From IMG/VR virus record IMGVR_UViG_3300046051_000062: a stretch of DNA of 64,000 bases; one strand, given 5' to 3'. Position 1 is the first letter of the stretch, and every line of letters begins with the position of its first letter. Below the pieces are notes generated by a model. That model was not told where the DNA came from and made no database searches. It saw nothing but the letters and a program-made list of their open reading frames with translations. This stretch comes from a virus. Positions 1-64,000 of this stretch are shown here, one piece after another. The translations under genes were made by a program, and so were the position numbers.

Positions 1-580
1 CGAAGTAGAAGTTGTTGGAGCCGTCCTGCTCGGAGTCGATACGGACGATGCCCTGGTTCGGGTGTGGCGACAGCGCGGTCGTCGGCATGGGGAAGTCCAG
101 CGACGCCGTGGGGCTGTCGATGTAGGTGAAGTCCGAGAGGATGCCTCCCTGCTGGGGGAGGTCGTCGGGACCGAACCCGCGGTCGCGGTCGCCGCCTTCC
201 CGCAACCCGTTGATGGCGTCGCCGTCGCCAGCCTGGACACCGACGTACACGCCATCCTGGGGGACGGCGAAGCCGTACTCCTTGATGGTCCGGGCGCGCT
301 CGGTGTCCACCCGGAACACGTCGTTGCCGGCGTCTCCGACGTTGGTGGAGAACCCGTCTTCGCCGAAGTACCCGAACCCTTCGGTGTCCGTGTTGGCGAT
401 GTTAAACTGGTTTTCGATGCGCTCTATTCGGCGGACACTCCGAAGGACCTGAAACGCCAGGAGGTTGTACGTCCCATCGTTGGAGTTCCCGTACACGAGT
501 GCGAGGAACTCCCGCGGGGGGCTGACGACCTCGGTAACCGCCCGGTAGGTCGAGTCGTACTGGTGGCCACGTTCTGCCAT
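1..580 (-). CDS. Hypothetical beta-rich protein, runs off the left edge; possible structural protein
   Basis: Not in the ORF track. Manual translation from the ATG at 580 gives MAERGHQYDSTYRAVTEVVSPPREFLALVYGNSNDGTYNLLAFQV...QGIVRIDSEQDGSNNFYF, open to the edge with acidic halophile composition. Confidence 0.7.
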   Translation of the reverse strand, partial: MAERGHQYDSTYRAVTEVVSPPREFLALVYGNSNDGTYNLLAFQVLRSVRRIERIENQFNIANTDTEGFGYFGEDGFSTNVGDAGNDVFRVDTERARTIKEYGFAVPQDGVYVGVQAGDGDAINGLREGGDRDRGFGPDDLPQQGGILSDFTYIDSPTASLDFPMPTTALSPHPNQGIVRIDSEQDGSNNFYF

Positions 581-619
581 GTGACCGATTACAGGCCGGG
601 CCAACGTAAAAGGTGGGGG

Positions 620-1090
620 TTACGCGAAGGGGCGTTGCTTCGCGTAGAACTCCGAACGGTGGTTCGGCCACATTTCGATGGCGTCTTCGATAGCGACAAC
701 CATCTGCCGGTCCTTTTTGTATCTCTGACCCGCATCCTCGTCCCCGAAATTGATGGGAGAACCGCTTACAAATTGATCGTAACAGAAGTGAAACACGTCG
801 TCCGTGTCCGTCTCTACGATGTAGACCGCGCCCACGTCTGCATCGTAGAGCCGTCTAAACAGGTCGATGGACAACCCGTAGCCGTCGCCCTCGAACGGCA
901 GGTCGTACCACGGGTCCTCGCCATGGTAGCGGTGGTCGTCCGTGTCGCGCTCAGACACGTAGACGGTGCGTCCGTCGGCTACCCGCCGGCACAGACACCC
1001 AACCCGCCGGTGGCCGAGTTCCAGGCTCTTGCACCGCCGCACCCGCGGGCTGGTGTCAAGCCCGTAGTCCGTGAGGTCGGTCGAGGACAC
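620..1090 (-). CDS. Hypothetical protein
   Basis: Acidic 156-aa ORF, co-oriented with its neighbours. Confidence 0.65.
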   Translation of the reverse strand: MSSTDLTDYGLDTSPRVRRCKSLELGHRRVGCLCRRVADGRTVYVSERDTDDHRYHGEDPWYDLPFEGDGYGLSIDLFRRLYDADVGAVYIVETDTDDVFHFCYDQFVSGSPINFGDEDAGQRYKKDRQMVVAIEDAIEMWPNHRSEFYAKQRPFA

Positions 1091-1093
1091 GAA

Positions 1094-1384
1094 CTATTCA
1101 GGTTCGTAGCCGCCCTCGATGGACGTGACATCGCCGACGCCCTCGACGCCGCCGACGGCGGCCTTGAGCGCGTCCTCGGATGTACGGGTCCAATCGCCTT
1201 CGTAGCCTTCGATGGCGACCCCGACGGTGCCGTCGCCGTTGATGGTCGCCGCTTCGGGGGCGCCCTCGCTGATGGGGGAACTCTTGGAGATGTCGTCTTC
1301 GGTGAGCGCGTCGAGCGCGTCGCGGACGGCGGCTGTGCTGACTGACTCGTCGGCCCCGAACGTGATACGCAGTTCTGACGCCAT
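1094..1384 (-). CDS. Hypothetical protein
   Basis: Acidic ORF; start taken at MASELRITFG. Confidence 0.65.
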   Translation of the reverse strand: MASELRITFGADESVSTAAVRDALDALTEDDISKSSPISEGAPEAATINGDGTVGVAIEGYEGDWTRTSEDALKAAVGGVEGVGDVTSIEGGYEPE

Positions 1385-1432
1385 GGGTGAAGCCAACGGC
1401 GCTACCGTCAAAAAACTACGGTTCCCACCGGG

Positions 1433-1813
1433 CTAATCGGCGTCCGGACTGGAGTGCCAGGGGCACGGGTCCGGGAGCGGGCAATGGTCCGACCGGAGGT
1501 GCGGGTTGCTTATGTCCCGGTCGTGGGCGTTGTGTTCGCCCACGAGCAGTTGGTGGATGTGCTGCTGGTTCTGCTCGGAACGAACCGCGTTCTCCTGGAC
1601 GCCCGTTCGGAGGCTCCCCAACCCGCCCTTTATTTCTTTGATGTCCTCCCGGATGGCCTTCTGGTCTTCGACTATGCCGTCGCGTTCCGCTTCGGCCATT
1701 CCGCCATTGCGGCGGATGTCGAGGATGAGGTAGTAGAGCGGACCGACCAGCGTTACGACTACACCCGCAACGCCAACGATAACCGTCAGTATCGTACCGC
1801 CTGTTAGCGACAT
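1433..1813 (-). CDS. Membrane-anchored coiled-coil protein
   Basis: N-terminal TM helix (ILTVIVGVAGVVVTLVGPLYYLIL) followed by a heptad-like segment. Confidence 0.7.
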   Translation of the reverse strand: MSLTGGTILTVIVGVAGVVVTLVGPLYYLILDIRRNGGMAEAERDGIVEDQKAIREDIKEIKGGLGSLRTGVQENAVRSEQNQQHIHQLLVGEHNAHDRDISNPHLRSDHCPLPDPCPWHSSPDAD

Positions 1814-1869
1814 ATCTGGCTGGGGGGGGGGGTGGGGCGGCCCCGGCAGGTCCGGGGGAAGGGGTGGTT

Positions 1870-2250
1870 CTACCAGGTCGGGGTGTACGAGACGACGACG
1901 GCGAATTCGGCGGTCGCGCCGCCAGTCCCGGAGGCGGAGGACACGTCGACTTCGATGTCGGACGCTGCCTCGCCACCGACGCGGTGGTTCTGGTCGGGGT
2001 GGTACGTCTCCTCGGAGGTCCCCGAGGGGGACTGCTCGGAGGAGAACACGTCGGTGTCGTCCACCTCGACGTTGAAGTCGGTGTCCGCCGCCGTGGCGGT
2101 GACGCGGACTTCTTCGACCGTGAGGTCGGTGCCCGCGACGGTGCCGAGGCGGGTGGCACCAGTAGCGTCGATGGCGACGGCGCCAGCACCGACCGTTTCG
2201 GTCGTCCGGCCGGATTCGCCGGGCGTGCGGTCGCCAGGTTGTGCGCTCAT
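1870..2250 (-). CDS. Small beta-rich protein, possible minor structural protein
   Basis: Alternating T/V/A beta-strand pattern, acidic. Confidence 0.6.
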   Translation of the reverse strand: MSAQPGDRTPGESGRTTETVGAGAVAIDATGATRLGTVAGTDLTVEEVRVTATAADTDFNVEVDDTDVFSSEQSPSGTSEETYHPDQNHRVGGEAASDIEVDVSSASGTGGATAEFAVVVSYTPTW

Positions 2251-2264
2251 GTCATGTCACCCAT

Positions 2265-3077
2265 TCAGGTGAGGCTCGGGGCCTTGGTGCCCGGCCCCAT
2301 GTAGTACGCGACGGGGATGATTTCGGCATCGCCGTCGGCGATGACCTTGGCGTCGATGTCCACGGTCTGCTTGACCCAGGCGCCCTGGCCGGTGAAGATG
2401 TGGTTGCCGGACAGGCGGGTCGAGAACAGGCCGTTGTCGGGGCCGTAGTCCTCGCCGTCGATGTCGGCGTACTGAACAGCCGTGAAGATGCTCTGGCCCG
2501 AGGACAGGTCGATGAAGTCCCCGGTGAAGTAGAGCATCTCGTTGTCGTCCAGGTCCAGGGACGTGCTGGCTGACTGGCCGCCGTCCGGGAGGCCGTCCGT
2601 GTCCACCAGTTCGAGGGTGCCGACCGCCTGGCCGGCGACCTCGAAGTTGTCCTGGGTCGTCCCGGAAATCTCCTCGTAGACTTCCGGGGTGGCGAAGGTG
2701 AACACGATGTCGTCCGGGTTCGCGCGCCGGGCGTCCTTGATGGTGCCCGACGGCGTGTCCTGGTTTGCCTTGTACCGTGCGGCGAACGACCGGATGTGGT
2801 CGTTCATCACTTCCATGCCGGTGCCGGGGAACTCCATCGTGCGCTCGGGCGTCTGGAACGCCGTCAGAACACGCTGGATTTCCGCCTTGATGATGTGGTC
2901 TTCCGTCAGTTCGTGGGACCCGTAGTCCTCTATCACGTCGTTGAGGGTGGACAGGTCCGCGTTCTCCAGTTGACGGAGCCGGTCGCTGTCGTACAGGGTG
3001 GTCTTGAACCCATCAGGGAGATTCCCGCGCAGGCGGGACTCCGTGAGGAGTTCAGTACCTTCGTCGGATTGCGCCAT
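2265..3077 (-). CDS. Hypothetical protein, candidate capsid (jelly-roll-like) protein
   Basis: The 270-aa ORF is solid. The C-terminal half is rich in beta-strand patterns (DIVFTFATP, MLYFTGDFIDL, VKQTVDIDAKV, IIPVAYY). The capsid function is inference only. Confidence 0.45.
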   Translation of the reverse strand: MAQSDEGTELLTESRLRGNLPDGFKTTLYDSDRLRQLENADLSTLNDVIEDYGSHELTEDHIIKAEIQRVLTAFQTPERTMEFPGTGMEVMNDHIRSFAARYKANQDTPSGTIKDARRANPDDIVFTFATPEVYEEISGTTQDNFEVAGQAVGTLELVDTDGLPDGGQSASTSLDLDDNEMLYFTGDFIDLSSGQSIFTAVQYADIDGEDYGPDNGLFSTRLSGNHIFTGQGAWVKQTVDIDAKVIADGDAEIIPVAYYMGPGTKAPSLT

Positions 3078-3134
3078 ACACGACACACTAACCCCGGCAC
3101 TACACTTATACCTTTGTCGCACAAGGGCTACACC

Positions 3135-3314
3135 ATGGGTAACCCAGTCCGAATCCGCATCAGAGGGACAGAAAAGGTTCGCAGCCTATGGAAGAAGGCC
3201 GAAGGCGAGTTCGACCTCACCTACGCGGAACTCGCCATCAACCTCTGCCAGTTCGCCCTCGACAACAAAGCCGAATTCCGCCGGCACCTTCAATCAGAGA
3301 AACGCACCGGGTGA
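3135..3314 (+). CDS. Small basic ribbon-helix-helix-like DNA-binding protein
   Basis: MGNPVRIRIRGTEKVRSLWKKAEGEFDLTYAELAINLCQFAL has a strand-helix-helix pattern; divergent from the structural genes. Confidence 0.5.
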   Translation: MGNPVRIRIRGTEKVRSLWKKAEGEFDLTYAELAINLCQFALDNKAEFRRHLQSEKRTG

Positions 3315-3396
3315 CCAGTCGACGGCTGCCTACTACTCGAAGTGATCACTGGCGAGGAGGGAGTACCGAGAGAAAGCAGACCGGGGTGGCGCGGGT

Positions 3397-3852
3397 TTAC
3401 GTCCGCTTCTCGGTGGCGCGGCGGCCGTTGCCGCCGTTGCCTCCGTTGCCGCCGGAGGTGCCGCCGCCGGTGGCGTTGCCGCCGCCCTGGGCGTTCGGGC
3501 CGGGGAAGCCCTGGGGCGTCGGCGGGAGGCCCTGGGCGCCCTGCCCGCCCATGAACGGGAGGTTCTGGAGCGGGTTCTGTCCCTGGGCGCCCATGCCGGG
3601 GAGCGCCTGGAGCGGGTTCTGCCCTTGGGCGCCCGGGAGGCCGGGGGCCTGCCCTCGCGCCAGGACGTTGAACGGAGATGCCTGGGCGACGGTGTTGAGG
3701 ATGTTGCGCGACTGCGTGAACGCCTGGCTCTGTGCGGGAGCCTGCGGCGCCCCCACGTCGCTCTGGAGCGACTGGAGGCTGCGTTGGGTGGCGTTCAGCG
3801 CAGCGGTAGCCGATGCGGCCACGGGGTCGAACTGACGGTTTCCTTGAGCCAT
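3397..3852 (-). CDS. Gly/Gln/Pro/Asn-rich low-complexity protein
   Basis: Two GAQGQNPLQ repeats; only 3 acidic residues in 151 aa. Confidence 0.65.
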   Translation of the reverse strand: MAQGNRQFDPVAASATAALNATQRSLQSLQSDVGAPQAPAQSQAFTQSRNILNTVAQASPFNVLARGQAPGLPGAQGQNPLQALPGMGAQGQNPLQNLPFMGGQGAQGLPPTPQGFPGPNAQGGGNATGGGTSGGNGGNGGNGRRATEKRT

Positions 3853-3870
3853 GCTTGGACGCCTCCGTTG

Positions 3871-4116
3871 TTACCGCTCCACCGGCTGACTGATGCCGAA
3901 GTCGTCGTCGGCCTCCGCCATCAGGTCATCCACCAGGTCGTCGGGCGTGGGGATGCCGAGGGCGTCGAACACGTAGTCCGGTGAGAGGCGGTACAGGATG
4001 CTGCCAGGCTCGGGGAGGCCGAACGCATCGAACACCGCGTCGACAGAGTCGATGACGGACTCCACGACGTTGATGCTGACCTCGCCAGACTTTGACTTTT
4101 CACTGCGGTCGGGCAT
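3871..4116 (-). CDS. Small amphipathic hypothetical protein
   Basis: Acidic ORF with repeated amphipathic VFDAFG/VFDALG segments. Confidence 0.6.
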   Translation of the reverse strand: MPDRSEKSKSGEVSINVVESVIDSVDAVFDAFGLPEPGSILYRLSPDYVFDALGIPTPDDLVDDLMAEADDDFGISQPVER

Positions 4117-4191
4117 GTCTACCCAAACGTATGTCGACCGTAATGAAAAAGGTTGGGGAGAAAACGGCCGTCCAACGCGTACCGGGTCGGG

Positions 4192-4365
4192 CTACTCGGG
4201 TGTGACCTCGAAGGAGTAGTGTTTCATCCCCGCGACCGTGTGGCCCGTTCGTTGGGCGTGCTGTGCGGCGTTGCCCTCGGCGTTCTTTCCCCCCGTCGAC
4301 CAATCGCACCCCTCCTGATCGCAATGCGCCACGGCGTCGACCATCCAGTTTTGGCTGTTCGCCAT
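4192..4365 (-). CDS. Small Cys/His zinc-binding protein
   Basis: HCDQEGCDW...HAQRTGH; start overlaps the upstream stop. Confidence 0.55.
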   Translation of the reverse strand: MANSQNWMVDAVAHCDQEGCDWSTGGKNAEGNAAQHAQRTGHTVAGMKHYSFEVTPE

Positions 4366-5006
4366 CAGTTGTCCACCCCCGTGTCGAAGAACCAGAGGTC
4401 GTTTGCCCACGCTGGCTTCTCGACAGCACCCTTGAGTGCTGTGGGGAACGCGAGGTATATCATCAACTGGTTTCGGTCGGTGTTGCCCTCCCGGAGCAGG
4501 TTGTACGCGGCCAGCCGGAGGTCGTTCGTCAAAAGATTAGACTTCGACGTTTCGCATTCCACGATGATCGTCTTGTCCTCGGCCATCCCTGTTTCGCCGG
4601 ACTCCATCTCCACGAAGATGTCCGGGTGCAGTTCCTTCTCGGAGTGTCCCGGCCCGTGGAACGAGTGCGTCGAGATGGACGAGGTGAACGCCAACGACTC
4701 GTTCTCGACGGTGATGCGGGCGTTCTTATCATAGTAGCGGTTCACCACCCGGTGGAGCGCCATCTGAATGAGTCGGTAGTGTTCGTTTCCACCGAACCGG
4801 CCGTGTACGTCGTCCGGGTCGAGATGCCGGTACGGGACACCGGCCCTCGCCTGGTACTTGTCCGCCCGGAGTTCGTCCGCGACCGACTCCAGTTTCGACG
4901 CCAGCCTGTCCTGTGGGTCGTGGAACCCGTCGAGGTCTTTCTCCGCGAGATAGTGGTCGATAACCCCCCGGATGTCGCCTTGGAAGAAGTCTGCTGCACT
5001 AACCAT
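4365..5006 (-). CDS. PD-(D/E)xK-like nuclease domain protein
   Basis: C-terminal HPDIFVE...IIVECETS motif. Confidence 0.5.
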   Translation of the reverse strand: MVSAADFFQGDIRGVIDHYLAEKDLDGFHDPQDRLASKLESVADELRADKYQARAGVPYRHLDPDDVHGRFGGNEHYRLIQMALHRVVNRYYDKNARITVENESLAFTSSISTHSFHGPGHSEKELHPDIFVEMESGETGMAEDKTIIVECETSKSNLLTNDLRLAAYNLLREGNTDRNQLMIYLAFPTALKGAVEKPAWANDLWFFDTGVDN

Positions 5007-5007
5007 G

Positions 5008-5211
5008 CTACGCGCCCCCTTCGGGGTCGTTCTTCCACTCGCAGCCCGACACCGTTATGTCTCCCGGATTGAGGTCGTGGATAAAGTAGAGGTTGCCAGC
5101 CTGGGTCATGTCCACGTCCTCGTACTCCTCGCCGCACACGGGGCAGTCGTCGTGGTCGTCTTCCGCGCTGCCGATGCGCTGGAGTTGCTCCGCGGTGGGT
5201 CCGCTGCTCAT
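5008..5211 (-). CDS. Small zinc-ribbon protein
   Basis: CPVCGEEY...GCEW; coupled to its neighbours. Confidence 0.55.
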   Translation of the reverse strand: MSSGPTAEQLQRIGSAEDDHDDCPVCGEEYEDVDMTQAGNLYFIHDLNPGDITVSGCEWKNDPEGGA

Positions 5212-5423
5212 TTGTCGTCCCCCTCGGCGTTGCGGAGGCCGACGATGCTTCGAGCACGCCCATCTGATGAAGCGACGTTGGTGGAGTATTCGATGGGTTT
5301 GCTTCTGTCGAGGAGGTTGTTTCTTTCCAGTCTCTTGAGTAACGTTTCGCTGATTCGGATGCGGATTCCCCGCCCTTGCACCTTCTGTGCCTTCTTCCAC
5401 TCTTTTTCTTCTGGTGGCATCAT
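5208..5423 (-). CDS. Small basic protein, AbrB-like
   Basis: KVQGRGIRIRISETLLKRL resembles the swapped-hairpin pattern. Confidence 0.4.
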   Translation of the reverse strand: MMPPEEKEWKKAQKVQGRGIRIRISETLLKRLERNNLLDRSKPIEYSTNVASSDGRARSIVGLRNAEGDDK

Positions 5424-5604
5424 TAACCCCTACACGGGCATGTTACGTACATCTTTTGGTGTCTCGTCCGCTGTGTCAATCCTGGGGGGAGCGAGTGGCC
5501 TGCACGGGGCGTGCCACTCGCCCCCCTTCTGCGCGCCGCTGGCGGCGCTCTCTGGATGGCAGGTTCAAATCCGGGGGTGGGGGTGACTGAACCGGCGTCT
5601 GACG

Positions 5605-7512
5605 CTACCGAAGAACGGCAGCGCCGATCTCTTGGGCGTCCACAGCGAGGGCGTCGCCGTCCTCGGGTAGTAGCGAGAGGACGAGGTTGTCGGCGTGCTC
5701 TGAGAAGTACTCTACCAGCGCCGAGATGCGCTTGGCGTCGATAGCTTCCAGCGAGTCCAATAGCATGAACGGCACCTCCTCGTGGACCTCGTGGACGAGG
5801 TAGCCCGCCAAGGCCACGACCAGGCCGATGACCTCCCGCTCGGACTCCGAGAGGGTGTCGATGGTGTCCTCGTAGACGACGCCGTCCTCGTCTTCCCGCA
5901 CGATGTGGAGGTCGAAGGACGCCTCGTCGGGGCCAGCCTCATCGGGGGCTTTCCGTTCCATCCACACGCGGGCGAGGTTCTCGTAGCCCAGGATGTCGAG
6001 CAGGCGTTCCATGTGGTCGTTGAACTGGTCGATGAGGCCCTGGTCGATGTCCTCGACTTTGGTGCGGAGCGCACTCATCTCCTCGATTATCTCCTCGCGG
6101 TCGGCGTCGAGGTCGTCGACCAGTTCGTCCGCGGCCCTCGCCGATTCGATGGCCTCCTCGATGTCGGCCAGTTCGGATTCCAGGCGTCCACGGCGGTAGT
6201 CGAGTTCGCTCCGCCGGGAGTACAGTTCCGAGAGGGTGCCGCTTTCGTCGTCGTCCATCTCGGGGATCTCCGCTTCGACCGCCTCGATGTCGGCCTGGAG
6301 TGTGTTCCGGCGCTCTTTGAACGATTCGACCTCGCGTTCGTGGTGGTCGCGGCGCTCGCGCAGGTTCGAGAGGCGGCGCTCGTGCTGGCGGTAGTCCTGG
6401 CGCTGGCCCTTGAGGTCGTCTATGTCGTCGTCCAGTTCCTCGATGCGGCCCCGGAGGGTCTGGCGCTGTTCGCGGCGGTCCTCGATGACTCCCGCCAGCG
6501 TCTCGACGTGTTCGGTTACGTCCTCGCGGGTGACCGTCGAGCCACAGAGCGGGCAGTCCATCTCGATGGACTGCGGGTCGAGTTCGGAGACGACCGACTC
6601 GTCCGCATCCCGAACGAACACGTCGAGGTCTTCGCTGGAGGCGCGTTGGGCAGCCTCAACGACGGATTCCAGCACCGAGATTTCGGTGTCCAGTGCGGAC
6701 ATCTCGTCGCGTACCTGTCGGCGCTGGTCTTCCAACCCGTCGACCTCCTCCTCCGGGGGGATGTCGAACTCCTCGTCCTCCAGGGCGTCGATGTCCTCCT
6801 GCACGCTGTCGTGTTCGGTGCGGTGGTGGTCTAACTTCTCATCCACGTCTGCGAGGTCGTCCCGGAGGTCATCGAGGCGGTCACGGAGTGCTTCGGCTTC
6901 ATCCAGTTCCGCCTCGGTGGCCTCGACATCCTCGATGTCCGCTTCCACGGCTTCGAGGTCGGCCTCGACCTCATCCAGTTCCGCTTCGACCTCAGAGTGT
7001 TTGCTCTGGTGGGCGGATAGGTTCGATGCCTCCGTCTTGGCGCGGTTGATCTGTGTGTCCAGGCGGTTGCGCTCGCCTAAGAGTTCACGTAGGCGGGAGT
7101 CGATGTCGTCCGTGTCGATTGGCCCCATCAGTGCGTCGCGGATGTCTCCGTCGGTTTGGACGACGCGGCGGATGGGGTTCTGTTCGAGTAGCGTGACGTA
7201 ATCGTCTACCAGGACCGACTCGTCGGTGTAGGGGGTGCCCGAGGTGGACACTCGTCCGTTCTCTCGTTCGAACCAGCGGGTGTGTTTGTTCCCGTCTATT
7301 TCGAGGACGACGCCGCCGTCGTCGGCGTCCGTTTTGAGGTTCGCCATTGACCCGCCGAGGGCGGCGTTGAGCGCGGTGAAAAGCGAGGTGCGGTTGGTGG
7401 CGTTTTCGCCGACGAACACCGTCACTCCCTGGTCGAACGGGACCGTTGTCTCCTCGATGCCGCCGACGTTCCGCACTGTCACTTCGATTTCGCGGGATGT
7501 CTCGACGGGCAT
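5605..7512 (-). CDS. sph: Archaea-specific SMC-related (Sph-family) ATPase
   Basis: N-terminal VRNVGGI...VGENATNRTSL (variant Walker A), long coiled coil with central CPLCG zinc hook, C-terminal LSESERE signature and MLLDSLEAID (Walker B/D-loop). Confidence 0.9.
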   Translation of the reverse strand: MPVETSREIEVTVRNVGGIEETTVPFDQGVTVFVGENATNRTSLFTALNAALGGSMANLKTDADDGGVVLEIDGNKHTRWFERENGRVSTSGTPYTDESVLVDDYVTLLEQNPIRRVVQTDGDIRDALMGPIDTDDIDSRLRELLGERNRLDTQINRAKTEASNLSAHQSKHSEVEAELDEVEADLEAVEADIEDVEATEAELDEAEALRDRLDDLRDDLADVDEKLDHHRTEHDSVQEDIDALEDEEFDIPPEEEVDGLEDQRRQVRDEMSALDTEISVLESVVEAAQRASSEDLDVFVRDADESVVSELDPQSIEMDCPLCGSTVTREDVTEHVETLAGVIEDRREQRQTLRGRIEELDDDIDDLKGQRQDYRQHERRLSNLRERRDHHEREVESFKERRNTLQADIEAVEAEIPEMDDDESGTLSELYSRRSELDYRRGRLESELADIEEAIESARAADELVDDLDADREEIIEEMSALRTKVEDIDQGLIDQFNDHMERLLDILGYENLARVWMERKAPDEAGPDEASFDLHIVREDEDGVVYEDTIDTLSESEREVIGLVVALAGYLVHEVHEEVPFMLLDSLEAIDAKRISALVEYFSEHADNLVLSLLPEDGDALAVDAQEIGAAVLR

Positions 7513-7513
7513 C

Positions 7514-8164
7514 CTACTTGACCCCCATTACGGCGTCTGTGTCGTCGTCCTGCACCGTACAGTCACAGCCGCCTGTGCGGATGAGTTCTTGTGGTGGCGT
7601 GGTTCGGGCGCACTCGTGGCAGCGGACGCGGGCGGTGACGGTGATCGTGTAGTCGTCGGGCAGGCGGATGTTGCCCGCTTCGAGGAGCCGGTGGATGCCT
7701 CTGTCGATGACGTTTTCTACGATGTCGAGTCGGTCGGTGATGTGGTCGAGCACGTCGGGGGGGTCCGTTGCGCCCGTGTAGGAGGTGTCCACGTCGAGGA
7801 ATTCGTTGAGGTGTTGTTTGACGGTCATGTGGGAGATGAACTGCTCGGTTAGCGTGTCCACGTTCACGCCGAGGAACGAGAGCTTGTCCCGGACCGTGGC
7901 GGTGGTGGTCGCGTCGGCCTCCTCGCTGACTAACGCCTCGTAGACAGTTTCCGGGGGGCCGAGTCCTCTGCCGCCGATGTCGTTCATGACCGTGGATAGG
8001 ATGTGGACGTTTACCTTTCGGGCGACTGCTCGGAGCGACTCGTCTTCTTCGACGTACCACCGGCGGATGTGGCTGTTGAGGTCGTCCAGGTCGCGTTCGC
8101 GGGCGACCTTGCCTATCTTGCAGTTACACGTCGGTCGGTTCTCCTGGCGTTTCGTTAATGACAT
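7514..8164 (-). CDS. rdfA: Rod-determining factor RdfA family protein
   Basis: N-terminal CNCKIGKVA, middle FISHMTVKQHL, C-terminal CHEC...GGCDC; directly upstream of the Sph gene, the known haloarchaeal pairing. Confidence 0.8.
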   Translation of the reverse strand: MSLTKRQENRPTCNCKIGKVARERDLDDLNSHIRRWYVEEDESLRAVARKVNVHILSTVMNDIGGRGLGPPETVYEALVSEEADATTTATVRDKLSFLGVNVDTLTEQFISHMTVKQHLNEFLDVDTSYTGATDPPDVLDHITDRLDIVENVIDRGIHRLLEAGNIRLPDDYTITVTARVRCHECARTTPPQELIRTGGCDCTVQDDDTDAVMGVK

Positions 8165-8372
8165 GCGCACATGGTGTTTGGGGACGCATCCACCTTAGTT
8201 ATACAGTCGGTAACAGCAGGTGCCGTTACGTACACCAGCAAGTAAGGTCTTCTTACTTTGATCCTACCGTATTGCTGTCCCTCAGTTTCCACTTCCAGCC
8301 CACACTTGAGCGTGATACTTCCCACTGGAGCCGTCGCTCACCGCCAGGGCGAACGACCCCCCCCCGAGCCGG

Positions 8373-11300
8373 CTACCCAGGCGGTGGTCCCCCCTTCTTG
8401 AACCACTCAAACGTGGACTGGTGGGTCCAGCACCGCTCCTCCTCGCGCGAGGTGTTATAAGCACAATTCGGCAACGCATCAACCGCAACGGTGAACGTAT
8501 TAGATACCCCATACGCGGGATGCAATGGTTCGTCGTCACCAGGGCTGAGGTCCACGTCTCCGCCGGGGGTAAAGGCGTCGCTCGGGGAGTAGAGGTCTGC
8601 GCCGTAGGGGCCAGCACCCGGCGTCCGTTCGAGTATGCCCCGCTCCTCTGCCTTCTTCAACGTCCGCCACGCGGCCTGCTTCGAGCAGCCGCAGGCGTCG
8701 GCAACCTCCTTAGCGGTCGCGCCCGCGCCGCTGTCGCGGACGTACTCCAGGCGTTCGCGCTGGTCGTCGTTAGTCGTCCACGTCACGCCGGGGGCCTGGG
8801 CGTCGATGAAGCCAGTCGGCGCGGCCTCCGTGACGACGAACACCGTTGCATGGTCTTCGGGGTCCTCTGCGTTCCTCGCCCACCGCCCTACACTCTGCGC
8901 GACGTGGTGTTCGCGTACTCCCTGGAGGACCGCATCCGCCATGTCGGCGTCCGGCCCCTCGAAAGTACGGCCATGCTCGCGGACCTCGCCGTCCCCGTAG
9001 CACGTCTCGCACATCTCCTCGCCGTCCTCGTCCACATATCCTGCCCCCTCGCAGATGGGGCACACGTCAACAACGGGTTCGGCATCGAGGTCCAGCCGCG
9101 CCAGCAGGTCCATCACCACGTTATCGCCTGGATCTATGGACCCGACCACCAGTCCGATGTTCTCGCCCTCGAAGTCGTTGCGGCTTTCCTCGTTACCGAA
9201 GTGCATCATCTCGGGGTCCTCGCAGCCGGCGTCCTCCATCGCGTTCCGAATCGTCGGGCGGGCGGCCATGCTGGTGATGGCCGTCTTGAAGTCCTCGCCG
9301 TACTGCTCTCGCAGGTGTTCGATGATGGCCTCGAACTTCTCTCCTTGGCCTTCGTCCAGCCATTGTCCGCTTGTCACGGGCTGCACTCCGTGCCCGACCT
9401 GTACCGTGAACAACCCCCGTTCGTATCGCCGGTAGAGGGTTCGCTCCTCGGTGTCGAGGGTGTAGTCGGTGGACATATCCGGGTGGATGTTCGCCTGCCA
9501 GGTCGGGTCCTCCGGTTGTGGGTGGGCGTCCAGGCCGACAACGGAGGAGGCCAGCGAGAAGTCCGGCATCGACTGAACGTCCACGATTTCCCACTGGTCG
9601 TTCAGTACCACGTCCACGAACACCCGGTTCCACCCGGACTCGTCGTGGGCGCTGTCATCGAACCGTGGTGGGTGGTACGGAATCCGGGCTGCCTTCCGTC
9701 CGCCGGCTCGTTCGTCGGCCTTCCAGATTGCCCGGGTGAACGCTGGGGCGAGTGCGTGGGCGTCGCGGTTCCCGCGGTACCACGATAGCGACGGCTTCGC
9801 GGCCCGGGTCTGAATCTCCCCGTCGCCGTCGCACCGGGGACAGGTGTCGCTGCTGGCCGCCCCGCCGTGTTGGTCGTAGTCCGTAATCTGCTGGTACTCC
9901 GACCCGCCCCGCGTTTCCTTGCCGTCGCCTCCACAGCGTGGGCAGTCGGTCGTCTCGGGGTACGGCGACAGCGCCGCGTCCATCTGCTCCTCGAAGCATT
10001 TCTTGTATTCGCCGAGCATGGTCCCGCCGACCACCCGGTTGCCCGCGACCTCCGGCTCACAGTTGTGTTGGGCGGCGAACACCAGGTCTGAGTAGTTGTC
10101 AACCGGGGCGTCACACCACTCCAGGTAGGCGTTCACCGACCTGCGGACCCGCTCTGCGTCGATGTCGATGCCGAACGCTGGTTTCTCGTCCAAAAAGATG
10201 TGGGTGTGCATCCGCAGTGACGGGACGTGGGTGAACTGGTGGGTGCAGTGAATCACGTCGTGTGTCGGCTCCCCTGCGTCGTTCCGGGGAATGCCCTCGA
10301 ACTGGCCTTTCGCCGGGCACTCGGACTCTCCCTCCTCGCAGGGCATGGTCCCGGCGACCTCTGCTTTCGCCCACTTGTGGACGACCGAGAACGGGATGCC
10401 CTGCTTGTCACAGCGGTGGTCTATCCACTCGGAGATGGGCACGCCGTCGATGGTCAGCGACCGCGAGTTCGCGCTACTTCCCGGGTCGAAGTCGCCGGCT
10501 GCGACGGGGCACAACTCCTTGCGCCCTTTGAGCGTGTAGGCGTCCACCCCTTCGTCGTCGCTCATTTGGCGTGCCTGGTCCCTGGCTTCGTGAGTGCGGT
10601 GTGCGTGGATAACCGGCTTGCCGTCAGTGGGCGAGTCTGCCCGGTCCCATGGCTCGGTGGCGACGGTGTGGGTCTTGCCCGCGCCGGTCGGTGACGCTTT
10701 CACGACCGTCTCGCCCTCCGCCACGGAATGCATGATGGTGTCGCAGAGACGGTCGCGTACCTCGTCCACATCCGGCCACTCGATGCCGCGCTGCTCTGCG
10801 TACCGGACCCGCTCCTCGTGGGAGAGCCGGTCGAGGCGTTCCAGCGGGAGGGTGGCAACTGGCTCGGCGTCCCCGTCACCGTCGTCGTTTTCCTCCGGCT
10901 CCATCTGCTCGCCGCTGGCTGCCTTGTCGATGGTGTGGGCCAGGTAGTCATCCCGGTCGGTTACCTTTTGCCTGGTCCTGTAATCCCGTATGATGCGGGC
11001 GATGTCCCGCTCCGAGTACCTCCAGAAGTGGAGTTTGGATGCGGCGGCGAAGTCGGCCTCGCTGGCCGAGGGATACGAGTAGCCGCCAGGCACGAGCGAC
11101 GAAAGGAGGGCGTCGAGTTTGTCGTCCCTGTTTCGGATGGAGTCCAGCGACATCCCGAGGTCGTTCTGGTACCGGCCACCGCCGCCTGCTTCACTTGAAC
11201 TGGTGGAGGGGTCCGGGAGGTCGTCATAGTCCTCCATATCCTTCTTGACTGAGGGTTGGAACTCCTCGGGTATCTCGTCTCCCGCCAGGGTCGCCCACTC

Positions 11301-12005
11301 GCTGTCATCGGTGATGTGGTAAACGCCTCCCGACGGGTGAATCGACCCGGGCGTGATGACATACCAGTTCTCGGCCTTCACCTCGCCTGTGCCGCCGTAT
11401 TCCCCTTTCGCAAACGCCCGTTCGACGTTCCCGTCGTTGTGGTAGTAGAGGTGTTCCCCGTCGCCGGACCCGGACATACCTTTGCCCGTGGATGGGAACT
11501 CCCGGTAGGGGAACTCGTCGGGTTCGTCCACGTCTACCACGGCGAATCCCTCGGTGCCGTGGTCGTCTTTTCCCGCGTAGATGCAGAACCCCGGATAGTC
11601 CTCCTCGAAGATGAGCCGCACGGCTTCGTCAGGGGTGACAAGGAACGACCGTCCCTTCGGCGAGTCGAGACTGGCCTCCCCCGAGATGGCCGGCTCCTTC
11701 GAATCCTCCTTAAGCGGCATGAGCATCGGCCGGCTGCCGAACTCCCGCTTGAACGCCTTGAGGAACTCGATAAGGTGCTGTGCCCGCTCTTGCGGGGTCA
11801 CGTCATCGTAGTCGATGGGGTTGTTGTGGTCTTCGTCTGGGTTCAGGTATCCGTCCTCTGCACCGATGTCCTCATCGGGCTCGTCGCTCTCCGGGGTGCA
11901 ATCGGGGCAGATGAAGGCGTTGCCGAACCGTTCGAGGCTCTCCGTGGAACCACATTTAAAGCACGATGCGCCAGCGTCGTTGTCGTCGGGTGTTTCGTCG
12001 GACAT
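8373..12005 (-). CDS. Replication protein: bifunctional primase-polymerase fused to an SF2-like helicase and C-terminal wHTH
   Basis: Prim-pol motifs (AVVDVD, GEHLYY, GEVKAENWYVITPGSIHPSGGVY); helical SEADF domain; Walker A SPTGAGKT; Walker B IFLDEKP; four CxxCxGxG motifs; C-terminal TAKEVADACGCSKQAAWRTL HTH. Confidence 0.85.
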   Translation of the reverse strand: MSDETPDDNDAGASCFKCGSTESLERFGNAFICPDCTPESDEPDEDIGAEDGYLNPDEDHNNPIDYDDVTPQERAQHLIEFLKAFKREFGSRPMLMPLKEDSKEPAISGEASLDSPKGRSFLVTPDEAVRLIFEEDYPGFCIYAGKDDHGTEGFAVVDVDEPDEFPYREFPSTGKGMSGSGDGEHLYYHNDGNVERAFAKGEYGGTGEVKAENWYVITPGSIHPSGGVYHITDDSEWATLAGDEIPEEFQPSVKKDMEDYDDLPDPSTSSSEAGGGGRYQNDLGMSLDSIRNRDDKLDALLSSLVPGGYSYPSASEADFAAASKLHFWRYSERDIARIIRDYRTRQKVTDRDDYLAHTIDKAASGEQMEPEENDDGDGDAEPVATLPLERLDRLSHEERVRYAEQRGIEWPDVDEVRDRLCDTIMHSVAEGETVVKASPTGAGKTHTVATEPWDRADSPTDGKPVIHAHRTHEARDQARQMSDDEGVDAYTLKGRKELCPVAAGDFDPGSSANSRSLTIDGVPISEWIDHRCDKQGIPFSVVHKWAKAEVAGTMPCEEGESECPAKGQFEGIPRNDAGEPTHDVIHCTHQFTHVPSLRMHTHIFLDEKPAFGIDIDAERVRRSVNAYLEWCDAPVDNYSDLVFAAQHNCEPEVAGNRVVGGTMLGEYKKCFEEQMDAALSPYPETTDCPRCGGDGKETRGGSEYQQITDYDQHGGAASSDTCPRCDGDGEIQTRAAKPSLSWYRGNRDAHALAPAFTRAIWKADERAGGRKAARIPYHPPRFDDSAHDESGWNRVFVDVVLNDQWEIVDVQSMPDFSLASSVVGLDAHPQPEDPTWQANIHPDMSTDYTLDTEERTLYRRYERGLFTVQVGHGVQPVTSGQWLDEGQGEKFEAIIEHLREQYGEDFKTAITSMAARPTIRNAMEDAGCEDPEMMHFGNEESRNDFEGENIGLVVGSIDPGDNVVMDLLARLDLDAEPVVDVCPICEGAGYVDEDGEEMCETCYGDGEVREHGRTFEGPDADMADAVLQGVREHHVAQSVGRWARNAEDPEDHATVFVVTEAAPTGFIDAQAPGVTWTTNDDQRERLEYVRDSGAGATAKEVADACGCSKQAAWRTLKKAEERGILERTPGAGPYGADLYSPSDAFTPGGDVDLSPGDDEPLHPAYGVSNTFTVAVDALPNCAYNTSREEERCWTHQSTFEWFKKGGPPPG

Positions 12006-12183
12006 GGGTGTCCCTAAAGGTTTAAGTAGACCGCGACACAAGGAGAGTATGTGTGCGTCTTCCTTCTGGCGCGGTCCGCTTTCGAGGAGATACTTCTTCC
12101 CCTTCCGTGTTAAAGCTTGGGTCCCTCTCGTGAGCGCCGGTACCTTGTAGTCAGTCCGGTGTTAATACTACTACGTAGCCACG

Positions 12184-12663
12184 ATGATGACCGCCCGCGA
12201 CCTACTCGACGGCGACGCTCTCCTCCCTGGGGATGTCGTCGTGGACAAGACGACGCACCGCCCCATGCAAGTGACCGGCTACGAACAGCGCAACGCCGAA
12301 CAAGTACCCGAGGTGTGGGAGAGCAACGTCAACCAGCACGGCCTGTCGCTCGACCCCGAGGCAAGCGTCATCGAACTTATCGACCTCCCGACGGGCAACC
12401 ACTACTACGTCCCCGAGGAAATCGAGCGGTTCCCGACCGACCGCCTCATGCGCATCATCACCGAACCCGCGACCGATGAACGCCGCGTCCAAGAGAAGGT
12501 CGTCCGGTCCGTGATGGCCCACCTGCTATCCGACCTCCGCACCCACGACGACGGGATAGTAGCCGCCTCCGCCCTCCTCGACGTGTGCCAGACCCATTGG
12601 GGCGACGAATACGTCTCGGAAGTAGCCGAGTTCGCCGAACTCGTCGCCGACATCGGACACTAA
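12184..12663 (+). CDS. Hypothetical protein
   Basis: Acidic 159-aa ORF divergent from the replication gene. Confidence 0.65.
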   Translation: MMTARDLLDGDALLPGDVVVDKTTHRPMQVTGYEQRNAEQVPEVWESNVNQHGLSLDPEASVIELIDLPTGNHYYVPEEIERFPTDRLMRIITEPATDERRVQEKVVRSVMAHLLSDLRTHDDGIVAASALLDVCQTHWGDEYVSEVAEFAELVADIGH

Positions 12664-12961
12664 CCAGTCCTCCTCCCGTGCGGTAGACGGCTGGCGTGGG
12701 AACTGGCGTTCTCGACGCCCACCGTGTCGATCACCCCCGGTGGCCAGGGGACCAGAGCGGGGTCCGAACAACGTAGAACCACCTTCGCTCCAGAACCACC
12801 ACCGCCCGTGCCCTTAGCGCGCTTTACTAATACAACGGACACAAGCCGCGCGTATAGACATGGTAAACCCCGGCTGAACCAGCCAGCCTATTCGACCCCA
12901 CACGGGGGATATTAGACCTTTTGGGACAATTATATCAGACAGGGGGTCAAAGGGTGGATAC

Positions 12962-14650
12962 ATGCCGGACGTTGACCCGGTGACATACGAAGCAATCGAC
13001 CACGTAATCGAGAACCGCGACCCCCAAGCGGAGTGGGCGCCCGAGGAGATGCGGAAAGCCCTGAAAGAACACGCCAAGGGAACGAGTCAATCCCAGGCCG
13101 TCGGGGACCGTGACTTCTCCCAGGCTCTCCTCTCGAAACGGTGGGCGGACGTGGAGGAGGTGGCCGACGAACTGCGACAGCAGTACGAGGCCGACACGGC
13201 ACTGTTCAAAGACCCCATCCAGCAGGCAGCCGACCAGTTCCGCGAGTTCTTCGAGGAACTGGACGAGGAGTACGGGTTCGGGATCAATGACCTCGCCGTC
13301 CGCATGATGGTGGACGAGATAGAGGAGGCGGGACAGTTGCCCGCCCCGATGTACGTCAAGCAGTTCCTCGACAGCGCGAAATCCGGGGTGGGCAACGCCC
13401 AGACCCTCAACTACATCACGCGCCGGTACTCGACCTGGCTGGAGAACTACCAGCAGGACTCCATGAGTGACCCGGGGATGGACCCGGGCCAGGGGTTCAG
13501 CGGGCCGAGCATCCAGCAGACCCAGCCGCCCCAACAGGGCATGGCTGGCGGCCCGCAGGTCGGCACGGAAGCGGACATGTTTCCCAACCAGCAACAGGAA
13601 CAGTCACAGCCGCCCCGCCGACACCCCCCGGAGCCACAACAGCAACACGACCCCCGCATCGACCAACTCCAAGAGCAGGTCGAGCAGCTAACGGAGGTCG
13701 TCGCACAGCAAGCCCAGGGCGACGACGGGGAGACGGAGTACATCCGGGTCGAGCAGGACGATGGGACGGTCATCGAACTGCCGGTGGACGACCCGCGTGC
13801 CAAGCAGATGTTCGAAGACGACGAGGAGGACATGTTCGAACAGATGCGAAAACTTTGCGAACTCGGCCTCATCGTCACCCCCACCGACCTGGAGGACGAC
13901 TCCGGGGACGCCATGGGCGAGGCGGTCGCGGAGGCCATCGAGTCCCTCGGTCAGCGCCAGATGCAGATGCAACAGCAGCAGGCCGAGCGGTTCGAGAGCG
14001 TCCTCGAACAGATACGCGAATCCGAGGAGGACGACGAACCCGACCTGTCTGGCGAGGACGTGCGCGACATCATCAACGACGAACTCAAGGAGGACGAGGT
14101 GGATCGGCTCGAACGGGAACTCCAGCGGACACGCGAGAGCATGGAGGAGGAACTCAAGAGCGTCAAGCGGGCGGGCGGGGTCGAGCAAAACCCCGAGTTC
14201 GCCAAGCGCGACCGCGAAATCGAGTTCCAAGAGGAGTCCCTGCGGACCCTCAACGAGAACCTCCAGGTCCTCCCGGAGAAAGTGTCGGCCGCCCTCCGTG
14301 ACGGCATCGTCCCCGCGATGAAGGAGGTCCAGCACATGCAGCCCGGCGAAGGCCACCCCGCCTGGAGTCCGCCAGCCCAACAACAGCAGGGCGAGCCAGC
14401 CTACGTCCCCGAGGAGGCCCAACAGCCCGACCCCCAGCCCCAGCCACAACCCCGCCAGCAACAACCCACCACCGAGGAGTCCTACCCGGACCCCGAAGTG
14501 CCACCACAGGGGCGTGAGCCCGAGCGGCAAACGGCACACGAACAAACGGACCAAGCGGAACCAGAGCAATCGAACGAGCAGAAGGCAGCGGAGGTCCGAG
14601 AGCGGCTCGGACTGACTGACAGCGACACCCCCCAGGAGGTCGAAGCATGA
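12962..14650 (+). CDS. Large acidic coiled-coil protein with Q/P-rich linkers
   Basis: 562 aa, heptad-like EQLQEQVEQL and DRLERELQRTRE segments; stop overlaps the next start. Confidence 0.8.
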   Translation: MPDVDPVTYEAIDHVIENRDPQAEWAPEEMRKALKEHAKGTSQSQAVGDRDFSQALLSKRWADVEEVADELRQQYEADTALFKDPIQQAADQFREFFEELDEEYGFGINDLAVRMMVDEIEEAGQLPAPMYVKQFLDSAKSGVGNAQTLNYITRRYSTWLENYQQDSMSDPGMDPGQGFSGPSIQQTQPPQQGMAGGPQVGTEADMFPNQQQEQSQPPRRHPPEPQQQHDPRIDQLQEQVEQLTEVVAQQAQGDDGETEYIRVEQDDGTVIELPVDDPRAKQMFEDDEEDMFEQMRKLCELGLIVTPTDLEDDSGDAMGEAVAEAIESLGQRQMQMQQQQAERFESVLEQIRESEEDDEPDLSGEDVRDIINDELKEDEVDRLERELQRTRESMEEELKSVKRAGGVEQNPEFAKRDREIEFQEESLRTLNENLQVLPEKVSAALRDGIVPAMKEVQHMQPGEGHPAWSPPAQQQQGEPAYVPEEAQQPDPQPQPQPRQQQPTTEESYPDPEVPPQGREPERQTAHEQTDQAEPEQSNEQKAAEVRERLGLTDSDTPQEVEA

Positions 14651-15468
14651 AACTGAAAGATGTCCCCACAAAAGTGTTGATAGGCTCAGGAAAAGGCGGC
14701 GTCGGGAAGACGACGGTCGCGTCCGACATCGCCAAGACAGCAGCCGAACTGGTCGATGCGGTCGGCCTCATCGACGCCGACATCTCGACGCCGAACACAC
14801 CCCAGGTGGTCGGCGGCGAAGGAATGGACGTATCCAGCCAACGCCTCGCCACCGGAGACGCCCTGGTGCCCCCGGACGTAGACGGCATCCAGGTCATCTC
14901 CCAGGGCATGGTCCTCCCGGACGACGTGCCCGTCCTGCGCGGGGCGCAGTGGCGTGCAGAGACGGTCGCCGACTACATCAGCAACGTCGAGTGGGCCGAC
15001 GACACCGAACTGGTCGTCATCGACAGCCCGCCCGGCAGCGGCGGCGAACTCCAGACGGTCGCGTCGATGGTCGCTCTCGATCACGCCTACGTCGTCACGA
15101 CCCCCCATCCCTCGTCGGTCCGTGACGCCACCAAGACCCACGAGTTCTTCAACCAGGCAAACGTCCCCCATTCGGTCCTGCTGAACATGGCGTACATCCC
15201 CCACACCGACATCGTCCAGCACGTCACCAGTACAACCGACTTCGAGGACATCCAGGGTATCGGCGAGGCCAAGGCCGAATCCATCGCGGAACTGATGGAC
15301 GAGCAGGCCCCCGACTTCGACCTGTTCGGCCACGAGGCCGGCTACGAGGCCCCCATCGACGCCCCGCAGGCCGGTGTCATCCCCTACACCGACCAGTTCT
15401 CCCTGCGCAGCATGGTGCTGGAGAATGTGCTGGGTGACCTCCTCGACGCACAGGAGGTCGAAGCATGA
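14647..15468 (+). CDS. Mrp/NBP35-like (SIMIBI) P-loop ATPase
   Basis: GSGKGGVGKTT, DADISTPN, VIDSPPG and VTTP motifs. Confidence 0.85.
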   Translation: MKLKDVPTKVLIGSGKGGVGKTTVASDIAKTAAELVDAVGLIDADISTPNTPQVVGGEGMDVSSQRLATGDALVPPDVDGIQVISQGMVLPDDVPVLRGAQWRAETVADYISNVEWADDTELVVIDSPPGSGGELQTVASMVALDHAYVVTTPHPSSVRDATKTHEFFNQANVPHSVLLNMAYIPHTDIVQHVTSTTDFEDIQGIGEAKAESIAELMDEQAPDFDLFGHEAGYEAPIDAPQAGVIPYTDQFSLRSMVLENVLGDLLDAQEVEA

Positions 15469-15935
15469 GCCAGGAGCAACCCGACATGGGGCTCGTCGGG
15501 CAGACTATCGCCGGCTTGTTGGGTACTGTCAACGAAGGGTTCGACTGGGATGTCATCGAGCGCCGCTACGACGAAGACCCCGTAGGCACGGCCATGGCAC
15601 TCCACTTCACCGACGAGGGCGGCGAGGACGCCGACGAGAGCGTTCTCCTGGGTATCGCCGACGGGCCGCGCATCGTCATGCTCGATGAACTAACGGACGA
15701 GTGGGAGTACATCGGTGCCATCGTCACCTACCAGCGGTTCGGCCTCCGCATCCTCGACCCGATTGATGATATGACACCGGACAAAGCCCGCTACCAGCAT
15801 CGCGGTGTCACCATCTACCCCGGCGAGGAGGAATCCCGCGAGCGTGTGTGGCTCGTCGTGTCGAACGTCCTCGACATCATGCTGGAGACAGTCATCTACA
15901 AGGCCAACCAGCAGGCCGAGGAGGAGCCAGCATGA
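15465..15935 (+). CDS. Hypothetical protein
   Basis: Translationally coupled acidic ORF. Confidence 0.7.
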   Translation: MSQEQPDMGLVGQTIAGLLGTVNEGFDWDVIERRYDEDPVGTAMALHFTDEGGEDADESVLLGIADGPRIVMLDELTDEWEYIGAIVTYQRFGLRILDPIDDMTPDKARYQHRGVTIYPGEEESRERVWLVVSNVLDIMLETVIYKANQQAEEEPA

Positions 15936-16111
15936 AAGCCGAAGGCGACTGCCCCGACTGCGGTAAGGCCGTCGGGGTACATATCGCGGGGGACCTCGCC
16001 TCGATGTTCAAAAGCAGCATCGAGCAGTTCATGGGCCGGGACGGCAACGCAATGCGTTGCTCGAACTGCGGCAAGTACGTCGAGCCCGCAGGCGTGTCCA
16101 TCGAGGAGTAA
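15932..16111 (+). CDS. Small zinc-finger protein
   Basis: CPDCG...CSNCG; ATGA overlap with the upstream gene. Confidence 0.65.
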   Translation: MKAEGDCPDCGKAVGVHIAGDLASMFKSSIEQFMGRDGNAMRCSNCGKYVEPAGVSIEE

Positions 16112-16119
16112 CAGTACGC

Positions 16120-17031
16120 ATGTCGAACGGGACCGAGTTCGAGGCGTTCGAGGCGTTCGAGGCGTACTACGACGAGGCCAAGGGGAACATCGACCAGCGA
16201 ATCACTGAAATCCTCGCCGACAACGAGGAGTTCACGATCAAGCGCCGGATGCTCGAACACTCCACGCGGGGGGGCAAGCGGCTTCGCCCGGTGTTGACCA
16301 TGCTGGTCAGTGACGTGTACGGTTCGCCCTACGACAAGGCCATCAACCACGCCGCCATCGTGGAACTCATCCATAACGCCTCGCTGGTCGCCGATGACAG
16401 AGCCGATAACGACGCGACCCGGCGTGGGGCGCCGGCCCTCTGGAAAATCATCGAGAAACTGCCTCTCGGTCGGAGGGGGCACAAGTTCATCACGGGCGCG
16501 ACCGTGATGGCCGAGAACGGCCTGGTGGCGCTCGCGTTCCAACTCGCAGCGGAACACGATGTCGCCCAGGCGGTCGCCCACGGGATGCGCAAACTCGTGG
16601 ACGGCTTTTTCCTCGAAGGAGCCAACGTGTTCGAGGGAGTCGTCGGCGGCGGGTACGACAAGTACGTCGAAATCAACAAGGCCAAGACCGGCGGACTGTT
16701 CGCCCTCGCAGCCTGGATGCCCGCCACCTACGTCGATGCCCCCGAGGAACAGGTAGACGCCGCCCGCAAGTACGGCGAGACACTCGGTATCCTCTACCAA
16801 ATCGCAGACGACATCGCGGACGACGACCTGCCGTCGTACATCCCCGACCCGGCGGAGGAACTGGAGAAGTGGTACGACAAGGCACAGGAGCAGGTAGAGC
16901 GGATGCCGCCCGACGAAAAGGAGGACCTGCTCCGGGCTGCCCCCGCGTGGGTAGTTTACAGGATGTTCGAGCAAGAGGAAATGTTGGGGGAAATCGAGCC
17001 GTCGTTTCTCCCACCAGCGAAGGAGGTGTAG
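16120..17031 (+). CDS. Polyprenyl diphosphate synthase (trans-IPPS family)
   Basis: GGKRLRP, ELIHNASLVADDRAD..RRG (first Asp-rich motif), KTGGLF, YQIADDIAD (second Asp-rich motif). Confidence 0.92.
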   Translation: MSNGTEFEAFEAFEAYYDEAKGNIDQRITEILADNEEFTIKRRMLEHSTRGGKRLRPVLTMLVSDVYGSPYDKAINHAAIVELIHNASLVADDRADNDATRRGAPALWKIIEKLPLGRRGHKFITGATVMAENGLVALAFQLAAEHDVAQAVAHGMRKLVDGFFLEGANVFEGVVGGGYDKYVEINKAKTGGLFALAAWMPATYVDAPEEQVDAARKYGETLGILYQIADDIADDDLPSYIPDPAEELEKWYDKAQEQVERMPPDEKEDLLRAAPAWVVYRMFEQEEMLGEIEPSFLPPAKEV

Positions 17032-17262
17032 ATGTTCGACCCGCTACTTGCGTTCTACAATGGTGGGGTGGTTGCTTCGTCGTTGTTCATCGTGTGGTTG
17101 TCCCTGGTCGTCCACACCCTCGACGCCACCGTGGAGGCACCGCCGTGGGTCATCGCAGTGTACGTCCTGTTCACGGTTGTGTTGTGGCCGGCCTCGGTGC
17201 TGTTCGTTCTCTGGATGCTGTCGAACGGCAGCATCCGAACGCCCCACGGGGAGGTCCCGTAG
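17032..17262 (+). CDS. Small two-TM membrane protein
   Basis: Two hydrophobic helices; abuts both neighbours. Confidence 0.65.
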   Translation: MFDPLLAFYNGGVVASSLFIVWLSLVVHTLDATVEAPPWVIAVYVLFTVVLWPASVLFVLWMLSNGSIRTPHGEVP

Positions 17263-18048
17263 ATGTTTAGCCGAGAGCGCCGGCAAATCCGCCACGACTT
17301 CGGGGTGACCCCCGAACTCGTCCGCCGATACTCCAAACACACTCCCAGGGCGTCCGCGCTCCGGGCTGCCCGGCAGGTCACGGGCGTCACGACCTACCTG
17401 TCGTGGATGGCGACCGGTGAGGCTCGCTGCTACGAGGGGTCGGTGTTCGGCACCGTCATCGTCTGCATGGACGAGGTGACCGACGAACTCGGCGAACGGC
17501 TCGGCGACGGCGTGACCGAGCGGGCGCTCGACGGCGACGCGGACCACGAGTGCCTGGAGGTCCTCTCGGTGGCTTCGGACATCGCTCGCGGCCCCCGGTT
17601 CGATGAGGCAGTCCGGTACATCGGCAACTGGCAGGACGCAAGCATGAAACAAACGGAGGACCTGCACTCCGCCGAAGTCCACGACATCACCTTCCACAAG
17701 GGCGGGTCCTCTGCACTGGCGAACCTTCACATGGTCAAGGACTCCCCGTCGAACAGGGAGGACAGGTTCGCCATGCAGTTCGGGTACCTCATGCAACTGC
17801 TGGACGACTACCGCGACCAGCCCGAGGACGACGAGGAGGGGCTCTCGACCCTGTTCACGATAGGGGACATGGACGCAGCCGACCTCCGCGAAACGATAGC
17901 CGACGTGGAGTCACAGGCCATCGACCTCTACGGCGACACCCCCGCAGTGAGACGGTTCTTCCGTGTCTGCCGGATGCACTACCGGCTCGGGTGGATGGCG
18001 AACAACACCCCCATCGACCCCTCCTCTGTGGTCCCCTGGTACCTTTGA
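17263..18048 (+). CDS. Class I isoprenoid/terpene synthase-like protein
   Basis: Asp-rich motifs MDEVTD and QLLDDYRDQPED in an all-helical protein, adjacent to the IPPS. Confidence 0.65.
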   Translation: MFSRERRQIRHDFGVTPELVRRYSKHTPRASALRAARQVTGVTTYLSWMATGEARCYEGSVFGTVIVCMDEVTDELGERLGDGVTERALDGDADHECLEVLSVASDIARGPRFDEAVRYIGNWQDASMKQTEDLHSAEVHDITFHKGGSSALANLHMVKDSPSNREDRFAMQFGYLMQLLDDYRDQPEDDEEGLSTLFTIGDMDAADLRETIADVESQAIDLYGDTPAVRRFFRVCRMHYRLGWMANNTPIDPSSVVPWYL

Positions 18049-18050
18049 GG

Positions 18051-18581
18051 TCACCCGGGGTCGCTCTCCAGCCGCTCGGTCACGTACTCGAACCACGACT
18101 GGTCCTCCAGCGGCATCCAGAGGGCGCACCACCCGCTCGGGTGGACGTTCGTGCCGCCGAACCAGTCCTCCTCATGCCCCACGATGTCGCACTCGGGGCC
18201 GCCGCTTCCGGGCGATTCGCGCTCGTTGTAGAACCGGCACGTCTCGCAACGGTACTCCCAAACCCCAACCGGCAGGGGTGTTTGGGGGGCGTAGAAGGCG
18301 TCGTACTTGCTAATCTTGCCGCGCTCGGCGTTCCGCGCTCTCGCCCGCAAGATGTCCTCGATGCCGTCCAGCGTCTCCTCGCCGCCGAGCGCGTACCCGA
18401 ACACGGTCGCCGGGAGAACACCCGGGGAGAACAGGAACGAGCCGGCGTCTATCTCCTCGGGGCCGACCAGCAGCGAGGCAAGCGATGGGATAACCTCCTC
18501 GAACTCGGGCGTAGAGATGAACGCCGTCTGCTGGTCTGACTCGGGGACACGAGGCCGTGGTTCCTCCTCGAACCTCGACAT
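18051..18581 (-). CDS. High-potential iron-sulfur protein (HiPIP)-like domain protein
   Basis: CETCRFY...C.IV...VHPSGWCALW, the four-Cys HiPIP pattern. Confidence 0.7.
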   Translation of the reverse strand: MSRFEEEPRPRVPESDQQTAFISTPEFEEVIPSLASLLVGPEEIDAGSFLFSPGVLPATVFGYALGGEETLDGIEDILRARARNAERGKISKYDAFYAPQTPLPVGVWEYRCETCRFYNERESPGSGGPECDIVGHEEDWFGGTNVHPSGWCALWMPLEDQSWFEYVTERLESDPG

Positions 18582-18626
18582 ACGTGGCAGTGAGTGGCGC
18601 GAACCTTTTAGTTCCCGGCGATCCCG

Positions 18627-19412
18627 ATGGAGCTTGAACGCATGGCAACTGCATCAGACCCCAGCGCACAGGAGAGCAGCACCGCGTTCTCCGTGCGGAA
18701 GTCGCTCGTAACGCCCTACGTCCCGTACACCATCTACGTCATCGCCTACGCCATCTTCGGCGTGGCGCTCGGCGCAGCGGTCGGGTCGTTCAACATCGTG
18801 TACGCGGCTGCGGTCGCCGCCGCCATCTGGTTCGGCCTCGAAGGACTGCACGCTATCGACCTCGCGGACGGCGGTGTCGCCATCCGGCTAAACAACGGCA
18901 TCGCCAACGTCCTCGGGTACGCACAGGTCGCTGTCGGGTCCGCAATCGGCGTATGGCTCGCCTACGAGACGACGTGGCAGTTCCTCGGACTCGTCGCGCT
19001 CGGCGCACTGCTCGGACTGGCGTACAACGAGGAGTGGTTGAACGGCTGGCTGCACGACCGCGACAAGATAACCGGCCTCGCCAACTTCGGCGTCTCGTGG
19101 GGCATGATCCCGTTCTACGCAGGCGTCGCCGTGATGTACCCCGGTCTGCTGACGTGGAGCGGAACCGTCGGCCCCGTACAGACGCTCGGGATACTGGTCA
19201 TCGGCCTTGGCATCTGCATCGACGCCATTCGGCTCAACTATCTCGAAGGTCATGGTGCGATTCCGCGCTACGAGGACGTGGGGATCGAACACTCTCGGGA
19301 CCACAAGAGTACCGCCGAGGAGGCCCGCGCCGCCTGCCACCAGGCCAACGTCATCAACATCCCTGCCTGGGTCTGCATCGGCGTCGGAACGCTCCTCCTG
19401 TTCGCACTATGA
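18627..19412 (+). CDS. Multi-pass membrane protein, UbiA-like prenyltransferase superfamily
   Basis: About 8 TM helices; loop motifs GLHAIDL, LAYNEE..NG.LHD and WGMIP; located in the isoprenoid cluster. Confidence 0.5.
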   Translation: MELERMATASDPSAQESSTAFSVRKSLVTPYVPYTIYVIAYAIFGVALGAAVGSFNIVYAAAVAAAIWFGLEGLHAIDLADGGVAIRLNNGIANVLGYAQVAVGSAIGVWLAYETTWQFLGLVALGALLGLAYNEEWLNGWLHDRDKITGLANFGVSWGMIPFYAGVAVMYPGLLTWSGTVGPVQTLGILVIGLGICIDAIRLNYLEGHGAIPRYEDVGIEHSRDHKSTAEEARAACHQANVINIPAWVCIGVGTLLLFAL

Positions 19413-19630
19413 CCGTGCCGAACGTCGGGACAGTCGAGGCAACCCTCCGAGTCGTGGTGGCGGGGATGGTCAACGTTGTGGCGCTGGCGTTCGCGCTGGC
19501 CTACCCACAACCCATCACTGCCGCCGCCCTTCTCGTGGCAGTTGTCGGCGGGGCGCTCATGATGCGGTCGGCCCTCACGCAACGCTGTCCCATCCACGAG
19601 AAATACGACATCGACACGACCAGACGGTAG
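19409..19630 (+). CDS. YgaP/DUF2892-like membrane protein
   Basis: NVGTVEATLR...ALTQRCPIHEKYDIDT pattern; ATGA overlap with the upstream gene. Confidence 0.65.
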   Translation: MTVPNVGTVEATLRVVVAGMVNVVALAFALAYPQPITAAALLVAVVGGALMMRSALTQRCPIHEKYDIDTTRR

Positions 19631-19636
19631 CCCCCC

Positions 19637-19999
19637 ATGGCCGTGACAGACCGGGAGTCACGGGCGGTGCGCTGGACCGTCGCAGGGTCCATCGTTCACT
19701 CTGAGGACGTGCCCGCCGCGCTCCGCCGCTGGCGTGACAGGTTCGCGGTCAGCCAGCGGGACGTGGCCGGCCGCATGGGCGTCCGCCAGTCGGTCATCAG
19801 CGACTACGAGAACGGACGGCGAGCTAACCCGGGCGCGGAGTGGATCAAGTCCTTCGTGAACGCACTGGTCGACATAGCGATAGAGCCGGAACCCCCGCCC
19901 AGCCCCGAGGCCGACCCGTCAGCCCGCCGGGGCCTACCGGAGGACATCCGCAACGTTGTCGAGTCCTACGAGCCAGAGGACCCGCCGGAGAATGGGTGA
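19637..19999 (+). CDS. XRE-type HTH transcriptional regulator (archaeal COG1709-like N-terminus)
   Basis: LRRWRDRFAVSQRDVAGRMGVRQSVISDYENGRRANPG. Confidence 0.85.
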   Translation: MAVTDRESRAVRWTVAGSIVHSEDVPAALRRWRDRFAVSQRDVAGRMGVRQSVISDYENGRRANPGAEWIKSFVNALVDIAIEPEPPPSPEADPSARRGLPEDIRNVVESYEPEDPPENG

Positions 20000-20055
20000 G
20001 TGGCCGACACCCCAGGCACCCGAATTTTTAGTGCTGGCGCCCCCAACCAGCGTCC

Positions 20056-21642
20056 ATGGCCGAGGAACTCGACGCGAAGACCAAGCGGAAACTCAACTCG
20101 GGGTTCGCCAAGCGCATCGAGGAGCAGGGTGGTTCGCCCGTGGATGCGCTCATCGAGGTCAAGGCCGGGGAGGTTGACGAAACCATCCAGGCGCTCGGCG
20201 GCCTCGCCACCATCGACCCGGACGGGACGGGCGTCATCGGAAACACGTTCATCCCCGCGACCATCGACACACAGGACCTCCCGGAGATAACCTCCATCCC
20301 AACGGTCAAGCGCGTCCACCAGGACCAGAAGGTCGGAGTAAAAGCGGGCGATGTGGGCGGGCTGGACTTCCCCACGCTCGCCCCGGGGAAAGACCCTGTC
20401 CGCACCGTCATCTCCGACGCGGTGTATGAGATGTACGGAGCCAGGGACAAGTACGTTGGCAACGTCGGCATCAGCCGCGTCGAGGCCCCCCGCCTCAACT
20501 TCGCACAACTCCCCCCCGGGGACCCGGTGCAGACGGCGTTCTCTGCGGTCGAACAACTCTCCCCACAGGCCGACAGCGGCGACAAGTACATCCCGACGGG
20601 TCGGTCGGTCGAGTTCGTCCGCGACGCCTCGCTCACTGACGGCGAACTCAGCGACGACACCGCTGTCGCCATCCTCGACACCGGACTCACCCCCCTGGAA
20701 CCGTCGAATGGGGGGCGCGTACCCCGTCTGGAGTCGCTCGTCCCTGGAGAGGGTCCCCAGGACATGCACGGCCACGGGTCGTGGTGTTCGTTCACCGCAG
20801 CCGGCTACGAAGCCCCCTCAACCTGGGGGACGGTCAACGGCGTCGCGTCCGGCGCGAAGTACGGCCACTTCAAGTGCCTCAACACGTTCCCGGGCTTCGG
20901 AAAGACCTCGTGGATTCTCAAGGCGATGGAGCGCGCCCTAAAGTGGGGCGCGGACGTGATTTCGATGTCCCTCGGCGGGGAGCAGCAAGGCGACGTGGAC
21001 GAGGACCCCTACTGCATCTTCATCGAGGAGAACTGCAAGGAGAACGCGGGCGACGAGGACGGCGCGATTTTCGTTACGGCAGTTTCGAACTCGGGACCCG
21101 ACAAGTGGCAGGTGGGCTCTCCCGGCGTTGCGCCGAAGGCCATCACGGTCGGAGCGTGGTCGCTGGTAGACGACGCCCCCGCCGTGTTCTCCTCGCGCGG
21201 CCCGCAGGGAGGGTGGTACGAGGACAACGACGAGGCGTTCAAGCGGGACCTCAAGGAGAAGGGCGCGACCGAGTTCGTGAAGCCAGATTTGGTTTCACCG
21301 GGGGGTGGCCGCGAGAACGACACCAAGGCACAGAACGCCAACGAGTACCTCCACCAGACCGAAGTGGGGTGGGTCGAAGGCGTGTTCGATGGCCTCAAGG
21401 ACGCGCGGGGATTGATGCAAGGGTCCAGTATGGCGACGCCCCACGCCGCCGGCCTCGTCGCCCGCCTGTACGACCGTGGCATCATCAAGACGGCCAAGGA
21501 GGTCAAGCGAGTGGCCCGCGAGGAGGGCAGCGTCCCCGAGTTCGAGACGGCAGCCGCGAACGCGAACGAGCAGGTCAACGGAAAGAACGTGGCTGTCGGA
21601 TATGGGGTGCTGCGCGAGTCCCTGTTTGCGCCCGACGGGTAG
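20056..21642 (+). CDS. S8 (subtilisin-like) serine protease
   Basis: Catalytic triad: VAILDTG, HGHGSWC, GSSMATPHAAG; N-terminal pro-domain-like region; no signal peptide seen. Confidence 0.92.
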   Translation: MAEELDAKTKRKLNSGFAKRIEEQGGSPVDALIEVKAGEVDETIQALGGLATIDPDGTGVIGNTFIPATIDTQDLPEITSIPTVKRVHQDQKVGVKAGDVGGLDFPTLAPGKDPVRTVISDAVYEMYGARDKYVGNVGISRVEAPRLNFAQLPPGDPVQTAFSAVEQLSPQADSGDKYIPTGRSVEFVRDASLTDGELSDDTAVAILDTGLTPLEPSNGGRVPRLESLVPGEGPQDMHGHGSWCSFTAAGYEAPSTWGTVNGVASGAKYGHFKCLNTFPGFGKTSWILKAMERALKWGADVISMSLGGEQQGDVDEDPYCIFIEENCKENAGDEDGAIFVTAVSNSGPDKWQVGSPGVAPKAITVGAWSLVDDAPAVFSSRGPQGGWYEDNDEAFKRDLKEKGATEFVKPDLVSPGGGRENDTKAQNANEYLHQTEVGWVEGVFDGLKDARGLMQGSSMATPHAAGLVARLYDRGIIKTAKEVKRVAREEGSVPEFETAAANANEQVNGKNVAVGYGVLRESLFAPDG

Positions 21643-21685
21643 GCCGCCCCGACCTTTAAGCCGTAGCGCCCGGTATGTTTTCGTA

Positions 21686-22114
21686 ATGCCAGCCGAGAAA
21701 CTTGAGCGGGCGCTGGAGGAAAAGGTGGGCGCACTCCCGGACCCGCTCGACGCCGACCGCATCGACCGCATCCTCACGGAGCCGGAGCAGGAGGCGCTTC
21801 TGGACGCCATCGCTGCGGACATAGTGGACGTGGTGCCCATCGCCGGGGACCTCGTGGCGCTCGTGCGGATGAAGCAGGCCGAGGACAAGGGCATCGAGTA
21901 CCCGTCGCGTCCGCAGGTCATCGAGAACGCGCTGTCGGACATCCCTGCGCCGTTCGACACCGTGGGCGACGTTCTCGTTAGCGCGAACACGATGCACTAC
22001 CTCCAGAACGAACGCGGGGTACCCATCGAGGCGCTCCAAGAGGACATCACGACCGACACGGCAGAGCAGGTCGACCAGGTAATCGGCAAACTGCTCCCCG
22101 GCAGTCAAGGGTAG
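21686..22114 (+). CDS. Hypothetical protein
   Basis: TTTAAG TATA-like box at about 21654, roughly 30 nt upstream; acidic helical ORF. Confidence 0.7.
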   Translation: MPAEKLERALEEKVGALPDPLDADRIDRILTEPEQEALLDAIAADIVDVVPIAGDLVALVRMKQAEDKGIEYPSRPQVIENALSDIPAPFDTVGDVLVSANTMHYLQNERGVPIEALQEDITTDTAEQVDQVIGKLLPGSQG

Positions 22115-22127
22115 CGGGTAGCCCGAC

Positions 22128-22508
22128 ATGCCTCCCTCTGGACCCCCTACGCCGGACGAACTCCAGCAGCAGTTCCCCATCTCCCCCGAGGAGGCCCAGG
22201 CCATCGCCACCGCGATGACGCCGCTCCAAGACATCACCGGGGTCGGGAGTAGCCTCGGGAGCGCTATGGAGGGGCTGCCGGGGACCGGCCCCGCGTTCGC
22301 CGGCACGGTCCTCCAGACTATCGCCGCCCAGGTCAACCTCACCTCACAGTCCGCAGAAGCCGTCGCTCGCGCGCTCCAGTTCTACGTTCAGGCCCAGGAG
22401 GAGTCGTTCGAAGCCGCGTTCCCCCCGCCGGACGTGATTGCCGAGCAACTCCAGCGGACGGTCGAACCGCTCGCGGAGGGTGTCGGACAGTTCCCCGAGG
22501 ACCCGTAG
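22128..22508 (+). CDS. Hypothetical amphipathic helical protein
   Basis: 126-aa ORF rich in A/Q/G. Confidence 0.65.
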   Translation: MPPSGPPTPDELQQQFPISPEEAQAIATAMTPLQDITGVGSSLGSAMEGLPGTGPAFAGTVLQTIAAQVNLTSQSAEAVARALQFYVQAQEESFEAAFPPPDVIAEQLQRTVEPLAEGVGQFPEDP

Positions 22509-22553
22509 CAACCCCCACAGTTTTTATCCCTCGGCGACAAGAGACGGGTACGC

Positions 22554-22742
22554 ATGGCACCAAACCTACCGTCACCCGACGCGGCGCTGCCCGGGACGGG
22601 CGGCCCGTCCGACCTGCTGTCCGACCTCGAACCGGAGATGGCCGAAGGCCCGCTCGGGCTGCCCTACCTCAAGCCGAGCGGTGCGCCGGACCTCCCCGAC
22701 GGCCCCGACGCCCCGGGCGGCCTCGGCGACATGCCCCCGTAG
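22554..22742 (+). CDS. Small Pro/Gly-rich protein
   Basis: TTTTAT box at about 22521; acidic composition. Confidence 0.5.
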   Translation: MAPNLPSPDAALPGTGGPSDLLSDLEPEMAEGPLGLPYLKPSGAPDLPDGPDAPGGLGDMPP

Positions 22743-22851
22743 ACGAACAACCAGGTCACGCCCCTCTTTCGTTCCGTCCGGTAGCGTTCGTCAGCGTTGG
22801 CTGGCGTTCTCGGACACCAACTACCAAGTCCATCCGGCTCGTAGCGATTCC

Positions 22852-23301
22852 ATGGCGATGGATGACAACGACGTGTGGGGGCCGTTCGACCCCCTCAGGG
22901 ACTTCCCGGTGCCCCCTGGGGTGGACATCGAGTCCGTGGGGCCACTCGGAGTGCCCATGCCCGTTCCTGGCGAGGCCGAACAGCCCGCAGACCAACCGGA
23001 GCCGGTCGATGCCACCGAGGACGACCAGTCGGTCCCCGACCCTGGCGACCCGCTGGACGAGGCTATCGAACTCGGCGAGTCCTACATCGACCGCGTGGAG
23101 GAGGCCATGGAGACGGAGACGTGTTCGTTCTGCCTCTCGGTCCTCCAAGACCTCCGGGGGGAACCGATGGACGAGCAGGTCCAGGGGGTCCGCGAACTCA
23201 AGCGGCTAAAAGACGTGATGGCGACTGACCCCGACCGGGAGAAACTCAAGGACGTGATGGGGGACTTCGAGGTCGTGGAACTCCCCGGTGTAGACGCATA
23301 G
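22852..23301 (+). CDS. Hypothetical protein with CxxC
   Basis: Acidic ORF starting MAMDDNDVWGP; contains CSFC. Confidence 0.65.
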   Translation: MAMDDNDVWGPFDPLRDFPVPPGVDIESVGPLGVPMPVPGEAEQPADQPEPVDATEDDQSVPDPGDPLDEAIELGESYIDRVEEAMETETCSFCLSVLQDLRGEPMDEQVQGVRELKRLKDVMATDPDREKLKDVMGDFEVVELPGVDA

Positions 23302-23431
23302 CCGCAGGAAGGCCGGTTACTCGCGCGATTCGACGCCGCTATCCTCGCTCCCCATGCAGTCTTTCAACTTCTCGATGATGCTGCCCTCACCCTCGCGGCA
23401 GTCGTCGTCCTGGTCTTGAGCCATGTGTGCA

Positions 23432-23692
23432 TCATGGTCGGCGTCCGAGATATGCTTTTGGGAGTTCCTGCACCAGCCCCTTGGCCGTCGGCTTGATGCC
23501 GTAATAGACCAGTTCGTCGGCAAACAGGTGGGGGGCGTGGACGTGTTCGCCGTGGTGGTTATACACCAGGTGTTCGCCCCGCTCGCTCTCGATGGGCGTC
23601 AGTTCGAGAACCCCCCGAACGTCGAGTCGGTCCAGCGTGCCTGCGATGGCACGGCAGAACGGGCAGTCGGCCGAGTACACGAGTTCGAGCAT
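23432..23692 (-). CDS. DCC1/DUF393-like thiol-disulfide oxidoreductase
   Basis: N-terminal LVYSADCPFC motif. Confidence 0.7.
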   Translation of the reverse strand: MLELVYSADCPFCRAIAGTLDRLDVRGVLELTPIESERGEHLVYNHHGEHVHAPHLFADELVYYGIKPTAKGLVQELPKAYLGRRP

Positions 23693-23749
23693 GTGTCGAG
23701 TGTTCGACCCCCCAAAGTAAAAGCGTTGGAGGCTCTACGTTCGGGCAAC

Positions 23750-24082
23750 ATGGCACACGAACCGTCTGAGGAGGAGAAGTGCCGTCTCGTCACCGAGGTG
23801 GCGGTGGAGCAGGCGATGGAGAAGTGTGGGAGCGAGGAGGCGGTGCGGCGTCAACTCATGCGTATCGTCGGGCTGTCCGAGGATCTCGACCCCGACTGTG
23901 AGGCGTCCCTGGAGGAGGGATTGGACGAGCCGACCCTCCAGAGTACGCGGGCGACCCGCCAGTGGGTCATGTGTCGGGCGTGGAACCTGGTACAAGATGA
24001 GGACAGGACGCTCTCTGCTGGTGTCTCCCAGGCGTGGGCGGAGGCGAAGGCCGAGGGCGACAAGCAAGGCTACGAGGTGTGA
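23750..24082 (+). CDS. Hypothetical protein
   Basis: Acidic helical ORF, coupled to the next gene. Confidence 0.65.
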   Translation: MAHEPSEEEKCRLVTEVAVEQAMEKCGSEEAVRRQLMRIVGLSEDLDPDCEASLEEGLDEPTLQSTRATRQWVMCRAWNLVQDEDRTLSAGVSQAWAEAKAEGDKQGYEV

Positions 24083-24885
24083 TGCCGGCAATGGATTTTG
24101 GAGACATCGACACGCCGACTATCCAGACTGGCGACATCAAGCAGGCCGAGTTCACCGTTAACCGCTACGTCGTGAACGACGGCGAGGTCGAGCACCAGGA
24201 GGAGTCCGTAGACATCACGGAAGACGAGATGGACGAACTGCGGGAGGACATCGCCTCGCAGATGGACGACGCGATGGCGGAGTTCGAGCAGACGGGCGAC
24301 GTGTCGGGCACACGCCTCGACCTCACCATGGACGACCCAGACCCCGCCGTGGACACCCAGGACACGGCCTCTCCGGAGAGCGGTCCGGAGGAGAGCGAGC
24401 AGGACGGCCAGCAGGCCGAGCAAGACCAGGACGACCCACAGGCCAGCCAGGGCGAGGAACCCGCTGACGCGCTCGCTACGGCCCGAGAGATAGCCCAGGA
24501 CCACGACATCGACAAGACGGACTACCCCGTGTTCGGCAAGCACGTCCGGGAGGCCGGCATCGACAACGACAGCGTGAGCGACCTGTGGGACGAACTCCGG
24601 GAGGAGGGCGTCATCGACGGCGACGACGCCGACAGCGAGGACAGCGACCAGCCAGCCGTCGAGGAGCCGGACGCGGACGTGCCCGATGCGGTGTATCTCA
24701 TCACGACCGAGGGGTGTATGGGGTGTGAGATGCTCAAAGACGACCTCGGCGACCTCGTGGACGACCCGGTGGAGGTGTTGGACATCCAAGAGAGCGACGA
24801 GGCGGTGGACATCGTGATGGAACTGGACATCGACCGGACGCCCACGATGGTGGAGGAACGCGATGGAGCGTACGAGCGACTCTGA
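24082..24885 (+). CDS. Acidic protein with C-terminal thioredoxin/glutaredoxin-like domain
   Basis: YLITTEGCMGCEML...LDIDRTPTMV (CxxC plus cis-Pro). Confidence 0.7.
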   Translation: MPAMDFGDIDTPTIQTGDIKQAEFTVNRYVVNDGEVEHQEESVDITEDEMDELREDIASQMDDAMAEFEQTGDVSGTRLDLTMDDPDPAVDTQDTASPESGPEESEQDGQQAEQDQDDPQASQGEEPADALATAREIAQDHDIDKTDYPVFGKHVREAGIDNDSVSDLWDELREEGVIDGDDADSEDSDQPAVEEPDADVPDAVYLITTEGCMGCEMLKDDLGDLVDDPVEVLDIQESDEAVDIVMELDIDRTPTMVEERDGAYERL

Positions 24886-25060
24886 CCGCATCTACCGGGG
24901 CGAAGTGCTGGAAGCGGCCCTCGACCCGGAGGACTATGCGTCGCTGGCGGACCTGGAGGACGCCCTGCGTGACGATTTTGATGACCTGGAGCCCGGCGAG
25001 GAGTTGTACGTCTCGCTGTCGGACGGACACTTGGTCGTCAAAAAACTGCGTGAGTTGTAG
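24863..25060 (+). CDS. Small hypothetical protein
   Basis: Acidic 65-aa ORF overlapping the previous stop. Confidence 0.55.
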   Translation: MERTSDSDRIYRGEVLEAALDPEDYASLADLEDALRDDFDDLEPGEELYVSLSDGHLVVKKLREL

Positions 25061-25105
25061 GGGGAGAATCGCGTCCCCTACGGGCGGCGGGATCTCCTGG
25101 AGGGT

Positions 25106-25333
25106 CTATCGGCCCTTGCAGGACGAGGACGCCTGTGAGAAGGCGTCGCGGACCTCGGCACGCCCGGTGAAGTTCTTGCCTTCCATCTCGTCGGCGACAC
25201 ACGACTGGTGTCGCGCGAGCTTCTCGCTGGTCTGAACGTTACGCTTGCTGCGGTAGTAGGCGCTCTGGTCCCCGTCCGGGTCGACCGGAATCATCTGCGA
25301 CAGGACCAGTCCCATGGCGGACTTGCGAGCCAT
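25106..25333 (-). CDS. Small basic hypothetical protein
   Basis: 75-aa ORF with an AT-rich upstream region (25360-25385). Confidence 0.55.
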   Translation of the reverse strand: MARKSAMGLVLSQMIPVDPDGDQSAYYRSKRNVQTSEKLARHQSCVADEMEGKNFTGRAEVRDAFSQASSSCKGR

Positions 25334-25392
25334 TGCACTCGGTAGTAGTGGATACGGGCACTAAAGTATTCGTAAAGAAAGAATTTGACTGC

Positions 25393-25797
25393 TTACGTTC
25401 CGTCGTCGGGGAGCATCTGCATCGACATCGCCACCCGGAGACAGTCGAGGATGATGCGCTCGGGTGGGTCCTCGGCGTCCTCGCCGATATACAGTTTCGA
25501 CTCGGCGTGGGGCACCAGGCCCGCCAGCGCCTCCTCGAACGCCTCCTCGAACTCCGGGTCGATAAACAACGGCTGCACGTAGTATTCACCGCCGTCGTTG
25601 ATGACGAGATGGGCGTCCACGAGCGTGGACAAATGGTACTGGACTGACTGCCTGGTCGTATCGAGGGCCGCCCCAATCTCGGAGGGCGTCATCTTATCGG
25701 CCTCATGGACCAGCAGCGTGAAAATCTCACCCCGAAGCCCCTCGTCAGCACCACCCGCCGGGATACTGGGGGTCGGTCGCTCTCCGGCGTCGTCCAT
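25393..25797 (-). CDS. Winged-HTH (ArsR-like) protein
   Basis: MTPSEIGAALDTTRQSVQYHLSTLVDAHLV. Confidence 0.8.
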   Translation of the reverse strand: MDDAGERPTPSIPAGGADEGLRGEIFTLLVHEADKMTPSEIGAALDTTRQSVQYHLSTLVDAHLVINDGGEYYVQPLFIDPEFEEAFEEALAGLVPHAESKLYIGEDAEDPPERIILDCLRVAMSMQMLPDDGT

Positions 25798-25855
25798 GTG
25801 GTAGGCCAGAGACTCTCGCGCAAAATAGGTTGGGACCGTCGGGGTCGGGGGCCGG

Positions 25856-26449
25856 TCACTCGACCTCGAACACGTCGCTTTCGATGAGAACGTCGTGTTG
25901 GACGCGTCCCTCAAGATACTCAATCGCGTCGGCAACATCGAAGTTGGTGGGACTGAACGGGCCGAACGGCTGGTCTGTCCGCAGGTCCATCTTCCAGAGG
26001 CGGTCGTACCCGTCGATGTCTGAAAGGTGGCTCTCGGGCGGGTCTGCGTCCTGGGCGAAGAAGTCCCACATCGACCCCACGGACTTGTCCATAACGTGGG
26101 CCTTGGCCTCCATGATGGTGTCGTGGTCTTCCGCATCGTAGTGGATGAAGACGCCCTCCTGGACGGAGTCCACGCCCACCTTGTCGTCGCCCGGGTCGAG
26201 TTGCTCTTGGAACTCCTCCTCTCGGTCCTGGTGTGTCGCCGCCTCCCGCTCGTTCACCCGCATAGTAACGCCGGCAGCCCCGCTCGCGTCGGCGGGTTCG
26301 TCCTCCCCGCCCTCGGTGTCGGGGCCCGGACGCTTCTCTTGTTCCTCGGTCGTGGTGCCGGCCTGCTCGGCCATCTGCTGTCGCGTCTGGAACTGCTCCC
26401 AGGTAGCGGTGATTTCCTCGTACTCCTCGGCTGTGGGCTTGTCTGGCAT
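25856..26449 (-). CDS. Hypothetical acidic protein
   Basis: Start taken at MPDKPTAEE. Confidence 0.65.
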   Translation of the reverse strand: MPDKPTAEEYEEITATWEQFQTRQQMAEQAGTTTEEQEKRPGPDTEGGEDEPADASGAAGVTMRVNEREAATHQDREEEFQEQLDPGDDKVGVDSVQEGVFIHYDAEDHDTIMEAKAHVMDKSVGSMWDFFAQDADPPESHLSDIDGYDRLWKMDLRTDQPFGPFSPTNFDVADAIEYLEGRVQHDVLIESDVFEVE

Positions 26450-26480
26450 GTGATTGTGTTGGAATTGGAGGTCTGTAAGC

Positions 26481-27278
26481 CTACTCCACGTCATCGTCGT
26501 CGGTCATCTCGACCTCGACATCGCGCATCCCCCGGATGCCGGTGCGGGGGTCGTCGGTGTCGTCCGGTCCCTCTGGGCCCTCGGCGCTGTCGAGGCCGCC
26601 ATACGCCTTGCTGATGTCTTCCGACCAGTGCCGGGCCAGCCGAACCTCGTGGGGGTATTCGCCCCGGAACTGCTCGGCGTGGACGTAGACGTGCTTGTGG
26701 AGAAGGTCGGTTCCCCGGTCGTCTTCCAGGCGCTCCACGAACGTGTAGTCCTCGTCGTCGTGGACCTCGACGTACTCCGAGAGGGCGTCGCGGGCGTCCT
26801 TGATGATGGGACGTACCTGTCGGCGCTCGAAGTCCTCCTGCATGAGCGCGGGCCAGCGGACGGCGATGCCGTCCACGGCAGCCACGGCGTTCTTGTCGAG
26901 GCGGTGGCTCTGCTGGGTGTCATAAATGATGTCGCTGTTCTTGTGTCTGGAGATGGTGACGAGTTTGTCAATCTCCAGGTTCTCCACGTCCATCGACCGC
27001 CGGGCGTGCAGGAGGTGGTGGGCCTCGTGAATCAGGACGATGGAGTCCTCGGGCCACGCCTCCATCCTGGTCGTGGGGTCCAGCACCTCGACCCACGCTG
27101 GCAGGAGGTCCCGCTTGGCTTCGGGAAACCCCATGATGTAGGCGTCACGTCCGTTCGTCCCGAACACTTCCAGCAGCCGATGGCCGAGCGCCGTCTTGCC
27201 CTCCCCCCGTGCGCCGAGCCCGAGTAATACAAACGGCTCATCCAGTATCACCTCCCAGGAGATGTCAGTTGCTTCCAT
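26481..27278 (-). CDS. P-loop ATPase, Zot/FtsK-HerA-like; candidate packaging ATPase
   Basis: Walker A GARGEGKT, Walker B-like IVLIHEAH, SRHK arginine motif, DTQ sensor. Confidence 0.7.
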   Translation of the reverse strand: MEATDISWEVILDEPFVLLGLGARGEGKTALGHRLLEVFGTNGRDAYIMGFPEAKRDLLPAWVEVLDPTTRMEAWPEDSIVLIHEAHHLLHARRSMDVENLEIDKLVTISRHKNSDIIYDTQQSHRLDKNAVAAVDGIAVRWPALMQEDFERRQVRPIIKDARDALSEYVEVHDDEDYTFVERLEDDRGTDLLHKHVYVHAEQFRGEYPHEVRLARHWSEDISKAYGGLDSAEGPEGPDDTDDPRTGIRGMRDVEVEMTDDDDVE

Positions 27279-27678
27279 CGTCTCCGTGGGGGGTGGGGTG
27301 CGTGCCGGTGTCGCTGCGCCCGGGGACGGTCGTGAAGTGGTTGAGGACACACGTCGGGGGGTTGGCCTCGCCCTGGCGGCGGGCGTACAGCGACTGGTAT
27401 TTCTCCACCAGCGCGCTGGTGCCCTTGTCATCGTGGTCGCCGAGGCGGCGCAGTATCTCCTCGTCGGGATTGTAGCCCTGTTCGAGCATCATACGCCGGG
27501 CGTTGATGCAGATGTCCGCCAGTTCCTCGATGCACTCCTCGCCGTCGTACTCGTCGTCCTCCATGTCCCGGAGGTCACAGCCGATGACGAACGCGACGTA
27601 GGGAAAGCCGCCCTGCTCGAAGTCATCGTGACCGCCCCACACATCCTCGATGGTGCGGTCGAGAATCGACCGAAGCAT
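27265..27678 (-). CDS. MazG-like all-alpha NTP pyrophosphohydrolase
   Basis: IEELADICINA motif. Confidence 0.45.
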   Translation of the reverse strand: MLRSILDRTIEDVWGGHDDFEQGGFPYVAFVIGCDLRDMEDDEYDGEECIEELADICINARRMMLEQGYNPDEEILRRLGDHDDKGTSALVEKYQSLYARRQGEANPPTCVLNHFTTVPGRSDTGTHPTPHGDDGSN

Positions 27679-27683
27679 GGCTG

Positions 27684-27872
27684 TTAGTCCCCCTCGGTCA
27701 CGAGAACGGCGTCCACGTAGTCGCCCTCCACGATGTCGTACTTCTCGCGCTTCTCGGCGGGGATGGTGAGCCGGCCATCGGAGCCGACCTGCCAGTCGGT
27801 GATGACGACCTGTTCGGAGTCCGGTTCGGCGAGCGCGTCAGTAGTCTCCTCTGTATCGTTGTCGAGTGTCAT
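27684..27872 (-). CDS. AbrB/MazE/SpoVT-family DNA-binding protein
   Basis: QVGSDGRLTIPAEKREKYDIVEGDYV. Confidence 0.85.
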   Translation of the reverse strand: MTLDNDTEETTDALAEPDSEQVVITDWQVGSDGRLTIPAEKREKYDIVEGDYVDAVLVTEGD

Positions 27873-27971
27873 GTGTGTTACTGTCGGGTGGTGGCCCCCA
27901 AAAGGTGTGGGTGTCGTTGGCCACCGGAGTGCCCCGGCAGGGCGGCGACCCCTGCGTGTACGCCTCGTGAG

Positions 27972-28142
27972 TCAGTCGGGGCCGGTGGCCGGGTCGAGGT
28001 CCAGGCGGACCCGATGGCCGCACTCCATGCAGGCGTAGGTGGCCCAGGGGCCATCTGCATTGCCTGTGTCCATCTCGAAGTTCCGCAGGTCTTTGCAGGC
28101 GATACACGTCAGCGACAGCCGTCTCTGTGCGGTTACTGTCAT
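27972..28142 (-). CDS. Small zinc-ribbon protein
   Basis: CIAC...CMECG. Confidence 0.55.
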   Translation of the reverse strand: MTVTAQRRLSLTCIACKDLRNFEMDTGNADGPWATYACMECGHRVRLDLDPATGPD

Positions 28143-28314
28143 GATGATGGTGAAGCCGTCGCGCGGCGGTGAACCGTTGCGACGGTGGTCCGGATAAGGC
28201 CCGAAGGTGGGCGCGGCGAGAGCCTCAACCGGGGAAGGGGGGTCCCCCACAGTGTGGGGGGTGGGGTTTGGGAGGTGGAGACGGTGAAAACACGTCTCCA
28301 CTCTCTCCTATTAC

Positions 28315-28337
28315 CCGGGGGAGTATAAAACTCCGGG
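28315..28337 (-). promoter_or_regulatory. TATA box (TTTTATAC on minus) inside an inverted repeat
   Basis: ccgggggagt-ataaa-actccggg; the GAGT/ACTC and CCGG arms flank the TATA; lies upstream of the leftward 25.1-28.1 kb genes. Confidence 0.45.
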
Positions 28338-28351
28338 CTGCCGCCGGGCGT

Positions 28352-29845
28352 CTACAATTCCACCCCCATCTCTCGAAGTTCCTCCTCCCACTCCTGGTAG
28401 CGTTCCCGCTTTTCCCGAACGTTCTCGAAGGCCGTGGCGATAGCCGCCTCGCCACCGCCCTCCTCCGCGATGGTCGAGTCCTCCTCGGGCTGTTGTGCCG
28501 CGAGGTAGTTTTCGACCATGCGGTCTTCCATCTCGGCGGGGTTCATCAGCAGGTCGTTGGCGACCCTGGCGTGGTCCTCGTAGGACCCGCCGGCCGACCG
28601 GGAGCCACGGTCGTGGTGGCTCACGGCGTAGGTCGCCGCGCTGTGAATCTCCCACCAGTTCGGGACGTACGCGTCGCCGGCCTGGCTGCGCAGGCGCTTG
28701 CCGGCGTGTCGCGCCAGGTAGTCCGGCAGCCCGAGGTAGGAGTACAGCGCCACCCAGGGGGCGGCGTCCTCGTCCTCGAAGCGCGACCCGAGGTCGTCGG
28801 GGAGGTCGGCGAAGTCCAGGTGGTCGTTCGCCGCCGACTGGATGACGCGAGCCAGTTGGTCGCGCTTTTCCTCCAGGCGGTCCAGCAGGTCCGCCATGAA
28901 CTCGCGCCAGTCCACCCTTCCCTCCACGTCTCCGGCGTACTTCACGACCTCGCGGTCGGTCATGCGGTGGATGCGGTTGTCACACCGCCAGTCGAACCCC
29001 TGGCCGCAGGCCCGAAACGCCCAGTCGGAGTAGAACGACCATTGGATTTCCAGGCCGACGACGACGGGTTCGCGGTCCTCGGCGAACACCGGGCTTTCGA
29101 CGTGCTGGCCGTCGATGAACAGGTCCAGCGTCCCCCGGCCGCCGCCGCGGTCCAGCCGGACTTCGCCGAACACCTTGTCGGCCCATCCACGGTCCTGCAT
29201 CTCGTGGACGAGTTCTTCGAGGGGCTGCTGTGGGTTGATGATGGTGTGGTCGTCGCCCGCGATCTGGTAGAGCGCGTCGTCGGCGATACCGACCTCCTCC
29301 AGTTGCTCGCGCTGGTTGGGGGTGAGATGCTCCTCCTCGAACTCGGCGAAGCTCATCTCCTCCAGCACCTCCGCGATGTCGCTCTGGTCGTAGCCGAACA
29401 GCGACGCGATGGCGTCCTCGTAGGAGGTGTACCCGCCGAGAGCGTCCTCGGCGGCCTGCGGGTTGATGACGGCGTTGTGCTTGGCCGTCTCCATCACGTC
29501 GCCCGTCCGGGGGTGAATCCAGGCAGGCTGGGCGTGGTTCGCCCGGGGCAGTTCCGGGATGAGCGTGTGCAGGCCGCGCTCGGGGAGGACCGAAGGGTCG
29601 AGGTCGCGCTCGATCCCCACGTCGTCCTCGAAGACGTGTTCGACCTGGTTCTGTGCCCAAAACTGCATGCTGGAATGCTGGTTCCAGACGTTCTCGGGCA
29701 GCGTCGCCGCGTCCACGTCCTCATCGTAGGTCGTCAGCCCCGCATACGGGTACACGCCGCCGCCTTCGATTGGTTCTGTGCCGATGCGTTCGGGGTCGTT
29801 GGAGCCGCTGTCGGCTCCGTCTGGATTGTGCTCCTCGGTAGACAT
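28352..29845 (-). CDS. DUF932-like mobile-element protein
   Basis: 497-aa ORF with HTIINPQQ..., VVGLEIQWSFY..., DWRCDN and KYAG pattern, and C-terminal WWEIHSAATYAVSH. Confidence 0.5.
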   Translation of the reverse strand: MSTEEHNPDGADSGSNDPERIGTEPIEGGGVYPYAGLTTYDEDVDAATLPENVWNQHSSMQFWAQNQVEHVFEDDVGIERDLDPSVLPERGLHTLIPELPRANHAQPAWIHPRTGDVMETAKHNAVINPQAAEDALGGYTSYEDAIASLFGYDQSDIAEVLEEMSFAEFEEEHLTPNQREQLEEVGIADDALYQIAGDDHTIINPQQPLEELVHEMQDRGWADKVFGEVRLDRGGGRGTLDLFIDGQHVESPVFAEDREPVVVGLEIQWSFYSDWAFRACGQGFDWRCDNRIHRMTDREVVKYAGDVEGRVDWREFMADLLDRLEEKRDQLARVIQSAANDHLDFADLPDDLGSRFEDEDAAPWVALYSYLGLPDYLARHAGKRLRSQAGDAYVPNWWEIHSAATYAVSHHDRGSRSAGGSYEDHARVANDLLMNPAEMEDRMVENYLAAQQPEEDSTIAEEGGGEAAIATAFENVREKRERYQEWEEELREMGVEL

Positions 29846-29952
29846 CGTTTCGCCCCGGTTTTCCTGCGAGGGTGACCGGAAACCTGATGCCGTCCTGCGG
29901 AGTCGAACCGCAGCGAGTCCACGACGGCGGGTGTCCGTTGGCGGTGGGGGTG

Positions 29953-30201
29953 TCACCGCTCGGGGTCGGTGAACCGTACGAGGCCCGACGCGAACAGCAC
30001 CGGGAAGATGAGGGGGGCGATAGGCCACAGGATCGAGGTGGCGGCGTAGAACACCGTCATCTGGAGCGTCTTGGTGCTCGCCTCCCTGTGTGGGTCGGTG
30101 ACGTAGACGAGCGTGTAGCTGATCGTGTACGACCAGCACGCGACGACCCCACCGAGGTAGGCAACTGCGATGGTGGTGGGGGAGACTCCCAGGAGGGGCA
30201 T
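29953..30201 (-). CDS. Small two-TM membrane protein
   Basis: Two hydrophobic helices, ILWPI motif. Confidence 0.65.
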   Translation of the reverse strand: MPLLGVSPTTIAVAYLGGVVACWSYTISYTLVYVTDPHREASTKTLQMTVFYAATSILWPIAPLIFPVLFASGLVRFTDPER

Positions 30202-30522
30202 CTACTGTCCCTCCGCCTGGAGGTCGGGGTCCGGGGTGTCGAACGCCTCGGAACATAACGCCCGCATTGCGCCCGCCGGGATGGTTCCTGTCCCATGCCG
30301 CCCTCGTGATAGGACCGTCTGCCCCCACGGTTGGTGTTCGAGTTCGGTGAAGAACCACTTGACGACCCCGTGGTCGGGAGCGTACAGTTCGAGCCGGTAG
30401 ACTGTGGTGGTGACGTTTGTCTCGACCCTGTAGAGCGATAAACGATCATGGGATGCGAGACGGGTCCCGTTGTCGTTGTCGGGGGCGTCATCTCGCCGGT
30501 CCGTTGGGTTCTCGTCAGCCAT
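30202..30522 (-). CDS. Hypothetical protein
   Basis: Coupled ORF starting MADENPTD. Confidence 0.6.
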   Translation of the reverse strand: MADENPTDRRDDAPDNDNGTRLASHDRLSLYRVETNVTTTVYRLELYAPDHGVVKWFFTELEHQPWGQTVLSRGRHGTGTIPAGAMRALCSEAFDTPDPDLQAEGQ

Positions 30523-30805
30523 CGCCCTCCGCCCCGTCGTCCGCCAGACCGAGGGCGTCCGAGAGCACCCGCGTCGCGCGGTCCAGTTCCGTGTAGAACT
30601 CGGCGAACGTAGCGTCGTCCACGTCGCCCTCGACCACGGACCCATCGGGTAGTTCTACTTCCACGTCGCGGCGCTCGAACCCTTCGCGGGGGCGTTTCTC
30701 GCGGACGACCTCGACCGTCACGTCGCCGCGCTGGTCCGGGCCGTCCCCGAGTTGCACGGAGGACTTGAGACGAGTGAACTCGCCGTCCGGGCCGTTACTG
30801 ACCAT
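30515..30805 (-). CDS. Hypothetical protein
   Basis: Acidic ORF overlapping both neighbours. Confidence 0.6.
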   Translation of the reverse strand: MVSNGPDGEFTRLKSSVQLGDGPDQRGDVTVEVVREKRPREGFERRDVEVELPDGSVVEGDVDDATFAEFYTELDRATRVLSDALGLADDGAEGDG

Positions 30806-30977
30806 CGTCGCCTTCCGTGGGGACGAGTATGGCGTCGTCGTCGCGCCATTCCCGTATCTTCGCGGCGACCCTCCCGGCGTCGCTCGCGGAGTCGAAGTTG
30901 CCGTTGGCCACGGCGTCCGTGCGGAAGTGGTCCACTGCCGTCTCGATGATGGCCTTCTCGCGTTCGGTGAACTCCAT
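30795..30977 (-). CDS. Small hypothetical protein
   Basis: Acidic ORF overlapping both neighbours. Confidence 0.6.
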   Translation of the reverse strand: MEFTEREKAIIETAVDHFRTDAVANGNFDSASDAGRVAAKIREWRDDDAILVPTEGDDGQ

Positions 30978-31210
30978 CAGGAATCGGCCTCCACGTCGTC
31001 GGCTGCCTGCATGATTTCGTCGGCCACCCGGTTGAAGTCGGCGGCGGGGTTCCCTGGCATCTTCGCGGCTGTGCGGAAGCCCTTGGCCATGTTGCGGGCG
31101 GCAGCGGGTGCGAGTCGCTGTTCGTTGTTTGGTGTTTCGACCACGACCGCGTCCTGGTCGTAGTCGCGTGCTATCACTATCTCGCCTGGGTCTGCGTCGG
31201 TATCAGCCAT
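30977..31210 (-). CDS. Small hypothetical protein
   Basis: Start taken at MADTDADPG. Confidence 0.6.
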   Translation of the reverse strand: MADTDADPGEIVIARDYDQDAVVVETPNNEQRLAPAAARNMAKGFRTAAKMPGNPAADFNRVADEIMQAADDVEADS

Positions 31211-31696
31211 GTGTTCCAAGTGGATTGACGGTGGTGCGCGGACTGCCCGCGCGGCACCGTCGAGGGACCCGCCGGGAGTCGAACCCGGTCGGGTATGGTG
31301 GTGGTGTGCAATCGGCGTCGCCAGCGTTGCATACTCCCGCTCGCTGGGCGGGCGGGCTACGTGGCTCCCACCGTCAGCGTGCCGGGTGGTCCGGCACTCG
31401 GTGGGGTGGCTGGGGTTGGATGGGGGCGTGCTTTGGGTTGTGGCCCCGAGCAGGGGTGCCTTCCCCGGCCCTTCCCGGCGGAACACGCTCGCCGTGAAGG
31501 ACATCGTGGACGGGTGGTGGCGTGGTCGGGTGGGCGCTTCGGCCCGCAGTCGCCCCACACCCCACCGCTTTGTGGTCCGTTGCGTCGCGTTTCGGTGTAT
31601 TCCACCGCATTGCACCTAAACCTTCCGGTGCCGCTGCCCGGGTGCTGGGGACGAACCATCTGGCCCCTCTCGGGACAGAATGTGGGGGTTGTGCCC

Positions 31697-32119
31697 CTAC
31701 GTCTCTGCTTTTTCCACGTCGAGGTCCAGTTCCTCGGCGATGTCGCTGACGTTGGACTCGTGGGCCTCGCGCGACGACCGGGCGCCCCCGACGGACGCGC
31801 CGGTGTTGCGGTCCAGTTCCAGCGCGTCCATCAGCAGCCCGGACGCCTCGTTGCCGGTGATGATGGGTTGGAACGCGTGGACTGACGGGATGCCCCGGGC
31901 GTCGCGGGCGAGCGTCTGTTCCTCGGCGATGGCCTCCGCGAACACGAGGCTCGGATAGTCCTCCATCCCGTAGGCTTTCAGGAACGCCTCGGTCGCGTCC
32001 TCGCTGAACGGACCCAACACCTTGAACGCCTTCTCGGGGAAGTAGTAGCTGTCCCCGTCCATCTCGGTGAGTTCGGCGAACGCTTCTCCTTTCGTGAGTT
32101 CTTCATCTATATCGGTCAT
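31697..32119 (-). CDS. Array ORF, hypothetical
   Basis: Acidic ORF; repeat at 32129. Confidence 0.75.
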   Translation of the reverse strand: MTDIDEELTKGEAFAELTEMDGDSYYFPEKAFKVLGPFSEDATEAFLKAYGMEDYPSLVFAEAIAEEQTLARDARGIPSVHAFQPIITGNEASGLLMDALELDRNTGASVGGARSSREAHESNVSDIAEELDLDVEKAET

Positions 32120-32169
32120 CTCTGGTCAGCCCCTCTCGGGGCGATTTCGTGGTGGTGCGTGGTGGGTGG

Positions 32170-32559
32170 CTACTCGATGTCGATTTCGGTTTCGCTGCAT
32201 CGCTCCACTATTTCATCGGGGAGTTCGAGCGGTGGGAAGTTGTACTGCTCGACTGTCTCGGAGAGTTCCATGCGGCGCTCCTTGCTGCGGAATCCCATCT
32301 CCTCGATGGCGTCCTGGCTGTCGCCGCCGACGACCATCCCGGGGGCCTCGCGGTAGGTGTCGAGAAACAGCTTCGGGTTCTGGTAGACGAGGTGGATCTG
32401 GAGGGCGCTCACGCGCTCGGCCTCCTCGACTGCCCCCATCGTCAGCGACTTCTCCGCGCCGGCAGCGAGAGACGCCAGCGTGGAGACGAAGTTGCGTTCG
32501 TTGAGGTGGAGTTCGGTCGGTTCGTCGGGGTCGTCGTCGTCAAGTGCGTCGGGATTCAT
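32170..32559 (-). CDS. Array ORF, hypothetical
   Basis: Repeat at 32569. Confidence 0.75.
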   Translation of the reverse strand: MNPDALDDDDPDEPTELHLNERNFVSTLASLAAGAEKSLTMGAVEEAERVSALQIHLVYQNPKLFLDTYREAPGMVVGGDSQDAIEEMGFRSKERRMELSETVEQYNFPPLELPDEIVERCSETEIDIE

Positions 32560-32601
32560 GGGTAGGTATCCCCTCTCGGGGCGGGAGGGTGGTCGTCGGG
32601 G

Positions 32602-32949
32602 TTATGCGCCGTCTGCCGCCATCTCCGTCAGCAGCACGTCGATGTCGATGATGTCGCCGTCGCCGACGCCGTAGAGGCTGCGTTTGCGGGATGGGATGGT
32701 GATGCGTCCGCTGCGTTGCACGATGAGGTCCAGCGCCCAAAACTGGACGCCCTCGGCGGTGATGCGGAGGTCCACCACGTCATCCTCCTCGATGTCGTGG
32801 CGGTCCCGGAATCGCGCCGGGATGATGATGCGTCCGTTGTCGTGAACCCGCAGGTCGGGGACACCGAACGCCTCGTCGTCGGGGTCGCGGTTCTCGTCTG
32901 TCGTCTGTGACATGTCGTCGTTCACCTGGTCCGCGTTTGGGTCGGTCAT
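32602..32949 (-). CDS. Tandem AbrB/MazE-domain protein
   Basis: Two GRIxIP motifs (NGRIIIPARFR, SGRITIPSRKR); repeat at 32970. Confidence 0.85.
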   Translation of the reverse strand: MTDPNADQVNDDMSQTTDENRDPDDEAFGVPDLRVHDNGRIIIPARFRDRHDIEEDDVVDLRITAEGVQFWALDLIVQRSGRITIPSRKRSLYGVGDGDIIDIDVLLTEMAADGA

Positions 32950-33014
32950 GCCTTAGTAATGTTGGATGTGCCCCTCTCGGGACAAGAACGGGAGGCTGTG
33001 CCCCCCCGGCGTGA

Positions 33015-33497
33015 TCAGCGGTACTCCCGGTGTTCGGAATAGCGATGCTCGCCCTTTTTACTGTCGGCGACCTCGTGGGGGTCGGCCGCCGGGTCTGTGT
33101 TCAGCCCGGTGCGCACGTCCCGGAGGAACAGTGCGGCGTCCTTGAAGTCGTCGCCGTCCTTGCGTTCGACAGACATCCAGAGCGCGGCCATCTCCAGCAG
33201 GATGAGGTCGGCCACCTGCCCCTTCGCGGGGGACGGAGTGTAGTCCTCGTCCCGTTCCTCGGCCCCCTCGATGACCGTATCGACTCGGAGGACATCGTTC
33301 GTGAACCGCCCTGCCGTGTCGAACATGGCGGCCAGGTCGGAGTCGCCGTAGTGGCGGCGCAGATGGTCCGCAGCAACGACCGAGGCGACCCCGGCGGCCA
33401 TCAGCAGGTCACGGTGGTCGGGCGCGGAGAGGCGGATGTCACCCATCTCTGTGTCGGTGCTGGCGTCGTATCGAAACTCGCCGTGTGGTCGTTCCAT
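33015..33497 (-). CDS. Array ORF, hypothetical
   Basis: Repeat at 33507. Confidence 0.75.
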   Translation of the reverse strand: MERPHGEFRYDASTDTEMGDIRLSAPDHRDLLMAAGVASVVAADHLRRHYGDSDLAAMFDTAGRFTNDVLRVDTVIEGAEERDEDYTPSPAKGQVADLILLEMAALWMSVERKDGDDFKDAALFLRDVRTGLNTDPAADPHEVADSKKGEHRYSEHREYR

Positions 33498-33573
33498 GGT
33501 GGTTTCACCCCTCTCGGGGCGGTTGTGCGCGGGAGTCCACGCTGGGGCCCCACGGCGTTAGCCGTGGGTTAGC

Positions 33574-34200
33574 TTACGGTGCGTCATCGAGCAGGGCAGT
33601 TGCCCACCGGATGGGGTTGTCGTTCGCCGCGCGGTACGACGTGTCGGCGGTGTCCTCCAGGGTGGAGGTTTCGATGAGACGGGCCAGGACTGTCGCCGGA
33701 ACGGCGACCGCCCCGCCGTGGGCTACCGGCGAGTAGTTGAACTGGCGGTCGCCCACGTCGGTGACGGTGGGTGACACCTCGTCGTTGTCGCGGCGGTCGA
33801 GCAGGCGGGTTGCTGCGAACTCCGCCCACTTGCCGTCCTGGTGGGTCCATTCCTTCTCCCAACCGCCGTCGCCGTCGGCGTAGTGGCCGTAGTACCCTCT
33901 GTCGCGGAGGGTCCCCTTGACGAGAGCCCCGACCCGCCGGGGGCCGTAGCCCATCTCCGCGAGGCCGTCGAGGTCGCTCGGCGCGCACTCGACGCAGAAC
34001 AGCCGCTTGCGGGACCACCCGTGGTGGATACTCGAAACCGTCCAGACGAACCACGCCGTCACGGGGTCACCGTGGTCGAGGTCGGTGTCGCACTCTGCGC
34101 ACGAGCAGGCGTCCTCCGACAGCGCGAACCCGCCGGTACAGCGACCAAGCACTTCGGCGTCGGACTGGTTGCTCGCGTGGTCTGCTTCTGTTCGTATCAC
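33574..34200 (-). CDS. Array ORF with zinc-binding Cys motifs
   Basis: CSCAECD...FCVEC; GTG start 5 nt after the repeat at 34206. Confidence 0.7.
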   Translation of the reverse strand: MIRTEADHASNQSDAEVLGRCTGGFALSEDACSCAECDTDLDHGDPVTAWFVWTVSSIHHGWSRKRLFCVECAPSDLDGLAEMGYGPRRVGALVKGTLRDRGYYGHYADGDGGWEKEWTHQDGKWAEFAATRLLDRRDNDEVSPTVTDVGDRQFNYSPVAHGGAVAVPATVLARLIETSTLEDTADTSYRAANDNPIRWATALLDDAP

Positions 34201-34254
34201 GGTATGTCACGCCCCTCTCGGGGCAGGATGGGTGGCTGTCGGGGAGTGGAGGCG

Positions 34255-34365
34255 CTACGGCGCGGGGTAGCCGTAGTCCGGGTTCTCGGGGTCGGTGAAC
34301 TCCGCGACGAACCAGCCGGTGGGGTTCGCGCCGTTCTCGAACGCCTCCTCGGACACGGTAAACAC
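34255..34365 (-). CDS. Array micro-ORF (about 36 aa)
   Basis: VFTVSEEAFENGANPTGWFVAEFTDPENPDYGYPAP; acidic, follows the repeat at 34367; start uncertain. Confidence 0.45.
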   Translation of the reverse strand: MFTVSEEAFENGANPTGWFVAEFTDPENPDYGYPAP

Positions 34366-34474
34366 CACCCCTCTCGGGGCGGGCGGGAAAATTGAGAGGG
34401 GCGTGACCCATCGGTTGTGTGCCTGTGCGACTGATGCCCCTTTCGGGGCCGAGCAAGGGTATCGCGGGCCGCGG

Positions 34475-34672
34475 TCACCGGTAGACCGCGAAGTGGTCGG
34501 CGGCCGCTATCTTCTTCGCCAATTCCGACTTCTCTCTCACGATGTCCCCGATGCCGCCGGGGACCGAGAACTGCACGTCCTCGCCATGGATGACATGGAC
34601 CGTAAGGACCCTGCCGTCGATGACGAGGGTGTCGCCCTGGTGGAGCCGGACGGGGAGGATTTCGTCACTCAT
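34475..34672 (-). CDS. Small beta-rich protein
   Basis: Overlaps the stop of the TOPRIM gene. Confidence 0.6.
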   Translation of the reverse strand: MSDEILPVRLHQGDTLVIDGRVLTVHVIHGEDVQFSVPGGIGDIVREKSELAKKIAAADHFAVYR

Positions 34673-35963
34673 CGTTCAGCCCCATCAGGTTCATCACGTC
34701 GATGTCTTCGCTCTCGATGGCGTCGTACATCTCCTGTTTCAGTCGGTCGCGCTGGCTGGCGAACGAGGGTGACACCACGTCGGTGTTGCCCTCGTCGTCG
34801 GTCGGCGCGTCTACGGCGCACTCGACGTACTCCTCGGCGTCCAGCGGCCTCGGGAGCAGCCGGTGGTCGGACCCCCTGACTGTGTCGAGGTCGATGGTTG
34901 CGCGGGTGCCGTCGTCGGTCGGGTAACACCGCGTGACGCCATCGGCCTCCTCCATCTGGTCGCAGGCGAACTCCAGCAGCCGGGATTGGAGTTCGTCGGT
35001 CAGTTCGTCCACGAGGTGTTCGACTGACCAGTATGCGGTCGAGGCGACGGCGGTTGCCTCGTCGGTGGTGATGCGTTCGCGGAATCGCAGATGCTCGCGC
35101 ATCGCTCCCACGACAATCTCACGCAGCGGGGCACCGCCCTCGCCGACGCCACCGATGGCCTCGATCTCCAGTCCGTAGCGGTCCTCGATGCCGTACTCGC
35201 GCAGCCACCGCTCGTCGTAGTCGTCCTCGACGGGCACCTGGAACCGTTCCTGTTCCCGAACGTGGTCGGACACCTGGTCGGGTTCGATGCCGATGCGGTC
35301 GACCTGGGTGATGTTGACGCCGAGTTGCTTGCTCCGCCGCTCGAAGTCTTCGGCTATCTCGTAGCCGGTCGGGTCGTAGTCGGACAGGACGAACAGTTGG
35401 TAGGACTGGTCGGGGTCGAGGTGGTGGGCCATGTCCTCGATGAGCGCCGTGGCCTCCCACCCGCCGCCGCTGACGAGGGACACCTCGAACACGCGCTGTA
35501 TCGGGAGGAGACGCCGGTAGGCGGCCTCCTTCTCTACGAACAATATCTTGTCGTCCTCGATGCTGCCGTGGGCGATCTCCCGCTGTCGGGAGTCGTCCAC
35601 GATGTTGAGCGCCCTGTAGGTGACCTCGCCGTCCGTGACCATATCGGAGAGGTACTCCGAGAGGTACTGCGAGTACCGGCGGTTGGCGTCGAACTCCGGG
35701 TCGTCCCACTTCTCGGGGAAGGCGTGCTGTAACGCGGTCTTCACGCCGGAGTACCAGAGGCCGCGCAGGGACATGCTGTCCTCGCGGCCTTGCCACGCCA
35801 GTTCGCGGTCGAGGATGCGCACGAGGTCTTTGATGATCCGCTTCGGCGAGAGGTTCCCCCGGTAGAGCCAGTCGTCCACCTGGCGGAACTCCGCTGCGGA
35901 CAGCGCCAGCGTCTCGTCCATCGACTGTGGCTTCCGTATCGTCTGTCGTTCGTCTCCTGTCAT
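34665..35963 (-). CDS. Topo VI-A/Spo11-like TOPRIM domain protein
   Basis: LRGLWYSG (5Y-CAP-like), ILFVEKEA, LSDYDPTGYEI, LEIEAI; start at the ATG after the repeat at 35977. Confidence 0.75.
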   Translation of the reverse strand: MTGDERQTIRKPQSMDETLALSAAEFRQVDDWLYRGNLSPKRIIKDLVRILDRELAWQGREDSMSLRGLWYSGVKTALQHAFPEKWDDPEFDANRRYSQYLSEYLSDMVTDGEVTYRALNIVDDSRQREIAHGSIEDDKILFVEKEAAYRRLLPIQRVFEVSLVSGGGWEATALIEDMAHHLDPDQSYQLFVLSDYDPTGYEIAEDFERRSKQLGVNITQVDRIGIEPDQVSDHVREQERFQVPVEDDYDERWLREYGIEDRYGLEIEAIGGVGEGGAPLREIVVGAMREHLRFRERITTDEATAVASTAYWSVEHLVDELTDELQSRLLEFACDQMEEADGVTRCYPTDDGTRATIDLDTVRGSDHRLLPRPLDAEEYVECAVDAPTDDEGNTDVVSPSFASQRDRLKQEMYDAIESEDIDVMNLMGLNDE

Positions 35964-36103
35964 AGTTGGTTGTCGCCCCCTCTCGGGGTGGTAGTCCCGG
36001 CGGGACTTGAACCTGCGGTCGCTGGCTTTTCTCCCGCGCAGGGGCGGGGGTGGGTGCCTGCTTGGTCCGCTGGTGCTTGAAGGTCGCACGCCGGGGGGTC
36101 CGG

Positions 36104-36346
36104 CTACTTCTTGTCGACCATCTCTACTAACTCCTCCATCGAGTCTTGCTGTGACTCGACTATTTCCTGTAGCTCGCGGATGTTCTCGGACTGCCGTTCG
36201 GCCGTATCCAATCCGTCATCCAGCGCCTCTTTTGCCGCGATGATGTCCCGGATGTAGTAGAAGTGGGCGCTCGTTGCTCCTGCGAGGCCGCCAACGATAG
36301 CGGCTGCAATGATGAACAACAGCGCCGTGCTGGTGGCGATAGGCAT
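36104..36346 (-). CDS. Membrane-anchored coiled-coil small protein
   Basis: N-terminal TM helix plus heptads. Confidence 0.7.
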   Translation of the reverse strand: MPIATSTALLFIIAAAIVGGLAGATSAHFYYIRDIIAAKEALDDGLDTAERQSENIRELQEIVESQQDSMEELVEMVDKK

Positions 36347-36349
36347 GGA

Positions 36350-37153
36350 TTACACCCCCGTGGACGTTGATGAGTACCAGTCGGCGTACCGGATGCCGTC
36401 GAAACCAGGTGGTCGCCTCCGCTCCGTGGACGAGGAGTCGGGGTCGATACCCAACTGTCGTAGGTCTTCGACGGTGGTGTTCTCCTCGACGCCTTTCACC
36501 TCCTGTTCGGTGAGGGTCATGTCGAAGTGGGCCTTGAGTAGCGGCGGCAGGAAAATCCCGTTGTACGGGTCGTTCGCGCACTCGATGCGGGCGAACTGTC
36601 GGAGGATGTGGCGGTTCTCCTCGGCGAACAGTTTGTCGAGGTACTGGTCGTCCTCCTCGGTGATCCCGACGGCTTCGGGGGCGTACTCGGGGTAGATGAG
36701 GGTGTTCGTTAGAGCGATGGCTGTCTCTGCGACTTCGAGCAGGTCGAGCAGGAACGGGTAGTCGGTCATGGTGCTGTCCTCCAGTGTGAGCATCCCCGCG
36801 AGGGCGTCGTCGGCGAACTGGAGTGTGGGGCCGACGTTCTCGTAGTCCTTGCGTTTGATTTGGTCGAGTGAGAAGTTGGTGCAGGACCAGCCGAACTTCG
36901 AGAGCGCCTTCATCGCCGGGCGGTTCGGCTCGGCTGCGCCATCCAGGTCTGTCTTGGCGAACACGCACTCGCGGGCCGTGCGGTCGGTGACGTTGAAGTC
37001 GTACCGCTGCTGTGGTTCGCCCACGTAGTCACAGACGAGGTTGACGGACACCCGGTCGGTGCCGCCATGTCCGTAGGACCAGTAAATTACGGTCGCGTCC
37101 CACTCGGTGCCTCGGTCGTTGATGGTGTGTTCCTCGGTGGTTTCTTTCTCCAT
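36350..37153 (-). CDS. Array ORF, hypothetical
   Basis: Repeat with GAAA loop at 37160. Confidence 0.75.
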   Translation of the reverse strand: MEKETTEEHTINDRGTEWDATVIYWSYGHGGTDRVSVNLVCDYVGEPQQRYDFNVTDRTARECVFAKTDLDGAAEPNRPAMKALSKFGWSCTNFSLDQIKRKDYENVGPTLQFADDALAGMLTLEDSTMTDYPFLLDLLEVAETAIALTNTLIYPEYAPEAVGITEEDDQYLDKLFAEENRHILRQFARIECANDPYNGIFLPPLLKAHFDMTLTEQEVKGVEENTTVEDLRQLGIDPDSSSTERRRPPGFDGIRYADWYSSTSTGV

Positions 37154-37215
37154 CGGTCATCACGCCCCTTTCGGGGCCGCATGGCGGGCGACACCTGTCC
37201 CACCTGTTTGTGGTT

Positions 37216-37551
37216 CTATTCGTCTGTCTTGAAGTGGATTGCCTTCACCCATGTCGATTCGTCAAACGGAACGTCGTAGTACGTCGCCAGCGTGTCGGCC
37301 AGCGCAGCCGGGTCGCTGTATGGGTAGTTCCAGTCGAACACGTCCACGGCCTTTGCGGCCGTCTCGACGGGACCGATGACGATGATATGAACATCGGCTT
37401 CGGCGAACACGTCGCCGTCGGGCGTCGTACAGACCAGCGTGTCGCCGGTCTGGATGTCCTTGTCATCGCCGTAGCGGACGGTGGTGTCCTTGGTCCCCTC
37501 AAGAATGGGGTCACGGAACTGCTCGGCGAACTTGAGTTGCTTGCGTGCCAT
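37216..37551 (-). CDS. ASCH domain protein
   Basis: LKFAEQFRDPILEGTKDTTVR...GDTLV; repeat at 37560. Confidence 0.8.
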   Translation of the reverse strand: MARKQLKFAEQFRDPILEGTKDTTVRYGDDKDIQTGDTLVCTTPDGDVFAEADVHIIVIGPVETAAKAVDVFDWNYPYSDPAALADTLATYYDVPFDESTWVKAIHFKTDE

Positions 37552-37770
37552 ATCGGTTTGCCCCTCTCGGGGCCGAAGCGTGCTGGATAGTGGGAGGAGG
37601 GGCCAGCGGTCAACGACGAACAACAGCGCGGTCACGAACGAGTGCGCAACCACGTAGGCGGCGAACCACACGAGGCCGAATAGGTCTGCGAGGTGGCCCG
37701 CGAGCAGCGCCACGGAGATAGCGACGCCGAGGACCATGAATCCGGTGACGACCTTGTGGTTCCAGTTCAT
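37552..37770 (-). CDS. Two-TM membrane ORF, open in frame into the ASCH gene
   Basis: MNWNHKVVTGFMVLGVAISVALLAG...; repeat at 37782; no stop before the ASCH ATG. Confidence 0.55.
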
Positions 37771-37847
37771 GTAGTTATCAATTCCCTCTCGGGACCGAAG
37801 AAGGGTGTCTCTTGGGGTAGTGCGAGAGCGCCGGGGAGCGTTCGGCG

Positions 37848-38630
37848 CTACACGCTGTCGCTGTCGTCGCTGTCGGCGCTCTCGTCGTCGTCTGCCGTCG
37901 TCACGGTCAGGTGGTCGGGGAGCAGGTGCATCGCCGCCACGACCCGCTCTGGGCCGCGCAGGTTGCCGTCCAGGCTGTCGGGGAGGTTGATGTCGTCGTT
38001 CTCGACCAGCATCCAATACAGGTCCTCCACGTCGTCCTTCCACAGCGACGTGGTCGACCGCGCTTTGACCAGCGCAACCATCGGCCCGTAGCCGGTGTCC
38101 GGCTCCAGGTCCACGACCGCCCGTCCGTGGACTTCGCCGAGGCGGGGGCCGGCGTTCTTGCGCTGGGTGGCCCGCTCTTTTTGGGTCTTGGGCATCCGGT
38201 AGCCCTCCTCGGCCCGCCCGTCCTGGATTGCCCCGCAGGCGTTGCACGTCTCCTGGGTTTCACCCGGGAGCGTAGCGGTGGAGACGACCAGGCGGTCGTA
38301 GCCACAACGAGCGCACTCGCCGTCGACTATCTGCGTGTACGACCCCTGGGTGCCCTCGATGGGGTCGGCCCGCATGTTCGAGGACAGCAGGACGGGCAGT
38401 TCCTCGCCCGTGTCCATCATGTGAACACGCGGGTCGTCCCCACGGCTGCTTTCGGGGAGCCGGGACTTCACGCCAGGGCGGTCCTGGCTGTGGCCGTCCA
38501 CGTCTACCGTCTGTTGGCCCAGATAGTCCGGGCCGACGGTGCCGCTCACGTCGAGGTTCTTTGTGCTGGCTGACTCTCTCGTGTCCGCACCTATCCGAAC
38601 CAGGTACGGGTCGTCGTCGTGTGTAGCCAT
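37848..38630 (-). CDS. Array ORF with zinc ribbon
   Basis: CARCG...CNACG; repeat at 38636. Confidence 0.75.
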   Translation of the reverse strand: MATHDDDPYLVRIGADTRESASTKNLDVSGTVGPDYLGQQTVDVDGHSQDRPGVKSRLPESSRGDDPRVHMMDTGEELPVLLSSNMRADPIEGTQGSYTQIVDGECARCGYDRLVVSTATLPGETQETCNACGAIQDGRAEEGYRMPKTQKERATQRKNAGPRLGEVHGRAVVDLEPDTGYGPMVALVKARSTTSLWKDDVEDLYWMLVENDDINLPDSLDGNLRGPERVVAAMHLLPDHLTVTTADDDESADSDDSDSV

Positions 38631-38681
38631 TGGGTGTCACGCCCCTCTCGGGGCCGCTCGGTGATGAGGTTGGTGATCTGG

Positions 38682-39272
38682 TTAGCGTTCGCTGGGGTCC
38701 TCGACCAGCAGGTCGGAGACGGACTTGTCGGCGTCAGACATCTCGAACCCGCCTTCGGAGTCGGCAAGGACTCGGAACGTGTTGTGCCAGGCGGGGCCGG
38801 TGCGGGCGCCGAACGAGCGCGGGTCGAGTTCGTCGCCGTCCATGGTCGTCACCTCGTCCACGACGACGAAGTCGATGCGCTTTTCGCCACCCGTCGTGTG
38901 GATGGTGAACCGGAAGTCCTGGTCGTTCTGCTTGCTGTGGACCATGACCACCCAATCACCGGACGACGGGCCGGCCTCGTTGCGCATTGGGTGTTCGTAG
39001 TAGTACCCGCGCACCATCCCCGTCTCGAACGGGGTGCCGATGGCGCCCAGCAGCCTCTCCACCTCGCCGTGGGCTTGGTCCAGGGCGTCCGCCGCGTCGG
39101 CGATAAGCCCGGGGACGTGGCCCATGTCTCTGTGGATGTCCTCCTCCTCGCCGATGCGCGTGGCGATGCGCTTGGCCTCGTTGGCCTCCCGGAGCAGGTC
39201 GAGCAGCCCGTTGCGGAACGTGTCGAGTTTCGATGCGGTCGTGTGTGGCATCTTCGGGTGTGGTTCGTCCAT
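38682..39272 (-). CDS. Array ORF, hypothetical
   Basis: Repeat at 39280. Confidence 0.75.
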   Translation of the reverse strand: MDEPHPKMPHTTASKLDTFRNGLLDLLREANEAKRIATRIGEEEDIHRDMGHVPGLIADAADALDQAHGEVERLLGAIGTPFETGMVRGYYYEHPMRNEAGPSSGDWVVMVHSKQNDQDFRFTIHTTGGEKRIDFVVVDEVTTMDGDELDPRSFGARTGPAWHNTFRVLADSEGGFEMSDADKSVSDLLVEDPSER

Positions 39273-39320
39273 GGTGGTCGTCACGCCCCTCTCGGGGCCG
39301 GGGCACAGGCCCACCGGGGC

Positions 39321-39743
39321 CTACGGGTCGTCGTTGATGCGCACCTCGTCGGAGGTCACGCTGACTTCCAGGCGCTTGTAGCCGTCGTCGGTCTTGAAGC
39401 CGACACCGAACGCCTCCTCGTCCGACAGCGGGTAGGACCCGGTCCCCTGCCCGTCGAACGCATCCCGGAGCATCAACTCCACCTCGTCGGTGGTGTCCTC
39501 CTCCGGGCGGTACTTGGTGGGGATGTGCCGGGTCGTGGCGTCGTTCTCCAGAATCATCACCACCGTGTCGTCCACGAGCGAGATAAACATGGAGTAGTCG
39601 CCACCGTTCCGGCGGACGATGAGCCACTTTCCGATGGCCTTGATGTCCACTTTCCCCTGGCTGATGTCCTTCCAGGTGTCGGTCATCTTCTCGAACGCTT
39701 CACTGCCTGTGAGGATGTCCTCCTCGTCTGCTGGGGGTTTCAC
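39321..39743 (-). CDS. Array ORF, hypothetical
   Basis: GTG start; repeat at 39749. Confidence 0.75.
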   Translation of the reverse strand: MKPPADEEDILTGSEAFEKMTDTWKDISQGKVDIKAIGKWLIVRRNGGDYSMFISLVDDTVVMILENDATTRHIPTKYRPEEDTTDEVELMLRDAFDGQGTGSYPLSDEEAFGVGFKTDDGYKRLEVSVTSDEVRINDDP

Positions 39744-39786
39744 GGGTAGTCACGCCCCTCTCGGGGCTGGATGGTGGGTCGGGCGG

Positions 39787-39930
39787 CTACAGTTCCTCGA
39801 CGGACAGTTCCGGGTGGTCCTCGATAGCCGCCTGTATCTGTTCGACTGTCGTCCCCTCGCTGTCGATGGCCGTGACGGTGACGGCGGAGAGGCCGTCGGA
39901 GCCACGGACCGTAAGGTCCACCTCGTTCAT
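39787..39930 (-). CDS. Array micro-ORF (47 aa)
   Basis: MNEVDLTVRGSDGLSAVTVTAIDSEGTTVEQIQAAIEDHPELSVEEL; variant hairpin at 39939. Confidence 0.6.
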   Translation of the reverse strand: MNEVDLTVRGSDGLSAVTVTAIDSEGTTVEQIQAAIEDHPELSVEEL

Positions 39931-39977
39931 GGATATGTACCCCCGTCTCCGGGGTCGAGTCGGGTGGTTGGTCGATG

Positions 39978-40391
39978 CTATTCGGCGGCTGCTTCGGCGT
40001 ACTCCTCGGCGCGGTGTTGGACGGCGACGGTCTGGCGGTACACGTAGTCCGCGTACCCCCCGAGGGTGTCGTGGACGCCGGCCACTACGTGGTCGGGCAG
40101 TTCGTAGACGCGGGCGGACTCGTCCAGCCCTCGGTGGAGGTCGCGGGCGAGTTGGGCCGCGCCCTCACACCAGGCCAGGACCTCCTCGGGGTCGGGGTCG
40201 TCGCTGTCCACTTCATCGAACGCCTGCTGGAGATGGTTGTTGATGTCGGCAGTGCGGTCCGTGTCCGTCTGAACGAAGTGGCCGTCCTCCGCGGCGACGG
40301 CCAGCGCGTTCGCCAGCCTGTCGAGGTCGCTGATGGTGCCGTCCAGCCAGCCGTACAGGTCGCTGTGGGCTTCTTGCTCTCGGGTTGGCAT
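39978..40391 (-). CDS. Array ORF, helical hypothetical
   Basis: Repeat at 40395. Confidence 0.75.
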   Translation of the reverse strand: MPTREQEAHSDLYGWLDGTISDLDRLANALAVAAEDGHFVQTDTDRTADINNHLQQAFDEVDSDDPDPEEVLAWCEGAAQLARDLHRGLDESARVYELPDHVVAGVHDTLGGYADYVYRQTVAVQHRAEEYAEAAAE

Positions 40392-40427
40392 GATGTCACG
40401 CCCCTCTCGGGGCTAAAACGCCTCTGC

Positions 40428-40628
40428 CTACAACTCCCGCAGTTCGTACCTGCCGGAGTCGAGGCGTGGCTGTAGTCGGTCGTGGTGCTTTTCTCGACAG
40501 TCGGAACATATCTTGGCCCGGTCGTCGGATGGGTTCCGCACGAGTACCCGGAGGTGGCGGGTTCCGGTCCCACAGAAGTCACAGGACACGTCGTGTGGAG
40601 CCGGGCGCGAGGCGTAGATGTTGCCCAT
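40428..40628 (-). CDS. Array ORF, small zinc finger
   Basis: CDFCG...ICSDC; repeat at 40635. Confidence 0.7.
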   Translation of the reverse strand: MGNIYASRPAPHDVSCDFCGTGTRHLRVLVRNPSDDRAKICSDCREKHHDRLQPRLDSGRYELREL

Positions 40629-40670
40629 CGGTCGGTCACGCCCCTCTCGGGGCTGGAGCGTGCTGGCCCG

Positions 40671-40880
40671 TCAGAACGGGGGCCGCACGTCGTGTTCGTC
40701 CGGGTCGTAGTCGGGGTGTCGCGCCGGGTCCGCCCGGCGGGCGATGATCTCGGCGCGGTCCGTTATCTCCTTGAGGTGGTACTCGGCCCCGTTGGCCTCC
40801 ACGATGTCTGCCAGCGAGTTGACGTGAGCTTTGATGCTGCTTGCCTTCTCGTGGACCTCCTTCTCGTTGCGTCTGTCCAT
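40671..40880 (-). CDS. Array ORF, hypothetical
   Basis: Repeat at 40885. Confidence 0.7.
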   Translation of the reverse strand: MDRRNEKEVHEKASSIKAHVNSLADIVEANGAEYHLKEITDRAEIIARRADPARHPDYDPDEHDVRPPF

Positions 40881-40926
40881 GGTGGTCACGCCCCTCTCGG
40901 GGCTGGATGGTGGTGGGTGGTCGCGG

Positions 40927-41238
40927 TCAGAGCCTGTTCTGGAGTTCGCTGACCGTCGTCCCTGGGTCCAGTTCGATGCGCTTGCCGCTCTCGGTCCAGA
41001 ACACGTAGACGTTCGCCCCGTCAGGCCGTGTCTGCCGTTCGAAGTGGAGGTGGTGGTCTACGTCCCGTGCGTCCTTGCTTGCCGCTTCCCGTAGGCCGTC
41101 GGGGACCAGCAGGTTGTGGACGAATATCGCCAGGTCAAGCCACATCGTCGAGAGGGTGTGGCGGGCCTGGTCGAGTCGGGACATCTCGGCGAACGCCAGC
41201 ATTGTGTTGCCGGGAAGGTCGTATTGGTCGTCGGTCAT
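40927..41238 (-). CDS. Array ORF, hypothetical
   Basis: Repeat at 41245. Confidence 0.7.
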   Translation of the reverse strand: MTDDQYDLPGNTMLAFAEMSRLDQARHTLSTMWLDLAIFVHNLLVPDGLREAASKDARDVDHHLHFERQTRPDGANVYVFWTESGKRIELDPGTTVSELQNRL

Positions 41239-41289
41239 GGTGGTGTCACGCCCCTCTCGGGGCCGTGGCCGGGAAAAACCCCGGGGTGG

Positions 41290-41739
41290 TCAGTCGACCC
41301 GGTAGCCGCGCAACTTGACCTCCTCCTTGATGGTTGCCCGGGTGTGGTCCCACACCTGCTGTGGGGTGTCGTCGGGAAGCCGCTCGGGCATCTCGACCTC
41401 GTCTATGGCCGCTACCGGGATTACCACCTCGTCGCCGTCCTGGGCGTCCTTGCACGCCTCGATGACCGCGCTGGCCGCGTCCTCCACGTCCAAGGGGATG
41501 CCTGGCGGGTTGGCCGGCTCGAACATGAGGCCGGATACGCTGTCGTGGGGATACTGCTCGTCGCCCACGTAGGTCGCCTCGGACTGACGTTCGACCGCCT
41601 GGACGATTGCGTCGGGGTCGCCGCTCCCCTCGTCGTACCAGACCACGACCGCCCCCGCCTCCTCGTCGGCGATGTGGGAGTAGTCCAGCCCGGCGTCTGC
41701 AAGGGCGTCCTCAATGCTCTCGTTGATGCTGTCCGTCAT
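41290..41739 (-). CDS. Array ORF, hypothetical
   Basis: Repeat at 41745. Confidence 0.75.
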   Translation of the reverse strand: MTDSINESIEDALADAGLDYSHIADEEAGAVVVWYDEGSGDPDAIVQAVERQSEATYVGDEQYPHDSVSGLMFEPANPPGIPLDVEDAASAVIEACKDAQDGDEVVIPVAAIDEVEMPERLPDDTPQQVWDHTRATIKEEVKLRGYRVD

Positions 41740-41781
41740 TGGTAGTCACGCCCCTCTCGGGGCCGCCCGCCACCGTGGGGG

Positions 41782-42201
41782 TTATTCTCCCCTGTCGATG
41801 GCTGCGGTCTTGGTTCGCACCTCGTCCAGCAACCAGTACGCCTTTGCCATCACCGGCTCCTCCCCGTGCTGGATGAACGCCACCGCCACGAGGAAATCGC
41901 TGCCACTCTCCAGGACCAACGCTTTGTCGAACACCTCTACGTGGTCAACGTCGATGTCCACGCCGTCCGCCCGGGTGCGCTCGTCGGGGCCTACTTCGAG
42001 GTTGACGTAGGCGGCCTGGAACCGGAACTCGACGGAGGGGGTCCCCGGGAAAGACGGGTCGTCCGGGCGGTCGTCTTGCTGCGTGTAGACGAGGCTGCCG
42101 TCTTCTTCCATCTCCCGGTCCATCTCGTGGATGTCCATGAATACCATCGGCTCGCGGGCATACGCCAGCAACGCCGATGGGTCGGGGTAGTCGCTTTCCA
42201 T
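41782..42201 (-). CDS. Array ORF, hypothetical
   Basis: Repeat at 42206. Confidence 0.75.
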   Translation of the reverse strand: MESDYPDPSALLAYAREPMVFMDIHEMDREMEEDGSLVYTQQDDRPDDPSFPGTPSVEFRFQAAYVNLEVGPDERTRADGVDIDVDHVEVFDKALVLESGSDFLVAVAFIQHGEEPVMAKAYWLLDEVRTKTAAIDRGE

Positions 42202-42243
42202 TGGTGTCACGCCCCTCTCGGGGCAAGATGGTGGTGGGTGGTG

Positions 42244-42423
42244 CTATCCGCGCGGGCGGTCGTGTTCGTTCCGGAAGTCGAGTTCGGCCTGTGCTTCATC
42301 CTTGAGTGTCTGCGCGAAGCCGACGAGTTCTTGGAGGTCCTCGGGCTTCGCGGCGTCCTCCACGACGAACGCCCGGATGTCCTTCTCGTCGGCGTCCGCC
42401 GGACAGTCGATGTGGACCGTCAT
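42244..42423 (-). CDS. Array ORF, small helical protein
   Basis: Coupled by ATGA overlap to the upstream ORF; has no repeat of its own. Confidence 0.6.
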   Translation of the reverse strand: MTVHIDCPADADEKDIRAFVVEDAAKPEDLQELVGFAQTLKDEAQAELDFRNEHDRPRG

Positions 42424-42887
42424 TGCTCCCCCGGGTCCGGGATGTCGTCCGTCTGGGCAGGGAATTTGGGACCAGCCGGCAGGTCCTCGACCCGCCGGTT
42501 CTGGACGACGAGTTCGACCTCGCCATCGTGGTGGATTACGTGGTCGAACGACAGCATCTCGGTCCCGAGCCGGCGGGCGCCCTCGGTGTGGTGGGGCCAG
42601 CAGACCTCGACGGTGGCGAAGTCGCGGTACCACTCGCCGTCGTCGTGGTCGTTGATGGTCCCGTGGTGTGGGCGTCCGAAGTGGACGCCCTCTTTGGCTT
42701 CGAAGAACGCCTGGCCGTTGCCCAGGGACGTGTGTCCCGGGTGGACCTCGCCGTCGATGATGGCTCCCCCGATGAGGAGGCCACACTCCCGGCAATGGCC
42801 GCCGTGGTCGCCGCCGCCCGGCACCGGGTCGTCGCACGGGCAGAGGATTGGACACGAGCCGTCGTTACAGTTGGTGGTTTCAGTCAC
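42420..42887 (-). CDS. Array ORF, Cys/His-rich hypothetical
   Basis: GTG start; GAGTA-loop repeat at 42893. Confidence 0.7.
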   Translation of the reverse strand: MTETTNCNDGSCPILCPCDDPVPGGGDHGGHCRECGLLIGGAIIDGEVHPGHTSLGNGQAFFEAKEGVHFGRPHHGTINDHDDGEWYRDFATVEVCWPHHTEGARRLGTEMLSFDHVIHHDGEVELVVQNRRVEDLPAGPKFPAQTDDIPDPGEQ

Positions 42888-42936
42888 GGTTGGTCACGCC
42901 CCTACTCGGGGCAGGATGGCTCCGGGTGGCGGGTGG

Positions 42937-43236
42937 CTACCAGCCTTTGAGGACACGGCGTATCCCGTCGGCGTCGCCCTGTTCGTACAGCCGTTCGAGC
43001 CGGTCGAGGTCCACGCCCTTGATGATGTCGTCGCGGGTGAGGTCCGACCCGATTGCCTGCATGGTGTTCTCCAGTCGCTCGGCGTGGCGGACGACCCGGC
43101 CACCGACCAAGACCGCGGTCCTGTCCGACATGTCGTCTATGTCCGAGGCCGAGAGGGTCGCCATCTGCATGATTTCTAATTCGACCCTGTCGACTACCTT
43201 CTCGGCCTCATCGACTGGATGGGGAGGCCCGCTCAT
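42937..43236 (-). CDS. Array ORF, hypothetical
   Basis: Repeat at 43298, unusually distant from the ATG; start uncertain. Confidence 0.65.
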   Translation of the reverse strand: MSGPPHPVDEAEKVVDRVELEIMQMATLSASDIDDMSDRTAVLVGGRVVRHAERLENTMQAIGSDLTRDDIIKGVDLDRLERLYEQGDADGIRRVLKGW

Positions 43237-43338
43237 GGTCCTGTATTCCGGCTGCACTGCCAAAAGCCTGGTTCCGTGGGGTGGCTGCCGGGGTGGCGCC
43301 CCTCTCGGGGCTGTGGCGGGGGCGACGCCCGCCTGTAA

Positions 43339-43707
43339 TCACTCCTCGTCGCCGGCCAGGTCGTTGGCCGCTTCGATGACGGCGGACTCGAACGCCAGGT
43401 ACGCGACCCGCTCGACGGTCGTTTCGATGCTGTTGCTCTCGGCCATCGACCACCAGTCCTGGTAGCGGGCGATCTGCGTGTCGTATTCCGTGGCGTGTTC
43501 GATGATGCACCCGTGAGCGGCGGGTCCGTACTGTCGCTGTGTGAACCATTCGTGGGCGTCCAGCACGTCGCTGGCGAGTTCCAGCACCGCGTCGTGGTGC
43601 GTGTCATACTCGCCGTCCTCGACGGCCTGGGTGGCCGCTTGGGAGAGGTGGTTCGCCTGTCGTAGCACTTCGCTCTCGTAGTCCTCTGTGCTGATTGTCT
43701 CGATCAT
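43339..43707 (-). CDS. Array ORF, hypothetical
   Basis: Variant repeat at 43716. Confidence 0.75.
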   Translation of the reverse strand: MIETISTEDYESEVLRQANHLSQAATQAVEDGEYDTHHDAVLELASDVLDAHEWFTQRQYGPAAHGCIIEHATEYDTQIARYQDWWSMAESNSIETTVERVAYLAFESAVIEAANDLAGDEE

Positions 43708-43838
43708 GGATGGTAGCCCCGCTCGGGGCGTGAAGTGAGGGGCGTGACCCTGGGTGCCCTCTCGTCCGGTTGGTCTATCAGATGGTTCGGCATTGGCCCT
43801 CTCGGGCCTGGGTCCGGCGGCTGGCTCACCCGGCGGGG

Positions 43839-44597
43839 TCAGTCCTCGTCGGGGATGCGCCCGTCGTGGGACACCGCCACGTTGTTGTAGCCGCGCCGCT
43901 TGGTGAGCCGCCGCTGGATGTTCTCGATGGCACTGCTGGCCTTGTCGTCCGGGAGGTCGCGGATGTCCACCACGTAGCGGTGGCCGAGCGGGAACTCCAC
44001 CCGGGCGACTTTGCCCAGGTGGACCTCGTTGCTCGCCCACGTTTTCGCGGTGATGTCCCGCTCGTCGCGGACCATCGCCTCGATGCGGCGGTCGTCGTCG
44101 GCCACGTCCTGGCCGCGGATGCGCCAGGGGTTGTTGGTGTTCTCCTCGACGCGCTCGACCTCGATGGTCACCGAGCAGAGGTTCTCCGAGCGGTCGGACC
44201 AGTAGAACACCTCGGCCTCGACATCCTCTTGGACCGCGCCCGTGACGGGTGGGCGCTGTGGGAACTGGACGCGCTCTATCCGGTGGATTTCCTCACCGGC
44301 GGCGAGCGTCTGCGGGCTGTCGCCTTCGAGGCTGACCAGTCGCCGCTCCTCGGGGTTGTACGCGAGGTGCTGGCCGTCGTTCCAGAACCCGTAGAACCCC
44401 TCGGGGACGCTGTTGTACTTGGCCGGGCCGGTGGCTGCGCGCGACCGCACGGTCTTCTGTCGGTAGCCCGAGCGGGGCCGGTAGGTGATGTCGACCGTGT
44501 GGTGCCGAAGCGTCACCTCGGATACGTCCTCGGGGTCGACCGTCTCCGTTTTCTCCCGGTATCGCTGGTCGGCGTACTTTTTGCCTTCTTTCAGCAT
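43839..44597 (-). CDS. Array ORF, hypothetical
   Basis: Repeat at 44604. Confidence 0.75.
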   Translation of the reverse strand: MLKEGKKYADQRYREKTETVDPEDVSEVTLRHHTVDITYRPRSGYRQKTVRSRAATGPAKYNSVPEGFYGFWNDGQHLAYNPEERRLVSLEGDSPQTLAAGEEIHRIERVQFPQRPPVTGAVQEDVEAEVFYWSDRSENLCSVTIEVERVEENTNNPWRIRGQDVADDDRRIEAMVRDERDITAKTWASNEVHLGKVARVEFPLGHRYVVDIRDLPDDKASSAIENIQRRLTKRRGYNNVAVSHDGRIPDED

Positions 44598-44640
44598 GGT
44601 GTGGTCACGCCCCTCTCGGGGCCGAAGCCGGTGGTGGAAC

Positions 44641-44970
44641 CTACCCGCCGCCTGTCTGCACGACCACCGTGTCGGCGTCGCGCACGGTGGTGTTGAACGC
44701 GTGGACGCCCCACGTCGTCGGGTGGCTGCCTGCCTGGTCGGGCGTGTCGAGGCGCACCGTGTTGGCCCGGATGTCCACGACCCGGAACTCCTCGTCGTCC
44801 AGGCGGAGGTAGTCCCCGCTCTCGATGGGCACCGCGACCGGGTAGTTCCCCTCCGGGGTCCGCACCACGTCCACGTCGCCGTGGGCGTTGACGAGGCGAC
44901 GGCCCTCGTCGTCGGTGCCGTGCGTTGCTCTCCGTTTCGGCAGGTCCGTGAGTGGTTCATGGTCGCGCAT
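44641..44970 (-). CDS. Array ORF, small beta-barrel-like
   Basis: Repeat at 44975. Confidence 0.7.
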   Translation of the reverse strand: MRDHEPLTDLPKRRATHGTDDEGRRLVNAHGDVDVVRTPEGNYPVAVPIESGDYLRLDDEEFRVVDIRANTVRLDTPDQAGSHPTTWGVHAFNTTVRDADTVVVQTGGG

Positions 44971-45016
44971 GGTGGTCACGCCCCTACTCGGGGCAGGACC
45001 GCCCGATTGCGGGCGG

Positions 45017-45628
45017 TTAGTCGTCGTCTGTCATGGCGGGCGATGCGTCGTACCCCTCAGCGTGGGCTGTGACCGCGGGCGGGCGGCCGACGTAGCCGGT
45101 CGGTTCGAACCGCCACCAGCCGGTGATCTCCTTGCCCCTTGAATCCGTCTCCTGTCGAATCCGGTCGTCGCTCTCGAACACCTCGCTCTCCTGGTTGTTG
45201 ATTCGTTCACCGACCGTATCGCGGCGCTCCTGTAGGTCTGCGACCCATTCCGCGAGGTCGTCGTTCTTGAGCCACTGCGCGCCCGTGGAGTGAACCCAGC
45301 CGTTCTCGAAGACGAGCCAGGACAGGTCCTCGGGGTAGGCTCCCTCCGCGAGCCGGAGGCCGCCGTCGCTCTCGATCTGCCAGCCGTGAGCGCCGGAAGT
45401 CGCAACCGCGTAGTGCATCTCCCAGCCCTCCTCGATGGCCCGGTGAAACCGGCCGGTGTCCTGCTCGACCGCTCCATCGCGGTGGCCGAAGGCATCCGCG
45501 AGCCGCTGGTCGAGGCGACCCCGGAGCTTGCTCGCCTTCGCGTGGTCCATCGACGTGTCGAGGCGCTGCTTGCGCTCAGTTCGGTTGTCACCCGTGCCGG
45601 CGTCAGTGCCGGTGTTGTCGTTAGTCAC
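45017..45628 (-). CDS. Array ORF, hypothetical
   Basis: GTG start; repeat at 45634. Confidence 0.75.
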   Translation of the reverse strand: MTNDNTGTDAGTGDNRTERKQRLDTSMDHAKASKLRGRLDQRLADAFGHRDGAVEQDTGRFHRAIEEGWEMHYAVATSGAHGWQIESDGGLRLAEGAYPEDLSWLVFENGWVHSTGAQWLKNDDLAEWVADLQERRDTVGERINNQESEVFESDDRIRQETDSRGKEITGWWRFEPTGYVGRPPAVTAHAEGYDASPAMTDDD

Positions 45629-45697
45629 GGTTGGTCACGCCCCTACTCGGGGCAGGGCCGCCCACTCGACGGCGGGCGGTAGTTGCGGACTCCCTGG

Positions 45698-46609
45698 CTA
45701 CGAGAACCGGACGAGGCCGCCACAGTAGTTCGGGTCTGTCTCGTCCTCGACGGGCTGGTGTTCGACCCACCCGCCGATGCTGTCGGGGTCCTCGGGGTGT
45801 TGTTCGTCGGGGTGGAACGCCAGTTGGTCGCCCCGCTTGACGACGGACTCGTAGCCCACCCAATCGCATTTGTCGCACCGGAACTCCAGTTCCATCGGCA
45901 TCGGGACCGAGTAGCCGGTCGCGTAGACGCGCGGGCCGGTGTAGCCGCCCCGAACGTCCGCGCCCTGGTGGACCTGGAGGAACACGTAGTCGCCGTGTGG
46001 CCCGCCGACAACGGTCCCCTGGAGACACTGGGACAACGTGTGGTTGCCCTGGTTGTAGGTGTTGAACGAAAGCGGTGGCTGGACGCCGTTGCGGTCCGCG
46101 TCGCTGCGGACTCTGTGAGCGTAGCCCAGGACGTTCTCGGCAAAACCGCCCCTGACGCCCATCTCGTCCAGTTGGTACCGCTCGATCTCCGGGAGGGCCT
46201 TGGCGAAGCCCTCCATACAGGACAGCCAGGACTCGCCCTCGCCGGGGCCGTTGTGGCCGTAGGCGTACAGGGCCGCTTCCAGCGCGACCGCTCGCCAGTC
46301 ACGCGAGAGGACCCGGTGCATGTAGTGGTAGACGTTGTGGGTCACCCACTCCGAGTTGACGGCCCACGCCGGGCGCTCCCAGGGTGGGTTCTCGGCGTTC
46401 TTCTCGTGATGGCGGCCCATCGCGGAGCCGGAGTCGAGAAAGTGCGTGCCGGTGTTCTCGGTGAGTTGGGCGCGGATAACGTCGTACTCGTTCGTGGACG
46501 CCATCGGCATCGGCGTCTCGCCCGGGTCGTTGTAGACTGCTTCGGCCCAGGCGCGGACGAGTGCCTGGAGTCCGTCGGTACTGCCGTCGGTCGTGTTGTC
46601 GGCCGACAT
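45698..46609 (-). CDS. Array ORF, hypothetical (303 aa)
   Basis: Repeat at 46614; conserved-looking HFLDSG and LQVHQGADVRGGYT segments. Confidence 0.75.
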   Translation of the reverse strand: MSADNTTDGSTDGLQALVRAWAEAVYNDPGETPMPMASTNEYDVIRAQLTENTGTHFLDSGSAMGRHHEKNAENPPWERPAWAVNSEWVTHNVYHYMHRVLSRDWRAVALEAALYAYGHNGPGEGESWLSCMEGFAKALPEIERYQLDEMGVRGGFAENVLGYAHRVRSDADRNGVQPPLSFNTYNQGNHTLSQCLQGTVVGGPHGDYVFLQVHQGADVRGGYTGPRVYATGYSVPMPMELEFRCDKCDWVGYESVVKRGDQLAFHPDEQHPEDPDSIGGWVEHQPVEDETDPNYCGGLVRFS

Positions 46610-46655
46610 GGTGGTCACGCCCCTCTCGGGGCAAGGAGTGGTTGGTGGGGCCGGG

Positions 46656-46928
46656 CTACAGGATGGCGTCGGCGGCAAAGCCGACGGCCAGCAGGCACCC
46701 GTCGTCGGCGCGTTCGTCGTCGTAGCCCTCGATGACGACCTCGGTGTCGCCCCCGCCGAGTTCGAGAGTAGTAGGCACGGAGAGGGCTGACGCTCGCCCC
46801 CCGATGTTGATGATGGCCGCCCCGAAGGTGGGGCCGCCCTCCACGTCCACCGAGTAGGTGGACTCTCGGTTCTGGTGGGCACGAATCTCGACGCGGCGGT
46901 CGGTTCGGCGAGTGAAGTTCGGTTTCAC
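46656..46928 (-). CDS. Array ORF, hypothetical
   Basis: GTG start; repeat at 46934. Confidence 0.7.
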   Translation of the reverse strand: MKPNFTRRTDRRVEIRAHQNRESTYSVDVEGGPTFGAAIINIGGRASALSVPTTLELGGGDTEVVIEGYDDERADDGCLLAVGFAADAIL

Positions 46929-46993
46929 GGTGGGTCACGCCCCTCTCGGGGCGGAAATGGGTGTGGACACCCCTCTTGTTCTCGCGTGGTGGT

Positions 46994-47239
46994 CTACGGC
47001 GTCGAGTCGTCCGTCAGCTTCTCGGGGTGTTCAGCCTTGAGGTGCTGGCGCACGGGCGGCCACACCTCGTCCCACATATCGAAGTCAGCCTTCGACGCGA
47101 TGGCGTCCTCGCCGCAGTGGGCGCAGTCGAACAGACGGTACGTGATTTCCCGCCGGCCACGCTCCGGGTCCTCCTCCATGTGGCCGTCTCTCCCACCGCC
47201 GGTGGTGTGTTGCTTGACTGCTTGGCGGAACCTTGTCAT
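46994..47239 (-). CDS. Array ORF with CxxC/His zinc motif
   Basis: CAHCG...HLKAEHP; repeat at 47259. Confidence 0.7.
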   Translation of the reverse strand: MTRFRQAVKQHTTGGGRDGHMEEDPERGRREITYRLFDCAHCGEDAIASKADFDMWDEVWPPVRQHLKAEHPEKLTDDSTP

Positions 47240-47309
47240 ACGTACATTAATTCACGTTGCCCCTCTCGGGGCCGATGGGTGGTGGGTCCCCGCAGGGGCC
47301 GCCGTCCGG

Positions 47310-47729
47310 CTACGGGGTGTGGATGAGGGCGCTGGAGTGCTCCAGTTGCCGCTCGAAATGCCGGCGGCGCAGGTGGTCGTCCCGCAGGTTCCCCAGGTCC
47401 GCCTTGATGTCCTGGCCCTGCCCAGGGAGGACGTGGAGCCGGAGGGCCACGCCATCGACCAGCGGGAGGTCGATGGTCCCGACGATGGGGGCGTCGCCCT
47501 TGTCGCTCGTGTAGAGGCTGATGGGTTCGCCGGACGCCATCTCGTCGGCCAGGTCCCGCTCTAAGTCCTCGATGGCAACGGGATACTCGTTGTCGTTCTG
47601 GTCGCTCCCGTACAGGCAGCCGTTCTCGGGGTCGGTGCGCCCGTCGGTGCCGTCGGCCTCGTAGCCGGCGAACGGCCCGCCGTCCACGGTGGCGTTGTGC
47701 CCGATGGGTACGGTGATGGTTTCAGTCAC
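47310..47729 (-). CDS. Array ORF, hypothetical
   Basis: GTG start; repeat at 47736. Confidence 0.7.
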   Translation of the reverse strand: MTETITVPIGHNATVDGGPFAGYEADGTDGRTDPENGCLYGSDQNDNEYPVAIEDLERDLADEMASGEPISLYTSDKGDAPIVGTIDLPLVDGVALRLHVLPGQGQDIKADLGNLRDDHLRRRHFERQLEHSSALIHTP

Positions 47730-47780
47730 GGGTCGGTCACGCCCCTCTCGGGGCAGGGGGCCACGACCACGGCTCCGTGG

Positions 47781-48089
47781 TTAGTGGTCGTAGTGTTTCG
47801 GCGTTCCAAGCCGGTCGAGTTCTTCCATCCCCTCGTCGGTGAGGATGTACCCGATGTTCCGCCCGTAGTACGTCACCTTCCGGACCAGGCCCAACTCCTT
47901 CAGGCGGGAGACGCGGGTCGCCACGCCGTCCTCGCCGTAGGCCCCGAGGGGACCCTCCTGGCGGGCGAGCGCCTGGGGGACGACCACCTCGGGAGCGACC
48001 GGGTGGTTCTCCTCTTTGTGCCGGGAATACCAGCGGAGCATGGCGTACAGGATGGCGTGTTTCGGGCGGTGGGGTTCGAGCGTGGTCAT
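47781..48089 (-). CDS. Array ORF, winged-HTH protein
   Basis: VATRVSRLKELGLVRKV...YILTDEGMEEL; repeat at 48095. Confidence 0.7.
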   Translation of the reverse strand: MTTLEPHRPKHAILYAMLRWYSRHKEENHPVAPEVVVPQALARQEGPLGAYGEDGVATRVSRLKELGLVRKVTYYGRNIGYILTDEGMEELDRLGTPKHYDH

Positions 48090-48139
48090 TGTGGGTCACG
48101 TCCCCTCTCGGGGCGGTTCATGGTGGTGGTCCGTGGGGG

Positions 48140-48349
48140 TCAGTCGCTCTTGGCGAGCGTCCCCGGGGCCACCTTGGCGGGGTTGATGTCCCGCTCGATT
48201 AGTTCGTCCTCCAGCAGGTTCAGGGCGCAGGCGGCACGCCACCCGCCGTCGCCGTGGAAGTGAACGTCCGCGTACAGCGTGCGGAAGCGCCGTTTCAGTG
48301 CCGTGTCGTTCCACTCTTCAGCGGGGTTCCAGTCGTGCATCCGTTGCAT
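48140..48349 (-). CDS. Array ORF, small helical protein
   Basis: Repeat at 48356. Confidence 0.65.
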   Translation of the reverse strand: MQRMHDWNPAEEWNDTALKRRFRTLYADVHFHGDGGWRAACALNLLEDELIERDINPAKVAPGTLAKSD

Positions 48350-48450
48350 GGGTGGGTCACGCCCCCTTCGGGGCTGTGAAGGGGTGAAGCCCTTGGCGGG
48401 TGATCCCCACCGTGGGCCACCCCTCTGTCGGAGCCGGGGGTGCGACTCCG

Positions 48451-48831
48451 CTACGTGGAGTCCGGGTAGTGGGTCCCGATGTGGGCAGCGGCCGACTCGA
48501 TGGCGGCGTCCAGTGAGTCGAACTGCTCGACCGTTTCCGCCGTCTCCGCCGGTAGGTTCTCCGGCGGTTGCTCGCCGGGAACCGCTACTATCTGACGGAC
48601 GTGTACGTCCCACACCTCCACGGAGTCTTCGATGTAGTTGTCTATCTCTCCCATCCACCCGCCGGTTTCGTGGACGTTCAGGCCGAAATACACGTTGACC
48701 TTGTGGGTCCTCGGCGTGTGGTTGGCGATCCGCCATTCCCACTCGCCGGGCAGGTCGGGCACGTCGAGGTCGGTGTCCTCGATGTCGATTCCCGTTTCGT
48801 GAGGGATGTCGTTCTTGGTGTTCTTGCTCAT
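48451..48831 (-). CDS. Array ORF, hypothetical
   Basis: Covariant repeat at 48836. Confidence 0.7.
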   Translation of the reverse strand: MSKNTKNDIPHETGIDIEDTDLDVPDLPGEWEWRIANHTPRTHKVNVYFGLNVHETGGWMGEIDNYIEDSVEVWDVHVRQIVAVPGEQPPENLPAETAETVEQFDSLDAAIESAAAHIGTHYPDST

Positions 48832-48870
48832 CGGGGTCACGTCCCTCTCGGGACTGGACGGGGGGAGTAC

Positions 48871-49311
48871 CTACCCCCAGTCGTTGCTGTCGTGGACTGT
48901 CTCGCACGCCTCACAGTAGGTCTTGTCGCCGCCAGCGATGAAGTGGTGGGCGTGGTACTCGTAGACCAGTGTCGGGTAGCCACAATCGGGGCACCGCCTG
49001 GGGTGCTCCACCTCGTAGCGTCCAACGTGGTCGTCCGACCGCATCTCGCCGTGGGTCGGGTCGCCGGACGTGATGGAATACGACCGGACCTTCCGCCCTC
49101 CGACCTCGATGGGAGCGCCACCCATCGACCGGGAGAGCGTCTCCAGCGCCCACACGGGCGGGGTGCCGGGCAGGTCGTGGCGTTGGACTCTATCGAGCGC
49201 CTGGTCTATCTCCTCGCGCGTGGGGCCGCGCTGGCCGCGGCGCTCGCGTCGCTGTTCGGTGTGTCGGCGGCGGTCGTCGTGGCGTCGTCGCCGTGGGGTT
49301 CCGTGGGTCAC
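48871..49311 (-). CDS. Array ORF with C-terminal zinc ribbon
   Basis: CPDCG...CEACE; repeat at 49317. Confidence 0.7.
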   Translation of the reverse strand: MTHGTPRRRRHDDRRRHTEQRRERRGQRGPTREEIDQALDRVQRHDLPGTPPVWALETLSRSMGGAPIEVGGRKVRSYSITSGDPTHGEMRSDDHVGRYEVEHPRRCPDCGYPTLVYEYHAHHFIAGGDKTYCEACETVHDSNDWG

Positions 49312-49363
49312 GGGTGGTCACGCCCCTCTCGGGGCCGAAGGCGGGCGCCCGCCCGCCGGTTGG

Positions 49364-49750
49364 TTAGTAGTCGAACAGTTCGTCGCCGGGTGCATCATCC
49401 TCGTAGAAGGCGACGGCGGTCATGTAGCCGTGGGCGAAGTCCCGGGCACGGGTCCGGTCCCCGGCGGGCGGGGCCATGGCCGTGGGGGTATCCCCCGCCA
49501 GCGGGCGGACGAACCCCATCAGGTCAATCGTGCCGTGTTCGGGGTACGCCAGGACGAACCACGTGCCGTCGCCGGTTCGCCCGAGTAGCACCTGGTGGCC
49601 GTTGGCGAACAGGTACGCCTCCTCGCCGCCGGCGTCTCGCTGGTCGGGGTCGAACCGAGTCCAGCCCGGCGGGAGCCGCTCGTCGGGCATACCCTGGGCC
49701 TCCTCGTTGTCGATGCCGTCGCGCAGGTCGGGTCCATCGTACTCTGTCAT
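49364..49750 (-). CDS. Array ORF, hypothetical
   Basis: Repeat at 49757. Confidence 0.7.
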   Translation of the reverse strand: MTEYDGPDLRDGIDNEEAQGMPDERLPPGWTRFDPDQRDAGGEEAYLFANGHQVLLGRTGDGTWFVLAYPEHGTIDLMGFVRPLAGDTPTAMAPPAGDRTRARDFAHGYMTAVAFYEDDAPGDELFDY

Positions 49751-49789
49751 TGTCGGGTCACACCCCTCTCGGGGCCGGACGGGGGGTGG

Positions 49790-49951
49790 CTACCCCGCTA
49801 TCTCGCGGACGGGGCGGCAGAACGCCCCCACGTCCACACCGCCGCTTTTGGCGCAGTCCCGGCAGGCGATTAGGTCGCCGTCCGGGTGCCACACGTCGGT
49901 GGCGGGGTCGGTCGGTTCAAGCGCATCGTCGCAAATGTCACAACGGTACAT
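49790..49951 (-). CDS. Array micro-ORF, zinc finger (53 aa)
   Basis: MYRCDICDD...IACRDC; repeat at 49957; not in the ORF track. Confidence 0.65.
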   Translation of the reverse strand: MYRCDICDDALEPTDPATDVWHPDGDLIACRDCAKSGGVDVGAFCRPVREIAG

Positions 49952-50060
49952 AGTGGGTCACACCCCTCTCGGGGCCGACGGGTAGGCGGCTGGAGCGTGT
50001 GACAACTCGCCGCCTGTCGGGTAGGGGGTGGGCCTCTCGGCCCCGAAAGTGGGCGGGTGG

Positions 50061-50438
50061 CTATTCGTGGCGGCCCGGGTCGGCGTCCAGGTCGGCGAGC
50101 GCGTCGTAGGCGCCGCGTTCCCAGGCCCGCAGGAGCGAGCCGAACACCCGGGTGGCTTCGGTCAGCCGGGCCGCCGCCGGCTCGTCCTCCTCACAGCCGG
50201 GCTTGATGGCCGCCACCTGGCGGTTCTCGTTGTACGTCCCGTGGCCCCGGTCGGCGTGGCCGGCCATGGCCCGCAGGTCCGGGAGGACGTGGTTCGCGTA
50301 CCGCGCGGACTCCCGCAAGCCGTCGATGTCCGGCTCGGCCTCGTCGGGCAGGTCGGTGTCCGAGAACTCCTCGTAGCCCTTGCGGTACGCCTCCTCTCGC
50401 CGGTAGTACGGTTTCACGACCGCTATTTCGTCGGTCAT
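50061..50438 (-). CDS. Array ORF, hypothetical
   Basis: Repeat at 50444. Confidence 0.7.
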   Translation of the reverse strand: MTDEIAVVKPYYRREEAYRKGYEEFSDTDLPDEAEPDIDGLRESARYANHVLPDLRAMAGHADRGHGTYNENRQVAAIKPGCEEDEPAAARLTEATRVFGSLLRAWERGAYDALADLDADPGRHE

Positions 50439-50485
50439 AGTGGGTCACGCCCCTACTCGGGGCAGGACCGCCCGAATCCGGGCGG

Positions 50486-51034
50486 TTAGTCGTCGTCGTC
50501 CAGGCCGGCCACTACGTCCTCGCGGGGTATCCAGGAGGTGTCCCCGGCGTCGCCGTAGGGACGGAACTCCTCGGCCAGCATGATACGAACCTCCGTGCCG
50601 TCCTCGGCCAGCAGGAACGCTTCGGCGAACACGCCCATGCCGTCGGGGTCACGCACCTCGACCACCGGGTCGGGGTGGGCACCACCGTCGTCGTAGATGA
50701 GGACGTTGGTCTGGAGTCGCCGGAGGCAGGACCCACAGGACGCGCCTGGGTAATCGAACTCGTCGGTGCAGGCGACGACCCCCACGCCGAACCCGTTGCT
50801 GTCGTGGTGTCCGGCGGGCAGCGATTCGACGGTGTACTGCTCGCCGTCGTCGGCGCTCACGACTTCGATGTCGCCCGCGCACTCGGGGCAGTACGCCTCG
50901 CCGTCGTAGACGTAGCCCGCGAGTCCGCCGGGGACGTACCCCCCGCTCTCGCCGGGCGTCCGGCGGGCGGCCGGGGCCAGGTCGCCGGGGTCGTCGGTCA
51001 CGTCGTCGGCTGTTAGGACTGCGATTACGGTCAT
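50486..51034 (-). CDS. Array ORF with Cys motifs
   Basis: YCPEC...CGSC; repeat at 51041. Confidence 0.75.
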   Translation of the reverse strand: MTVIAVLTADDVTDDPGDLAPAARRTPGESGGYVPGGLAGYVYDGEAYCPECAGDIEVVSADDGEQYTVESLPAGHHDSNGFGVGVVACTDEFDYPGASCGSCLRRLQTNVLIYDDGGAHPDPVVEVRDPDGMGVFAEAFLLAEDGTEVRIMLAEEFRPYGDAGDTSWIPREDVVAGLDDDD

Positions 51035-51077
51035 GGTCGGGTCACGCCCCTCTCGGGGCTATAACGGAGTGGGGTCG

Positions 51078-51482
51078 TTAGCGGGTGGACGCCACCACTT
51101 CGACGTGGGCGTTGTCTTCCAGCACCGACAGGACAGCCGGGGGAACGTCCCCGAGGGTCGCGTCGACCCGCTGGGTCGGCGGGGCGCGGCGGTACTCCGC
51201 GTATGGAGCGTGCCGGTCGGTCTTGAGCGGCGTGTAGACGTGGGCCTTGGGGACCAGGGACACCTCTCTCGGCCGGTCGTCGCCGAGTTCGGCGTCGGAG
51301 TCGAACAGCCACTTGTCCGTCGCTGCGTCGTCGCTGTGCCGCTTGACGACGACTGTCGTCGGCGCCGGGCCGTTCATCCACACCTGCCGGTGCACACCCG
51401 AGGTTCGGTAGGCTTCGGGTCGGTCGGCCGGGACTGGAACGCCATCTTCTACGGTTGTGTCGGGATAGTAACTGACTCTCAC
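51078..51482 (-). CDS. Array ORF, hypothetical
   Basis: GTG start; repeat at 51490. Confidence 0.7.
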   Translation of the reverse strand: MRVSYYPDTTVEDGVPVPADRPEAYRTSGVHRQVWMNGPAPTTVVVKRHSDDAATDKWLFDSDAELGDDRPREVSLVPKAHVYTPLKTDRHAPYAEYRRAPPTQRVDATLGDVPPAVLSVLEDNAHVEVVASTR

Positions 51483-51539
51483 GGTAATCTCACGCCCCTC
51501 TCAGGGCAAAATGGTGCTGGGTGGTGGGGGTGGTTGGGG

Positions 51540-51956
51540 CTACGCCGAAAGCTCCATATCGCCGACGGGACTGTCGGGGAGTGACGCCTCGCGCGTCGTC
51601 GCCGCCCCGTTCACCTCCTCTACGATCTTCACCACGAACCGGGGGTAGTACTCGACCGCCCGCCGGAGCAGGGTGCCCTCCGCCTTCTCGGCGGGGACCT
51701 GTCCCCCCCGGGTGTTGGGGTGGGTCTTGCTGACGTAGAGGGTCCCGCTGGGGTGGACGGTGTAGTAACAGGGCGCTCCCGGTTTTGAGGCCTTGACCGT
51801 CATCGGGCCGACCCCTGACCCCCCGGCGCTCCGGGGCCTCGTCACGCTGGTCAGACGCTCGGCCTCGTCCCTGTCCCGAAGCCAGTCGCGGAGTGCTTCG
51901 TCGGATTGTTCGAGTCGTTCGACCGCTGTCTCAAGTTCCTCGATTGCCTCGGCCAT
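51540..51956 (-). CDS. Array ORF, hypothetical
   Basis: Repeat at 51961. Confidence 0.7.
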   Translation of the reverse strand: MAEAIEELETAVERLEQSDEALRDWLRDRDEAERLTSVTRPRSAGGSGVGPMTVKASKPGAPCYYTVHPSGTLYVSKTHPNTRGGQVPAEKAEGTLLRRAVEYYPRFVVKIVEEVNGAATTREASLPDSPVGDMELSA

Positions 51957-52005
51957 GGTATCACGCCCCTCTCGGGGCCGAACCACCCGACAGCGTGCTG
52001 GGTGG

Positions 52006-52470
52006 TTAGCAGTGTTCGTCGGGGTCGATGCCGTGGCTGTCGAGTATCTCCGGGTACGGGTCGCCCGTCCGGTAGCCCGACTGGCCGTGGTAGTGCGTCA
52101 GGTCGGCGACGTAGTAGGCCGCCCGCTCGAAGAACCGGGGGCTGTCCGGCTCCGGCGACGCGCCGGCGAGCCCCCCGCTTTCGTGGAGCGACCGGAGAAT
52201 TCGTTGCATGCCCTCGGTGAACCCGTTGGCGGGGTCGCCGCCTTCGAACACGTCGTCCGGGTAGAACTGGTAGGTGGTGACGTGCTGGCGGTCGTCGTCG
52301 GCGTCCGCGCTGGCGGTAATCCTCGCCCACGGGACTGTCACAACGACCTCCCAGCACCCCAGGTCCGGGTCCCACCGGACGAACTTGCCGCCGTGTGGTT
52401 CCGGGTTCGCGTCGCCATAGTTCTCCCACTCCCGGGAGAACTCCTCGGTTGGGATTGCGCCGTCGGTCAT
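52006..52470 (-). CDS. Array ORF, hypothetical
   Basis: Repeat at 52477. Confidence 0.75.
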   Translation of the reverse strand: MTDGAIPTEEFSREWENYGDANPEPHGGKFVRWDPDLGCWEVVVTVPWARITASADADDDRQHVTTYQFYPDDVFEGGDPANGFTEGMQRILRSLHESGGLAGASPEPDSPRFFERAAYYVADLTHYHGQSGYRTGDPYPEILDSHGIDPDEHC

Positions 52471-52515
52471 GGTTGGGTCACGCCCCTACTCGGGGCACCA
52501 AAAGAGGGTAGGGTC

Positions 52516-52833
52516 TTACCCGACGACGGGGCCGTAGCCCTCGCGGGCGCGGTCGAGTCCGTACACGCCGTGATGTAGCGGCGTCTCCTCGACCGGAACG
52601 TACTCCGAATCACCCCACACCTCGCCGAACTCCATGCCGTGCGGGAACTCGTCGGAGGGGTACAGGTTGTACGCCCCCTCAACGTGGCTGGCGACCAGCC
52701 ACCGTCCCGTTTGGCCGTCGTGGTAGATGTACGCGGGGTTGCGGTCGTACCCCCACTCGTAGGCGAGGCCGTCGTCGGAATTTCCACGGACTTTGCGGTG
52801 GATTTCTTGAAGCCTTTCGTCACTCGTTGGCAT
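52516..52833 (-). CDS. Array ORF, hypothetical
   Basis: Repeat at 52838. Confidence 0.7.
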   Translation of the reverse strand: MPTSDERLQEIHRKVRGNSDDGLAYEWGYDRNPAYIYHDGQTGRWLVASHVEGAYNLYPSDEFPHGMEFGEVWGDSEYVPVEETPLHHGVYGLDRAREGYGPVVG

Positions 52834-52879
52834 GGTGGTCACGCCCCTACTCGGGGCTAAAAGTCGGGGAGGGGCCGGG

Positions 52880-53272
52880 TTAGACGGTAATGGTCATGCC
52901 GTCCGTGAAGTCCCGGCGGCCCTCCGGCGTCTCGACGTACCACTCAAAGTCCCGCTGGATCACCGTGTAGCCCGGCGGGGTGTGGCGGTTGATGCGCTGT
53001 TTCGTCGTCCTGGTTCGGTGGCCGCACGAATCCAGGCGGTACGTGTCGCCGTCCCGGACCACCACCGGGCTGTGGTGGTAGTAGTAGACGGTCACGCCGT
53101 CCACTTCAACGATCACGTCCCGGTAGGCGCCCCGGTCGGTGTCGTTGGAGCACCCACAGCGGGGGTGGCCTCGCGGGCCACTCCCGGGCTGGTGGTAGGC
53201 GTCCTGGTTGGTCACGGTACCGCGGTCGCACGCGTCCCAGTAGTCCGGGACGGGTAGGCTCTTGGCCGTCAT
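52880..53272 (-). CDS. Array ORF, phage-type hypothetical
   Basis: TRTTKQRINR...QRDFEWYV...FTDGM pattern; repeat at 53279. Confidence 0.7.
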   Translation of the reverse strand: MTAKSLPVPDYWDACDRGTVTNQDAYHQPGSGPRGHPRCGCSNDTDRGAYRDVIVEVDGVTVYYYHHSPVVVRDGDTYRLDSCGHRTRTTKQRINRHTPPGYTVIQRDFEWYVETPEGRRDFTDGMTITV

Positions 53273-53326
53273 TGTCGAGTCACACCCCTCTCGGGGCCGG
53301 TGGGGGCGGGGAGTGCCCCCGCGCCG

Positions 53327-53494
53327 TTAGCGGGTTATCATCAGCCGGTCGTCCGCACACTCGCCGCAAGCAGCGCGCGGGGCGAGTCCGGCGTAGACAG
53401 TCTCAACCGCTTCGACTTGCCGGTGCCCGCAACCCATGCACTCGAACGTGTACTCGGTCAATTCCGGCGGGCCTCGCTTTGGTGGTTGGGTCAT
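53327..53494 (-). CDS. Array micro-ORF, zinc ribbon (55 aa)
   Basis: FECMGCG...ACGEC; repeat at 53519 plus an extra GGGGGG/CCCCCC hairpin before the ATG. Confidence 0.65.
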   Translation of the reverse strand: MTQPPKRGPPELTEYTFECMGCGHRQVEAVETVYAGLAPRAACGECADDRLMITR

Positions 53495-53566
53495 TATCTC
53501 GGGGGGGTCAACCCCCCGGTCACGCCCTTCTCGGGGCTCTAACGGGGTGGAGGCGGGGACCGCCCG

Positions 53567-53872
53567 TCAGTCGCTCCCCGCGAGACGGGGGGCCATGGCG
53601 GCCAGTCCCGCGACGGCGACGTGCAGGGCGTCGGTGTCTCCATCCATCACTGTTTGCTCGTACACCCGGTCACCGTCGCCGTCGGGGTGATCGAGGAACC
53701 GTACCAGCCGAACGGTCGTACCGCTCCGGTCGGCCCGGTGTATCACCTGAATGTGGACCCGGTGGCGCTCGCACCGCCACGTCCGGGTTCCGTGTCCGTC
53801 GTTCAACGCCCACCCGTCCGGTAGTCGGTCGGCCGGGGTCGGGGCGGGGAGATTCGTGGGTACTGATGTCAT
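53567..53872 (-). CDS. Array ORF, hypothetical
   Basis: Repeat at 53879. Confidence 0.7.
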   Translation of the reverse strand: MTSVPTNLPAPTPADRLPDGWALNDGHGTRTWRCERHRVHIQVIHRADRSGTTVRLVRFLDHPDGDGDRVYEQTVMDGDTDALHVAVAGLAAMAPRLAGSD

Positions 53873-53923
53873 GGTCGGGTCACGCCCCTCTCGGGGCAGG
53901 TGGTTCAGCCCCCCACCGGACGC

Positions 53924-54061
53924 TTACACGTCGGCGGGGTCGTCGGGCGAGTAGTCGGTCCCGGCGTGGGACAGTTGGTCGTCCACGGTCCACCGCGGGT
54001 CCGTGTCGTCGCGGTCGTCCAGCGGTTCGCCTGGGGTCTTGAGTAGGTCGTCCCCTTGCAT
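53924..54061 (-). CDS. Array micro-ORF (45 aa, very acidic)
   Basis: MQGDDLLKTPGEPLDDRDDTDPRW...; repeat at 54067. Confidence 0.6.
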   Translation of the reverse strand: MQGDDLLKTPGEPLDDRDDTDPRWTVDDQLSHAGTDYSPDDPADV

Positions 54062-54100
54062 TGTGAGTCACGCCCCTCTCGGGGCAAAAACGGAGGGTGT

Positions 54101-54421
54101 CTACCCGGGGCGCTGCGCCACGTCTCCGGGTTTGCGCGGGTCCGCGAGTTCTTCGGCCGGGCAGTCAGCGACCACCAGGCCGATTTTCTTCGGCTCGGAG
54201 TGGACCAGCGAGTTGCTCACCGGGTACCAGCCGAGGCGCCGAATCAGGGCGAACACTCCCATGTCCGCCCGCCCGTCCCGAAGGTCGAAGGACAGGATGG
54301 TGGCGTCGCGGTCACGGTTCGGTTCCTGTTCGTCCGGCCCCACGACGACGAAGGACGAATCCACGCCGTCGAGTTCGAGGAGCCGGTCTTGCAGTCGCTC
54401 ATGGTCGGTTATCTCGTCCAT
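54101..54421 (-). CDS. First clear array ORF, hypothetical
   Basis: Repeat at 54429. Confidence 0.7.
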   Translation of the reverse strand: MDEITDHERLQDRLLELDGVDSSFVVVGPDEQEPNRDRDATILSFDLRDGRADMGVFALIRRLGWYPVSNSLVHSEPKKIGLVVADCPAEELADPRKPGDVAQRPG

Positions 54422-54614
54422 GTTGGGACACGCCCCTACTCGGGGCGAAGGGTCGTAGGCGTAAGTGGTGTGCCTACTGCGGTTGGTGGCCGGGGCTTCT
54501 CAGCCCTCCGGCCGGGGGATACCAGCCCCCAGCGTTTCCAGCCCTTGCTCCACCGTCGTTCGGTCGGTAGTATCCACGGTGCTGTATCTCTCTCGCACGG
54601 CCCCTTGCGGGGCC

Positions 54615-55700
54615 TGTCGTCGGTCTGATGATGGCGTATGCCTTCTACGGGCGGTGCCCGCCCACGCTCTCGCGCGGGTGGCGACCGGAGGGGGCTATGC
54701 CCCTCGGTCGAGTCCCGTAGCCGTGAGATTCCTCGCTCCCGTGTGGGGCGCGCGGCGAGAAGCCGACCTGTCGGGTGGGTCCGGTTGCTGGGTTAGGCGG
54801 CCTATTGGGGCCGCGGCCTACAAGCCACGTAGGCCGGTGGGTCCGGGGTATATCCGCCCCCACGCACGCCCGGGTCGGTCCCGGGGGCGATTGGTCAGAC
54901 TGGCGACCTTCTCTCTCCCCTAACGGTAGTATCTCTCAGTCGTTGACGAGTCCGAAAAAAGTCGTCCGAACCTGGATACCGCCCGGGAGTCGTTCGCTCG
55001 AAGGATTGCGAACCGGCGGATTGTGAGCCAGCCGGCAAGGCTCCCGTGCACCGCGCACGGGGCCGAACGGGGTTTCATCAAATCAGGGGTACGGTTTCCC
55101 GTTCGCCCTGCCCGTCCGACGCACGCCCGGGATTCAGGTACATTGAGCCGACACAAGGCCGGTGCTGGAACCGTCACCCGACGTGCGCGGTGTGTCTCCG
55201 ATTCGCGCCCCCGGCCATCCTACGCTTGCGCTTCTTCCGACCCACGGAAGGGTTCGACCCATAGGGTAGGCGTCTCGACAGGGCGCGGATTCACACCGCC
55301 GTGACACCCGGACCCACCGAACGGGTCCGGGCCGTATGCTGTTTCCGACGTGTCGGTTAGACTCCCCGTGGCAATCGGGGGTAGATGCGTGGGGTCGAGA
55401 AGGGTCCGGGCGCCAGGGGGCGGAAGGCCCCCCACCGGGTCCGGGGCGATCACGCCGCCCGGTTCGGGAGCGGGAAGTGGCCACCGTGTGGCGGGTTCCC
55501 CGCCCCCGGGGGGCGGTTTGAACGGTTGCATCCTCCGACGCCTCCGTCCCGCGGATTGGGACGGTCCACGCCGGGCAGCCGTGCCGGGGTACCCCCGCGC
55601 CGGGAATCCGCCCACCTTCGGGCAGATATGCCATACTACGGCATGGTCCGTAATAAGTGTTTCGATTCCGATTTTCAGCCAGTATCGGCGGTGAAATTGC
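54615..55700 (-). ncRNA. Candidate large structured non-coding RNA or leader
   Basis: No acidic ORF in any frame; many perfect hairpins and a 13-bp long-range inverted repeat; strand inferred from the array orientation. Confidence 0.4.
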
Positions 55701-55718
55701 TGTAAGACCCGGCTTTGG

Positions 55719-55740
55719 GAGTTAAAATTATAGTTTTAGC
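55719..55740. promoter_or_regulatory. AT-rich imperfect palindrome (TATA-like and/or protein-binding site)
   Basis: GTTAAAATTATAGTTTTAGC; its left part is repeated (1 mismatch) at 56483-56495. Confidence 0.5.
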
Positions 55741-56024
55741 ACCGGTCTACCCACCGTCACACCAACCCCCGCCTGCGGGGGGTTCCCACCCCCACGCCGT
55801 CCCGCGAATCTACCGCGCGCGCGGGGCACAACCTCCCGCGCACGTCCCACGACATCAACGCCGAGCCATAGAGGGCCTTTAAGTGCGGAAGGACCACCCA
55901 CCACCATCTCGCGCCATGCGGCGCGCTGAACCACGGTGTATAGACCCACACCGTTCGGCGTTTACGGTGACTATCGGACCCTACACCTAAGCCCCGGCGT
56001 CCCGTAGTGCCCAGGTACGAACCC

Positions 56025-56462
56025 ATGGTCCACTCGTTCATTGGCATCCCCACGAAAGCCTTCACCCGCATCGCCATCCGAGAAGATGGGACCGACCGCC
56101 CGTCTCCCGGGAAACTGGAGCGTATCGACAGCATCATGGCCTCCTTCGGCGGGGGCCACGCCTGGCGGTTCGCCCTCGCGGCTGACGAGCAACACACCGA
56201 CAGTTACGAGTACGGATACCTCATCTACGGCGGACGGTCCATCGACCGACACAAGCTCGAATCGCTGGAGGAGGAACTCCAAGAAGCCGGAGTGGACTCC
56301 CCCTGGGTGCGGGCGGAGTCCCTGTGGGTGGACGGCGAGCAACTCGACCGAATGGAGTTCGTCGGGCGCGACCCGGAGGAGGCACTCGCCGCCCTCTCAG
56401 GACTCCGGGACGCCGTGGAAGACAGGATGGATGACGACGACGACCCGCCGACCCTCGGCTGA
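56025..56462 (+). CDS. Hypothetical protein
   Basis: Acidic ORF starting MVHSFIGIP, upstream of the recombinase. Confidence 0.7.
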   Translation: MVHSFIGIPTKAFTRIAIREDGTDRPSPGKLERIDSIMASFGGGHAWRFALAADEQHTDSYEYGYLIYGGRSIDRHKLESLEEELQEAGVDSPWVRAESLWVDGEQLDRMEFVGRDPEEALAALSGLRDAVEDRMDDDDDPPTLG

Positions 56463-56501
56463 CCGTCACCTTCTTGATTTGAGAGTTAAAACTATGCGCC
56501 G

Positions 56502-57422
56502 ATGAGCGTTCAAAACCAGCACGTCGAGGCGTTCCGCAACCGGGTGGTCGGCCGCCGCATCAAGGAGAACACGTACAACGTGTACGAGCCGTGGGTGAAG
56601 CGGTACGAGATGTGGCGCTCCGGGGGCGAGCCGACCCTGGGTGGACTCATCGACTTCGACTCCATGCTGGCCGACGCCGAACGGTCGGAGTACCCCTGGG
56701 AGTACACGACCGGGCGCAAGCAGCCCGACGGGTACGCCTACCGGACCAGGGTCGTCGCCCTTTCGGCCGCGAAGCTGTGGTCCCGAGTCCACTACGACGC
56801 CCGCATCGAGGAGGAGGTCCAACACATCGCCGAAGGCGAACCCGCCCCCTTCGACCCACCATACCTCTCCCGGGACGACGTGGCCCGGGTGCTGGCATCC
56901 GCCGAGGAGAACTGTAACAACCCCGACTGCGAGGCCATGCTCCATCTGACCTACGACGCCCTGCTGCGCTGTGCAGAGGTCGTCACCGTCGAGCGAGAGG
57001 ACATCGACCTCGACAGGGGCACCCTCGACGTGCGTCCCGTGAAGGGCGGCCTCAACATGACGGTGGGCCTCTCCCGGGAGACTGTCGAAGTCCTCCGGTC
57101 GCACCTGCGCGACGACGCGGGACGCGGCAAGGTGTTCACGAACACCTACGGGAACGGATGGAAGCCGACCTCCTGGTCCACGCACTTTCGAGACTACCAC
57201 CACGAGGTCGGTGCCCACTCGTTCGGTCGCCACTCGCCGATTATGCATCGACTGTCGGCTCCGGCGGAGTTCGAGACGATGGACCAGGACGGCGACCCCT
57301 TCGGTCAGACCTACAGGAGGTCCCGTCACCATCACCCCTCGATGACCACCAGGTATGCGCGGCTGTTGGACACCGAGGTCCCCGACTGGGCCGGCGACGA
57401 CACCTCGGGGACAGTCGCCTGA
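56502..57422 (+). CDS. Tyrosine recombinase/integrase
   Basis: Catalytic set: LLR(CAE), VKGG, HSFGR(H), RH..., TTRY. Confidence 0.9.
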   Translation: MSVQNQHVEAFRNRVVGRRIKENTYNVYEPWVKRYEMWRSGGEPTLGGLIDFDSMLADAERSEYPWEYTTGRKQPDGYAYRTRVVALSAAKLWSRVHYDARIEEEVQHIAEGEPAPFDPPYLSRDDVARVLASAEENCNNPDCEAMLHLTYDALLRCAEVVTVEREDIDLDRGTLDVRPVKGGLNMTVGLSRETVEVLRSHLRDDAGRGKVFTNTYGNGWKPTSWSTHFRDYHHEVGAHSFGRHSPIMHRLSAPAEFETMDQDGDPFGQTYRRSRHHHPSMTTRYARLLDTEVPDWAGDDTSGTVA

Positions 57423-57511
57423 AACCGGCCCGCTGGAAGGTGGTTTTCCCCCCGTTGACCCTTGGGGTAGTCTCTATGTCAGCGGTTCAATCCCCCGGGG
57501 GTGGCGGGTGG

Positions 57512-58021
57512 TTAGTAGAGGCCTTTGGGCAGCCATTCGCTGATTGTCATTACCCGGTTTTCATCGGAGTAGACCTTGTAGGTCCGCTCCAGATAGAGCG
57601 CGGACGCCCCGTCGATGAACGTGGGCAGGTCGGTTGCGTCGTGCCAGGTGGCGTCCATTCCGACTATCTCTCGTCGCGTCTCCGCGTACTCCTCGCGCAG
57701 CAGGTCGCCGATGCCGATGTCGCCGGTGACCAGTCGGTCCTCCATCTCGTTGTCGAGTGGGTAGGTGTTCACCTTCGAGGCGGCCCACGCCAGCACGGAG
57801 TCGTCGCGGTCCCGGCGCAGCGCCACCTCTCGCTTGAGGGTCGAGCCGTGGACCTCCCGGTTGAGGATGTCCACTCGGACCTCCCCACGAGTCAGTGCCT
57901 CCAGCATGTGCGTGACGGTGCCGTCGGTCGCCAACAGTAGTCGCTCGACCGGCGAGAGGCTCACCCCGTCGTGGGCGGCCACGGTGGCGAGCATCGAACG
58001 GATGTCGTCGCCTGCTCCCAT
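57512..58021 (-). CDS. Chorismate pyruvate-lyase-like (UbiC/DUF98 family)
   Basis: ERLLLATDGTVTHMLEAL, REVAL, DIGIGDLL, TRREI, RTYKV...ISEWLP. Confidence 0.8.
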   Translation of the reverse strand: MGAGDDIRSMLATVAAHDGVSLSPVERLLLATDGTVTHMLEALTRGEVRVDILNREVHGSTLKREVALRRDRDDSVLAWAASKVNTYPLDNEMEDRLVTGDIGIGDLLREEYAETRREIVGMDATWHDATDLPTFIDGASALYLERTYKVYSDENRVMTISEWLPKGLY

Positions 58022-58023
58022 CC

Positions 58024-58935
58024 TCAGACCCCCGAGACGACCATCAGCACCGCGAGGACGACGGCGTGGATGCTCGTCCAGTGCATGTTCCGCAGGCGGA
58101 CCCGACTGGCGTTGTCCTCGTCGTAGGGGTCCAATGCTTCCAGGCCAAGCATCATCCAGGCCCACACGATTGGCGTGATGGCGAACGCGGGCGACACCCC
58201 CAGGGCGAGATACAGCGCGGGAGCGAGCCCGAGCGCCAGGTACGCCGAGGACAACAACGCGGCGTTCTCCCGCCCGACGAACACCACGGACGTGACTTTT
58301 CCGACCCGTTTGTCGGGGTGGTAGTCGGGGACCCGCGAGACGATGAACCAGGAGATGCAGAACATCGCGTGGACCCATCCAGCACCGACCGCAACCATCG
58401 ACCACCCTCCCGCAAGTACCATGTCGGTGCCGACGACGACGCCGACCAGTGCCGGCAGGACGACCACGATCTCGTTGAACGGACGGTACCCGAGTTTCAG
58501 CGGGGGCACGGAGTAGGCGACGGGCGACCAGATGGCGACCGCGAGCAACACCACCATGGGGGTGCCGAACTGGACGGCGAAATGCGCTCCGATGGCGACG
58601 ACCCCGGCGAGGCCGACCAGCGCGGCGGCGATGGTCCCCAGGACCGTCATCTTCCCCTCGGGGATGACCCGACTGCCGCCGGTCCCCTTGCCGATGCTCT
58701 CCTTGTCCGTTCCGGTGAGCCAGTCGTAGGCGTCGTTCAGCCCGTGGCTGACGATGCCCTGCGCGAGCGCCACCAGCGCCAACGCCAGGCCGCCGTTCAC
58801 CAGGCTCACGTCATACCCGGTGCGGCCCACGGCGATGGCGGCCCCCAGGACGAACGCGGCGACACCCCAGGAGACGACCGGCTTCGGTCGAAACAACTGC
58901 GCGACTCCTCGAACCTGCCGTACTGCGGACTGCAT
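58024..58935 (-). CDS. UbiA-superfamily prenyltransferase, MenA/UBIAD1-like
   Basis: NDAYDWLTGTD, GGSRVI, YSVPPLKLGYR, PDYHPDKRVGKVT; about 9 TM helices. Confidence 0.88.
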   Translation of the reverse strand: MQSAVRQVRGVAQLFRPKPVVSWGVAAFVLGAAIAVGRTGYDVSLVNGGLALALVALAQGIVSHGLNDAYDWLTGTDKESIGKGTGGSRVIPEGKMTVLGTIAAALVGLAGVVAIGAHFAVQFGTPMVVLLAVAIWSPVAYSVPPLKLGYRPFNEIVVVLPALVGVVVGTDMVLAGGWSMVAVGAGWVHAMFCISWFIVSRVPDYHPDKRVGKVTSVVFVGRENAALLSSAYLALGLAPALYLALGVSPAFAITPIVWAWMMLGLEALDPYDEDNASRVRLRNMHWTSIHAVVLAVLMVVSGV

Positions 58936-58981
58936 GTCAGCAACATCGAGTGCCCCCGATGTAAACCTTCACCCCTCGGGA

Positions 58982-59866
58982 CTACCCGTTCAGAAGGTGA
59001 CCCGGCACCCTGGCACGGTCCGCCACGATGCTGGTCCCATCGGTGGCGTACTCGAAGGTTCCTTCTGGGACCTCGTGGAAGTGTTCCATCATCTTCGAGT
59101 TCAGGACGACCAGCCAGAAGTCCGGCAGGTGGCGGTTGGCCCGGCCCTGGATGAGTTCGTGCAGCCGGCGGGCGGCCTCGGACTCGTCCATCGCGGAGGC
59201 GTCGATGCCGTCCCCGCGCCGGGTCCCGGAGTGGTAGCCCGGCTGGTCGGCGAGCATCCGCGTAACGCTGCGACGGCTCTGGAGGTACATGCCCACGGAC
59301 TCCAGCGAACGGTCGACGCTGATGGAGTCCTGGGCGGCCAGTAGTTCTCGCTCGTCGGTGTGGCGCATGGAGAGGACCTCCATCTGGTTTTTGCCCCAAT
59401 CGGTGACCGTCCAGCCCGTCTCCGTCTCCGTGACGAGGCCGATGAGGCCCTCCTCCTCGGTGTGTATCTCGCCACCGACGTTGCCGCCTTTCACCCAGGA
59501 GAGGGCGCCCTCGTAGCCGTCGAAAAAGCCGTAGTTGTACGACACCTGCACGGGCGTGTGCCGCATATCGCGCTGGTTCAGGAACAACACCACCGGCCCG
59601 AAGTTGATGGCGGTCCCGAGCGTCCGGGTGAGCCCACCCGTGACGCCCTTCTCCTCCACAACGTAGCCTTTGTCCTCGATGCCCTCCGGGACCCACCACG
59701 GGAGGTCCTCGACGGGCGTCCCCCGAGGCACGGTCGCGTGCGGCGTCTCGGTGTCGAGACGGCCACGGAAGATGGACGCGGTGTGGCCCTCTATCTCGCC
59801 GGTAGAGAACTCCTGGCCCTGTAACTTCTTGAAACTCGACCCCCGGTAGACGTAGTTACTTACCAT
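58982..59866 (-). CDS. Hypothetical protein, possible ADP-ribosyltransferase fold
   Basis: VYRGSS, GLTRTLGTAINF and TDERE resemble the R-S-E motifs. Confidence 0.4.
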   Translation of the reverse strand: MVSNYVYRGSSFKKLQGQEFSTGEIEGHTASIFRGRLDTETPHATVPRGTPVEDLPWWVPEGIEDKGYVVEEKGVTGGLTRTLGTAINFGPVVLFLNQRDMRHTPVQVSYNYGFFDGYEGALSWVKGGNVGGEIHTEEEGLIGLVTETETGWTVTDWGKNQMEVLSMRHTDERELLAAQDSISVDRSLESVGMYLQSRRSVTRMLADQPGYHSGTRRGDGIDASAMDESEAARRLHELIQGRANRHLPDFWLVVLNSKMMEHFHEVPEGTFEYATDGTSIVADRARVPGHLLNG

Positions 59867-60426
59867 GATAGTGTGTCCGAGGGGTGGTCTTCCCACTCGA
59901 TGGTGCCTATCGGTGCGATGCTCTCGATGCGCCAATCGAACCAGAGCGTCGATTCGGCGTCCCACCCGTACAGGCTGTCGGCCTGCCCACCACGCAGGTG
60001 GGTATCTCGCTGGCCGTCCTCGGTAAGCCACACCCCGTGATAGTCGTGCGACAGCGCCTCGAAGTCCATTCTCGGGTCGCCACTCGGGACCTCCTGGGCG
60101 TCGGTGTACGCCTCAACGACGGCTTCGAGGTCTGCCACGGAGTCGATGACAACGAGGTGGGACCCGGGCGTGGCCTCGATGAGCCACCCCTCCTCATCGA
60201 GCGTGTAGAACGCCTCACCCGCCGACCAGCGGACCCAATCTGACAGTTGCGGCTCACCGAGCCACGTCGAGGTCCACAAGCCCCCCCGCGGCTTGTGGGT
60301 GGTGTCGTTCGCTACGGGGTCGAGGTCGGCGTACTGTGGGCGTTCGGGGCCGATGTAGAGTTGGGTGTCGTACTCCGGGCCGTCGCCCCCGACGACCGTC
60401 GTGGGGATGTCAGCCCGACCAGTCAT
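59860..60426 (-). CDS. Phage-type hypothetical protein
   Basis: KPRGGLWTS...DFEAL...YHGVWLT...LYGWDAES pattern. Confidence 0.6.
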   Translation of the reverse strand: MTGRADIPTTVVGGDGPEYDTQLYIGPERPQYADLDPVANDTTHKPRGGLWTSTWLGEPQLSDWVRWSAGEAFYTLDEEGWLIEATPGSHLVVIDSVADLEAVVEAYTDAQEVPSGDPRMDFEALSHDYHGVWLTEDGQRDTHLRGGQADSLYGWDAESTLWFDWRIESIAPIGTIEWEDHPSDTLSW

Positions 60427-60724
60427 CGTACCGCTCCACTGTCTCCTCGTCATCGAACACCTCTCCGGCGTCCAGCGGGAGGTTGTAGGCGGCGATGTCG
60501 ATGTCGTTCCGTTTCTTGGCGCGAAGCTCGTCCGCGTTGTTCGAGTCGTCCAGCAGCCACATGCTCTCCTCGTTCACCACGTCCGCGAGCGCGGCGACTG
60601 CGAGGCCGACGGTTGGCGCCTTCACGACGAAGCCCTTGTCCCGGAGGGTCCGGTAGATGACCGCGACCCGGCCTCCGTCCTCGGCCAGTTCGAGCGACGC
60701 CGTGCCGTTGCCGTTCCATATCAT
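60410..60724 (-). CDS. Hypothetical protein
   Basis: Start taken at MIWNGNG; overlaps the next gene. Confidence 0.6.
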   Translation of the reverse strand: MIWNGNGTASLELAEDGGRVAVIYRTLRDKGFVVKAPTVGLAVAALADVVNEESMWLLDDSNNADELRAKKRNDIDIAAYNLPLDAGEVFDDEETVERYDDWSG

Positions 60725-60746
60725 GACCGCCCCACCCTGAGTGTGA

Positions 60747-61073
60747 CTATCTCGTCCCGATGGTGACCGTATCAGGCCCGGTGCCGACCGCTTCACGGAG
60801 GACGTTCTTGGCCGTGTCCACGAAATACTCGGGGACCTGGTTGTCGGTAAACATGACCTCGATGACCGCGACCGAGTTCGTCCCGACGCCCCGGCGGACC
60901 TCCACGAACCGGACCTCGGGAATCCGCCCACTCCAGGTGCGGAGATACCTGTCGGGGACAGGATGGAGCCGGCCTTCGATTGTCTCCTCCAGGTCGGACT
61001 TTCGCCCGGGGCTGGTGGTGTCGGTGTCGGGGAGGCTGTTGTAGGTCGCTTGAACCGTGAAGCGATTGGCCAT
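60747..61073 (-). CDS. Hypothetical protein
   Basis: Start taken at MANRFTVQ; AT-rich upstream region. Confidence 0.6.
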   Translation of the reverse strand: MANRFTVQATYNSLPDTDTTSPGRKSDLEETIEGRLHPVPDRYLRTWSGRIPEVRFVEVRRGVGTNSVAVIEVMFTDNQVPEYFVDTAKNVLREAVGTGPDTVTIGTR

Positions 61074-61181
61074 GAAGACATGTAGTGGAGGGTGATAGTT
61101 AGGTTTACGGGTTCCCAGGGGGGTGGGTATGCCTCCGGTGGTTATTTGCATTAGAAACGCGAACGAGACGATGAACCTGTT

Positions 61182-61460
61182 ATGTCCCCGCGAGTCCGTA
61201 CCCCGGTCGCGTCGGTCGGGGAAGGGAAGAAGGTACAACTCGACATCCGTGGACGGGATGGTGACGCCGACCCCATCATCGGCCGGGTCGTGACGGCACG
61301 AAAGCGGTTTCGGTCGGGGAAAACCCGGATGTTCGTCGTGGAAACGCCCGGCGGGGACGAGTACGAGGTGCAAGTCAGTGGGTCCTCGTCCGTCCTGGTC
61401 TACCGCCGGGGACCGGGCAGACAGTTGGTCGGGCGACTCGATACCGTCTACCTCCCGTAG
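61182..61460 (+). CDS. Small basic beta-barrel-like protein
   Basis: 92-aa ORF divergent from the leftward operon. Confidence 0.55.
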   Translation: MSPRVRTPVASVGEGKKVQLDIRGRDGDADPIIGRVVTARKRFRSGKTRMFVVETPGGDEYEVQVSGSSSVLVYRRGPGRQLVGRLDTVYLP

Positions 61461-61519
61461 CACCGCCGGGGTCGCCATCCCCGCAACCCATTTATACTAA
61501 TAGGATGTAATTATTATCC

Positions 61520-62290
61520 ATGGGTAACACCACCCTTAGCGTGGACGAGGAGACGAAAGAGCGGCTCGAAGACCACCGCGCGCCCGGACACCACTCCTGG
61601 GACGAGGCACTCCATGGCATGATGGAATTGCTGCCGGCAGTCGATGAAATCCAGGAGGGCTGTGGCGAGTGTGGCCAGGGTGGCCTCCTCGGCGGAGTGC
61701 CGGAAGACGGCGGTGGCGTCATCCGGTATTTCTCGACGGTCCAGGACGGTACCGACATCCACGACGCGAACTACTACTGTTCGAACGAGTGTCTCGGCGA
61801 AGTAATCGAGCGGATGGACCATTACGTCCCCGAGGAGCCGGATGTGGTTATCGTCGGCGGGGGCGGCGAGTTGCGGGCCGAGTTCGGCGACGCCACCTTC
61901 TACATCGACGGCGACACCATGGAGGTCGGCCTCCCCGTCCCCGGCGCGTTCGACGGCGAGGACTCCCACGGCAACCAGTACGCCTACTACGGCGAGCCGG
62001 TGTACGTCGTCCACGACGGCGAAGTGGTCCAGAAGGGCGTCATCGAGGACATCATCCACGAGGAGACACACACCGCGCTCATCCTCGAACACGACCACTC
62101 GACTACGATGCTCCATCACCCCAACGACGACAAACGCGAGCAGTACGAGGACAACCACGTCGAGTGGTTCGACTTCGAGTGTCCCGACTGCGGGGGGGCG
62201 CTTCGGTCCTACGAGGGCGCCGAGAACGTCGAGTGCCCCGAGTGCGACACCACGATAGACGACCCCGAGGCGTTCTGGACCAACGGGTAG
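61520..62290 (+). CDS. Protein with N-terminal RHH-like and C-terminal zinc-ribbon regions
   Basis: TTLSVDEETKERLE...SWDEAL; CPDCG...CPEC; TTTATA box at about 61492. Confidence 0.7.
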   Translation: MGNTTLSVDEETKERLEDHRAPGHHSWDEALHGMMELLPAVDEIQEGCGECGQGGLLGGVPEDGGGVIRYFSTVQDGTDIHDANYYCSNECLGEVIERMDHYVPEEPDVVIVGGGGELRAEFGDATFYIDGDTMEVGLPVPGAFDGEDSHGNQYAYYGEPVYVVHDGEVVQKGVIEDIIHEETHTALILEHDHSTTMLHHPNDDKREQYEDNHVEWFDFECPDCGGALRSYEGAENVECPECDTTIDDPEAFWTNG

Positions 62291-62293
62291 CGC

Positions 62294-62827
62294 CTACTCT
62301 GATGCCCCGCCTTCAAGGGCATACGACCACCCAGAGTAGTAACAGTAGGTCTGGTCCGGGTTCGTCGCGGGGGTCACGCTGGTGGCGGCCTCCAGGCCGC
62401 TGAGGCGGTCGAAGTTGAAGCCGTCCGAGAGGTTGTAGTCGGGGGTGTAGACCAGTTGGACGGTGCCGAGTGGGTACGCCGTCTGTGGGTTGACGTACTC
62501 CTCGTGGTAGGGGTCCCACGCCTCGTCGGCGCTCATCGACGCGACATCGGGTTCCATCACCAGGGCGGTGTGGGCCTCCCCGTCGGCGTCGATGAACGTC
62601 ACCCGCGAGCCGTACCGGGTCCGGTCGACGGTTCCGTGCCCCCGCTTGTCCCACCGGGCGCGACACACGGACTGGATGGTGTTCGCCAGCATCCCCAGGG
62701 TGCGGTCGTCGCCCTCGAAGAACTCGAACAGGGCTTGGGCCAGGTCGGCGGCGTCGCGGTGCTGGCTGATGCTGTCCGGCAGGATGATGCGGTCGTAGTC
62801 GTCACGGTCGGGTTCGTAGTCTGTCAT
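62294..62827 (-). CDS. Hypothetical protein
   Basis: Acidic ORF. Confidence 0.65.
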   Translation of the reverse strand: MTDYEPDRDDYDRIILPDSISQHRDAADLAQALFEFFEGDDRTLGMLANTIQSVCRARWDKRGHGTVDRTRYGSRVTFIDADGEAHTALVMEPDVASMSADEAWDPYHEEYVNPQTAYPLGTVQLVYTPDYNLSDGFNFDRLSGLEAATSVTPATNPDQTYCYYSGWSYALEGGASE

Positions 62828-62894
62828 CGGCACCTACACCTACGGGTTCCTCGGTTAGTGCTGTTTCGGTGACTTAAACCCTACATAAGTGGGG

Positions 62895-63173
62895 CTACGG
62901 CTCGATGTCCCCATACCGCTCCTCGAACGTGAACCGGCGTCCGAACGGGGTGAGTGTCACCAGACCGCTGCTGATGTCGATGGTGCGCACCAGGTCGTCG
63001 TTGCTCCACGTCCGAACGTACTGCCTGGCCCGCTCCTCGTGGATGCCGTCTCCCCGGGCAATCTTGACCACCCGGGGGCGATACGTGTCGGAACGGTCGA
63101 TGTGCTGCACCTCCCTCCAGAGCCGCGCCTCCTCATCCGTATATTCGCGGTTCAACTCCTTGCTGTACGGCAT
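62895..63173 (-). CDS. Winged-HTH-like protein
   Basis: VVKIARGDGIHEERARQYVRTW...VTLTPFG. Confidence 0.55.
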   Translation of the reverse strand: MPYSKELNREYTDEEARLWREVQHIDRSDTYRPRVVKIARGDGIHEERARQYVRTWSNDDLVRTIDISSGLVTLTPFGRRFTFEERYGDIEP

Positions 63174-63896
63174 TTATGCTACGACCTCGGTGAAGCACTG
63201 ATTGAGTCGGTTTGCTGGAATCTCCTGGCTGTTTCGAGTCACGCTCCCAATGCACTCGTCCACTCGCTGTTTGAGGATGCAGCATCCGTAGGTCCCGTCA
63301 TCTCCCCCAGCCCCGGAGTGTGGCGCCACGCCGTCGTAGGATGGCCACAGGAGTTCGTTGAGGGGTTGGGGCCGTCTCCCGCCGGAACCGTTCTGCGGCC
63401 GTTCTGCGGCCGCTCTCGTTGCCCGTATGGCCTCCCGGACGAACTCCACGTCATCGAGGCCGTACTCGGAGCGTAGTTCCGTCGTGTGGAGCAGGACCGT
63501 GTGTGCGTCCGAGGAGATGTACGACCCGTTGCCGACGCCCATCTCCGTCGGTCCGAACGACGAGATGCTGGCCGTGAGGGTGTCCGCGCGGTCGGCGGCC
63601 TCCTCCCACGTCATCGCACCATTTCGCACGGACTCGGCCACCAGGGCAAGTTTTCGAGATAGGTCGTTGAGCGCCCTGGTCGCCTCGAACGTGGCCGGTT
63701 GGATGGGGTTCTCCACGGCGTTTTCAAGGACCAGTACCTCGTCGGGGTAGCCGGGTTTTGCGGTGTTGCTGTCTGCCGCCGCTTGGGTGCGGTAGGCGTA
63801 GATTCCGGTTCCGAGCCCGCCGGTGCTGCGGTATCCGTTCCACCGACCACCCCACGTCTCCTCCACACTGGGGGTGCCGACACGGTAGAGGTCCAC
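63174..63896 (-). CDS. Hypothetical protein, possible ART/RES-like N-terminus
   Basis: LYRVG...GGRWN...GLGTGIYAY. Confidence 0.45.
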   Translation of the reverse strand: MDLYRVGTPSVEETWGGRWNGYRSTGGLGTGIYAYRTQAAADSNTAKPGYPDEVLVLENAVENPIQPATFEATRALNDLSRKLALVAESVRNGAMTWEEAADRADTLTASISSFGPTEMGVGNGSYISSDAHTVLLHTTELRSEYGLDDVEFVREAIRATRAAAERPQNGSGGRRPQPLNELLWPSYDGVAPHSGAGGDDGTYGCCILKQRVDECIGSVTRNSQEIPANRLNQCFTEVVA

Positions 63897-64000
63897 GCCT
63901 ACCCACCACCGAACGGGGACTCTTTTTGGCCGATAGGTCCCTGCACCGCCGAGGGGGCCAGCACCGCCGGGACAGTGAACCTATCCGGGCCGGTGTTGCC

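Follow-up and report, generated by a model that had tools for sequence, protein, structure and literature searches.

A gene-free, palindrome-rich gap ahead of a haloarchaeal ORFan gene array as a possible untranslated control region

Between a minus-strand array of ORFan genes and a plus-strand pair consisting of a short ORF (ORF 56025, named after its start) and a tyrosine recombinase gene lies a gene-free gap of 1.6 kb, which we tentatively interpret as an untranslated control region comprising divergent promoters and a leader of roughly 0.5–1.25 kb. The gap (54422–56024) is bounded by the start codons (both ATG) of the first array gene and of ORF 56025 and has a GC content of 0.64–0.71 except at its AT-rich right end. 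It was analysed within a window of 64,000 nt, the whole stretch taken from IMG/VR record IMGVR_UViG_3300046051_000062, which belongs to an uncultured haloarchaeal plasmid-like element of roughly 90 kb, either a plasmid or a virus. Only three sequencing runs are listed as containing the sequence, all of them DNA runs from one halite study, of which one is probably the source; no RNA run is listed.

The gap is the sole long stretch of the window that lacks codon periodicity. GC content by codon phase varies by no more than 0.18 across 54450–55720, and the longest non-periodic stretch in the window covers 1440 nt (54391–55831), compared with at most 570 nt elsewhere. The initial annotation had described this DNA as non-coding, and our searches agree, as the ORFs in the gap feature no codon periodicity, Pfam family or credible homologue. 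A Pfam search with seven ORFs from this head region of the array returned no family, a word-indexed protein search with a 166-aa head ORF returned no match, and tblastx of the head against the window and the loci of its relatives gave only scattered HSPs of at most 37 bits. An exhaustive HMMER search with a 152-aa head ORF yielded one match, to six separate stretches of a 2674-aa protein, which we read as compositional and not homologous. ARAGORN identified no tRNA or tmRNA, and a scan for sigma-70 promoters and intrinsic terminators, which is ill-suited to archaea, found neither.

Short hairpins are unusually dense in the gap. Perfect stems of at least 6 bp with loops of 3–9 nt number 13, compared with 3.7 ± 2.0 in 300 dinucleotide shuffles, none of which reached 13; this is a density of about 3.5 times that of the shuffles, and stems of at least 7 bp are similarly abundant (5 versus 1.1). 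Frames taken across the window contain a mean of 4.6 ± 2.8 such stems and only those overlapping the gap reach 13. All eight stems that had been listed for this region exist. Six of them are simple hairpins at 54797–54814 (6 bp stem, 6 nt loop), 54815–54835 (7 bp, or 8 bp if taken as 54814–54836), 55043–55061 (perfect, 7 bp stem, 5 nt loop), 55500–55516 (7 bp stem, 3 nt loop), 55544–55564 (7 bp stem, 7 nt loop) and 55628–55644, where the stem is only 5 bp with a 7 nt loop. The remaining two are related to each other: a perfect 25 bp palindrome at 55307–55331 with a 9-7-9 arrangement (CCCGGACCC-ACCGAAC-GGGTCCGGG), and a perfect hairpin at 55234–55250 (6 bp stem, 5 nt loop) that is a diverged duplicate of the region of this palindrome.

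Several of these features share repeated words. A 13-bp long-range inverted repeat that had been reported between 54835–54847 and 55307–55319 is an exact match, but is marginal when taken alone, as 5% of shuffles also reach 13 bp. Its core, GGTGGGTCCGG, had also been placed at 54774 and is present there. This 11-mer has three copies in the gap and none elsewhere in the window: two direct plus-strand copies at 54774 and 54836 (together spanning 54774–54846) flank the hairpins at 54797–54814 and 54814–54836, while the left arm of the 55307–55331 palindrome is an inverted copy. In addition, GGGTCCGG occurs six times in the gap compared with 13 times in the other 62 kb, where the six sites fall within 0.7 kb and represent an 18-fold enrichment, and extra GGGTCCGGG half-sites are located at 55402 and 55437. 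The geometry of 55307–55331 would fit either the core of a tyrosine recombinase site or a site for a dimeric regulator, and the 9-7-9 palindrome and the GGGTCCGG repeats might bind a recombinase or a regulator.

The initial annotation had proposed that this region encodes a large structured non-coding RNA. Two of the three outcomes that it had named as refuting this idea were observed, as the gap has no detectable conservation and its folding is no better than that of controls from the same contig. Rfam yielded no family: Rfam 15 gave no match anywhere in the window at the gathering threshold, and at E ≤ 1 the only match in 54300–56100 was a chance-level Pyrobaculum H/ACA sRNA (18.8 bits versus a cut-off of 64). 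Fold z-scores in 200-nt windows averaged −0.69 on the plus strand and −1.07 on the minus strand, compared with −0.57 ± 0.95 for the contig controls, and are thereby in line with coding DNA of this contig. With 514-nt windows, the minus strand reached −3.4 and −4.5, where controls extended from +1.7 to −5.5; these values, which belong to the leftmost part of the gap (54447–54954; −1.5 on the plus strand), fall within the control range. The stems are perfect but short, they end abruptly, and their extensions have no strand bias in G-U pairs. A conserved, intricately folded RNA is thus not supported, and the dense short palindromes and GGGTCCGG sites of the gap are best read as local signals and not as one large fold.

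The array to the left of the gap spans 23 kb and comprises about 40 ORFan genes on the minus strand. Its element is a 19-nt hairpin with a 5-bp stem that lies 5–8 nt before the start codon in 32 of 36 units defined by regular expression, and a covariance model of the array head (R1) detects 42 copies at E < 0.01 within 32.1–54.45 kb. The head-most of these unit heads (GCCCCGAGTAGGGGCGTG, 54429–54446, minus strand) scores 35 bits, and the first array gene (54101–54421, minus strand), which encodes an acidic ORFan protein of 106 aa and has a GC3 of 0.83, starts 7 nt past this motif. No significant copy of the array head exists to the right of 54446. When R1 was applied to the head region as a test for decayed cassettes, it gave only an 11-bit match (E 0.69). 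The adjoining segment on the minus strand (54447–54954), which may be either a 5′ leader for the array or a former unit that has decayed, contains six perfect hairpins as well as one hairpin that resembles the array motif (GGCCCC-GCAA-GGGGCC followed by GTG, 54596–54614). AT skew is −0.31 to −0.43 over 54400–54800, which is array-like, and close to zero over 54800–55700. The array-like strand asymmetry spans the left 0.4–0.5 kb of the gap, and 54960–55700 has no strand asymmetry.

At 54955–54960 the minus strand has a T6 tract, a candidate TATA-like box and/or oligo-U terminator. Only three homopolymer runs of at least 6 nt exist in the 64 kb, all of which are T6 on the minus strand: the second precedes an ATG at 1384, presumably leaderless, by 31 nt, in the position of a TATA box, and the third lies 61 nt after the last gene of the minus-strand block, in the position of a terminator. 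The tract at 54955–54960 could nevertheless have arisen by chance. With its hairpin and SD-like unit head, the first array gene needs a 5′ UTR, yet the roughly 500 nt upstream of it contain no TATA-like box; octamers with at least six A/T are absent between 54447 and 54926. The nearest candidate boxes are the T6 tract, 509 nt upstream, and the AT-rich palindrome described below, at 1.3 kb. Of the functions initially proposed for this DNA, a leader transcribed ahead of the array is thus plausible, given the requirement for a 5′ UTR, the distance of at least 509 nt to the nearest boxes and the array-like skew of the left 0.4–0.5 kb. Haloarchaeal mRNAs are mostly leaderless, so a 5′ leader of 0.5–1.25 kb would be unusual. 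Moreover, T-rich boxes seem to occur within the array in about eight of the 36 units, so the array may not need an upstream promoter.

An AT-rich, promoter-like site had been noted at the right end of the region, and 55719–55741 is indeed one of two places where the AT content of the window is highest. It forms a near-palindrome (GAGTTAAAATTATAGTTTTAGCAC, 55719–55742) that is a candidate bidirectional promoter or operator. The element GAGTTAAAAYTAT has three matches in the window (55719, plus strand; 55730, minus strand; 56483, plus strand), compared with 0.14 expected, where two copies make up the palindrome and the third precedes the recombinase gene. As the element is palindromic, its direction of firing is not fixed by its sequence. 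Candidate promoter boxes are present at 55719–55742, 55649–55667 and 54955–54960, and AT-rich boxes are found 20–31 nt before the first genes of other units (box at 12162 for the gene at 12184, 12926 for 12962, 61489 for 61520 and 1415 for 1384). Further right, a C/A-rich linker (ACCACCCACCACCATC) followed by a hairpin (CGCGCC-ATGC-GGCGCG) occupies 55890–55925 on the plus strand, within what is presumed to be the leader of ORF 56025. The segment resembles the inter-unit junction of the array, but on the plus strand, and matches 42220–42251 and 40868–40922 on the opposite strand.

ORF 56025 (56025–56462, plus strand) encodes a protein of 145 aa with a single homologue (54% identity) and no Pfam or NCBIfam family. 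Its predicted structure resembles the ferredoxin-like SIRV1 hypothetical protein ORF119 (PDB 2x3g) with low confidence. A Rep-like or DNA-binding function considered for this protein gained no clear support from the model, which has a pLDDT of 63 and matched only generic ferredoxin-like folds; its sole histidine candidate lacks conservation, and the protein and its homologue have no HUH motif in common. The tyrosine recombinase gene that follows (56502–57422, plus strand; PF00589, E 6.5e-11) is preceded by the third copy of the AT-rich element at 56483–56495. The encoded protein is a minimal Xer-like type with no recognised arm-binding domain and scores far below the IntI and XerA cut-offs (31.3 bits versus 265 for TIGR02249). 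Within 55650–58000, inverted repeats of about 24 bp with 9–11-bp arms occur only at 56294–56321 and 57849–57873.

According to our favoured reading, the control region would separate two divergent transcription units of the element, with the near-palindrome at 55719–55742 acting as a back-to-back promoter and operator that would fire rightward to ORF 56025 and the recombinase gene and also, in the leftward direction, into the spacer of high GC content. Most leftward transcripts would be stopped by the T6 tract at 54955–54960, which would generate a non-coding RNA of about 0.75 kb, and the tract may double as a TATA box with a transcript start near 54930. The untranslated leader of the first array gene would then measure about 0.5 kb, or about 1.25 kb if transcripts read through the tract. 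The palindromes and GGGTCCGG sites could provide small hairpins in the leader RNA, or sites to which a regulator or the adjacent recombinase binds. All transcription starts, stops and binding events in this model are ones that we infer. A more elaborate version, in which a new archaeal leader RNA or a non-coding RNA of about 0.75 kb uses its hairpins and oligo-U stop to gate or time read-through into the array, is highly doubtful. It would represent an archaeal counterpart of the antitermination control of phage early leaders and, like the lambda pL/nutL leader and the HK022 put RNAs, the gap is a gene-free hairpin stretch that might lead from a divergent promoter region to small accessory genes, possibly with a terminator inside the leader. 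Unlike those leaders, the gap is archaeal and features no recognisable antitermination signal, N-like protein or conserved RNA module, so the likeness is positional only.

If the control-region reading is right, the gap would be the switch-on point for the highly unusual 23-kb array, with its ORFan genes and their hairpin heads, and the place to seek the regulator and promoter logic of the element. A long intergenic leader by itself would be ordinary biology. The main value of the analysis is negative, in that the idea of a large structured RNA fails both the fold controls and the limited comparative evidence, while 55719–55742, 54955–54960 and 55307–55331 provide coordinates for transcript mapping and binding work.

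Comparative data for the gap come from a single relative, a contig of a co-occurring strain variant. Over 54639–54846 this differs by 35 substitutions and six indels in 208 nt (17%; 83% identical), while the recombinase variant has 16 differences in 268 nt, where seven of the eight listed changes affect third codon positions. The 17% divergence of the gap is therefore close to the synonymous rate. The GGTGGGTCCGG copy at 54774 has four changes in the variant and the motif is lost, and both this loss and a divergence near the third-codon-position rate fit weak constraint. Among the changes listed, the variant appears to spare both stems of the hairpins at 54688–54705 and 54797–54814, with one loop base hit in each. 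Searches for the gap DNA with blastn in phages and plasmids found no homologue, the 25-nt palindrome had no exact match in IMG/VR, and scans for the array motif in IMG/VR and GTDB genomes gave only single chance matches in bacteria. Searches with the recombinase found 24 relatives, the closest of which (54–61% identity) are known only from Logan contigs. Sixteen related loci from JGI/ENA (41–49% recombinase identity) contain neither the gap region nor the array motif. A recombinase search found no relative in IMG/VR and none in PLSDB, a PrimPol search of phages, IMG/VR and PLSDB returned only distant matches to haloarchaeal plasmids, and an array segment gave only chance matches in PLSDB. Joints noted in the sequencing runs have sides of 20–35 nt that sit at copies of the array motif, so they were judged to be repeat artefacts and not products of recombination or excision.

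These data also bear on a rather unlikely alternative to the control region, namely that the gap is a neutral or decaying spacer made of dead array units or filler, with function limited to the promoters at its right edge, and that its short perfect palindromes arose from neutral processes such as template-switch correction of quasi-palindromes. Near-synonymous divergence in the variant, the degraded motif copy at 54774, the empty homologue searches and folding no better than contig controls are all compatible with a spacer, and the motif-like hairpin with GTG at 54596–54614 and the array-like skew would fit a dead unit. However, hairpin density tops the window and far exceeds shuffles, no array head motif or codon periodicity survives, protein-level remnants were not found by Pfam, HMMER or tblastx, and 1.2 kb of useless DNA would be unlikely in a compact, gene-dense mobile element; the two stems apparently spared among the listed changes of the variant also argue tentatively against it. 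It is quite improbable that the gap is instead a cluster of sites for the tyrosine recombinase, serving multimer resolution or integration, in which 55307–55331 would be a core for binding of two monomers and for strand exchange, and the GGGTCCGG half-sites and small palindromes would be accessory. The cores of lox, FRT, dif and attP have inverted arms around a spacer like the 7 bp of this 25-bp palindrome, although this is a match of geometry only. The six GGGTCCGG sites in 0.7 kb and the location of the recombinase gene 1.2 kb away point the same way, and in two relatives a 9-6-9 palindrome of 24 bp lies roughly 0.5 kb upstream of the recombinase gene. Nevertheless, 55307–55331 is unlike these palindromes in sequence, recombination sites span tens to a few hundred base pairs and not 1.2 kb, one motif copy is lost in the variant strain, and the recombinase has no recognised domain for binding arm sites. 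The 9-7-9 inverted repeat is like the dif/XerA, loxP and FRT cores in being perfect and near the gene of a tyrosine recombinase. It differs from them in that it matches no known site, lies 1.2 kb from the gene, beyond an intervening ORF, and is not shared with relatives.

An autonomous non-coding RNA of about 0.75 kb, transcribed on the minus strand from around 55700 to the T6 tract at 54955 and serving a function of its own, as the large phage RNAs GOLLD and ROOL may suggest by analogy, is decidedly improbable. A promoter-like element and an oligo-T tract do bracket 0.75 kb of gene-free DNA, the whole-length fold has a z-score of −2.2 (from 20 shuffles only), and there is a positional parallel in HSTV-2, HRTV-7 and other Mincapvirus genomes, which keep an ORF-free region of about 1.5 kb (KC117376, 65632–67145; 94–97% conserved among six viruses) close to where a block of small minus-strand genes has its upstream end. 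Like the gap, that region is GC-rich and gene-free over more than 1 kb, on a genome with an Xer-like recombinase. In contrast, its fold z-scores average −1.8 to −2.0 and reach −2.6 to −5.1 in a core, while the gap folds like coding DNA of its contig and has no retrievable homologue; between the two, nhmmer detected nothing and loose blastn only a CG-rich patch of 42–51 nt. The empty Rfam searches, the abrupt ends of the short perfect stems with their lack of G-U bias, and the absence of strand asymmetry across 54960–55700 also argue against such an RNA. A replication origin or single-strand initiation site, where the AT-rich DNA would be an unwinding element and the GC-rich palindromes initiator sites or priming hairpins, is very improbable. 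An AT-rich island of 100 bp does adjoin DNA rich in palindromes and repeats where transcription would diverge, and the cumulative GC skew of the window reaches its maximum at 55528. However, skew tracks gene orientation and a maximum is not the position expected of an origin, the PrimPol-helicase (8373–12041) and ParA (14647–15468) genes lie 40 kb away with lower-GC non-coding flanks of their own, and no ORB-like boxes were recognised in the gap despite its AT-rich island and repeats. In the PrimPol plasmid pRN1, the origin is just downstream of the rep gene (PMC4234260). Rolling-circle replication is unlikely for a 90-kb replicon, and Pfam and PHROG searches of the scanned ORFs revealed no Rep, HUH or Rep_trans-type gene; Rep-Arvir proteins, for reference, exceed 400 aa, with a catalytic motif at residues 281–285, an essential residue at 410 and a wHTH fusion (PMC13107129).

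The initial annotation had also suggested a single-strand origin or recombination platform, for which we found no support, as no Rep or relaxase gene is nearby, the recombinase is not an integron integrase and the gap contains no array-type site. As in an integron platform, the recombinase gene is divergent from small unrelated genes that each follow a copy of one short element, with a non-coding head in between. The elements differ, however, from attC sites (a 19-nt start-proximal hairpin versus 60–140 nt), the IntI score of the recombinase is 31 bits where the cut-off is 265, the head has no copy of the array element, and between the recombinase gene and the array lie an extra ORF and 1.6 kb. 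Another parallel for the control-region reading is halovirus HF2, whose intergenic repeats of 29 and 58 bp occur genome-wide and carry promoters, the activity of which was tested with reporter fusions (PMC8707807). Unlike HF2, the present element has only three copies of its repeat, which has no similarity to those of HF2, and most of the gap is GC-rich and unrepeated. The resemblance is that a haloarchaeal mobile element features a repeated AT-rich sequence (GAGTTAAAAYTAT, three copies) ahead of its presumed transcription units.

The window is a portion of a 90,266-nt contig from a halite metagenome, and the element to which it belongs looks plasmid-like, based on a PrimPol-type replication protein (1222 aa, 8373-12041), ParA (14647-15468), and RdfA together with an SMC-like protein. 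Several isoprenoid and quinone genes are also encoded. A dense array of small ORFan genes, each preceded by GCCCCGAGAGGGGCGTGAC, occupies the minus strand from ~32 kb to 54421, while the plus strand to the right encodes a 145 aa ORF with a single known homologue (56025-56462) and a tyrosine recombinase (56502-57422). The gene-free head of the array (54422-56024) is therefore the point at which these two blocks diverge. The initial annotation of non-coding DNA was borne out here, as codon-phase GC is flat across 54450-55720, and the longest aperiodic run of the 64 kb covers 54391-55831 (1440 nt), with runs of at most 570 nt elsewhere. ORFs inside the head matched no Pfam family and had no credible homologue in protein searches, and tblastx of the stretch returned only compositional noise. 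AT skew is array-like over 54400-54800 (-0.31 to -0.43) and close to zero over 54800-55700, so the left 0.4-0.5 kb behaves as the sense strand of the array transcription unit, or as former coding DNA. Codon periodicity is also weak at 27600-28300 and at the array tail (30700-31650), neither with any sequence likeness to the head; given the latter, non-coding DNA may lie on both sides of the array.

All eight stems originally reported in the head were present, the one at 55628-55644 being only 5 bp. Perfect stems of at least 6 bp number 13, compared with 3.7 ± 2.0 in 300 dinucleotide shuffles, none of which reached 13, and within the window this density was seen only in frames overlapping the head region. 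Hairpin density is above chance, and the original observation is upheld, with sound statistics. For the long-range inverted repeat, the 13-bp match is exact, its length alone being marginal (5% of shuffles attain 13), and its core does recur at 54774. GGTGGGTCCGG occurs three times in the head and nowhere else in the window, while GGGTCCGG occurs six times, versus 13 across the other 62 kb. A perfect 9-7-9 palindrome of recombinase type (55307-55331) consists of two GGGTCCGGG half-sites, and further half-sites are found at 54777, 54839, 55402 and 55437.

The bolder proposal that these hairpins belong to a large structured RNA was not supported: of the three refuting outcomes named initially, two were observed, namely folding no stronger than in controls from the contig and no detectable conservation. 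Mean fold stability relative to shuffles (z) in 200-nt windows of the head was -0.69 (plus strand) and -1.07 (minus strand), compared with -0.57 ± 0.95 for random windows of the same contig. Longer minus-strand pieces scored better, with z of -2.2 for 54950-55700 and of -3.4 and -4.5 for 54447-54960, but six 514-nt control windows ranged from +1.7 to -5.5. The stems are short and perfect with abrupt ends, and feature no preference for G-U extension on either strand, a pattern that points to local palindromes in the DNA, or to hairpins that are small and isolated, rather than to long RNA helices. Membership of an Rfam family was rejected, as the head had no match. No similar DNA was found in phage, plasmid, IMG/VR or GTDB collections, and both the head region and the array motif are absent from the recombinase relatives whose loci were compared.

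No RNA run was found to contain the sequence. The sole comparative sequence is a 208-nt contig from a second sequencing run of the same halite study, which has 35 substitutions and 6 indels relative to 54639-54846 (17%). Within the recombinase gene, a contig from this run with comparable depth has 16 differences in 268 nt, and third codon positions account for seven of the eight changes among those listed. The non-coding piece has thus diverged about as much as recombinase third codon positions. In the variant, four changes fall in the motif copy at 54774. Among the changes listed, the stems of hairpins 54688-54705 and 54797-54814 are spared, with one loop base changed in each; the calculated chance of sparing 24 stem bases at 17% divergence is ~0.01 among these changes, a hint against pure neutrality. 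Across 53000-58000, the second run contains this element itself at ~3x depth, along with a diverged strain whose identity is 94% in the recombinase segment and 83% in the head segment. Another contig, which is more abundant (depth 15), matches only in short islands, namely a pair of array motifs, positions 54706-54740 and a piece from 55578 onward. These variant contigs indicate that related elements with different head regions coexist in the community.

The AT-rich site initially noted at the right end is a near-palindrome, GAGTTAAAATTATAGTTTTAGCAC, at 55719-55742. The 13-mer GAGTTAAAAYTAT lies within it on both strands and recurs at 56483-56495, immediately before the recombinase gene (3 matches versus 0.14 expected). 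Since AT-rich boxes also lie 20-31 nt ahead of the start codons of other first genes in this element, whose GC content is 67%, such boxes are good promoter candidates. Between this site and ORF 56025, a C/A-rich linker and hairpin on the plus strand (within 55740-56024) resemble array inter-unit junctions, and this segment is presumably the leader of that ORF. The window contains three homopolymer runs of at least 6, each a T6 on the minus strand. One (1415-1410) is 31 nt ahead of the start codon (ATG, 1384) of a typical acidic gene, the TATA-box position for a leaderless mRNA; another (25045-25040) is 61 nt past the final stop codon of a long minus-strand block, a terminator position; the third (54960-54955) is inside the head. 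The first two share the 12-mer AGTTTTTTGACG (1404-1415 and 25034-25045, minus strand). One T6 element seems to occur at both promoter and terminator positions, the gene at 1384 being presumably leaderless.

The array, rather than its head, is what is unusual here. A regular expression identified 36 units, 32 of which feature GCCCCGAGAGGGGCGTGAC 5-8 nt ahead of the start codon, and a covariance model identified 42 copies of the motif at E below 0.01. Its 5-bp stem has compensatory or G-U-type changes in a few copies (32100-54454, minus strand): one compensatory change, C-G to U-A, in the unit at 48838, and wobble variants GGGGT in three units and GCCCT in one. Judged by sequence, this variation is RNA-type. 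In ~8/36 units a T-rich box lies immediately 5' of the hairpin, 25-30 nt ahead of the ATG, so the hairpin there would be flanked by a TATA-like box on one side and a leaderless start on the other. The first array gene has a unit head and no AT-rich box within ~500 nt upstream, and would therefore have to be read from a distant start.

The best available reading, which we hold tentatively, is that the head is a control region that is not translated and that includes a long leader. We infer each transcriptional step from sequence features that are directly observed. The palindromic AT-rich element would be a back-to-back promoter/operator, from which leftward transcripts would cross a 0.75 kb GC-rich spacer up to the T6 tract. 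This tract could terminate them and/or provide the TATA box for a second start site close to 54930. The first hairpin-headed gene would then enter an mRNA by way of a leader of ~0.5 kb (1.25 kb in the case of read-through), and the hairpins and GGGTCCGG sites may be local signals, either in the leader or on DNA.

A neutral or decayed spacer is rather unlikely: rapid divergence, the failure to find homologues and, at 54596-54614, a motif-like hairpin with GTG after it would fit, but the hairpin density is extreme and the head has neither an array motif nor a codon trace. The 9-7-9 palindrome and its repeated half-sites could instead mark a cluster of recombinase sites, which we consider improbable because a site of this kind would be far shorter than the region, relatives do not share the palindrome and the enzyme is minimal and Xer-like, far under IntI and XerA cut-offs. 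The loci of two recombinase relatives share a 24-bp palindrome, GGCTCCAGA-ACCCTG-TCTGGAGTC, located ~0.5 kb upstream of the gene (L007 2177-2200 and L010 9499-9522), a possible recombination site of this family with no equivalent in the window. An integron platform was rejected, as the recombinase is of a type other than IntI, no attC-like element is present and the head lacks a copy of the array motif.

The results on folding and conservation also make an autonomous non-coding RNA distinctly doubtful. The suggestion of a replication or single-strand origin is very improbable, as the genes for replication and partition lie 40 kb from the head and have non-coding flanks of lower GC themselves, no rolling-circle initiator was found among the scanned ORFs, and the GC-skew maximum at 55528 merely tracks gene orientation. 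PrimPol plasmids such as pRN1 have their origin beside the rep gene (PMC4234260), and aperiodic stretches of lower GC (0.57-0.60) at 8101-8671 and 11851-13051, which flank the PrimPol gene and lie upstream of the ParA operon, are better origin candidates.

Positional parallels to the head are found in early leaders of phages and, in halovirus HF2, in intergenic repeats that bear promoters (PMC8707807). No kinship was detectable between the head and a 1.5-kb region of halovirus HSTV-2 (L023 16633-18146, KC117376 65632-67145), as nhmmer found no similarity between them. That region, listed without ORFs in the records of HSTV-2 and HRTV-7, lies near the upstream end of a minus-strand small-gene block, with one further gene upstream, and is 94-97% identical in HRTV-2, HRTV-7, HRTV-11, HCTV-6 and HCTV-15. 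As a yardstick, its fold z averages -1.8 to -2.0, and its central 500 nt fold far better than shuffles (z of -2.6 to -5.1). More recent annotations assign 3-5 small hypothetical ORFs to it.

Follow-up and report, generated by a model that had tools for sequence, protein, structure and literature searches.

An HxxxRH-box tyrosine recombinase of a halite archaeal element and a candidate inverted-repeat site beside its gene

Int, the tyrosine recombinase encoded in the window (the whole 64-kb stretch of DNA analysed here), is an intact member of the tyrosine recombinase superfamily (PF00589) with a two-domain fold. We put at about one half the probability that it is the element's own simple recombinase, using a 24-bp dyad as its site and functionally unlinked to the hairpins of the neighbouring gene array. 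The source element is an uncultured archaeal virus or plasmid from halite (salt crystals). The preliminary description had suggested that Int might act on the array hairpins in a new integron-like system, with an element integrase or dimer resolvase as the fallback; the fallback is now favoured, a conventional duplex candidate site having been found next to int. The integron-like idea is not supported, because Int most likely uses the inverted-repeat site beside its own gene.

The recombinase and its family

The int gene occupies positions 56502..57422 on the plus strand and encodes 306 residues, arranged as a helical N-terminal core-binding domain and a catalytic domain. The interval 56025-57422, previously described as one recombinase gene, holds two genes, and int begins only at 56502. 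The earlier reading of an intact tyrosine recombinase is borne out by this open reading frame, by a match to Pfam PF00589 (42.8 bits, cut-off 27.1, E=6.5e-11, spanning profile positions 2-168 of 172) and by a PHROG search, which identifies Int as an integrase. Box II, read from the sequence as H239-S-F-G-R243-H244 (57216..57233, plus strand), is a variant, as had also been described correctly, and carries HxxxR in place of the canonical HxxR; the H-to-R spacing is 4 in the family and 3 in the canonical box. In alignments, the H-S-F-G-R-H box is invariant in 16 close homologues, and the H-x-x-x-R-H spacing is kept across 26 family members, with H239, R243 and H244 invariant or nearly so. Two IntI proteins have H-T-L-R-H at this place, one residue less than the box of Int. 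The catalytic candidates are R156, K181, H239, R243, H276 and Y285; in the same 26 aligned members, R156, H239, R243 and H276 show no variation, and conservation of K181 and Y285 is 90% or higher.

The AlphaFold model of Int (pLDDT 81) has XerA as its top Foldseek match (PDB 5hxy, E=2e-10), with IntI4 at 2e-8; other matches covering both domains are XerD, Tn1549 Int, the lambda Int core and Cre. A length of 306 residues leaves no space for an arm-binding domain, and with its two domains this makes Int Xer/Cre/TnpI-like. Int resembles the Xer-type proteins (NF040815; PDB 5hxy, 4a8e, 1a0p) in two-domain architecture and size. It differs from XerA in the HxxxR spacing, in a 16-residue insertion in the N-terminal domain and in an invariant cysteine pair (C138 and C143), and it is encoded on a mobile element and not at a chromosomal dif site.

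The family to which Int belongs is small, had no earlier name and is represented by metagenomic sequences only; the HxxxRH box marks it. About 22 clusters, all metagenomic, match at E<=1e-30, and the next matches appear only at 1e-17. The phylogeny against IntI and XerA that the preliminary description had proposed as a check places the family in one clade (99/97 support), apart from the XerA-like proteins and from IntI. The IntI pair is nested within the Xer-like group, outside this clade, and the bona fide XerA-scoring proteins P0059 and P0066 lie across a 100/99 branch. The closest proteins outside the family are XerA-like, and the best NCBIfam profile is XerA NF040815, with 43.7 bits (below its cut-off of 220). 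Integron integrase profiles give 31.3 bits for TIGR02249 (cut-off 265) and 14.7 bits for NF011946 (cut-off 435). One Int relative only was found among 185,579 species genomes. Searches of IMG/VR yielded no relative and those of a plasmid collection no haloarchaeal one; tblastn of Int against 50,697 phage records at E<=0.5 matched no haloarchaeal virus and no haloviral integrase, and the HCTV-6 integrase is unrelated to Int.

The dyad and half-site upstream of int

A single-copy, AT-rich dyad at 55713..55742 comprises the flank CTTTGG (55713-55718), a left arm (55719-55727), a spacer (55728-55733) and a right arm (55734-55742). Its 24-bp core (55719-55742), with a 9-6-9 layout, is positioned 0.8 kb upstream of int. 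Each of the eight array-bearing elements that were compared has the dyad, with its CTTTGG flank, at the orthologous place 0.3-1.4 kb upstream of int, and an 18-nt dyad motif occurs twice in the 64 kb against 0 expected. The arm cores vary by element (ATACAA, ATATAA, CTATAA or TTAAAA), and compensatory changes keep the dyad, a covariation that is inflated by relatedness because it represents only about four independent arm variants. Directly before int, a half-site (56478..56496, plus strand) copies the left arm and the first 5 nt of the spacer and ends 5 nt before the ATG. Such a half-site precedes int in seven of the eight elements, L006 being the one without it, and it co-varies with the dyad of its own element (TTAAAA, ATACAA or ATATAA cores). 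In the array-free Int relatives L003, L009 and L014, no comparable dyad was detected near int.

On the sequence evidence, the dyad is a candidate core recombination site of Int, with a bidirectional promoter or operator as a serious alternative, and the half-site is a candidate operator or accessory binding site. The two together are consistent with autoregulation and a site of the lox/dif/IRS type. The predicted fold of the dyad as single-stranded DNA is weak (-2.6 to -6.6 kcal/mol), which favours a protein site in duplex DNA; a stable single-strand hairpin was rejected as the main reading on the same values. Since G.U pairing on the plus strand could accommodate two of the four arm mismatches, the dyad may also have a role at the RNA level, its right arm pairing over a long range with the half-site at the start of int.

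In phage P1, the Cre gene lies beside its own simple site, loxP, as int lies beside the dyad. Like the dif site of Xer, the candidate has short inverted arms around a 6-bp spacer; at 9 bp, these are shorter than the arms of dif (11 bp) and loxP (13 bp). The same logic is seen in TnpI/IRS of Tn4430, where an unescorted recombinase has an inverted-repeat core near its own gene: the motifs of the core have a 9-bp sequence in common, the cleavage positions are offset by 6 bp, and additional single motifs are bound by regulatory subunits (PMC2847244). The Tn4430 site is contiguous within 116 bp, whereas the half-site of Int lies 0.3-1.4 kb from the core across variable DNA. Int shows no detectable sequence relationship to TnpI and Cre beyond the superfamily.

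Alternatively, Int may be a conventional integrase of a temperate virus or plasmid whose att site went unrecognised, the dyad and half-site being transcriptional elements; this is possible, though we hold it to be clearly less probable. The dyad would work as a promoter in both directions, as an operator for an element-specific regulator, or as both, dividing the early array from int and the late modules. No other 24 bp of the region are as rich in AT, and the dyad arms are similar to archaeal BRE/TATA elements and to the TATA-type elements upstream of other window genes; a similar GAGA..GATACA block stands at the array head. Halovirus HF2 has, between its early/middle and late regions, an attP-small protein-integrase module that is driven by a bidirectional TATA box marked with inverted repeats; its repeated intergenic sequences before early/middle genes are promoters, and its attP is tRNA-like (PMC8707807). 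With this precedent and its base composition, the dyad could indeed promote transcription in both directions or serve another factor as operator. However, it is never at promoter distance from a coding start, the nearest rightward ORF being 283-720 nt away and the array head 1.3 kb, and generic TATA boxes would need no covariation between dyad and half-site within each element. The half-site cannot be the TATA box of int, as it directly adjoins the ATG in L027; elsewhere its arm ends 9-10 nt upstream, which is also too near. HF2 itself differs from the window, since its repeats are AT-rich promoters of 29-58 bp, whereas those of the window are GC hairpins 8-11 nt before starts, and since no tRNA-like attP is seen in the window.

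The integrase part of this alternative meets further difficulties. ARAGORN finds no tRNA gene in the window, nor within 10 kb of int in 13 loci, and an Rfam search (E<=10) finds no partial tRNA or tRNA-like att in the window. No integrated copy or provirus of the element is present among the 185,579 species genomes. In all eight assemblies, the dyad is flanked on both sides by element DNA; these flanks, the single genome relative and the absence of nearby tRNA genes are counted in favour of an episomal element. The small ORFs co-oriented with int recall the accessory genes Orf2/Orf3 of SNJ2, a haloarchaeal pleolipovirus type that likewise pairs a mobile-element recombinase with co-oriented small upstream ORFs (PMC5861418). 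SNJ2-type elements, however, integrate into tRNA genes, and their proviruses are widespread in haloarchaeal genomes (PMC5861418), whereas the Int family, in its genomic setting, has no tRNA neighbour and one genome match. The ORFs upstream of int are, moreover, unrelated between elements or absent.

Contigs from three halite-metagenome runs (one study) were aligned to positions 53000-59000 and display no joint, loose end or recombinant junction at the dyad or the half-site; being assembled contigs only, they weigh neither for nor against recombination there. The joints listed all fall at array repeats, with a shorter side of 20-35 nt, and are thus explained by cross-matching of the repeats.

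The variable segment and the gene array

The other gene of the 56025-57422 interval is an acidic orphan ORF of 145 residues (56025..56462, plus strand), supported by a gene call, which lies in the variable segment, co-oriented with int and in a different frame. A search of 5.8 billion proteins gave a single homologue, and the ORF matches no Pfam or PHROG family; the same place in other elements holds unrelated ORFs or, in four of them, none. Directly left of the dyad, a non-coding block (55566..55712) shows 72-82% identity to L012 and L001 and is conserved amid otherwise unalignable non-coding DNA. From there to the array head extends a GC-rich non-coding stretch (54447..55565) without any ORF of coding-type GC3. 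The regulatory region previously placed between int and the array is therefore only partly retained: the gap of about 2 kb stands, but it is composed of about 1.3 kb of non-coding DNA plus the 145-residue ORF.

Near the array head, a promoter-like block around 54560-54613 (array sense) is conserved in an alignment of seven elements. L011, L012 and L026 carry dyad-like arms there, and the window keeps a GATACA-type block although its own dyad arms have changed. As further copies of the dyad, these arms were rejected for want of covariation with it, and the GATACA-type block is for that reason treated as a separate promoter-like element.

The dyad and half-site could also bracket a small gene-capture locus, in which the half-site is attI-like, the dyad is cassette-borne and Int inserts or exchanges circular segments of DNA just in front of int; we regard this as unlikely. 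Insertion of a circle with a full site into a half-palindromic one would produce the observed order of conserved flank, arm/spacer/arm, variable segment, arm/spacer/unrelated sequence and int, and the segment between the sites (267-1379 nt) holds 0, 1 or 2 unrelated orphan ORFs between conserved flanks. Yet none of the elements displays the empty state with the half-site alone, and those with two ORFs have no additional site between them. Between elements whose Int proteins share 55-60% identity, neutral non-coding DNA would not be expected to align in any case, and viruses often gain genes in intergenic regions. Full exchange, furthermore, requires two monomers, for which a true half-site has no room.

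The array itself (31663..54446, minus strand) contains about 45-49 small co-oriented genes, each preceded by a hairpin, GCCCC-GAGA-GGGGC, and then GTGA. Position 54446 marks the first hairpin and 54421 the first gene start; about 2 kb lie between the array and int, which is transcribed away from the array, as the preliminary description had it. The hairpin has a 5-bp stem and a loop of 4-5 nt (GAGA), is 14-15 nt long, and lacks paired boxes, a spacer and extrahelical bases. In 38 of 49 units an ORF starts 8-11 nt 3' of the hairpin (6.8% for random positions), and the distance from the preceding stop to the hairpin varies from 7 to 85 nt. Defects in the stems are for the most part G.U when read on the mRNA-sense strand (12 versus 4), whereas integrons fold the bottom strand. 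The hairpins look like expression or RNA-level signals, not recombination sites. By comparison, attC sites are imperfect palindromes that measure 57-142 nt, carry R/L boxes and follow the ORF (PMC2727003); the start-codon-linked repeats are perfect hairpins and much shorter, the latter as had been noted.

Int is like IntI (IntI1, VchIntIA; PDB 2a3v) in its superfamily and in its divergent placement beside co-oriented small genes, with weak similarity in sequence and structure. Aligned with Vibrio IntI and IntI1, it lacks about 44 IntI-specific columns (the KYP...RRHH...AGI region), in agreement with the earlier remark that no IntI-specific patch is evident, and only 58 residues separate K181 from H239. 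The array hairpin and the int-proximal sites have no common core. The relatives in L003, L009 and L014 carry an Int homologue without an array, and that of L014 (P0024) falls in the same moderately supported subclade (93/76) as the array-linked recombinases. In elements where both are present, synteny extends over the whole element and explains the co-occurrence, which had been proposed as a check of a specific link. A motif scan of metagenomes returned ten short contigs, two of which (L019 and L022) are array-like and too short to show whether int is present; IMG/VR contains no exact copy of the 19-nt array motif.

That Int recombines these hairpins, folded or duplex, so that the array would be an integron analogue of an archaeal virus, is very improbable: it would suit a recombinase placed divergently at the head of a co-oriented array, and homologous units reordered among relatives with unchanged orientation, but repeat-mediated homologous recombination could shuffle the units without a site-specific enzyme, and the fixed hairpin-to-start spacing, the strand bias of the stem defects, the small hairpin unlike attC, the separate cores, the place of Int apart from IntI in the tree, its missing IntI insertion, which by itself would not decide the matter, its array-free relatives and the whole-element synteny all speak against it. 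Even when both kinds of site are taken together, gene capture or shuffling driven by Int, at the dyad/half-site pair as a one-slot integron-like locus or at the array hairpins, is an improbable reading. If true, archaea and their viruses would thereby gain their first integron analogue.

Proposed action of Int and significance

For Int as the element's own simple recombinase, we infer its binding to the dyad, strand exchange there and its biological role as follows. In the 24-bp dyad, each of the two inverted 9-bp arms would be bound by one Int monomer. Two dyads would then synapse, and strands would be exchanged across the 6-bp spacer by the R-K-H-R-H-Y active site. The outcome would be resolution of replicon multimers or circularisation of the genome; integration of the element into a matching host site would be less likely. 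An extra Int monomer, bound 10 nt ahead of the int start codon at the half-site, would repress int or assist selective synapsis. The array hairpins would serve as RNA-level or expression signals with no functional link to Int.

The named 24-bp candidate site and half-site make Int testable against the array hairpin, and with the recombinase separated from the array, the latter becomes a subject of its own, to be examined as an expression or shuffling signal. Being compact and having a candidate site of 24 bp, Int might also become a tool for haloarchaeal genetics. In conclusion, if the main reading holds, Int would represent a further archaeal tyrosine recombinase family, with an unusual HxxxRH box, and would be the resolvase or integrase of a halite-dwelling haloarchaeal element of roughly 90 kb, which would aid the annotation of such elements.

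The recombinase gene and its family

The interval 56025-57422, which the preliminary description treated as one intact tyrosine recombinase, holds two co-oriented plus-strand genes rather than one, although the enzyme itself is there. The upstream ORF (56025-56462, +) encodes an acidic protein of 145 aa with a single homologue in 5.8 billion proteins, and no Pfam or PHROG family matched it. The second gene, int (56502-57422, +), encodes Int, a tyrosine recombinase of 306 aa (Pfam PF00589, E = 6.5e-11; PHROG integrase). By GC3 analysis, the small genes of the array occupy the minus strand between about 54.4 and 31.7 kb. Transcription of int therefore leads away from the array, as previously described; the gene lies some 2 kb from the array head.

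The window has a G+C content of about 65%, and the element's contig on record measures 90 kb. The element carries genes for a PrimPol fusion, a ParA/Mrp-type ATPase, an SMC-like ATPase, a subtilase and the prenyl pathway, has genes in common with haloarchaeal tailed viruses, and is contained in sequencing runs of halite metagenomes only. It is an uncultured haloarchaeal virus or plasmid. A 668-aa protein (28352-30358, -) matches PHROG 13083 (E = 3e-50) and, in several haloarchaeal tailed viruses, hypothetical proteins, its HCTV-6 counterpart being gp84, annotated DUF932; these matches tie the element to such viruses. The S8 subtilase and polyprenyl synthetase genes of relatives are split by inteins (Intein_splicing and LAGLIDADG matches; locus L001, 12970-15873 and 18784-20900; locus L006, 13722-16619), and the window copies (20056-21642 and 16057-17031) are free of them.

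Int has 25 homologues in a 90%-clustered collection, every one metagenomic. When 1.84 billion representatives were searched exhaustively with a profile, 22 clusters were found at E ≤ 1e-30; a gap to 1e-17 follows, after which generic recombinases appear. Among 26 family members R156, H239, R243 and H276 never vary, K181 and Y285 hardly do, and the box reads H-x-x-x-R-H throughout, a one-residue insertion relative to H-T-L-R-H in alignment with two integron integrases. The IntI-specific region, about 44 columns of that alignment, is missing from the family, in agreement with the preliminary description. NCBIfam scores lie far under the level of every named family (XerA, 43.7 bits against a cut-off of 220; IntI, 31.3 against 265). 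The AlphaFold model (pLDDT 81) matches XerA best (2e-10), then IntI4, XerD, Tn1549 Int, lambda Int and Cre; Int has a plain two-domain build that includes no arm-binding domain. The N-terminal domain of the family bears a 16-residue insertion (residues 58-76, Y-P-W-E motif) absent from IntI, and a Cys pair (residues 138-143) stands at the start of the catalytic domain, C138 being at least 90% conserved in the 26 members and both cysteines invariant in 16 close homologues.

In the maximum-likelihood tree, 29 family members form one clade (99/97), separate from both IntI and XerA, with which a phylogenetic comparison had been suggested. Both IntI proteins nest among XerA-like proteins across a 100/99 branch, and the nearest outsiders are sub-threshold XerA-like proteins. 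A review of archaeal tyrosine recombinases describes deep phylogenies in the superfamily as unreliable (PMC8371274), and the assignment therefore rests on profile scores, E-value gap and tree combined. Int has no match at E ≤ 0.5 among the haloviral integrases of the phage collection, and the HCTV-6 integrase is unrelated. Int represents a new family of an otherwise well-known type of enzyme.

A candidate site upstream of int

The 64-kb window contains exactly two copies of an 18-nt motif, where none is expected. The first copy lies in a dyad (55719-55742), two 9-bp arms around a 6-bp spacer, with CTTTGG in front; the second, a half-site (56478-56496), consists of the left arm and the first five spacer bases and ends 5 nt before the int ATG. 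All eight distinct elements that carry close Int relatives have an orthologous dyad upstream of int, at a distance of 0.3-1.4 kb. The arm core is ATACAA in five and ATATAA, CTATAA or TTAAAA in one each, the partner arm being altered to match in every variant, and seven of the eight have a half-site bearing their own element's arm variant. Between dyad and half-site lie 267-1379 nt, unalignable among elements, with 0-2 unrelated orphan ORFs. As single-stranded DNA the dyad folds weakly.

This arrangement is built like the TnpI/IRS system of Tn4430, which has an inverted core with arms sharing 9 bp, a 6-bp stagger and extra single motifs that bind regulatory subunits (PMC2847244). From this likeness we propose that Int would act at the dyad and would additionally bind the half-site. 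The dyad is a concrete, testable candidate, and a better one than the array hairpins.

The dyad may instead be a bidirectional promoter or the operator of another factor. It is AT-rich and BRE/TATA-like, and in halovirus HF2, whose intergenic repeats are promoters, an attP-small protein-integrase module between the early/middle and late regions is preceded by a TATA box marked by inverted repeats that works both ways (PMC8707807). Against this as the whole story, the dyad is distant from any coding start, and dyad and half-site co-vary inside each element. Nor is the half-site the TATA box of int, since in locus L027 it abuts the ATG; the AT-rich boxes of other window promoters start 21-36 nt before theirs.

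Some 150 nt of non-coding DNA that adjoin the dyad on its left are 72-82% conserved (window 55566-55712; L012 1155-1303; L001 8605-8732), whereas other non-coding DNA of these elements is unalignable. The block could be accessory site sequence, a leftward RNA leader or a small RNA gene. The contig of locus L010 ends 18 nt left of its dyad (position 1-25), and in run X2, from a second halite sample, a low-depth contig (window 55687-56342) ceases to match at 26 nt to the left of the dyad flank; these ends may be assembly breaks from site variation, or chance.

The array hairpins

A new integron-like system in which Int acts on the array hairpins is implausible and not supported. The argument rests on where the hairpins lie, on their strand and on their size, the missing IntI-specific region not being decisive by itself. 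Read in the mRNA sense (minus strand), the repeat is GCCCC-GAGA-GGGGC followed by GTGA. An ORF-opening start codon lies 8-11 nt downstream in 38 of 49 copies (31.6-54.7 kb), against 6.8% of random positions, and the distance from the preceding stop codon varies from 7 to 85 nt. In seven elements the stem positions that depart from Watson-Crick pairing comprise, on the sense strand, 12 cases of G.U and 4 of C.A, and the stems also show double compensatory variants. The fixed start distance and the G.U bias assign the hairpin to the start of the downstream gene, and it most likely acts in RNA. With a 5-bp stem and a 4-5 nt loop it is, as noted earlier, much shorter than attC (57-142 nt), and shares none of its R/L boxes, unpaired central spacer, extrahelical bases or folded bottom strand (PMC2727003).

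A block of the type GAGA..GATACA..CGCGCGTATGCG, conserved in seven elements about 75-140 nt before the first hairpin (window 54560-54613, -; array-head alignment A5), probably provides the promoter and start of transcription for the array as a whole. Homologues of array genes (30-60% identity) differ in order but keep their orientation (window 42-54 kb against L001, L006, L011 and L026), so that units are shuffled to some extent over evolutionary time; homologous recombination between repeats explains this without a dedicated enzyme.

Co-occurrence of Int and arrays, proposed earlier as a check, lends the integron-like role no support. Ints 54-62% identical to that of the window lie downstream of an array (in L010, at least of the dyad) in the eight elements (window/L008, L001/2, L006/7, L010, L011, L012, L025/26 and L027/28). 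The rest of the element is syntenic in all of them (small genes, S8 peptidase, polyprenyl synthetase, ParA-type ATPase), so that the co-occurrence reflects common descent. No array was found in the DNA examined at L003/4/5 (48% identity), where genes are tightly packed, or at L009 (44%), and no hairpins occur in the 4.6 kb upstream of the L014 int (47%), whose product falls in the same subclade as the array-linked Ints. The L013 contig ends 1.1 kb upstream of int and gives nothing on this point. L009 (PWGO01000184.1, 3752-7422), the sole Int relative in GTDB genomes, lies on a contig of 60.6% G+C that was assigned to a Syntrophomonadaceae MAG from soda-lake sediment and is probably a mobile element placed in the wrong bin; its Int adjoins a Toprim protein (642 aa) and a UvrD-type helicase (581 aa), which form a Gabija-like pair.

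Integration or resolution

The simpler possibility raised earlier, that Int is the element's own integrase or dimer resolvase, is supported, with the dyad upstream of int as its candidate site. There is no tRNA gene or tRNA fragment near int. Among 185,579 species genomes there is a single Int relative, that of L009 with its 14.9-kb MAG contig, and there is none in IMG/VR or in plasmid records. The dyad is flanked on both sides by element DNA in all assemblies, and the contigs aligned over the region contain no informative junction. The lack of a tRNA, the near-absence from genomes and the flanking element DNA indicate that these elements are seen only unintegrated, a state slightly more in keeping with multimer resolution or circularisation than with integration.

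Follow-up and report, generated by a model that had tools for sequence, protein, structure and literature searches.

A lyase-like gene and a UbiA-superfamily prenyltransferase gene form a putative ubiCA-like module in a haloarchaeal mobile element

Two adjacent genes in a viral metagenome record raise the question whether a mobile element of haloarchaea might carry its own route to a prenylated aromatic compound. They are located in IMG/VR virus record IMGVR_UViG_3300046051_000062, of which a stretch of 64,000 nt, here called the window, was analysed. The first-pass annotation had read them as a chorismate lyase and a UbiA/MenA-like prenyltransferase separated by 2 nt, and had suggested that, together with a long-chain-type prenyl synthase at 16.1 kb, they could make a prenylated hydroxybenzoate or an unusual quinone. 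The features concerned are the following.

58024..58935, minus strand: UbiA-superfamily membrane prenyltransferase, 303 aa (assigned by PF01040, motifs, tree and predicted fold)
57512..58021, minus strand: Rv2949c/DUF98/AF1396-type chorismate pyruvate-lyase-fold protein, 169 aa (assigned by PF01947, profile match to 2nwi and predicted fold)
58960..58965, minus strand: TATA-like hexamer TTTACA (a weak call, made by eye from the sequence)
16057..17031, plus strand: divergent trans-polyprenyl diphosphate synthase (PF00348, 121.9 bits)

The coordinates and the spacer proved exact, and the two genes are coupled. The prenyltransferase ORF runs on the minus strand from an ATG at 58935 to a TGA stop at 58026-58024, and the lyase-like ORF follows on the same strand after two nucleotides (GG), from its ATG at 58021 to its stop at 57514-57512; in coding-strand order, the prenyltransferase comes first and the lyase second. 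Upstream of the pair, after a gap of 46 nt, comes an unrelated gene (58982-60031), which has no match in Pfam, NCBIfam or PHROG. The hexamer TTTACA is located inside this gap, 24 nt 5' of the prenyltransferase ATG, and is a possible promoter of a leaderless bicistronic transcript, although the call is weak. On the 3' side lies a convergent tyrosine recombinase gene, whose end is at 57422. The ORF upstream of the prenyltransferase was considered as a conserved partner and rejected, as unrelated ORFs occupy this position in the window and at four further loci (L001, L003, L004 and L005).

The prenyltransferase ORF has a GC3 of 0.89, as a genuine gene of an element with 65% GC should. Approximately 50 homologues of each protein (47-73% identity) start and stop at matching positions in the alignment, and thereby support the two start codons. 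By these measures, both ORFs are far beyond chance ORFs. Both genes look intact.

The GC content of the window is 64-69% throughout, gene-like ORFs were chosen by third-position GC, and a search of the window for tRNA genes gave none. Its proteins include a PrimPol-type replication protein of 1222 aa, a ParA/Mrp-type NTPase, an SMC-like ATPase and a subtilase, and there is a long array of small ORFs. The clearest PHROG virus-family matches found in the window are those of a 668-aa protein (28352-30358, minus strand; phrog_13083, function unassigned, 172.8 bits) and of a 316-aa protein (26481-27431, minus strand), which weakly matches Zot-like ATPases.

The pair is carried by a mobile element of haloarchaea, either a virus or a plasmid. 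A Pfam scan of 30 window proteins found no UbiD/UbiX decarboxylase, ring hydroxylase or methyltransferase among them. The polyprenyl synthase reached no curated chain-length model of NCBIfam (best 106 bits vs a 450-bit cut-off), and carries small residues before its first Asp-rich motif DDxxD, namely Ala at -5 and Ser at -4. The synthase might provide the prenyl donor. Because it lies about 40 kb from the pair on the opposite strand and matches no chain-length model, the link between the two is speculative, and the earlier suggestion of a long-chain prenyl synthase as part of the module is unsupported. Beside the synthase we observe two further proteins of 261 aa each (17263-18048 and 18627-19412, both plus strand) with no Pfam match. 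The latter, a multi-helix membrane protein, is a doubtful candidate for UbiA kinship, as its branch in the UbiA tree is very long (3.77).

For the prenyltransferase, the family assignment was borne out. It matches Pfam PF01040 (UbiA) with 56.7 bits at a cut-off of 34.2, covering residues 28-287. The Asp-rich motifs N67-D68-x-x-D71...G75-x-D77 and D204-x-x-x-D208 are both present, and both are invariant in an alignment of 20 family members; in the UbiA superfamily, the NDxxD and DxxxD motifs bind Mg2+ and diphosphate. The same alignment exhibits an invariant GTGGSRVIP stretch, which follows the first motif and precedes the next helix. Aligned pairwise with the one MenA-like protein compared, this region shows up as a short insertion. 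An AlphaFold model built from 20 homologues (pLDDT 90.3, pTM 0.90) is an all-helical membrane bundle with 13 DSSP helices, and the insert is its sole low-confidence part. A Foldseek search with this model returned AfUbiA (4tq3), the DGGGP synthases 7bpu and 6m31, UBIAD1 (8djk) and ApUbiA (4od5), with probability 1.00 and TM-scores of 0.62-0.72 for all five structures.

Within the superfamily, the nearest curated NCBIfam models are all MenA models and none is a 4-hydroxybenzoate (4-HB) transferase, in agreement with the first reading as UbiA/MenA-like. The best of them, NF004751 (MenA), scores 49.6 bits vs a cut-off of 264, and relatives of the protein reach 70-71 bits with MenA models. The window prenyltransferase had no match to the 4-HB transferase models TIGR01474 and NF009526, and hhalign of its family profile against the single E. 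coli UbiA sequence was not significant. We computed a quick IQ-TREE phylogeny of 56 UbiA-superfamily sequences. Besides the family and its next-best database matches, these were UbiA and MenA of E. coli and every UbiA paralogue, with its NCBIfam label, of three haloarchaeal genomes. The family is recovered as monophyletic (SH-aLRT 100), and its stem is long, with 1.7 substitutions per site. It is placed within a MenA-like superclade with weak support (SH-aLRT 81), outside the clade of E. coli and haloarchaeal true MenA; E. coli UbiA, DGGGPS, heme O synthase and the PRK12875 group all branch elsewhere. E. coli UbiA itself falls outside the MenA-like superclade. Phylogenetically, the family is thus a long-stemmed clade of its own beside true MenA and far from E. 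coli UbiA, and we regard it as a new MenA-related UbiA subfamily, which the GTGGSRVIP insert distinguishes. The absent model matches and the absent clustering with UbiA lower the case for a UbiA orthologue, but not for a possible use of 4-HB.

The lyase-like protein also fits its family. It matches Pfam PF01947, the Rv2949c-like chorismate pyruvate-lyases, with 47 bits at a cut-off of 22, which is in good agreement with the earlier assignment as a chorismate lyase. Across a diverse set of 139 representatives from the wider family, eight residues (D33, G34, R64, G105, R117, R146, Y148 and E162) are each 94-100% conserved, with R64 at 100% and E162 at 99%, and all of them are found in the window protein; the Pfam score and these residues together place it in PF01947. 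Its only NCBIfam match is the cyanobacterial chorismate lyase model NF037993 (E 7e-9), and since it scores 35.8 bits there vs a cut-off of 175, it is not an equivalog of this model. Among solved structures, the family profile matches a single one, AF1396 (2nwi), with E 1e-20. The predicted model of the protein (pLDDT 89.5) aligns to 2nwi with Z 18.5 and an rmsd of 2.1 A over 141 residues at 28% identity, to E. coli UbiC with bound product (1g81) with Z 11.0, and to UTRA effector domains with Z 12-13, as high as to UbiC.

UbiC holds 4-hydroxybenzoate via Arg76, Glu155 and the amides of Met34 and Leu114 (PMC7879144). When E. coli UbiC was added to the family alignment with MAFFT, Arg76 corresponded to R64, Met34 to V36 and Leu114 to I104, and Glu155 fell one column off the invariant E162. 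Neither hhalign of the family profile against the single E. coli UbiC sequence (not significant) nor hmmsearch of the lyase profile against it (no match) connected the two, so that the relation to UbiC rests on the fold and the MAFFT alignment. The first-pass annotation had also considered an inactive lyase. We reject this, as we see no sign of inactivation: the near-invariant family residues, assessed over the 139 representatives, are all kept, and the protein looks like an intact, putative chorismate-lyase-type enzyme.

Homologues of both proteins, about 50 each, come nearly all from hypersaline metagenomes. In the two homologue lists, 21 pairs share an identical size of their longest contig, e.g., 2192, 2698, 3380, 3471 and 4494 bp, which leaves scarcely room for more than the two genes. 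On contigs of at least 5 kb, 16 of the 21 prenyltransferase homologues have a lyase partner of the same contig size. The adjacency in relatives is judged from these identical contig sizes alone, and by this measure no fewer than 21 metagenome contigs share the pairing. With two co-directional genes 2 nt apart in the window and an inferred adjacency in relatives, the locus is a putative ubiCA-type operon.

In cellular genomes the situation is different. The prenyltransferase occurs in two and the lyase in seven of 401 genomes of Halobacteria, and no genome has both. No lyase is located within 10 kb of the prenyltransferase in the three cellular loci where the latter occurs, which indicates that the prenyltransferase can work without it, and none was found in the two metagenome-assembled genomes (MAGs) that carry the prenyltransferase. 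As the genes are rare and separate in cells, their coupling appears to be a trait of metagenomic elements and not of host chromosomes. A pattern scan for the prenyltransferase found nothing in IMG/VR, two short truncated contigs lacking the 3' end among JGI metagenome contigs, and two MAG loci in GTDB genomes. Searches of GenBank phages with both proteins (tblastn) and of phages with window positions 55-62 kb (blastn) gave no match, and a literature search returned nothing relevant on a prenyltransferase of haloarchaeal viruses or on DUF98.

Where relatives of either protein occur apart, their neighbours are of interest. For the prenyltransferase, a UbiE/MenG-like methyltransferase gene ends 5 nt before the family member in one MAG locus (L002). 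In another MAG, Halobacteriales archaeon QS_1_69_70, the family member lies in an island of 51-60% GC between flanks of 69% GC (locus L001, 5600-14300). This island also comprises a CMD-family gene, a BBE/BagK-like FAD oxidase, a 189-aa ORF without assignment, a CrtI/CrtD-family desaturase (545 bits) next to the UbiA-family member, and a family-3 glycosyltransferase. It has the look of a meroterpenoid-like cluster gained by horizontal transfer.

For the lyase, a cluster on the 427-kb plasmid of Halorussus caseinilyticus (NZ_CP119810.1, 293721-312173; locus positions 8950-12486) contains a lyase homologue followed by a class A FAD-dependent aromatic monooxygenase; it also has a convergently oriented, sequence-divergent MenA-like gene (252 bits at a cut-off of 264) and DoxX, and a PaaK-like ligase is encoded close by. 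We consider it a candidate non-canonical quinone or aromatic cluster. Five Natrialbaceae-type genomes (G223, G114, G140, G334 and G183; loci L015-L019) share a lyase neighbourhood of a MaoC dehydratase, a class I/II aminotransferase, the lyase, a PaaK-like AMP ligase and a divergent GNAT gene. In G223, a DGGGP synthase gene is located 5 kb from the lyase locus. In genome G035, a lyase homologue (locus L021, 8001-8534) lies 115 nt downstream of a co-directional FolC-FolP fusion gene, which hints that this lyase may supply p-aminobenzoate in that haloarchaeon.

Domain fusions complement this picture. An exhaustive fusion search found the lyase domain fused only to beta-ribofuranosylaminobenzene 5'-phosphate (beta-RFAP) synthase and to aryl-type AMP-forming ligases, two kinds of enzyme that act on benzoate-type acids; a word-indexed search of longer proteins, which is weak evidence, found no lyase fusion to any partner. 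In a metagenome representative of 415 aa (P0142), a DUF98/chorismate-lyase domain is joined to the N-terminal part of beta-RFAP synthase. This links the lyase fold to the aminobenzoate/hydroxybenzoate step of methanopterin synthesis, and a fusion of this type explains why stand-alone lyases carry beta-RFAP synthase names at JGI. The contexts point to a putative chorismate-derived benzoate-type acid, which may then be activated, ribosylated or prenylated.

What, then, might the pair do in the window? One answer holds that the prenyltransferase is a MenA variant that acts on DHNA of the host and boosts or alters menaquinone, e.g., in chain length, while the lyase has nothing to do with the acceptor. 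Its best NCBIfam matches, which are all MenA models, the MenA-type first motif (NDxxDxxxGxD) and the position of the family within a MenA-containing superclade (SH-aLRT 81) speak for such a role. They have to be set against scores of 49-71 bits at cut-offs of 102-264, a separate clade with a stem of 1.7 substitutions per site, and an invariant insert that is absent from the one MenA-like sequence compared. Furthermore, at least one genome with a family member, that of a Natronococcus, has its own bona fide chromosomal MenA (399.7 bits), which suggests an extra function for the gene, and a conserved coupling to a lyase that would drain chorismate, the precursor of MenA chemistry, is hard to explain. 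A plain MenA, the other outcome which the first-pass annotation had considered, is ruled out by the score of 49.6 vs 264 bits and the separate clade, together with the MenA already present in the Natronococcus genome; a MenA variant we judge to be distinctly unlikely. Still less probable, and in our opinion very unlikely, is a prenyltransferase that acts on a non-aromatic isoprenoid, in the manner of a lycopene elongase, or on a lipid, with the lyase pairing due to regulation or chance. The desaturase of the CrtI/CrtD family (545 bits) that adjoins the family member in QS_1_69_70 favours this reading, and recalls the haloarchaeal lyeJ-crtD arrangement. However, such a carotenoid-type neighbour is seen at one locus vs 21 contigs with a lyase, the QS_1_69_70 locus also has the BBE/BagK-like aromatic oxidase, and in the tree neither the PRK12875-type haloarchaeal prenyltransferase nor DGGGPS groups with the family.

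The lyase leaves room for a different product as well. It might make another aromatic acid, such as p-aminobenzoate from aminodeoxychorismate or 3-hydroxybenzoate, or act as a non-catalytic, UTRA-type partner, with a prenylated aminobenzoate or other compound, or ligand delivery or sensing, as the outcome. The cellular homologue directly after the FolC-FolP fusion gene, the fusion to beta-RFAP synthase, an enzyme that uses aminobenzoate, the UTRA effector domains with Z 12-13, as high as UbiC, and the counterpart of Glu155, which is one column out of register, can all be read in this way. On the other hand, the lyase has no DNA-binding domain, its Pfam and NCBIfam matches are catalytic lyase families, and the Arg and Glu with which UbiC binds the carboxylate and the 4-OH of 4-HB have near-invariant counterparts. 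We hold this reading to be unlikely, if a little less so than a MenA variant.

The explanation we prefer is a ubiCA-like module which, by analogy, would make a membrane-bound prenylated (hydroxy)benzoate in a haloarchaeal mobile element, and we rate its chances as about even. The two genes are probably a bicistronic module of a haloarchaeal virus or plasmid, analogous to bacterial ubiC-ubiA. The soluble enzyme of the UbiC/Rv2949c fold would remove pyruvate from host chorismate or a close derivative and yield 4-hydroxybenzoate or a similar para-substituted benzoate, and the membrane enzyme of the UbiA superfamily would put a polyprenyl chain on the ring, taken from a polyprenyl diphosphate made by the host or the element. 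The prenylated (hydroxy)benzoate may be the end product, or the entry to a quinone-like lipid other than menaquinone. In favour of this explanation are the spacing of 2 nt, the Asp-rich motifs and UbiA fold of the prenyltransferase, the lyase fold with its conserved R64 and E162, the 21 homologue pairs, the contexts and fusions described above, and the MenA that one genome has besides a family member. Against it count the MenA models as nearest curated matches of the prenyltransferase, the three cellular loci with no lyase within 10 kb, the UTRA domains that score as high as UbiC, and the absence of ring-tailoring genes among the 30 window proteins scanned. Of the interpretation given in the first-pass annotation, the family calls and the coupling stand, and neither a plain MenA nor an inactive lyase was found; the product is a proposal, and the link to the prenyl synthase, located 40 kb away on the opposite strand without a chain-length model match, is unsupported.

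A bolder version is a self-contained pathway of the virus or plasmid, which would start from chorismate of the host and end in a prenylated lipid of the benzoate or benzoquinone type, one that Halobacteria are not known to make, via the GTGGSRVIP subfamily of UbiA enzymes. We regard it as doubtful. Halobacteria are known only for menaquinones. If the route exists, the element would remodel redox or lipid chemistry, either in the host membrane or in an envelope or vesicle of its own, and this would be the first mobile-element-encoded module for a quinone head group and its prenylation in Archaea. A conserved mobile-element module which channels chorismate into a different prenylated aromatic would add an auxiliary metabolic function of a new type to those of archaeal viruses or plasmids. 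It would also provide a first function for a UbiA subfamily seen almost only in hypersaline metagenomes, and a first function for archaeal DUF98 proteins, of which a structure without function has been available since 2006. Both proteins are small and easily expressed, and the hypothesis is therefore directly testable.

Among known systems, the closest solved structure to the window lyase is AF1396 of Archaeoglobus fulgidus (2nwi, DUF98). As this is a structural-genomics protein without an assigned function, the likeness adds no functional proof. With haloarchaeal MenA (NF004751), its nearest curated family, the window prenyltransferase shares the superfamily, the MenA-type first motif and a similar length; unlike it, the window protein belongs to a separate clade and carries GTGGSRVIP, and a family member coexists with MenA in Natronococcus. 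The Halorussus caseinilyticus plasmid resembles the window in that a lyase homologue (43% identity) is located about 1.4 kb from a MenA-like gene on an extrachromosomal haloarchaeal replicon. Its prenyltransferase, however, is 24% identical to that of the window and far nearer to true MenA (252 bits), its genes converge and are uncoupled, and the cluster includes a ring hydroxylase.

In Synechocystis, Sll1797 (PlqC) was identified as the chorismate lyase and, together with Slr0926 (PlqA), performs the first steps of cyanobacterial plastoquinone synthesis, in which the lyase feeds a 4-HB prenyltransferase (PMC12998194). The window lyase and Sll1797 belong to the same Pfam family, although the match to NF037993 amounts to only 35.8 vs 175 bits. 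Unlike in Synechocystis, the window prenyltransferase is of another clade, and there is no PlqD/X decarboxylase.

The arrangement itself is best compared with ubiC-ubiA of E. coli (NC_000913.3, b4039-b4040), where a UbiC-fold lyase and a UbiA-superfamily prenyltransferase are likewise adjacent and co-directional, with a gap of 12 nt compared with 2 nt in the window. The order is reversed in the window, with the prenyltransferase first. The lyases belong to PF01947/DUF98 in the window and to PF04345 in E. coli, with no significant sequence match between them, and E. coli UbiA stands far off in the tree from the MenA-like prenyltransferase of the window. Also unlike E. coli, the carrier is an archaeal mobile element, and no ubi genes follow downstream. 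What the two systems would share is the logic of an aromatic head group derived from chorismate and then prenylated. This theme is known from bacteria; new are its haloarchaeal mobile carrier, the prenyltransferase subfamily and hosts that are known only for menaquinones.
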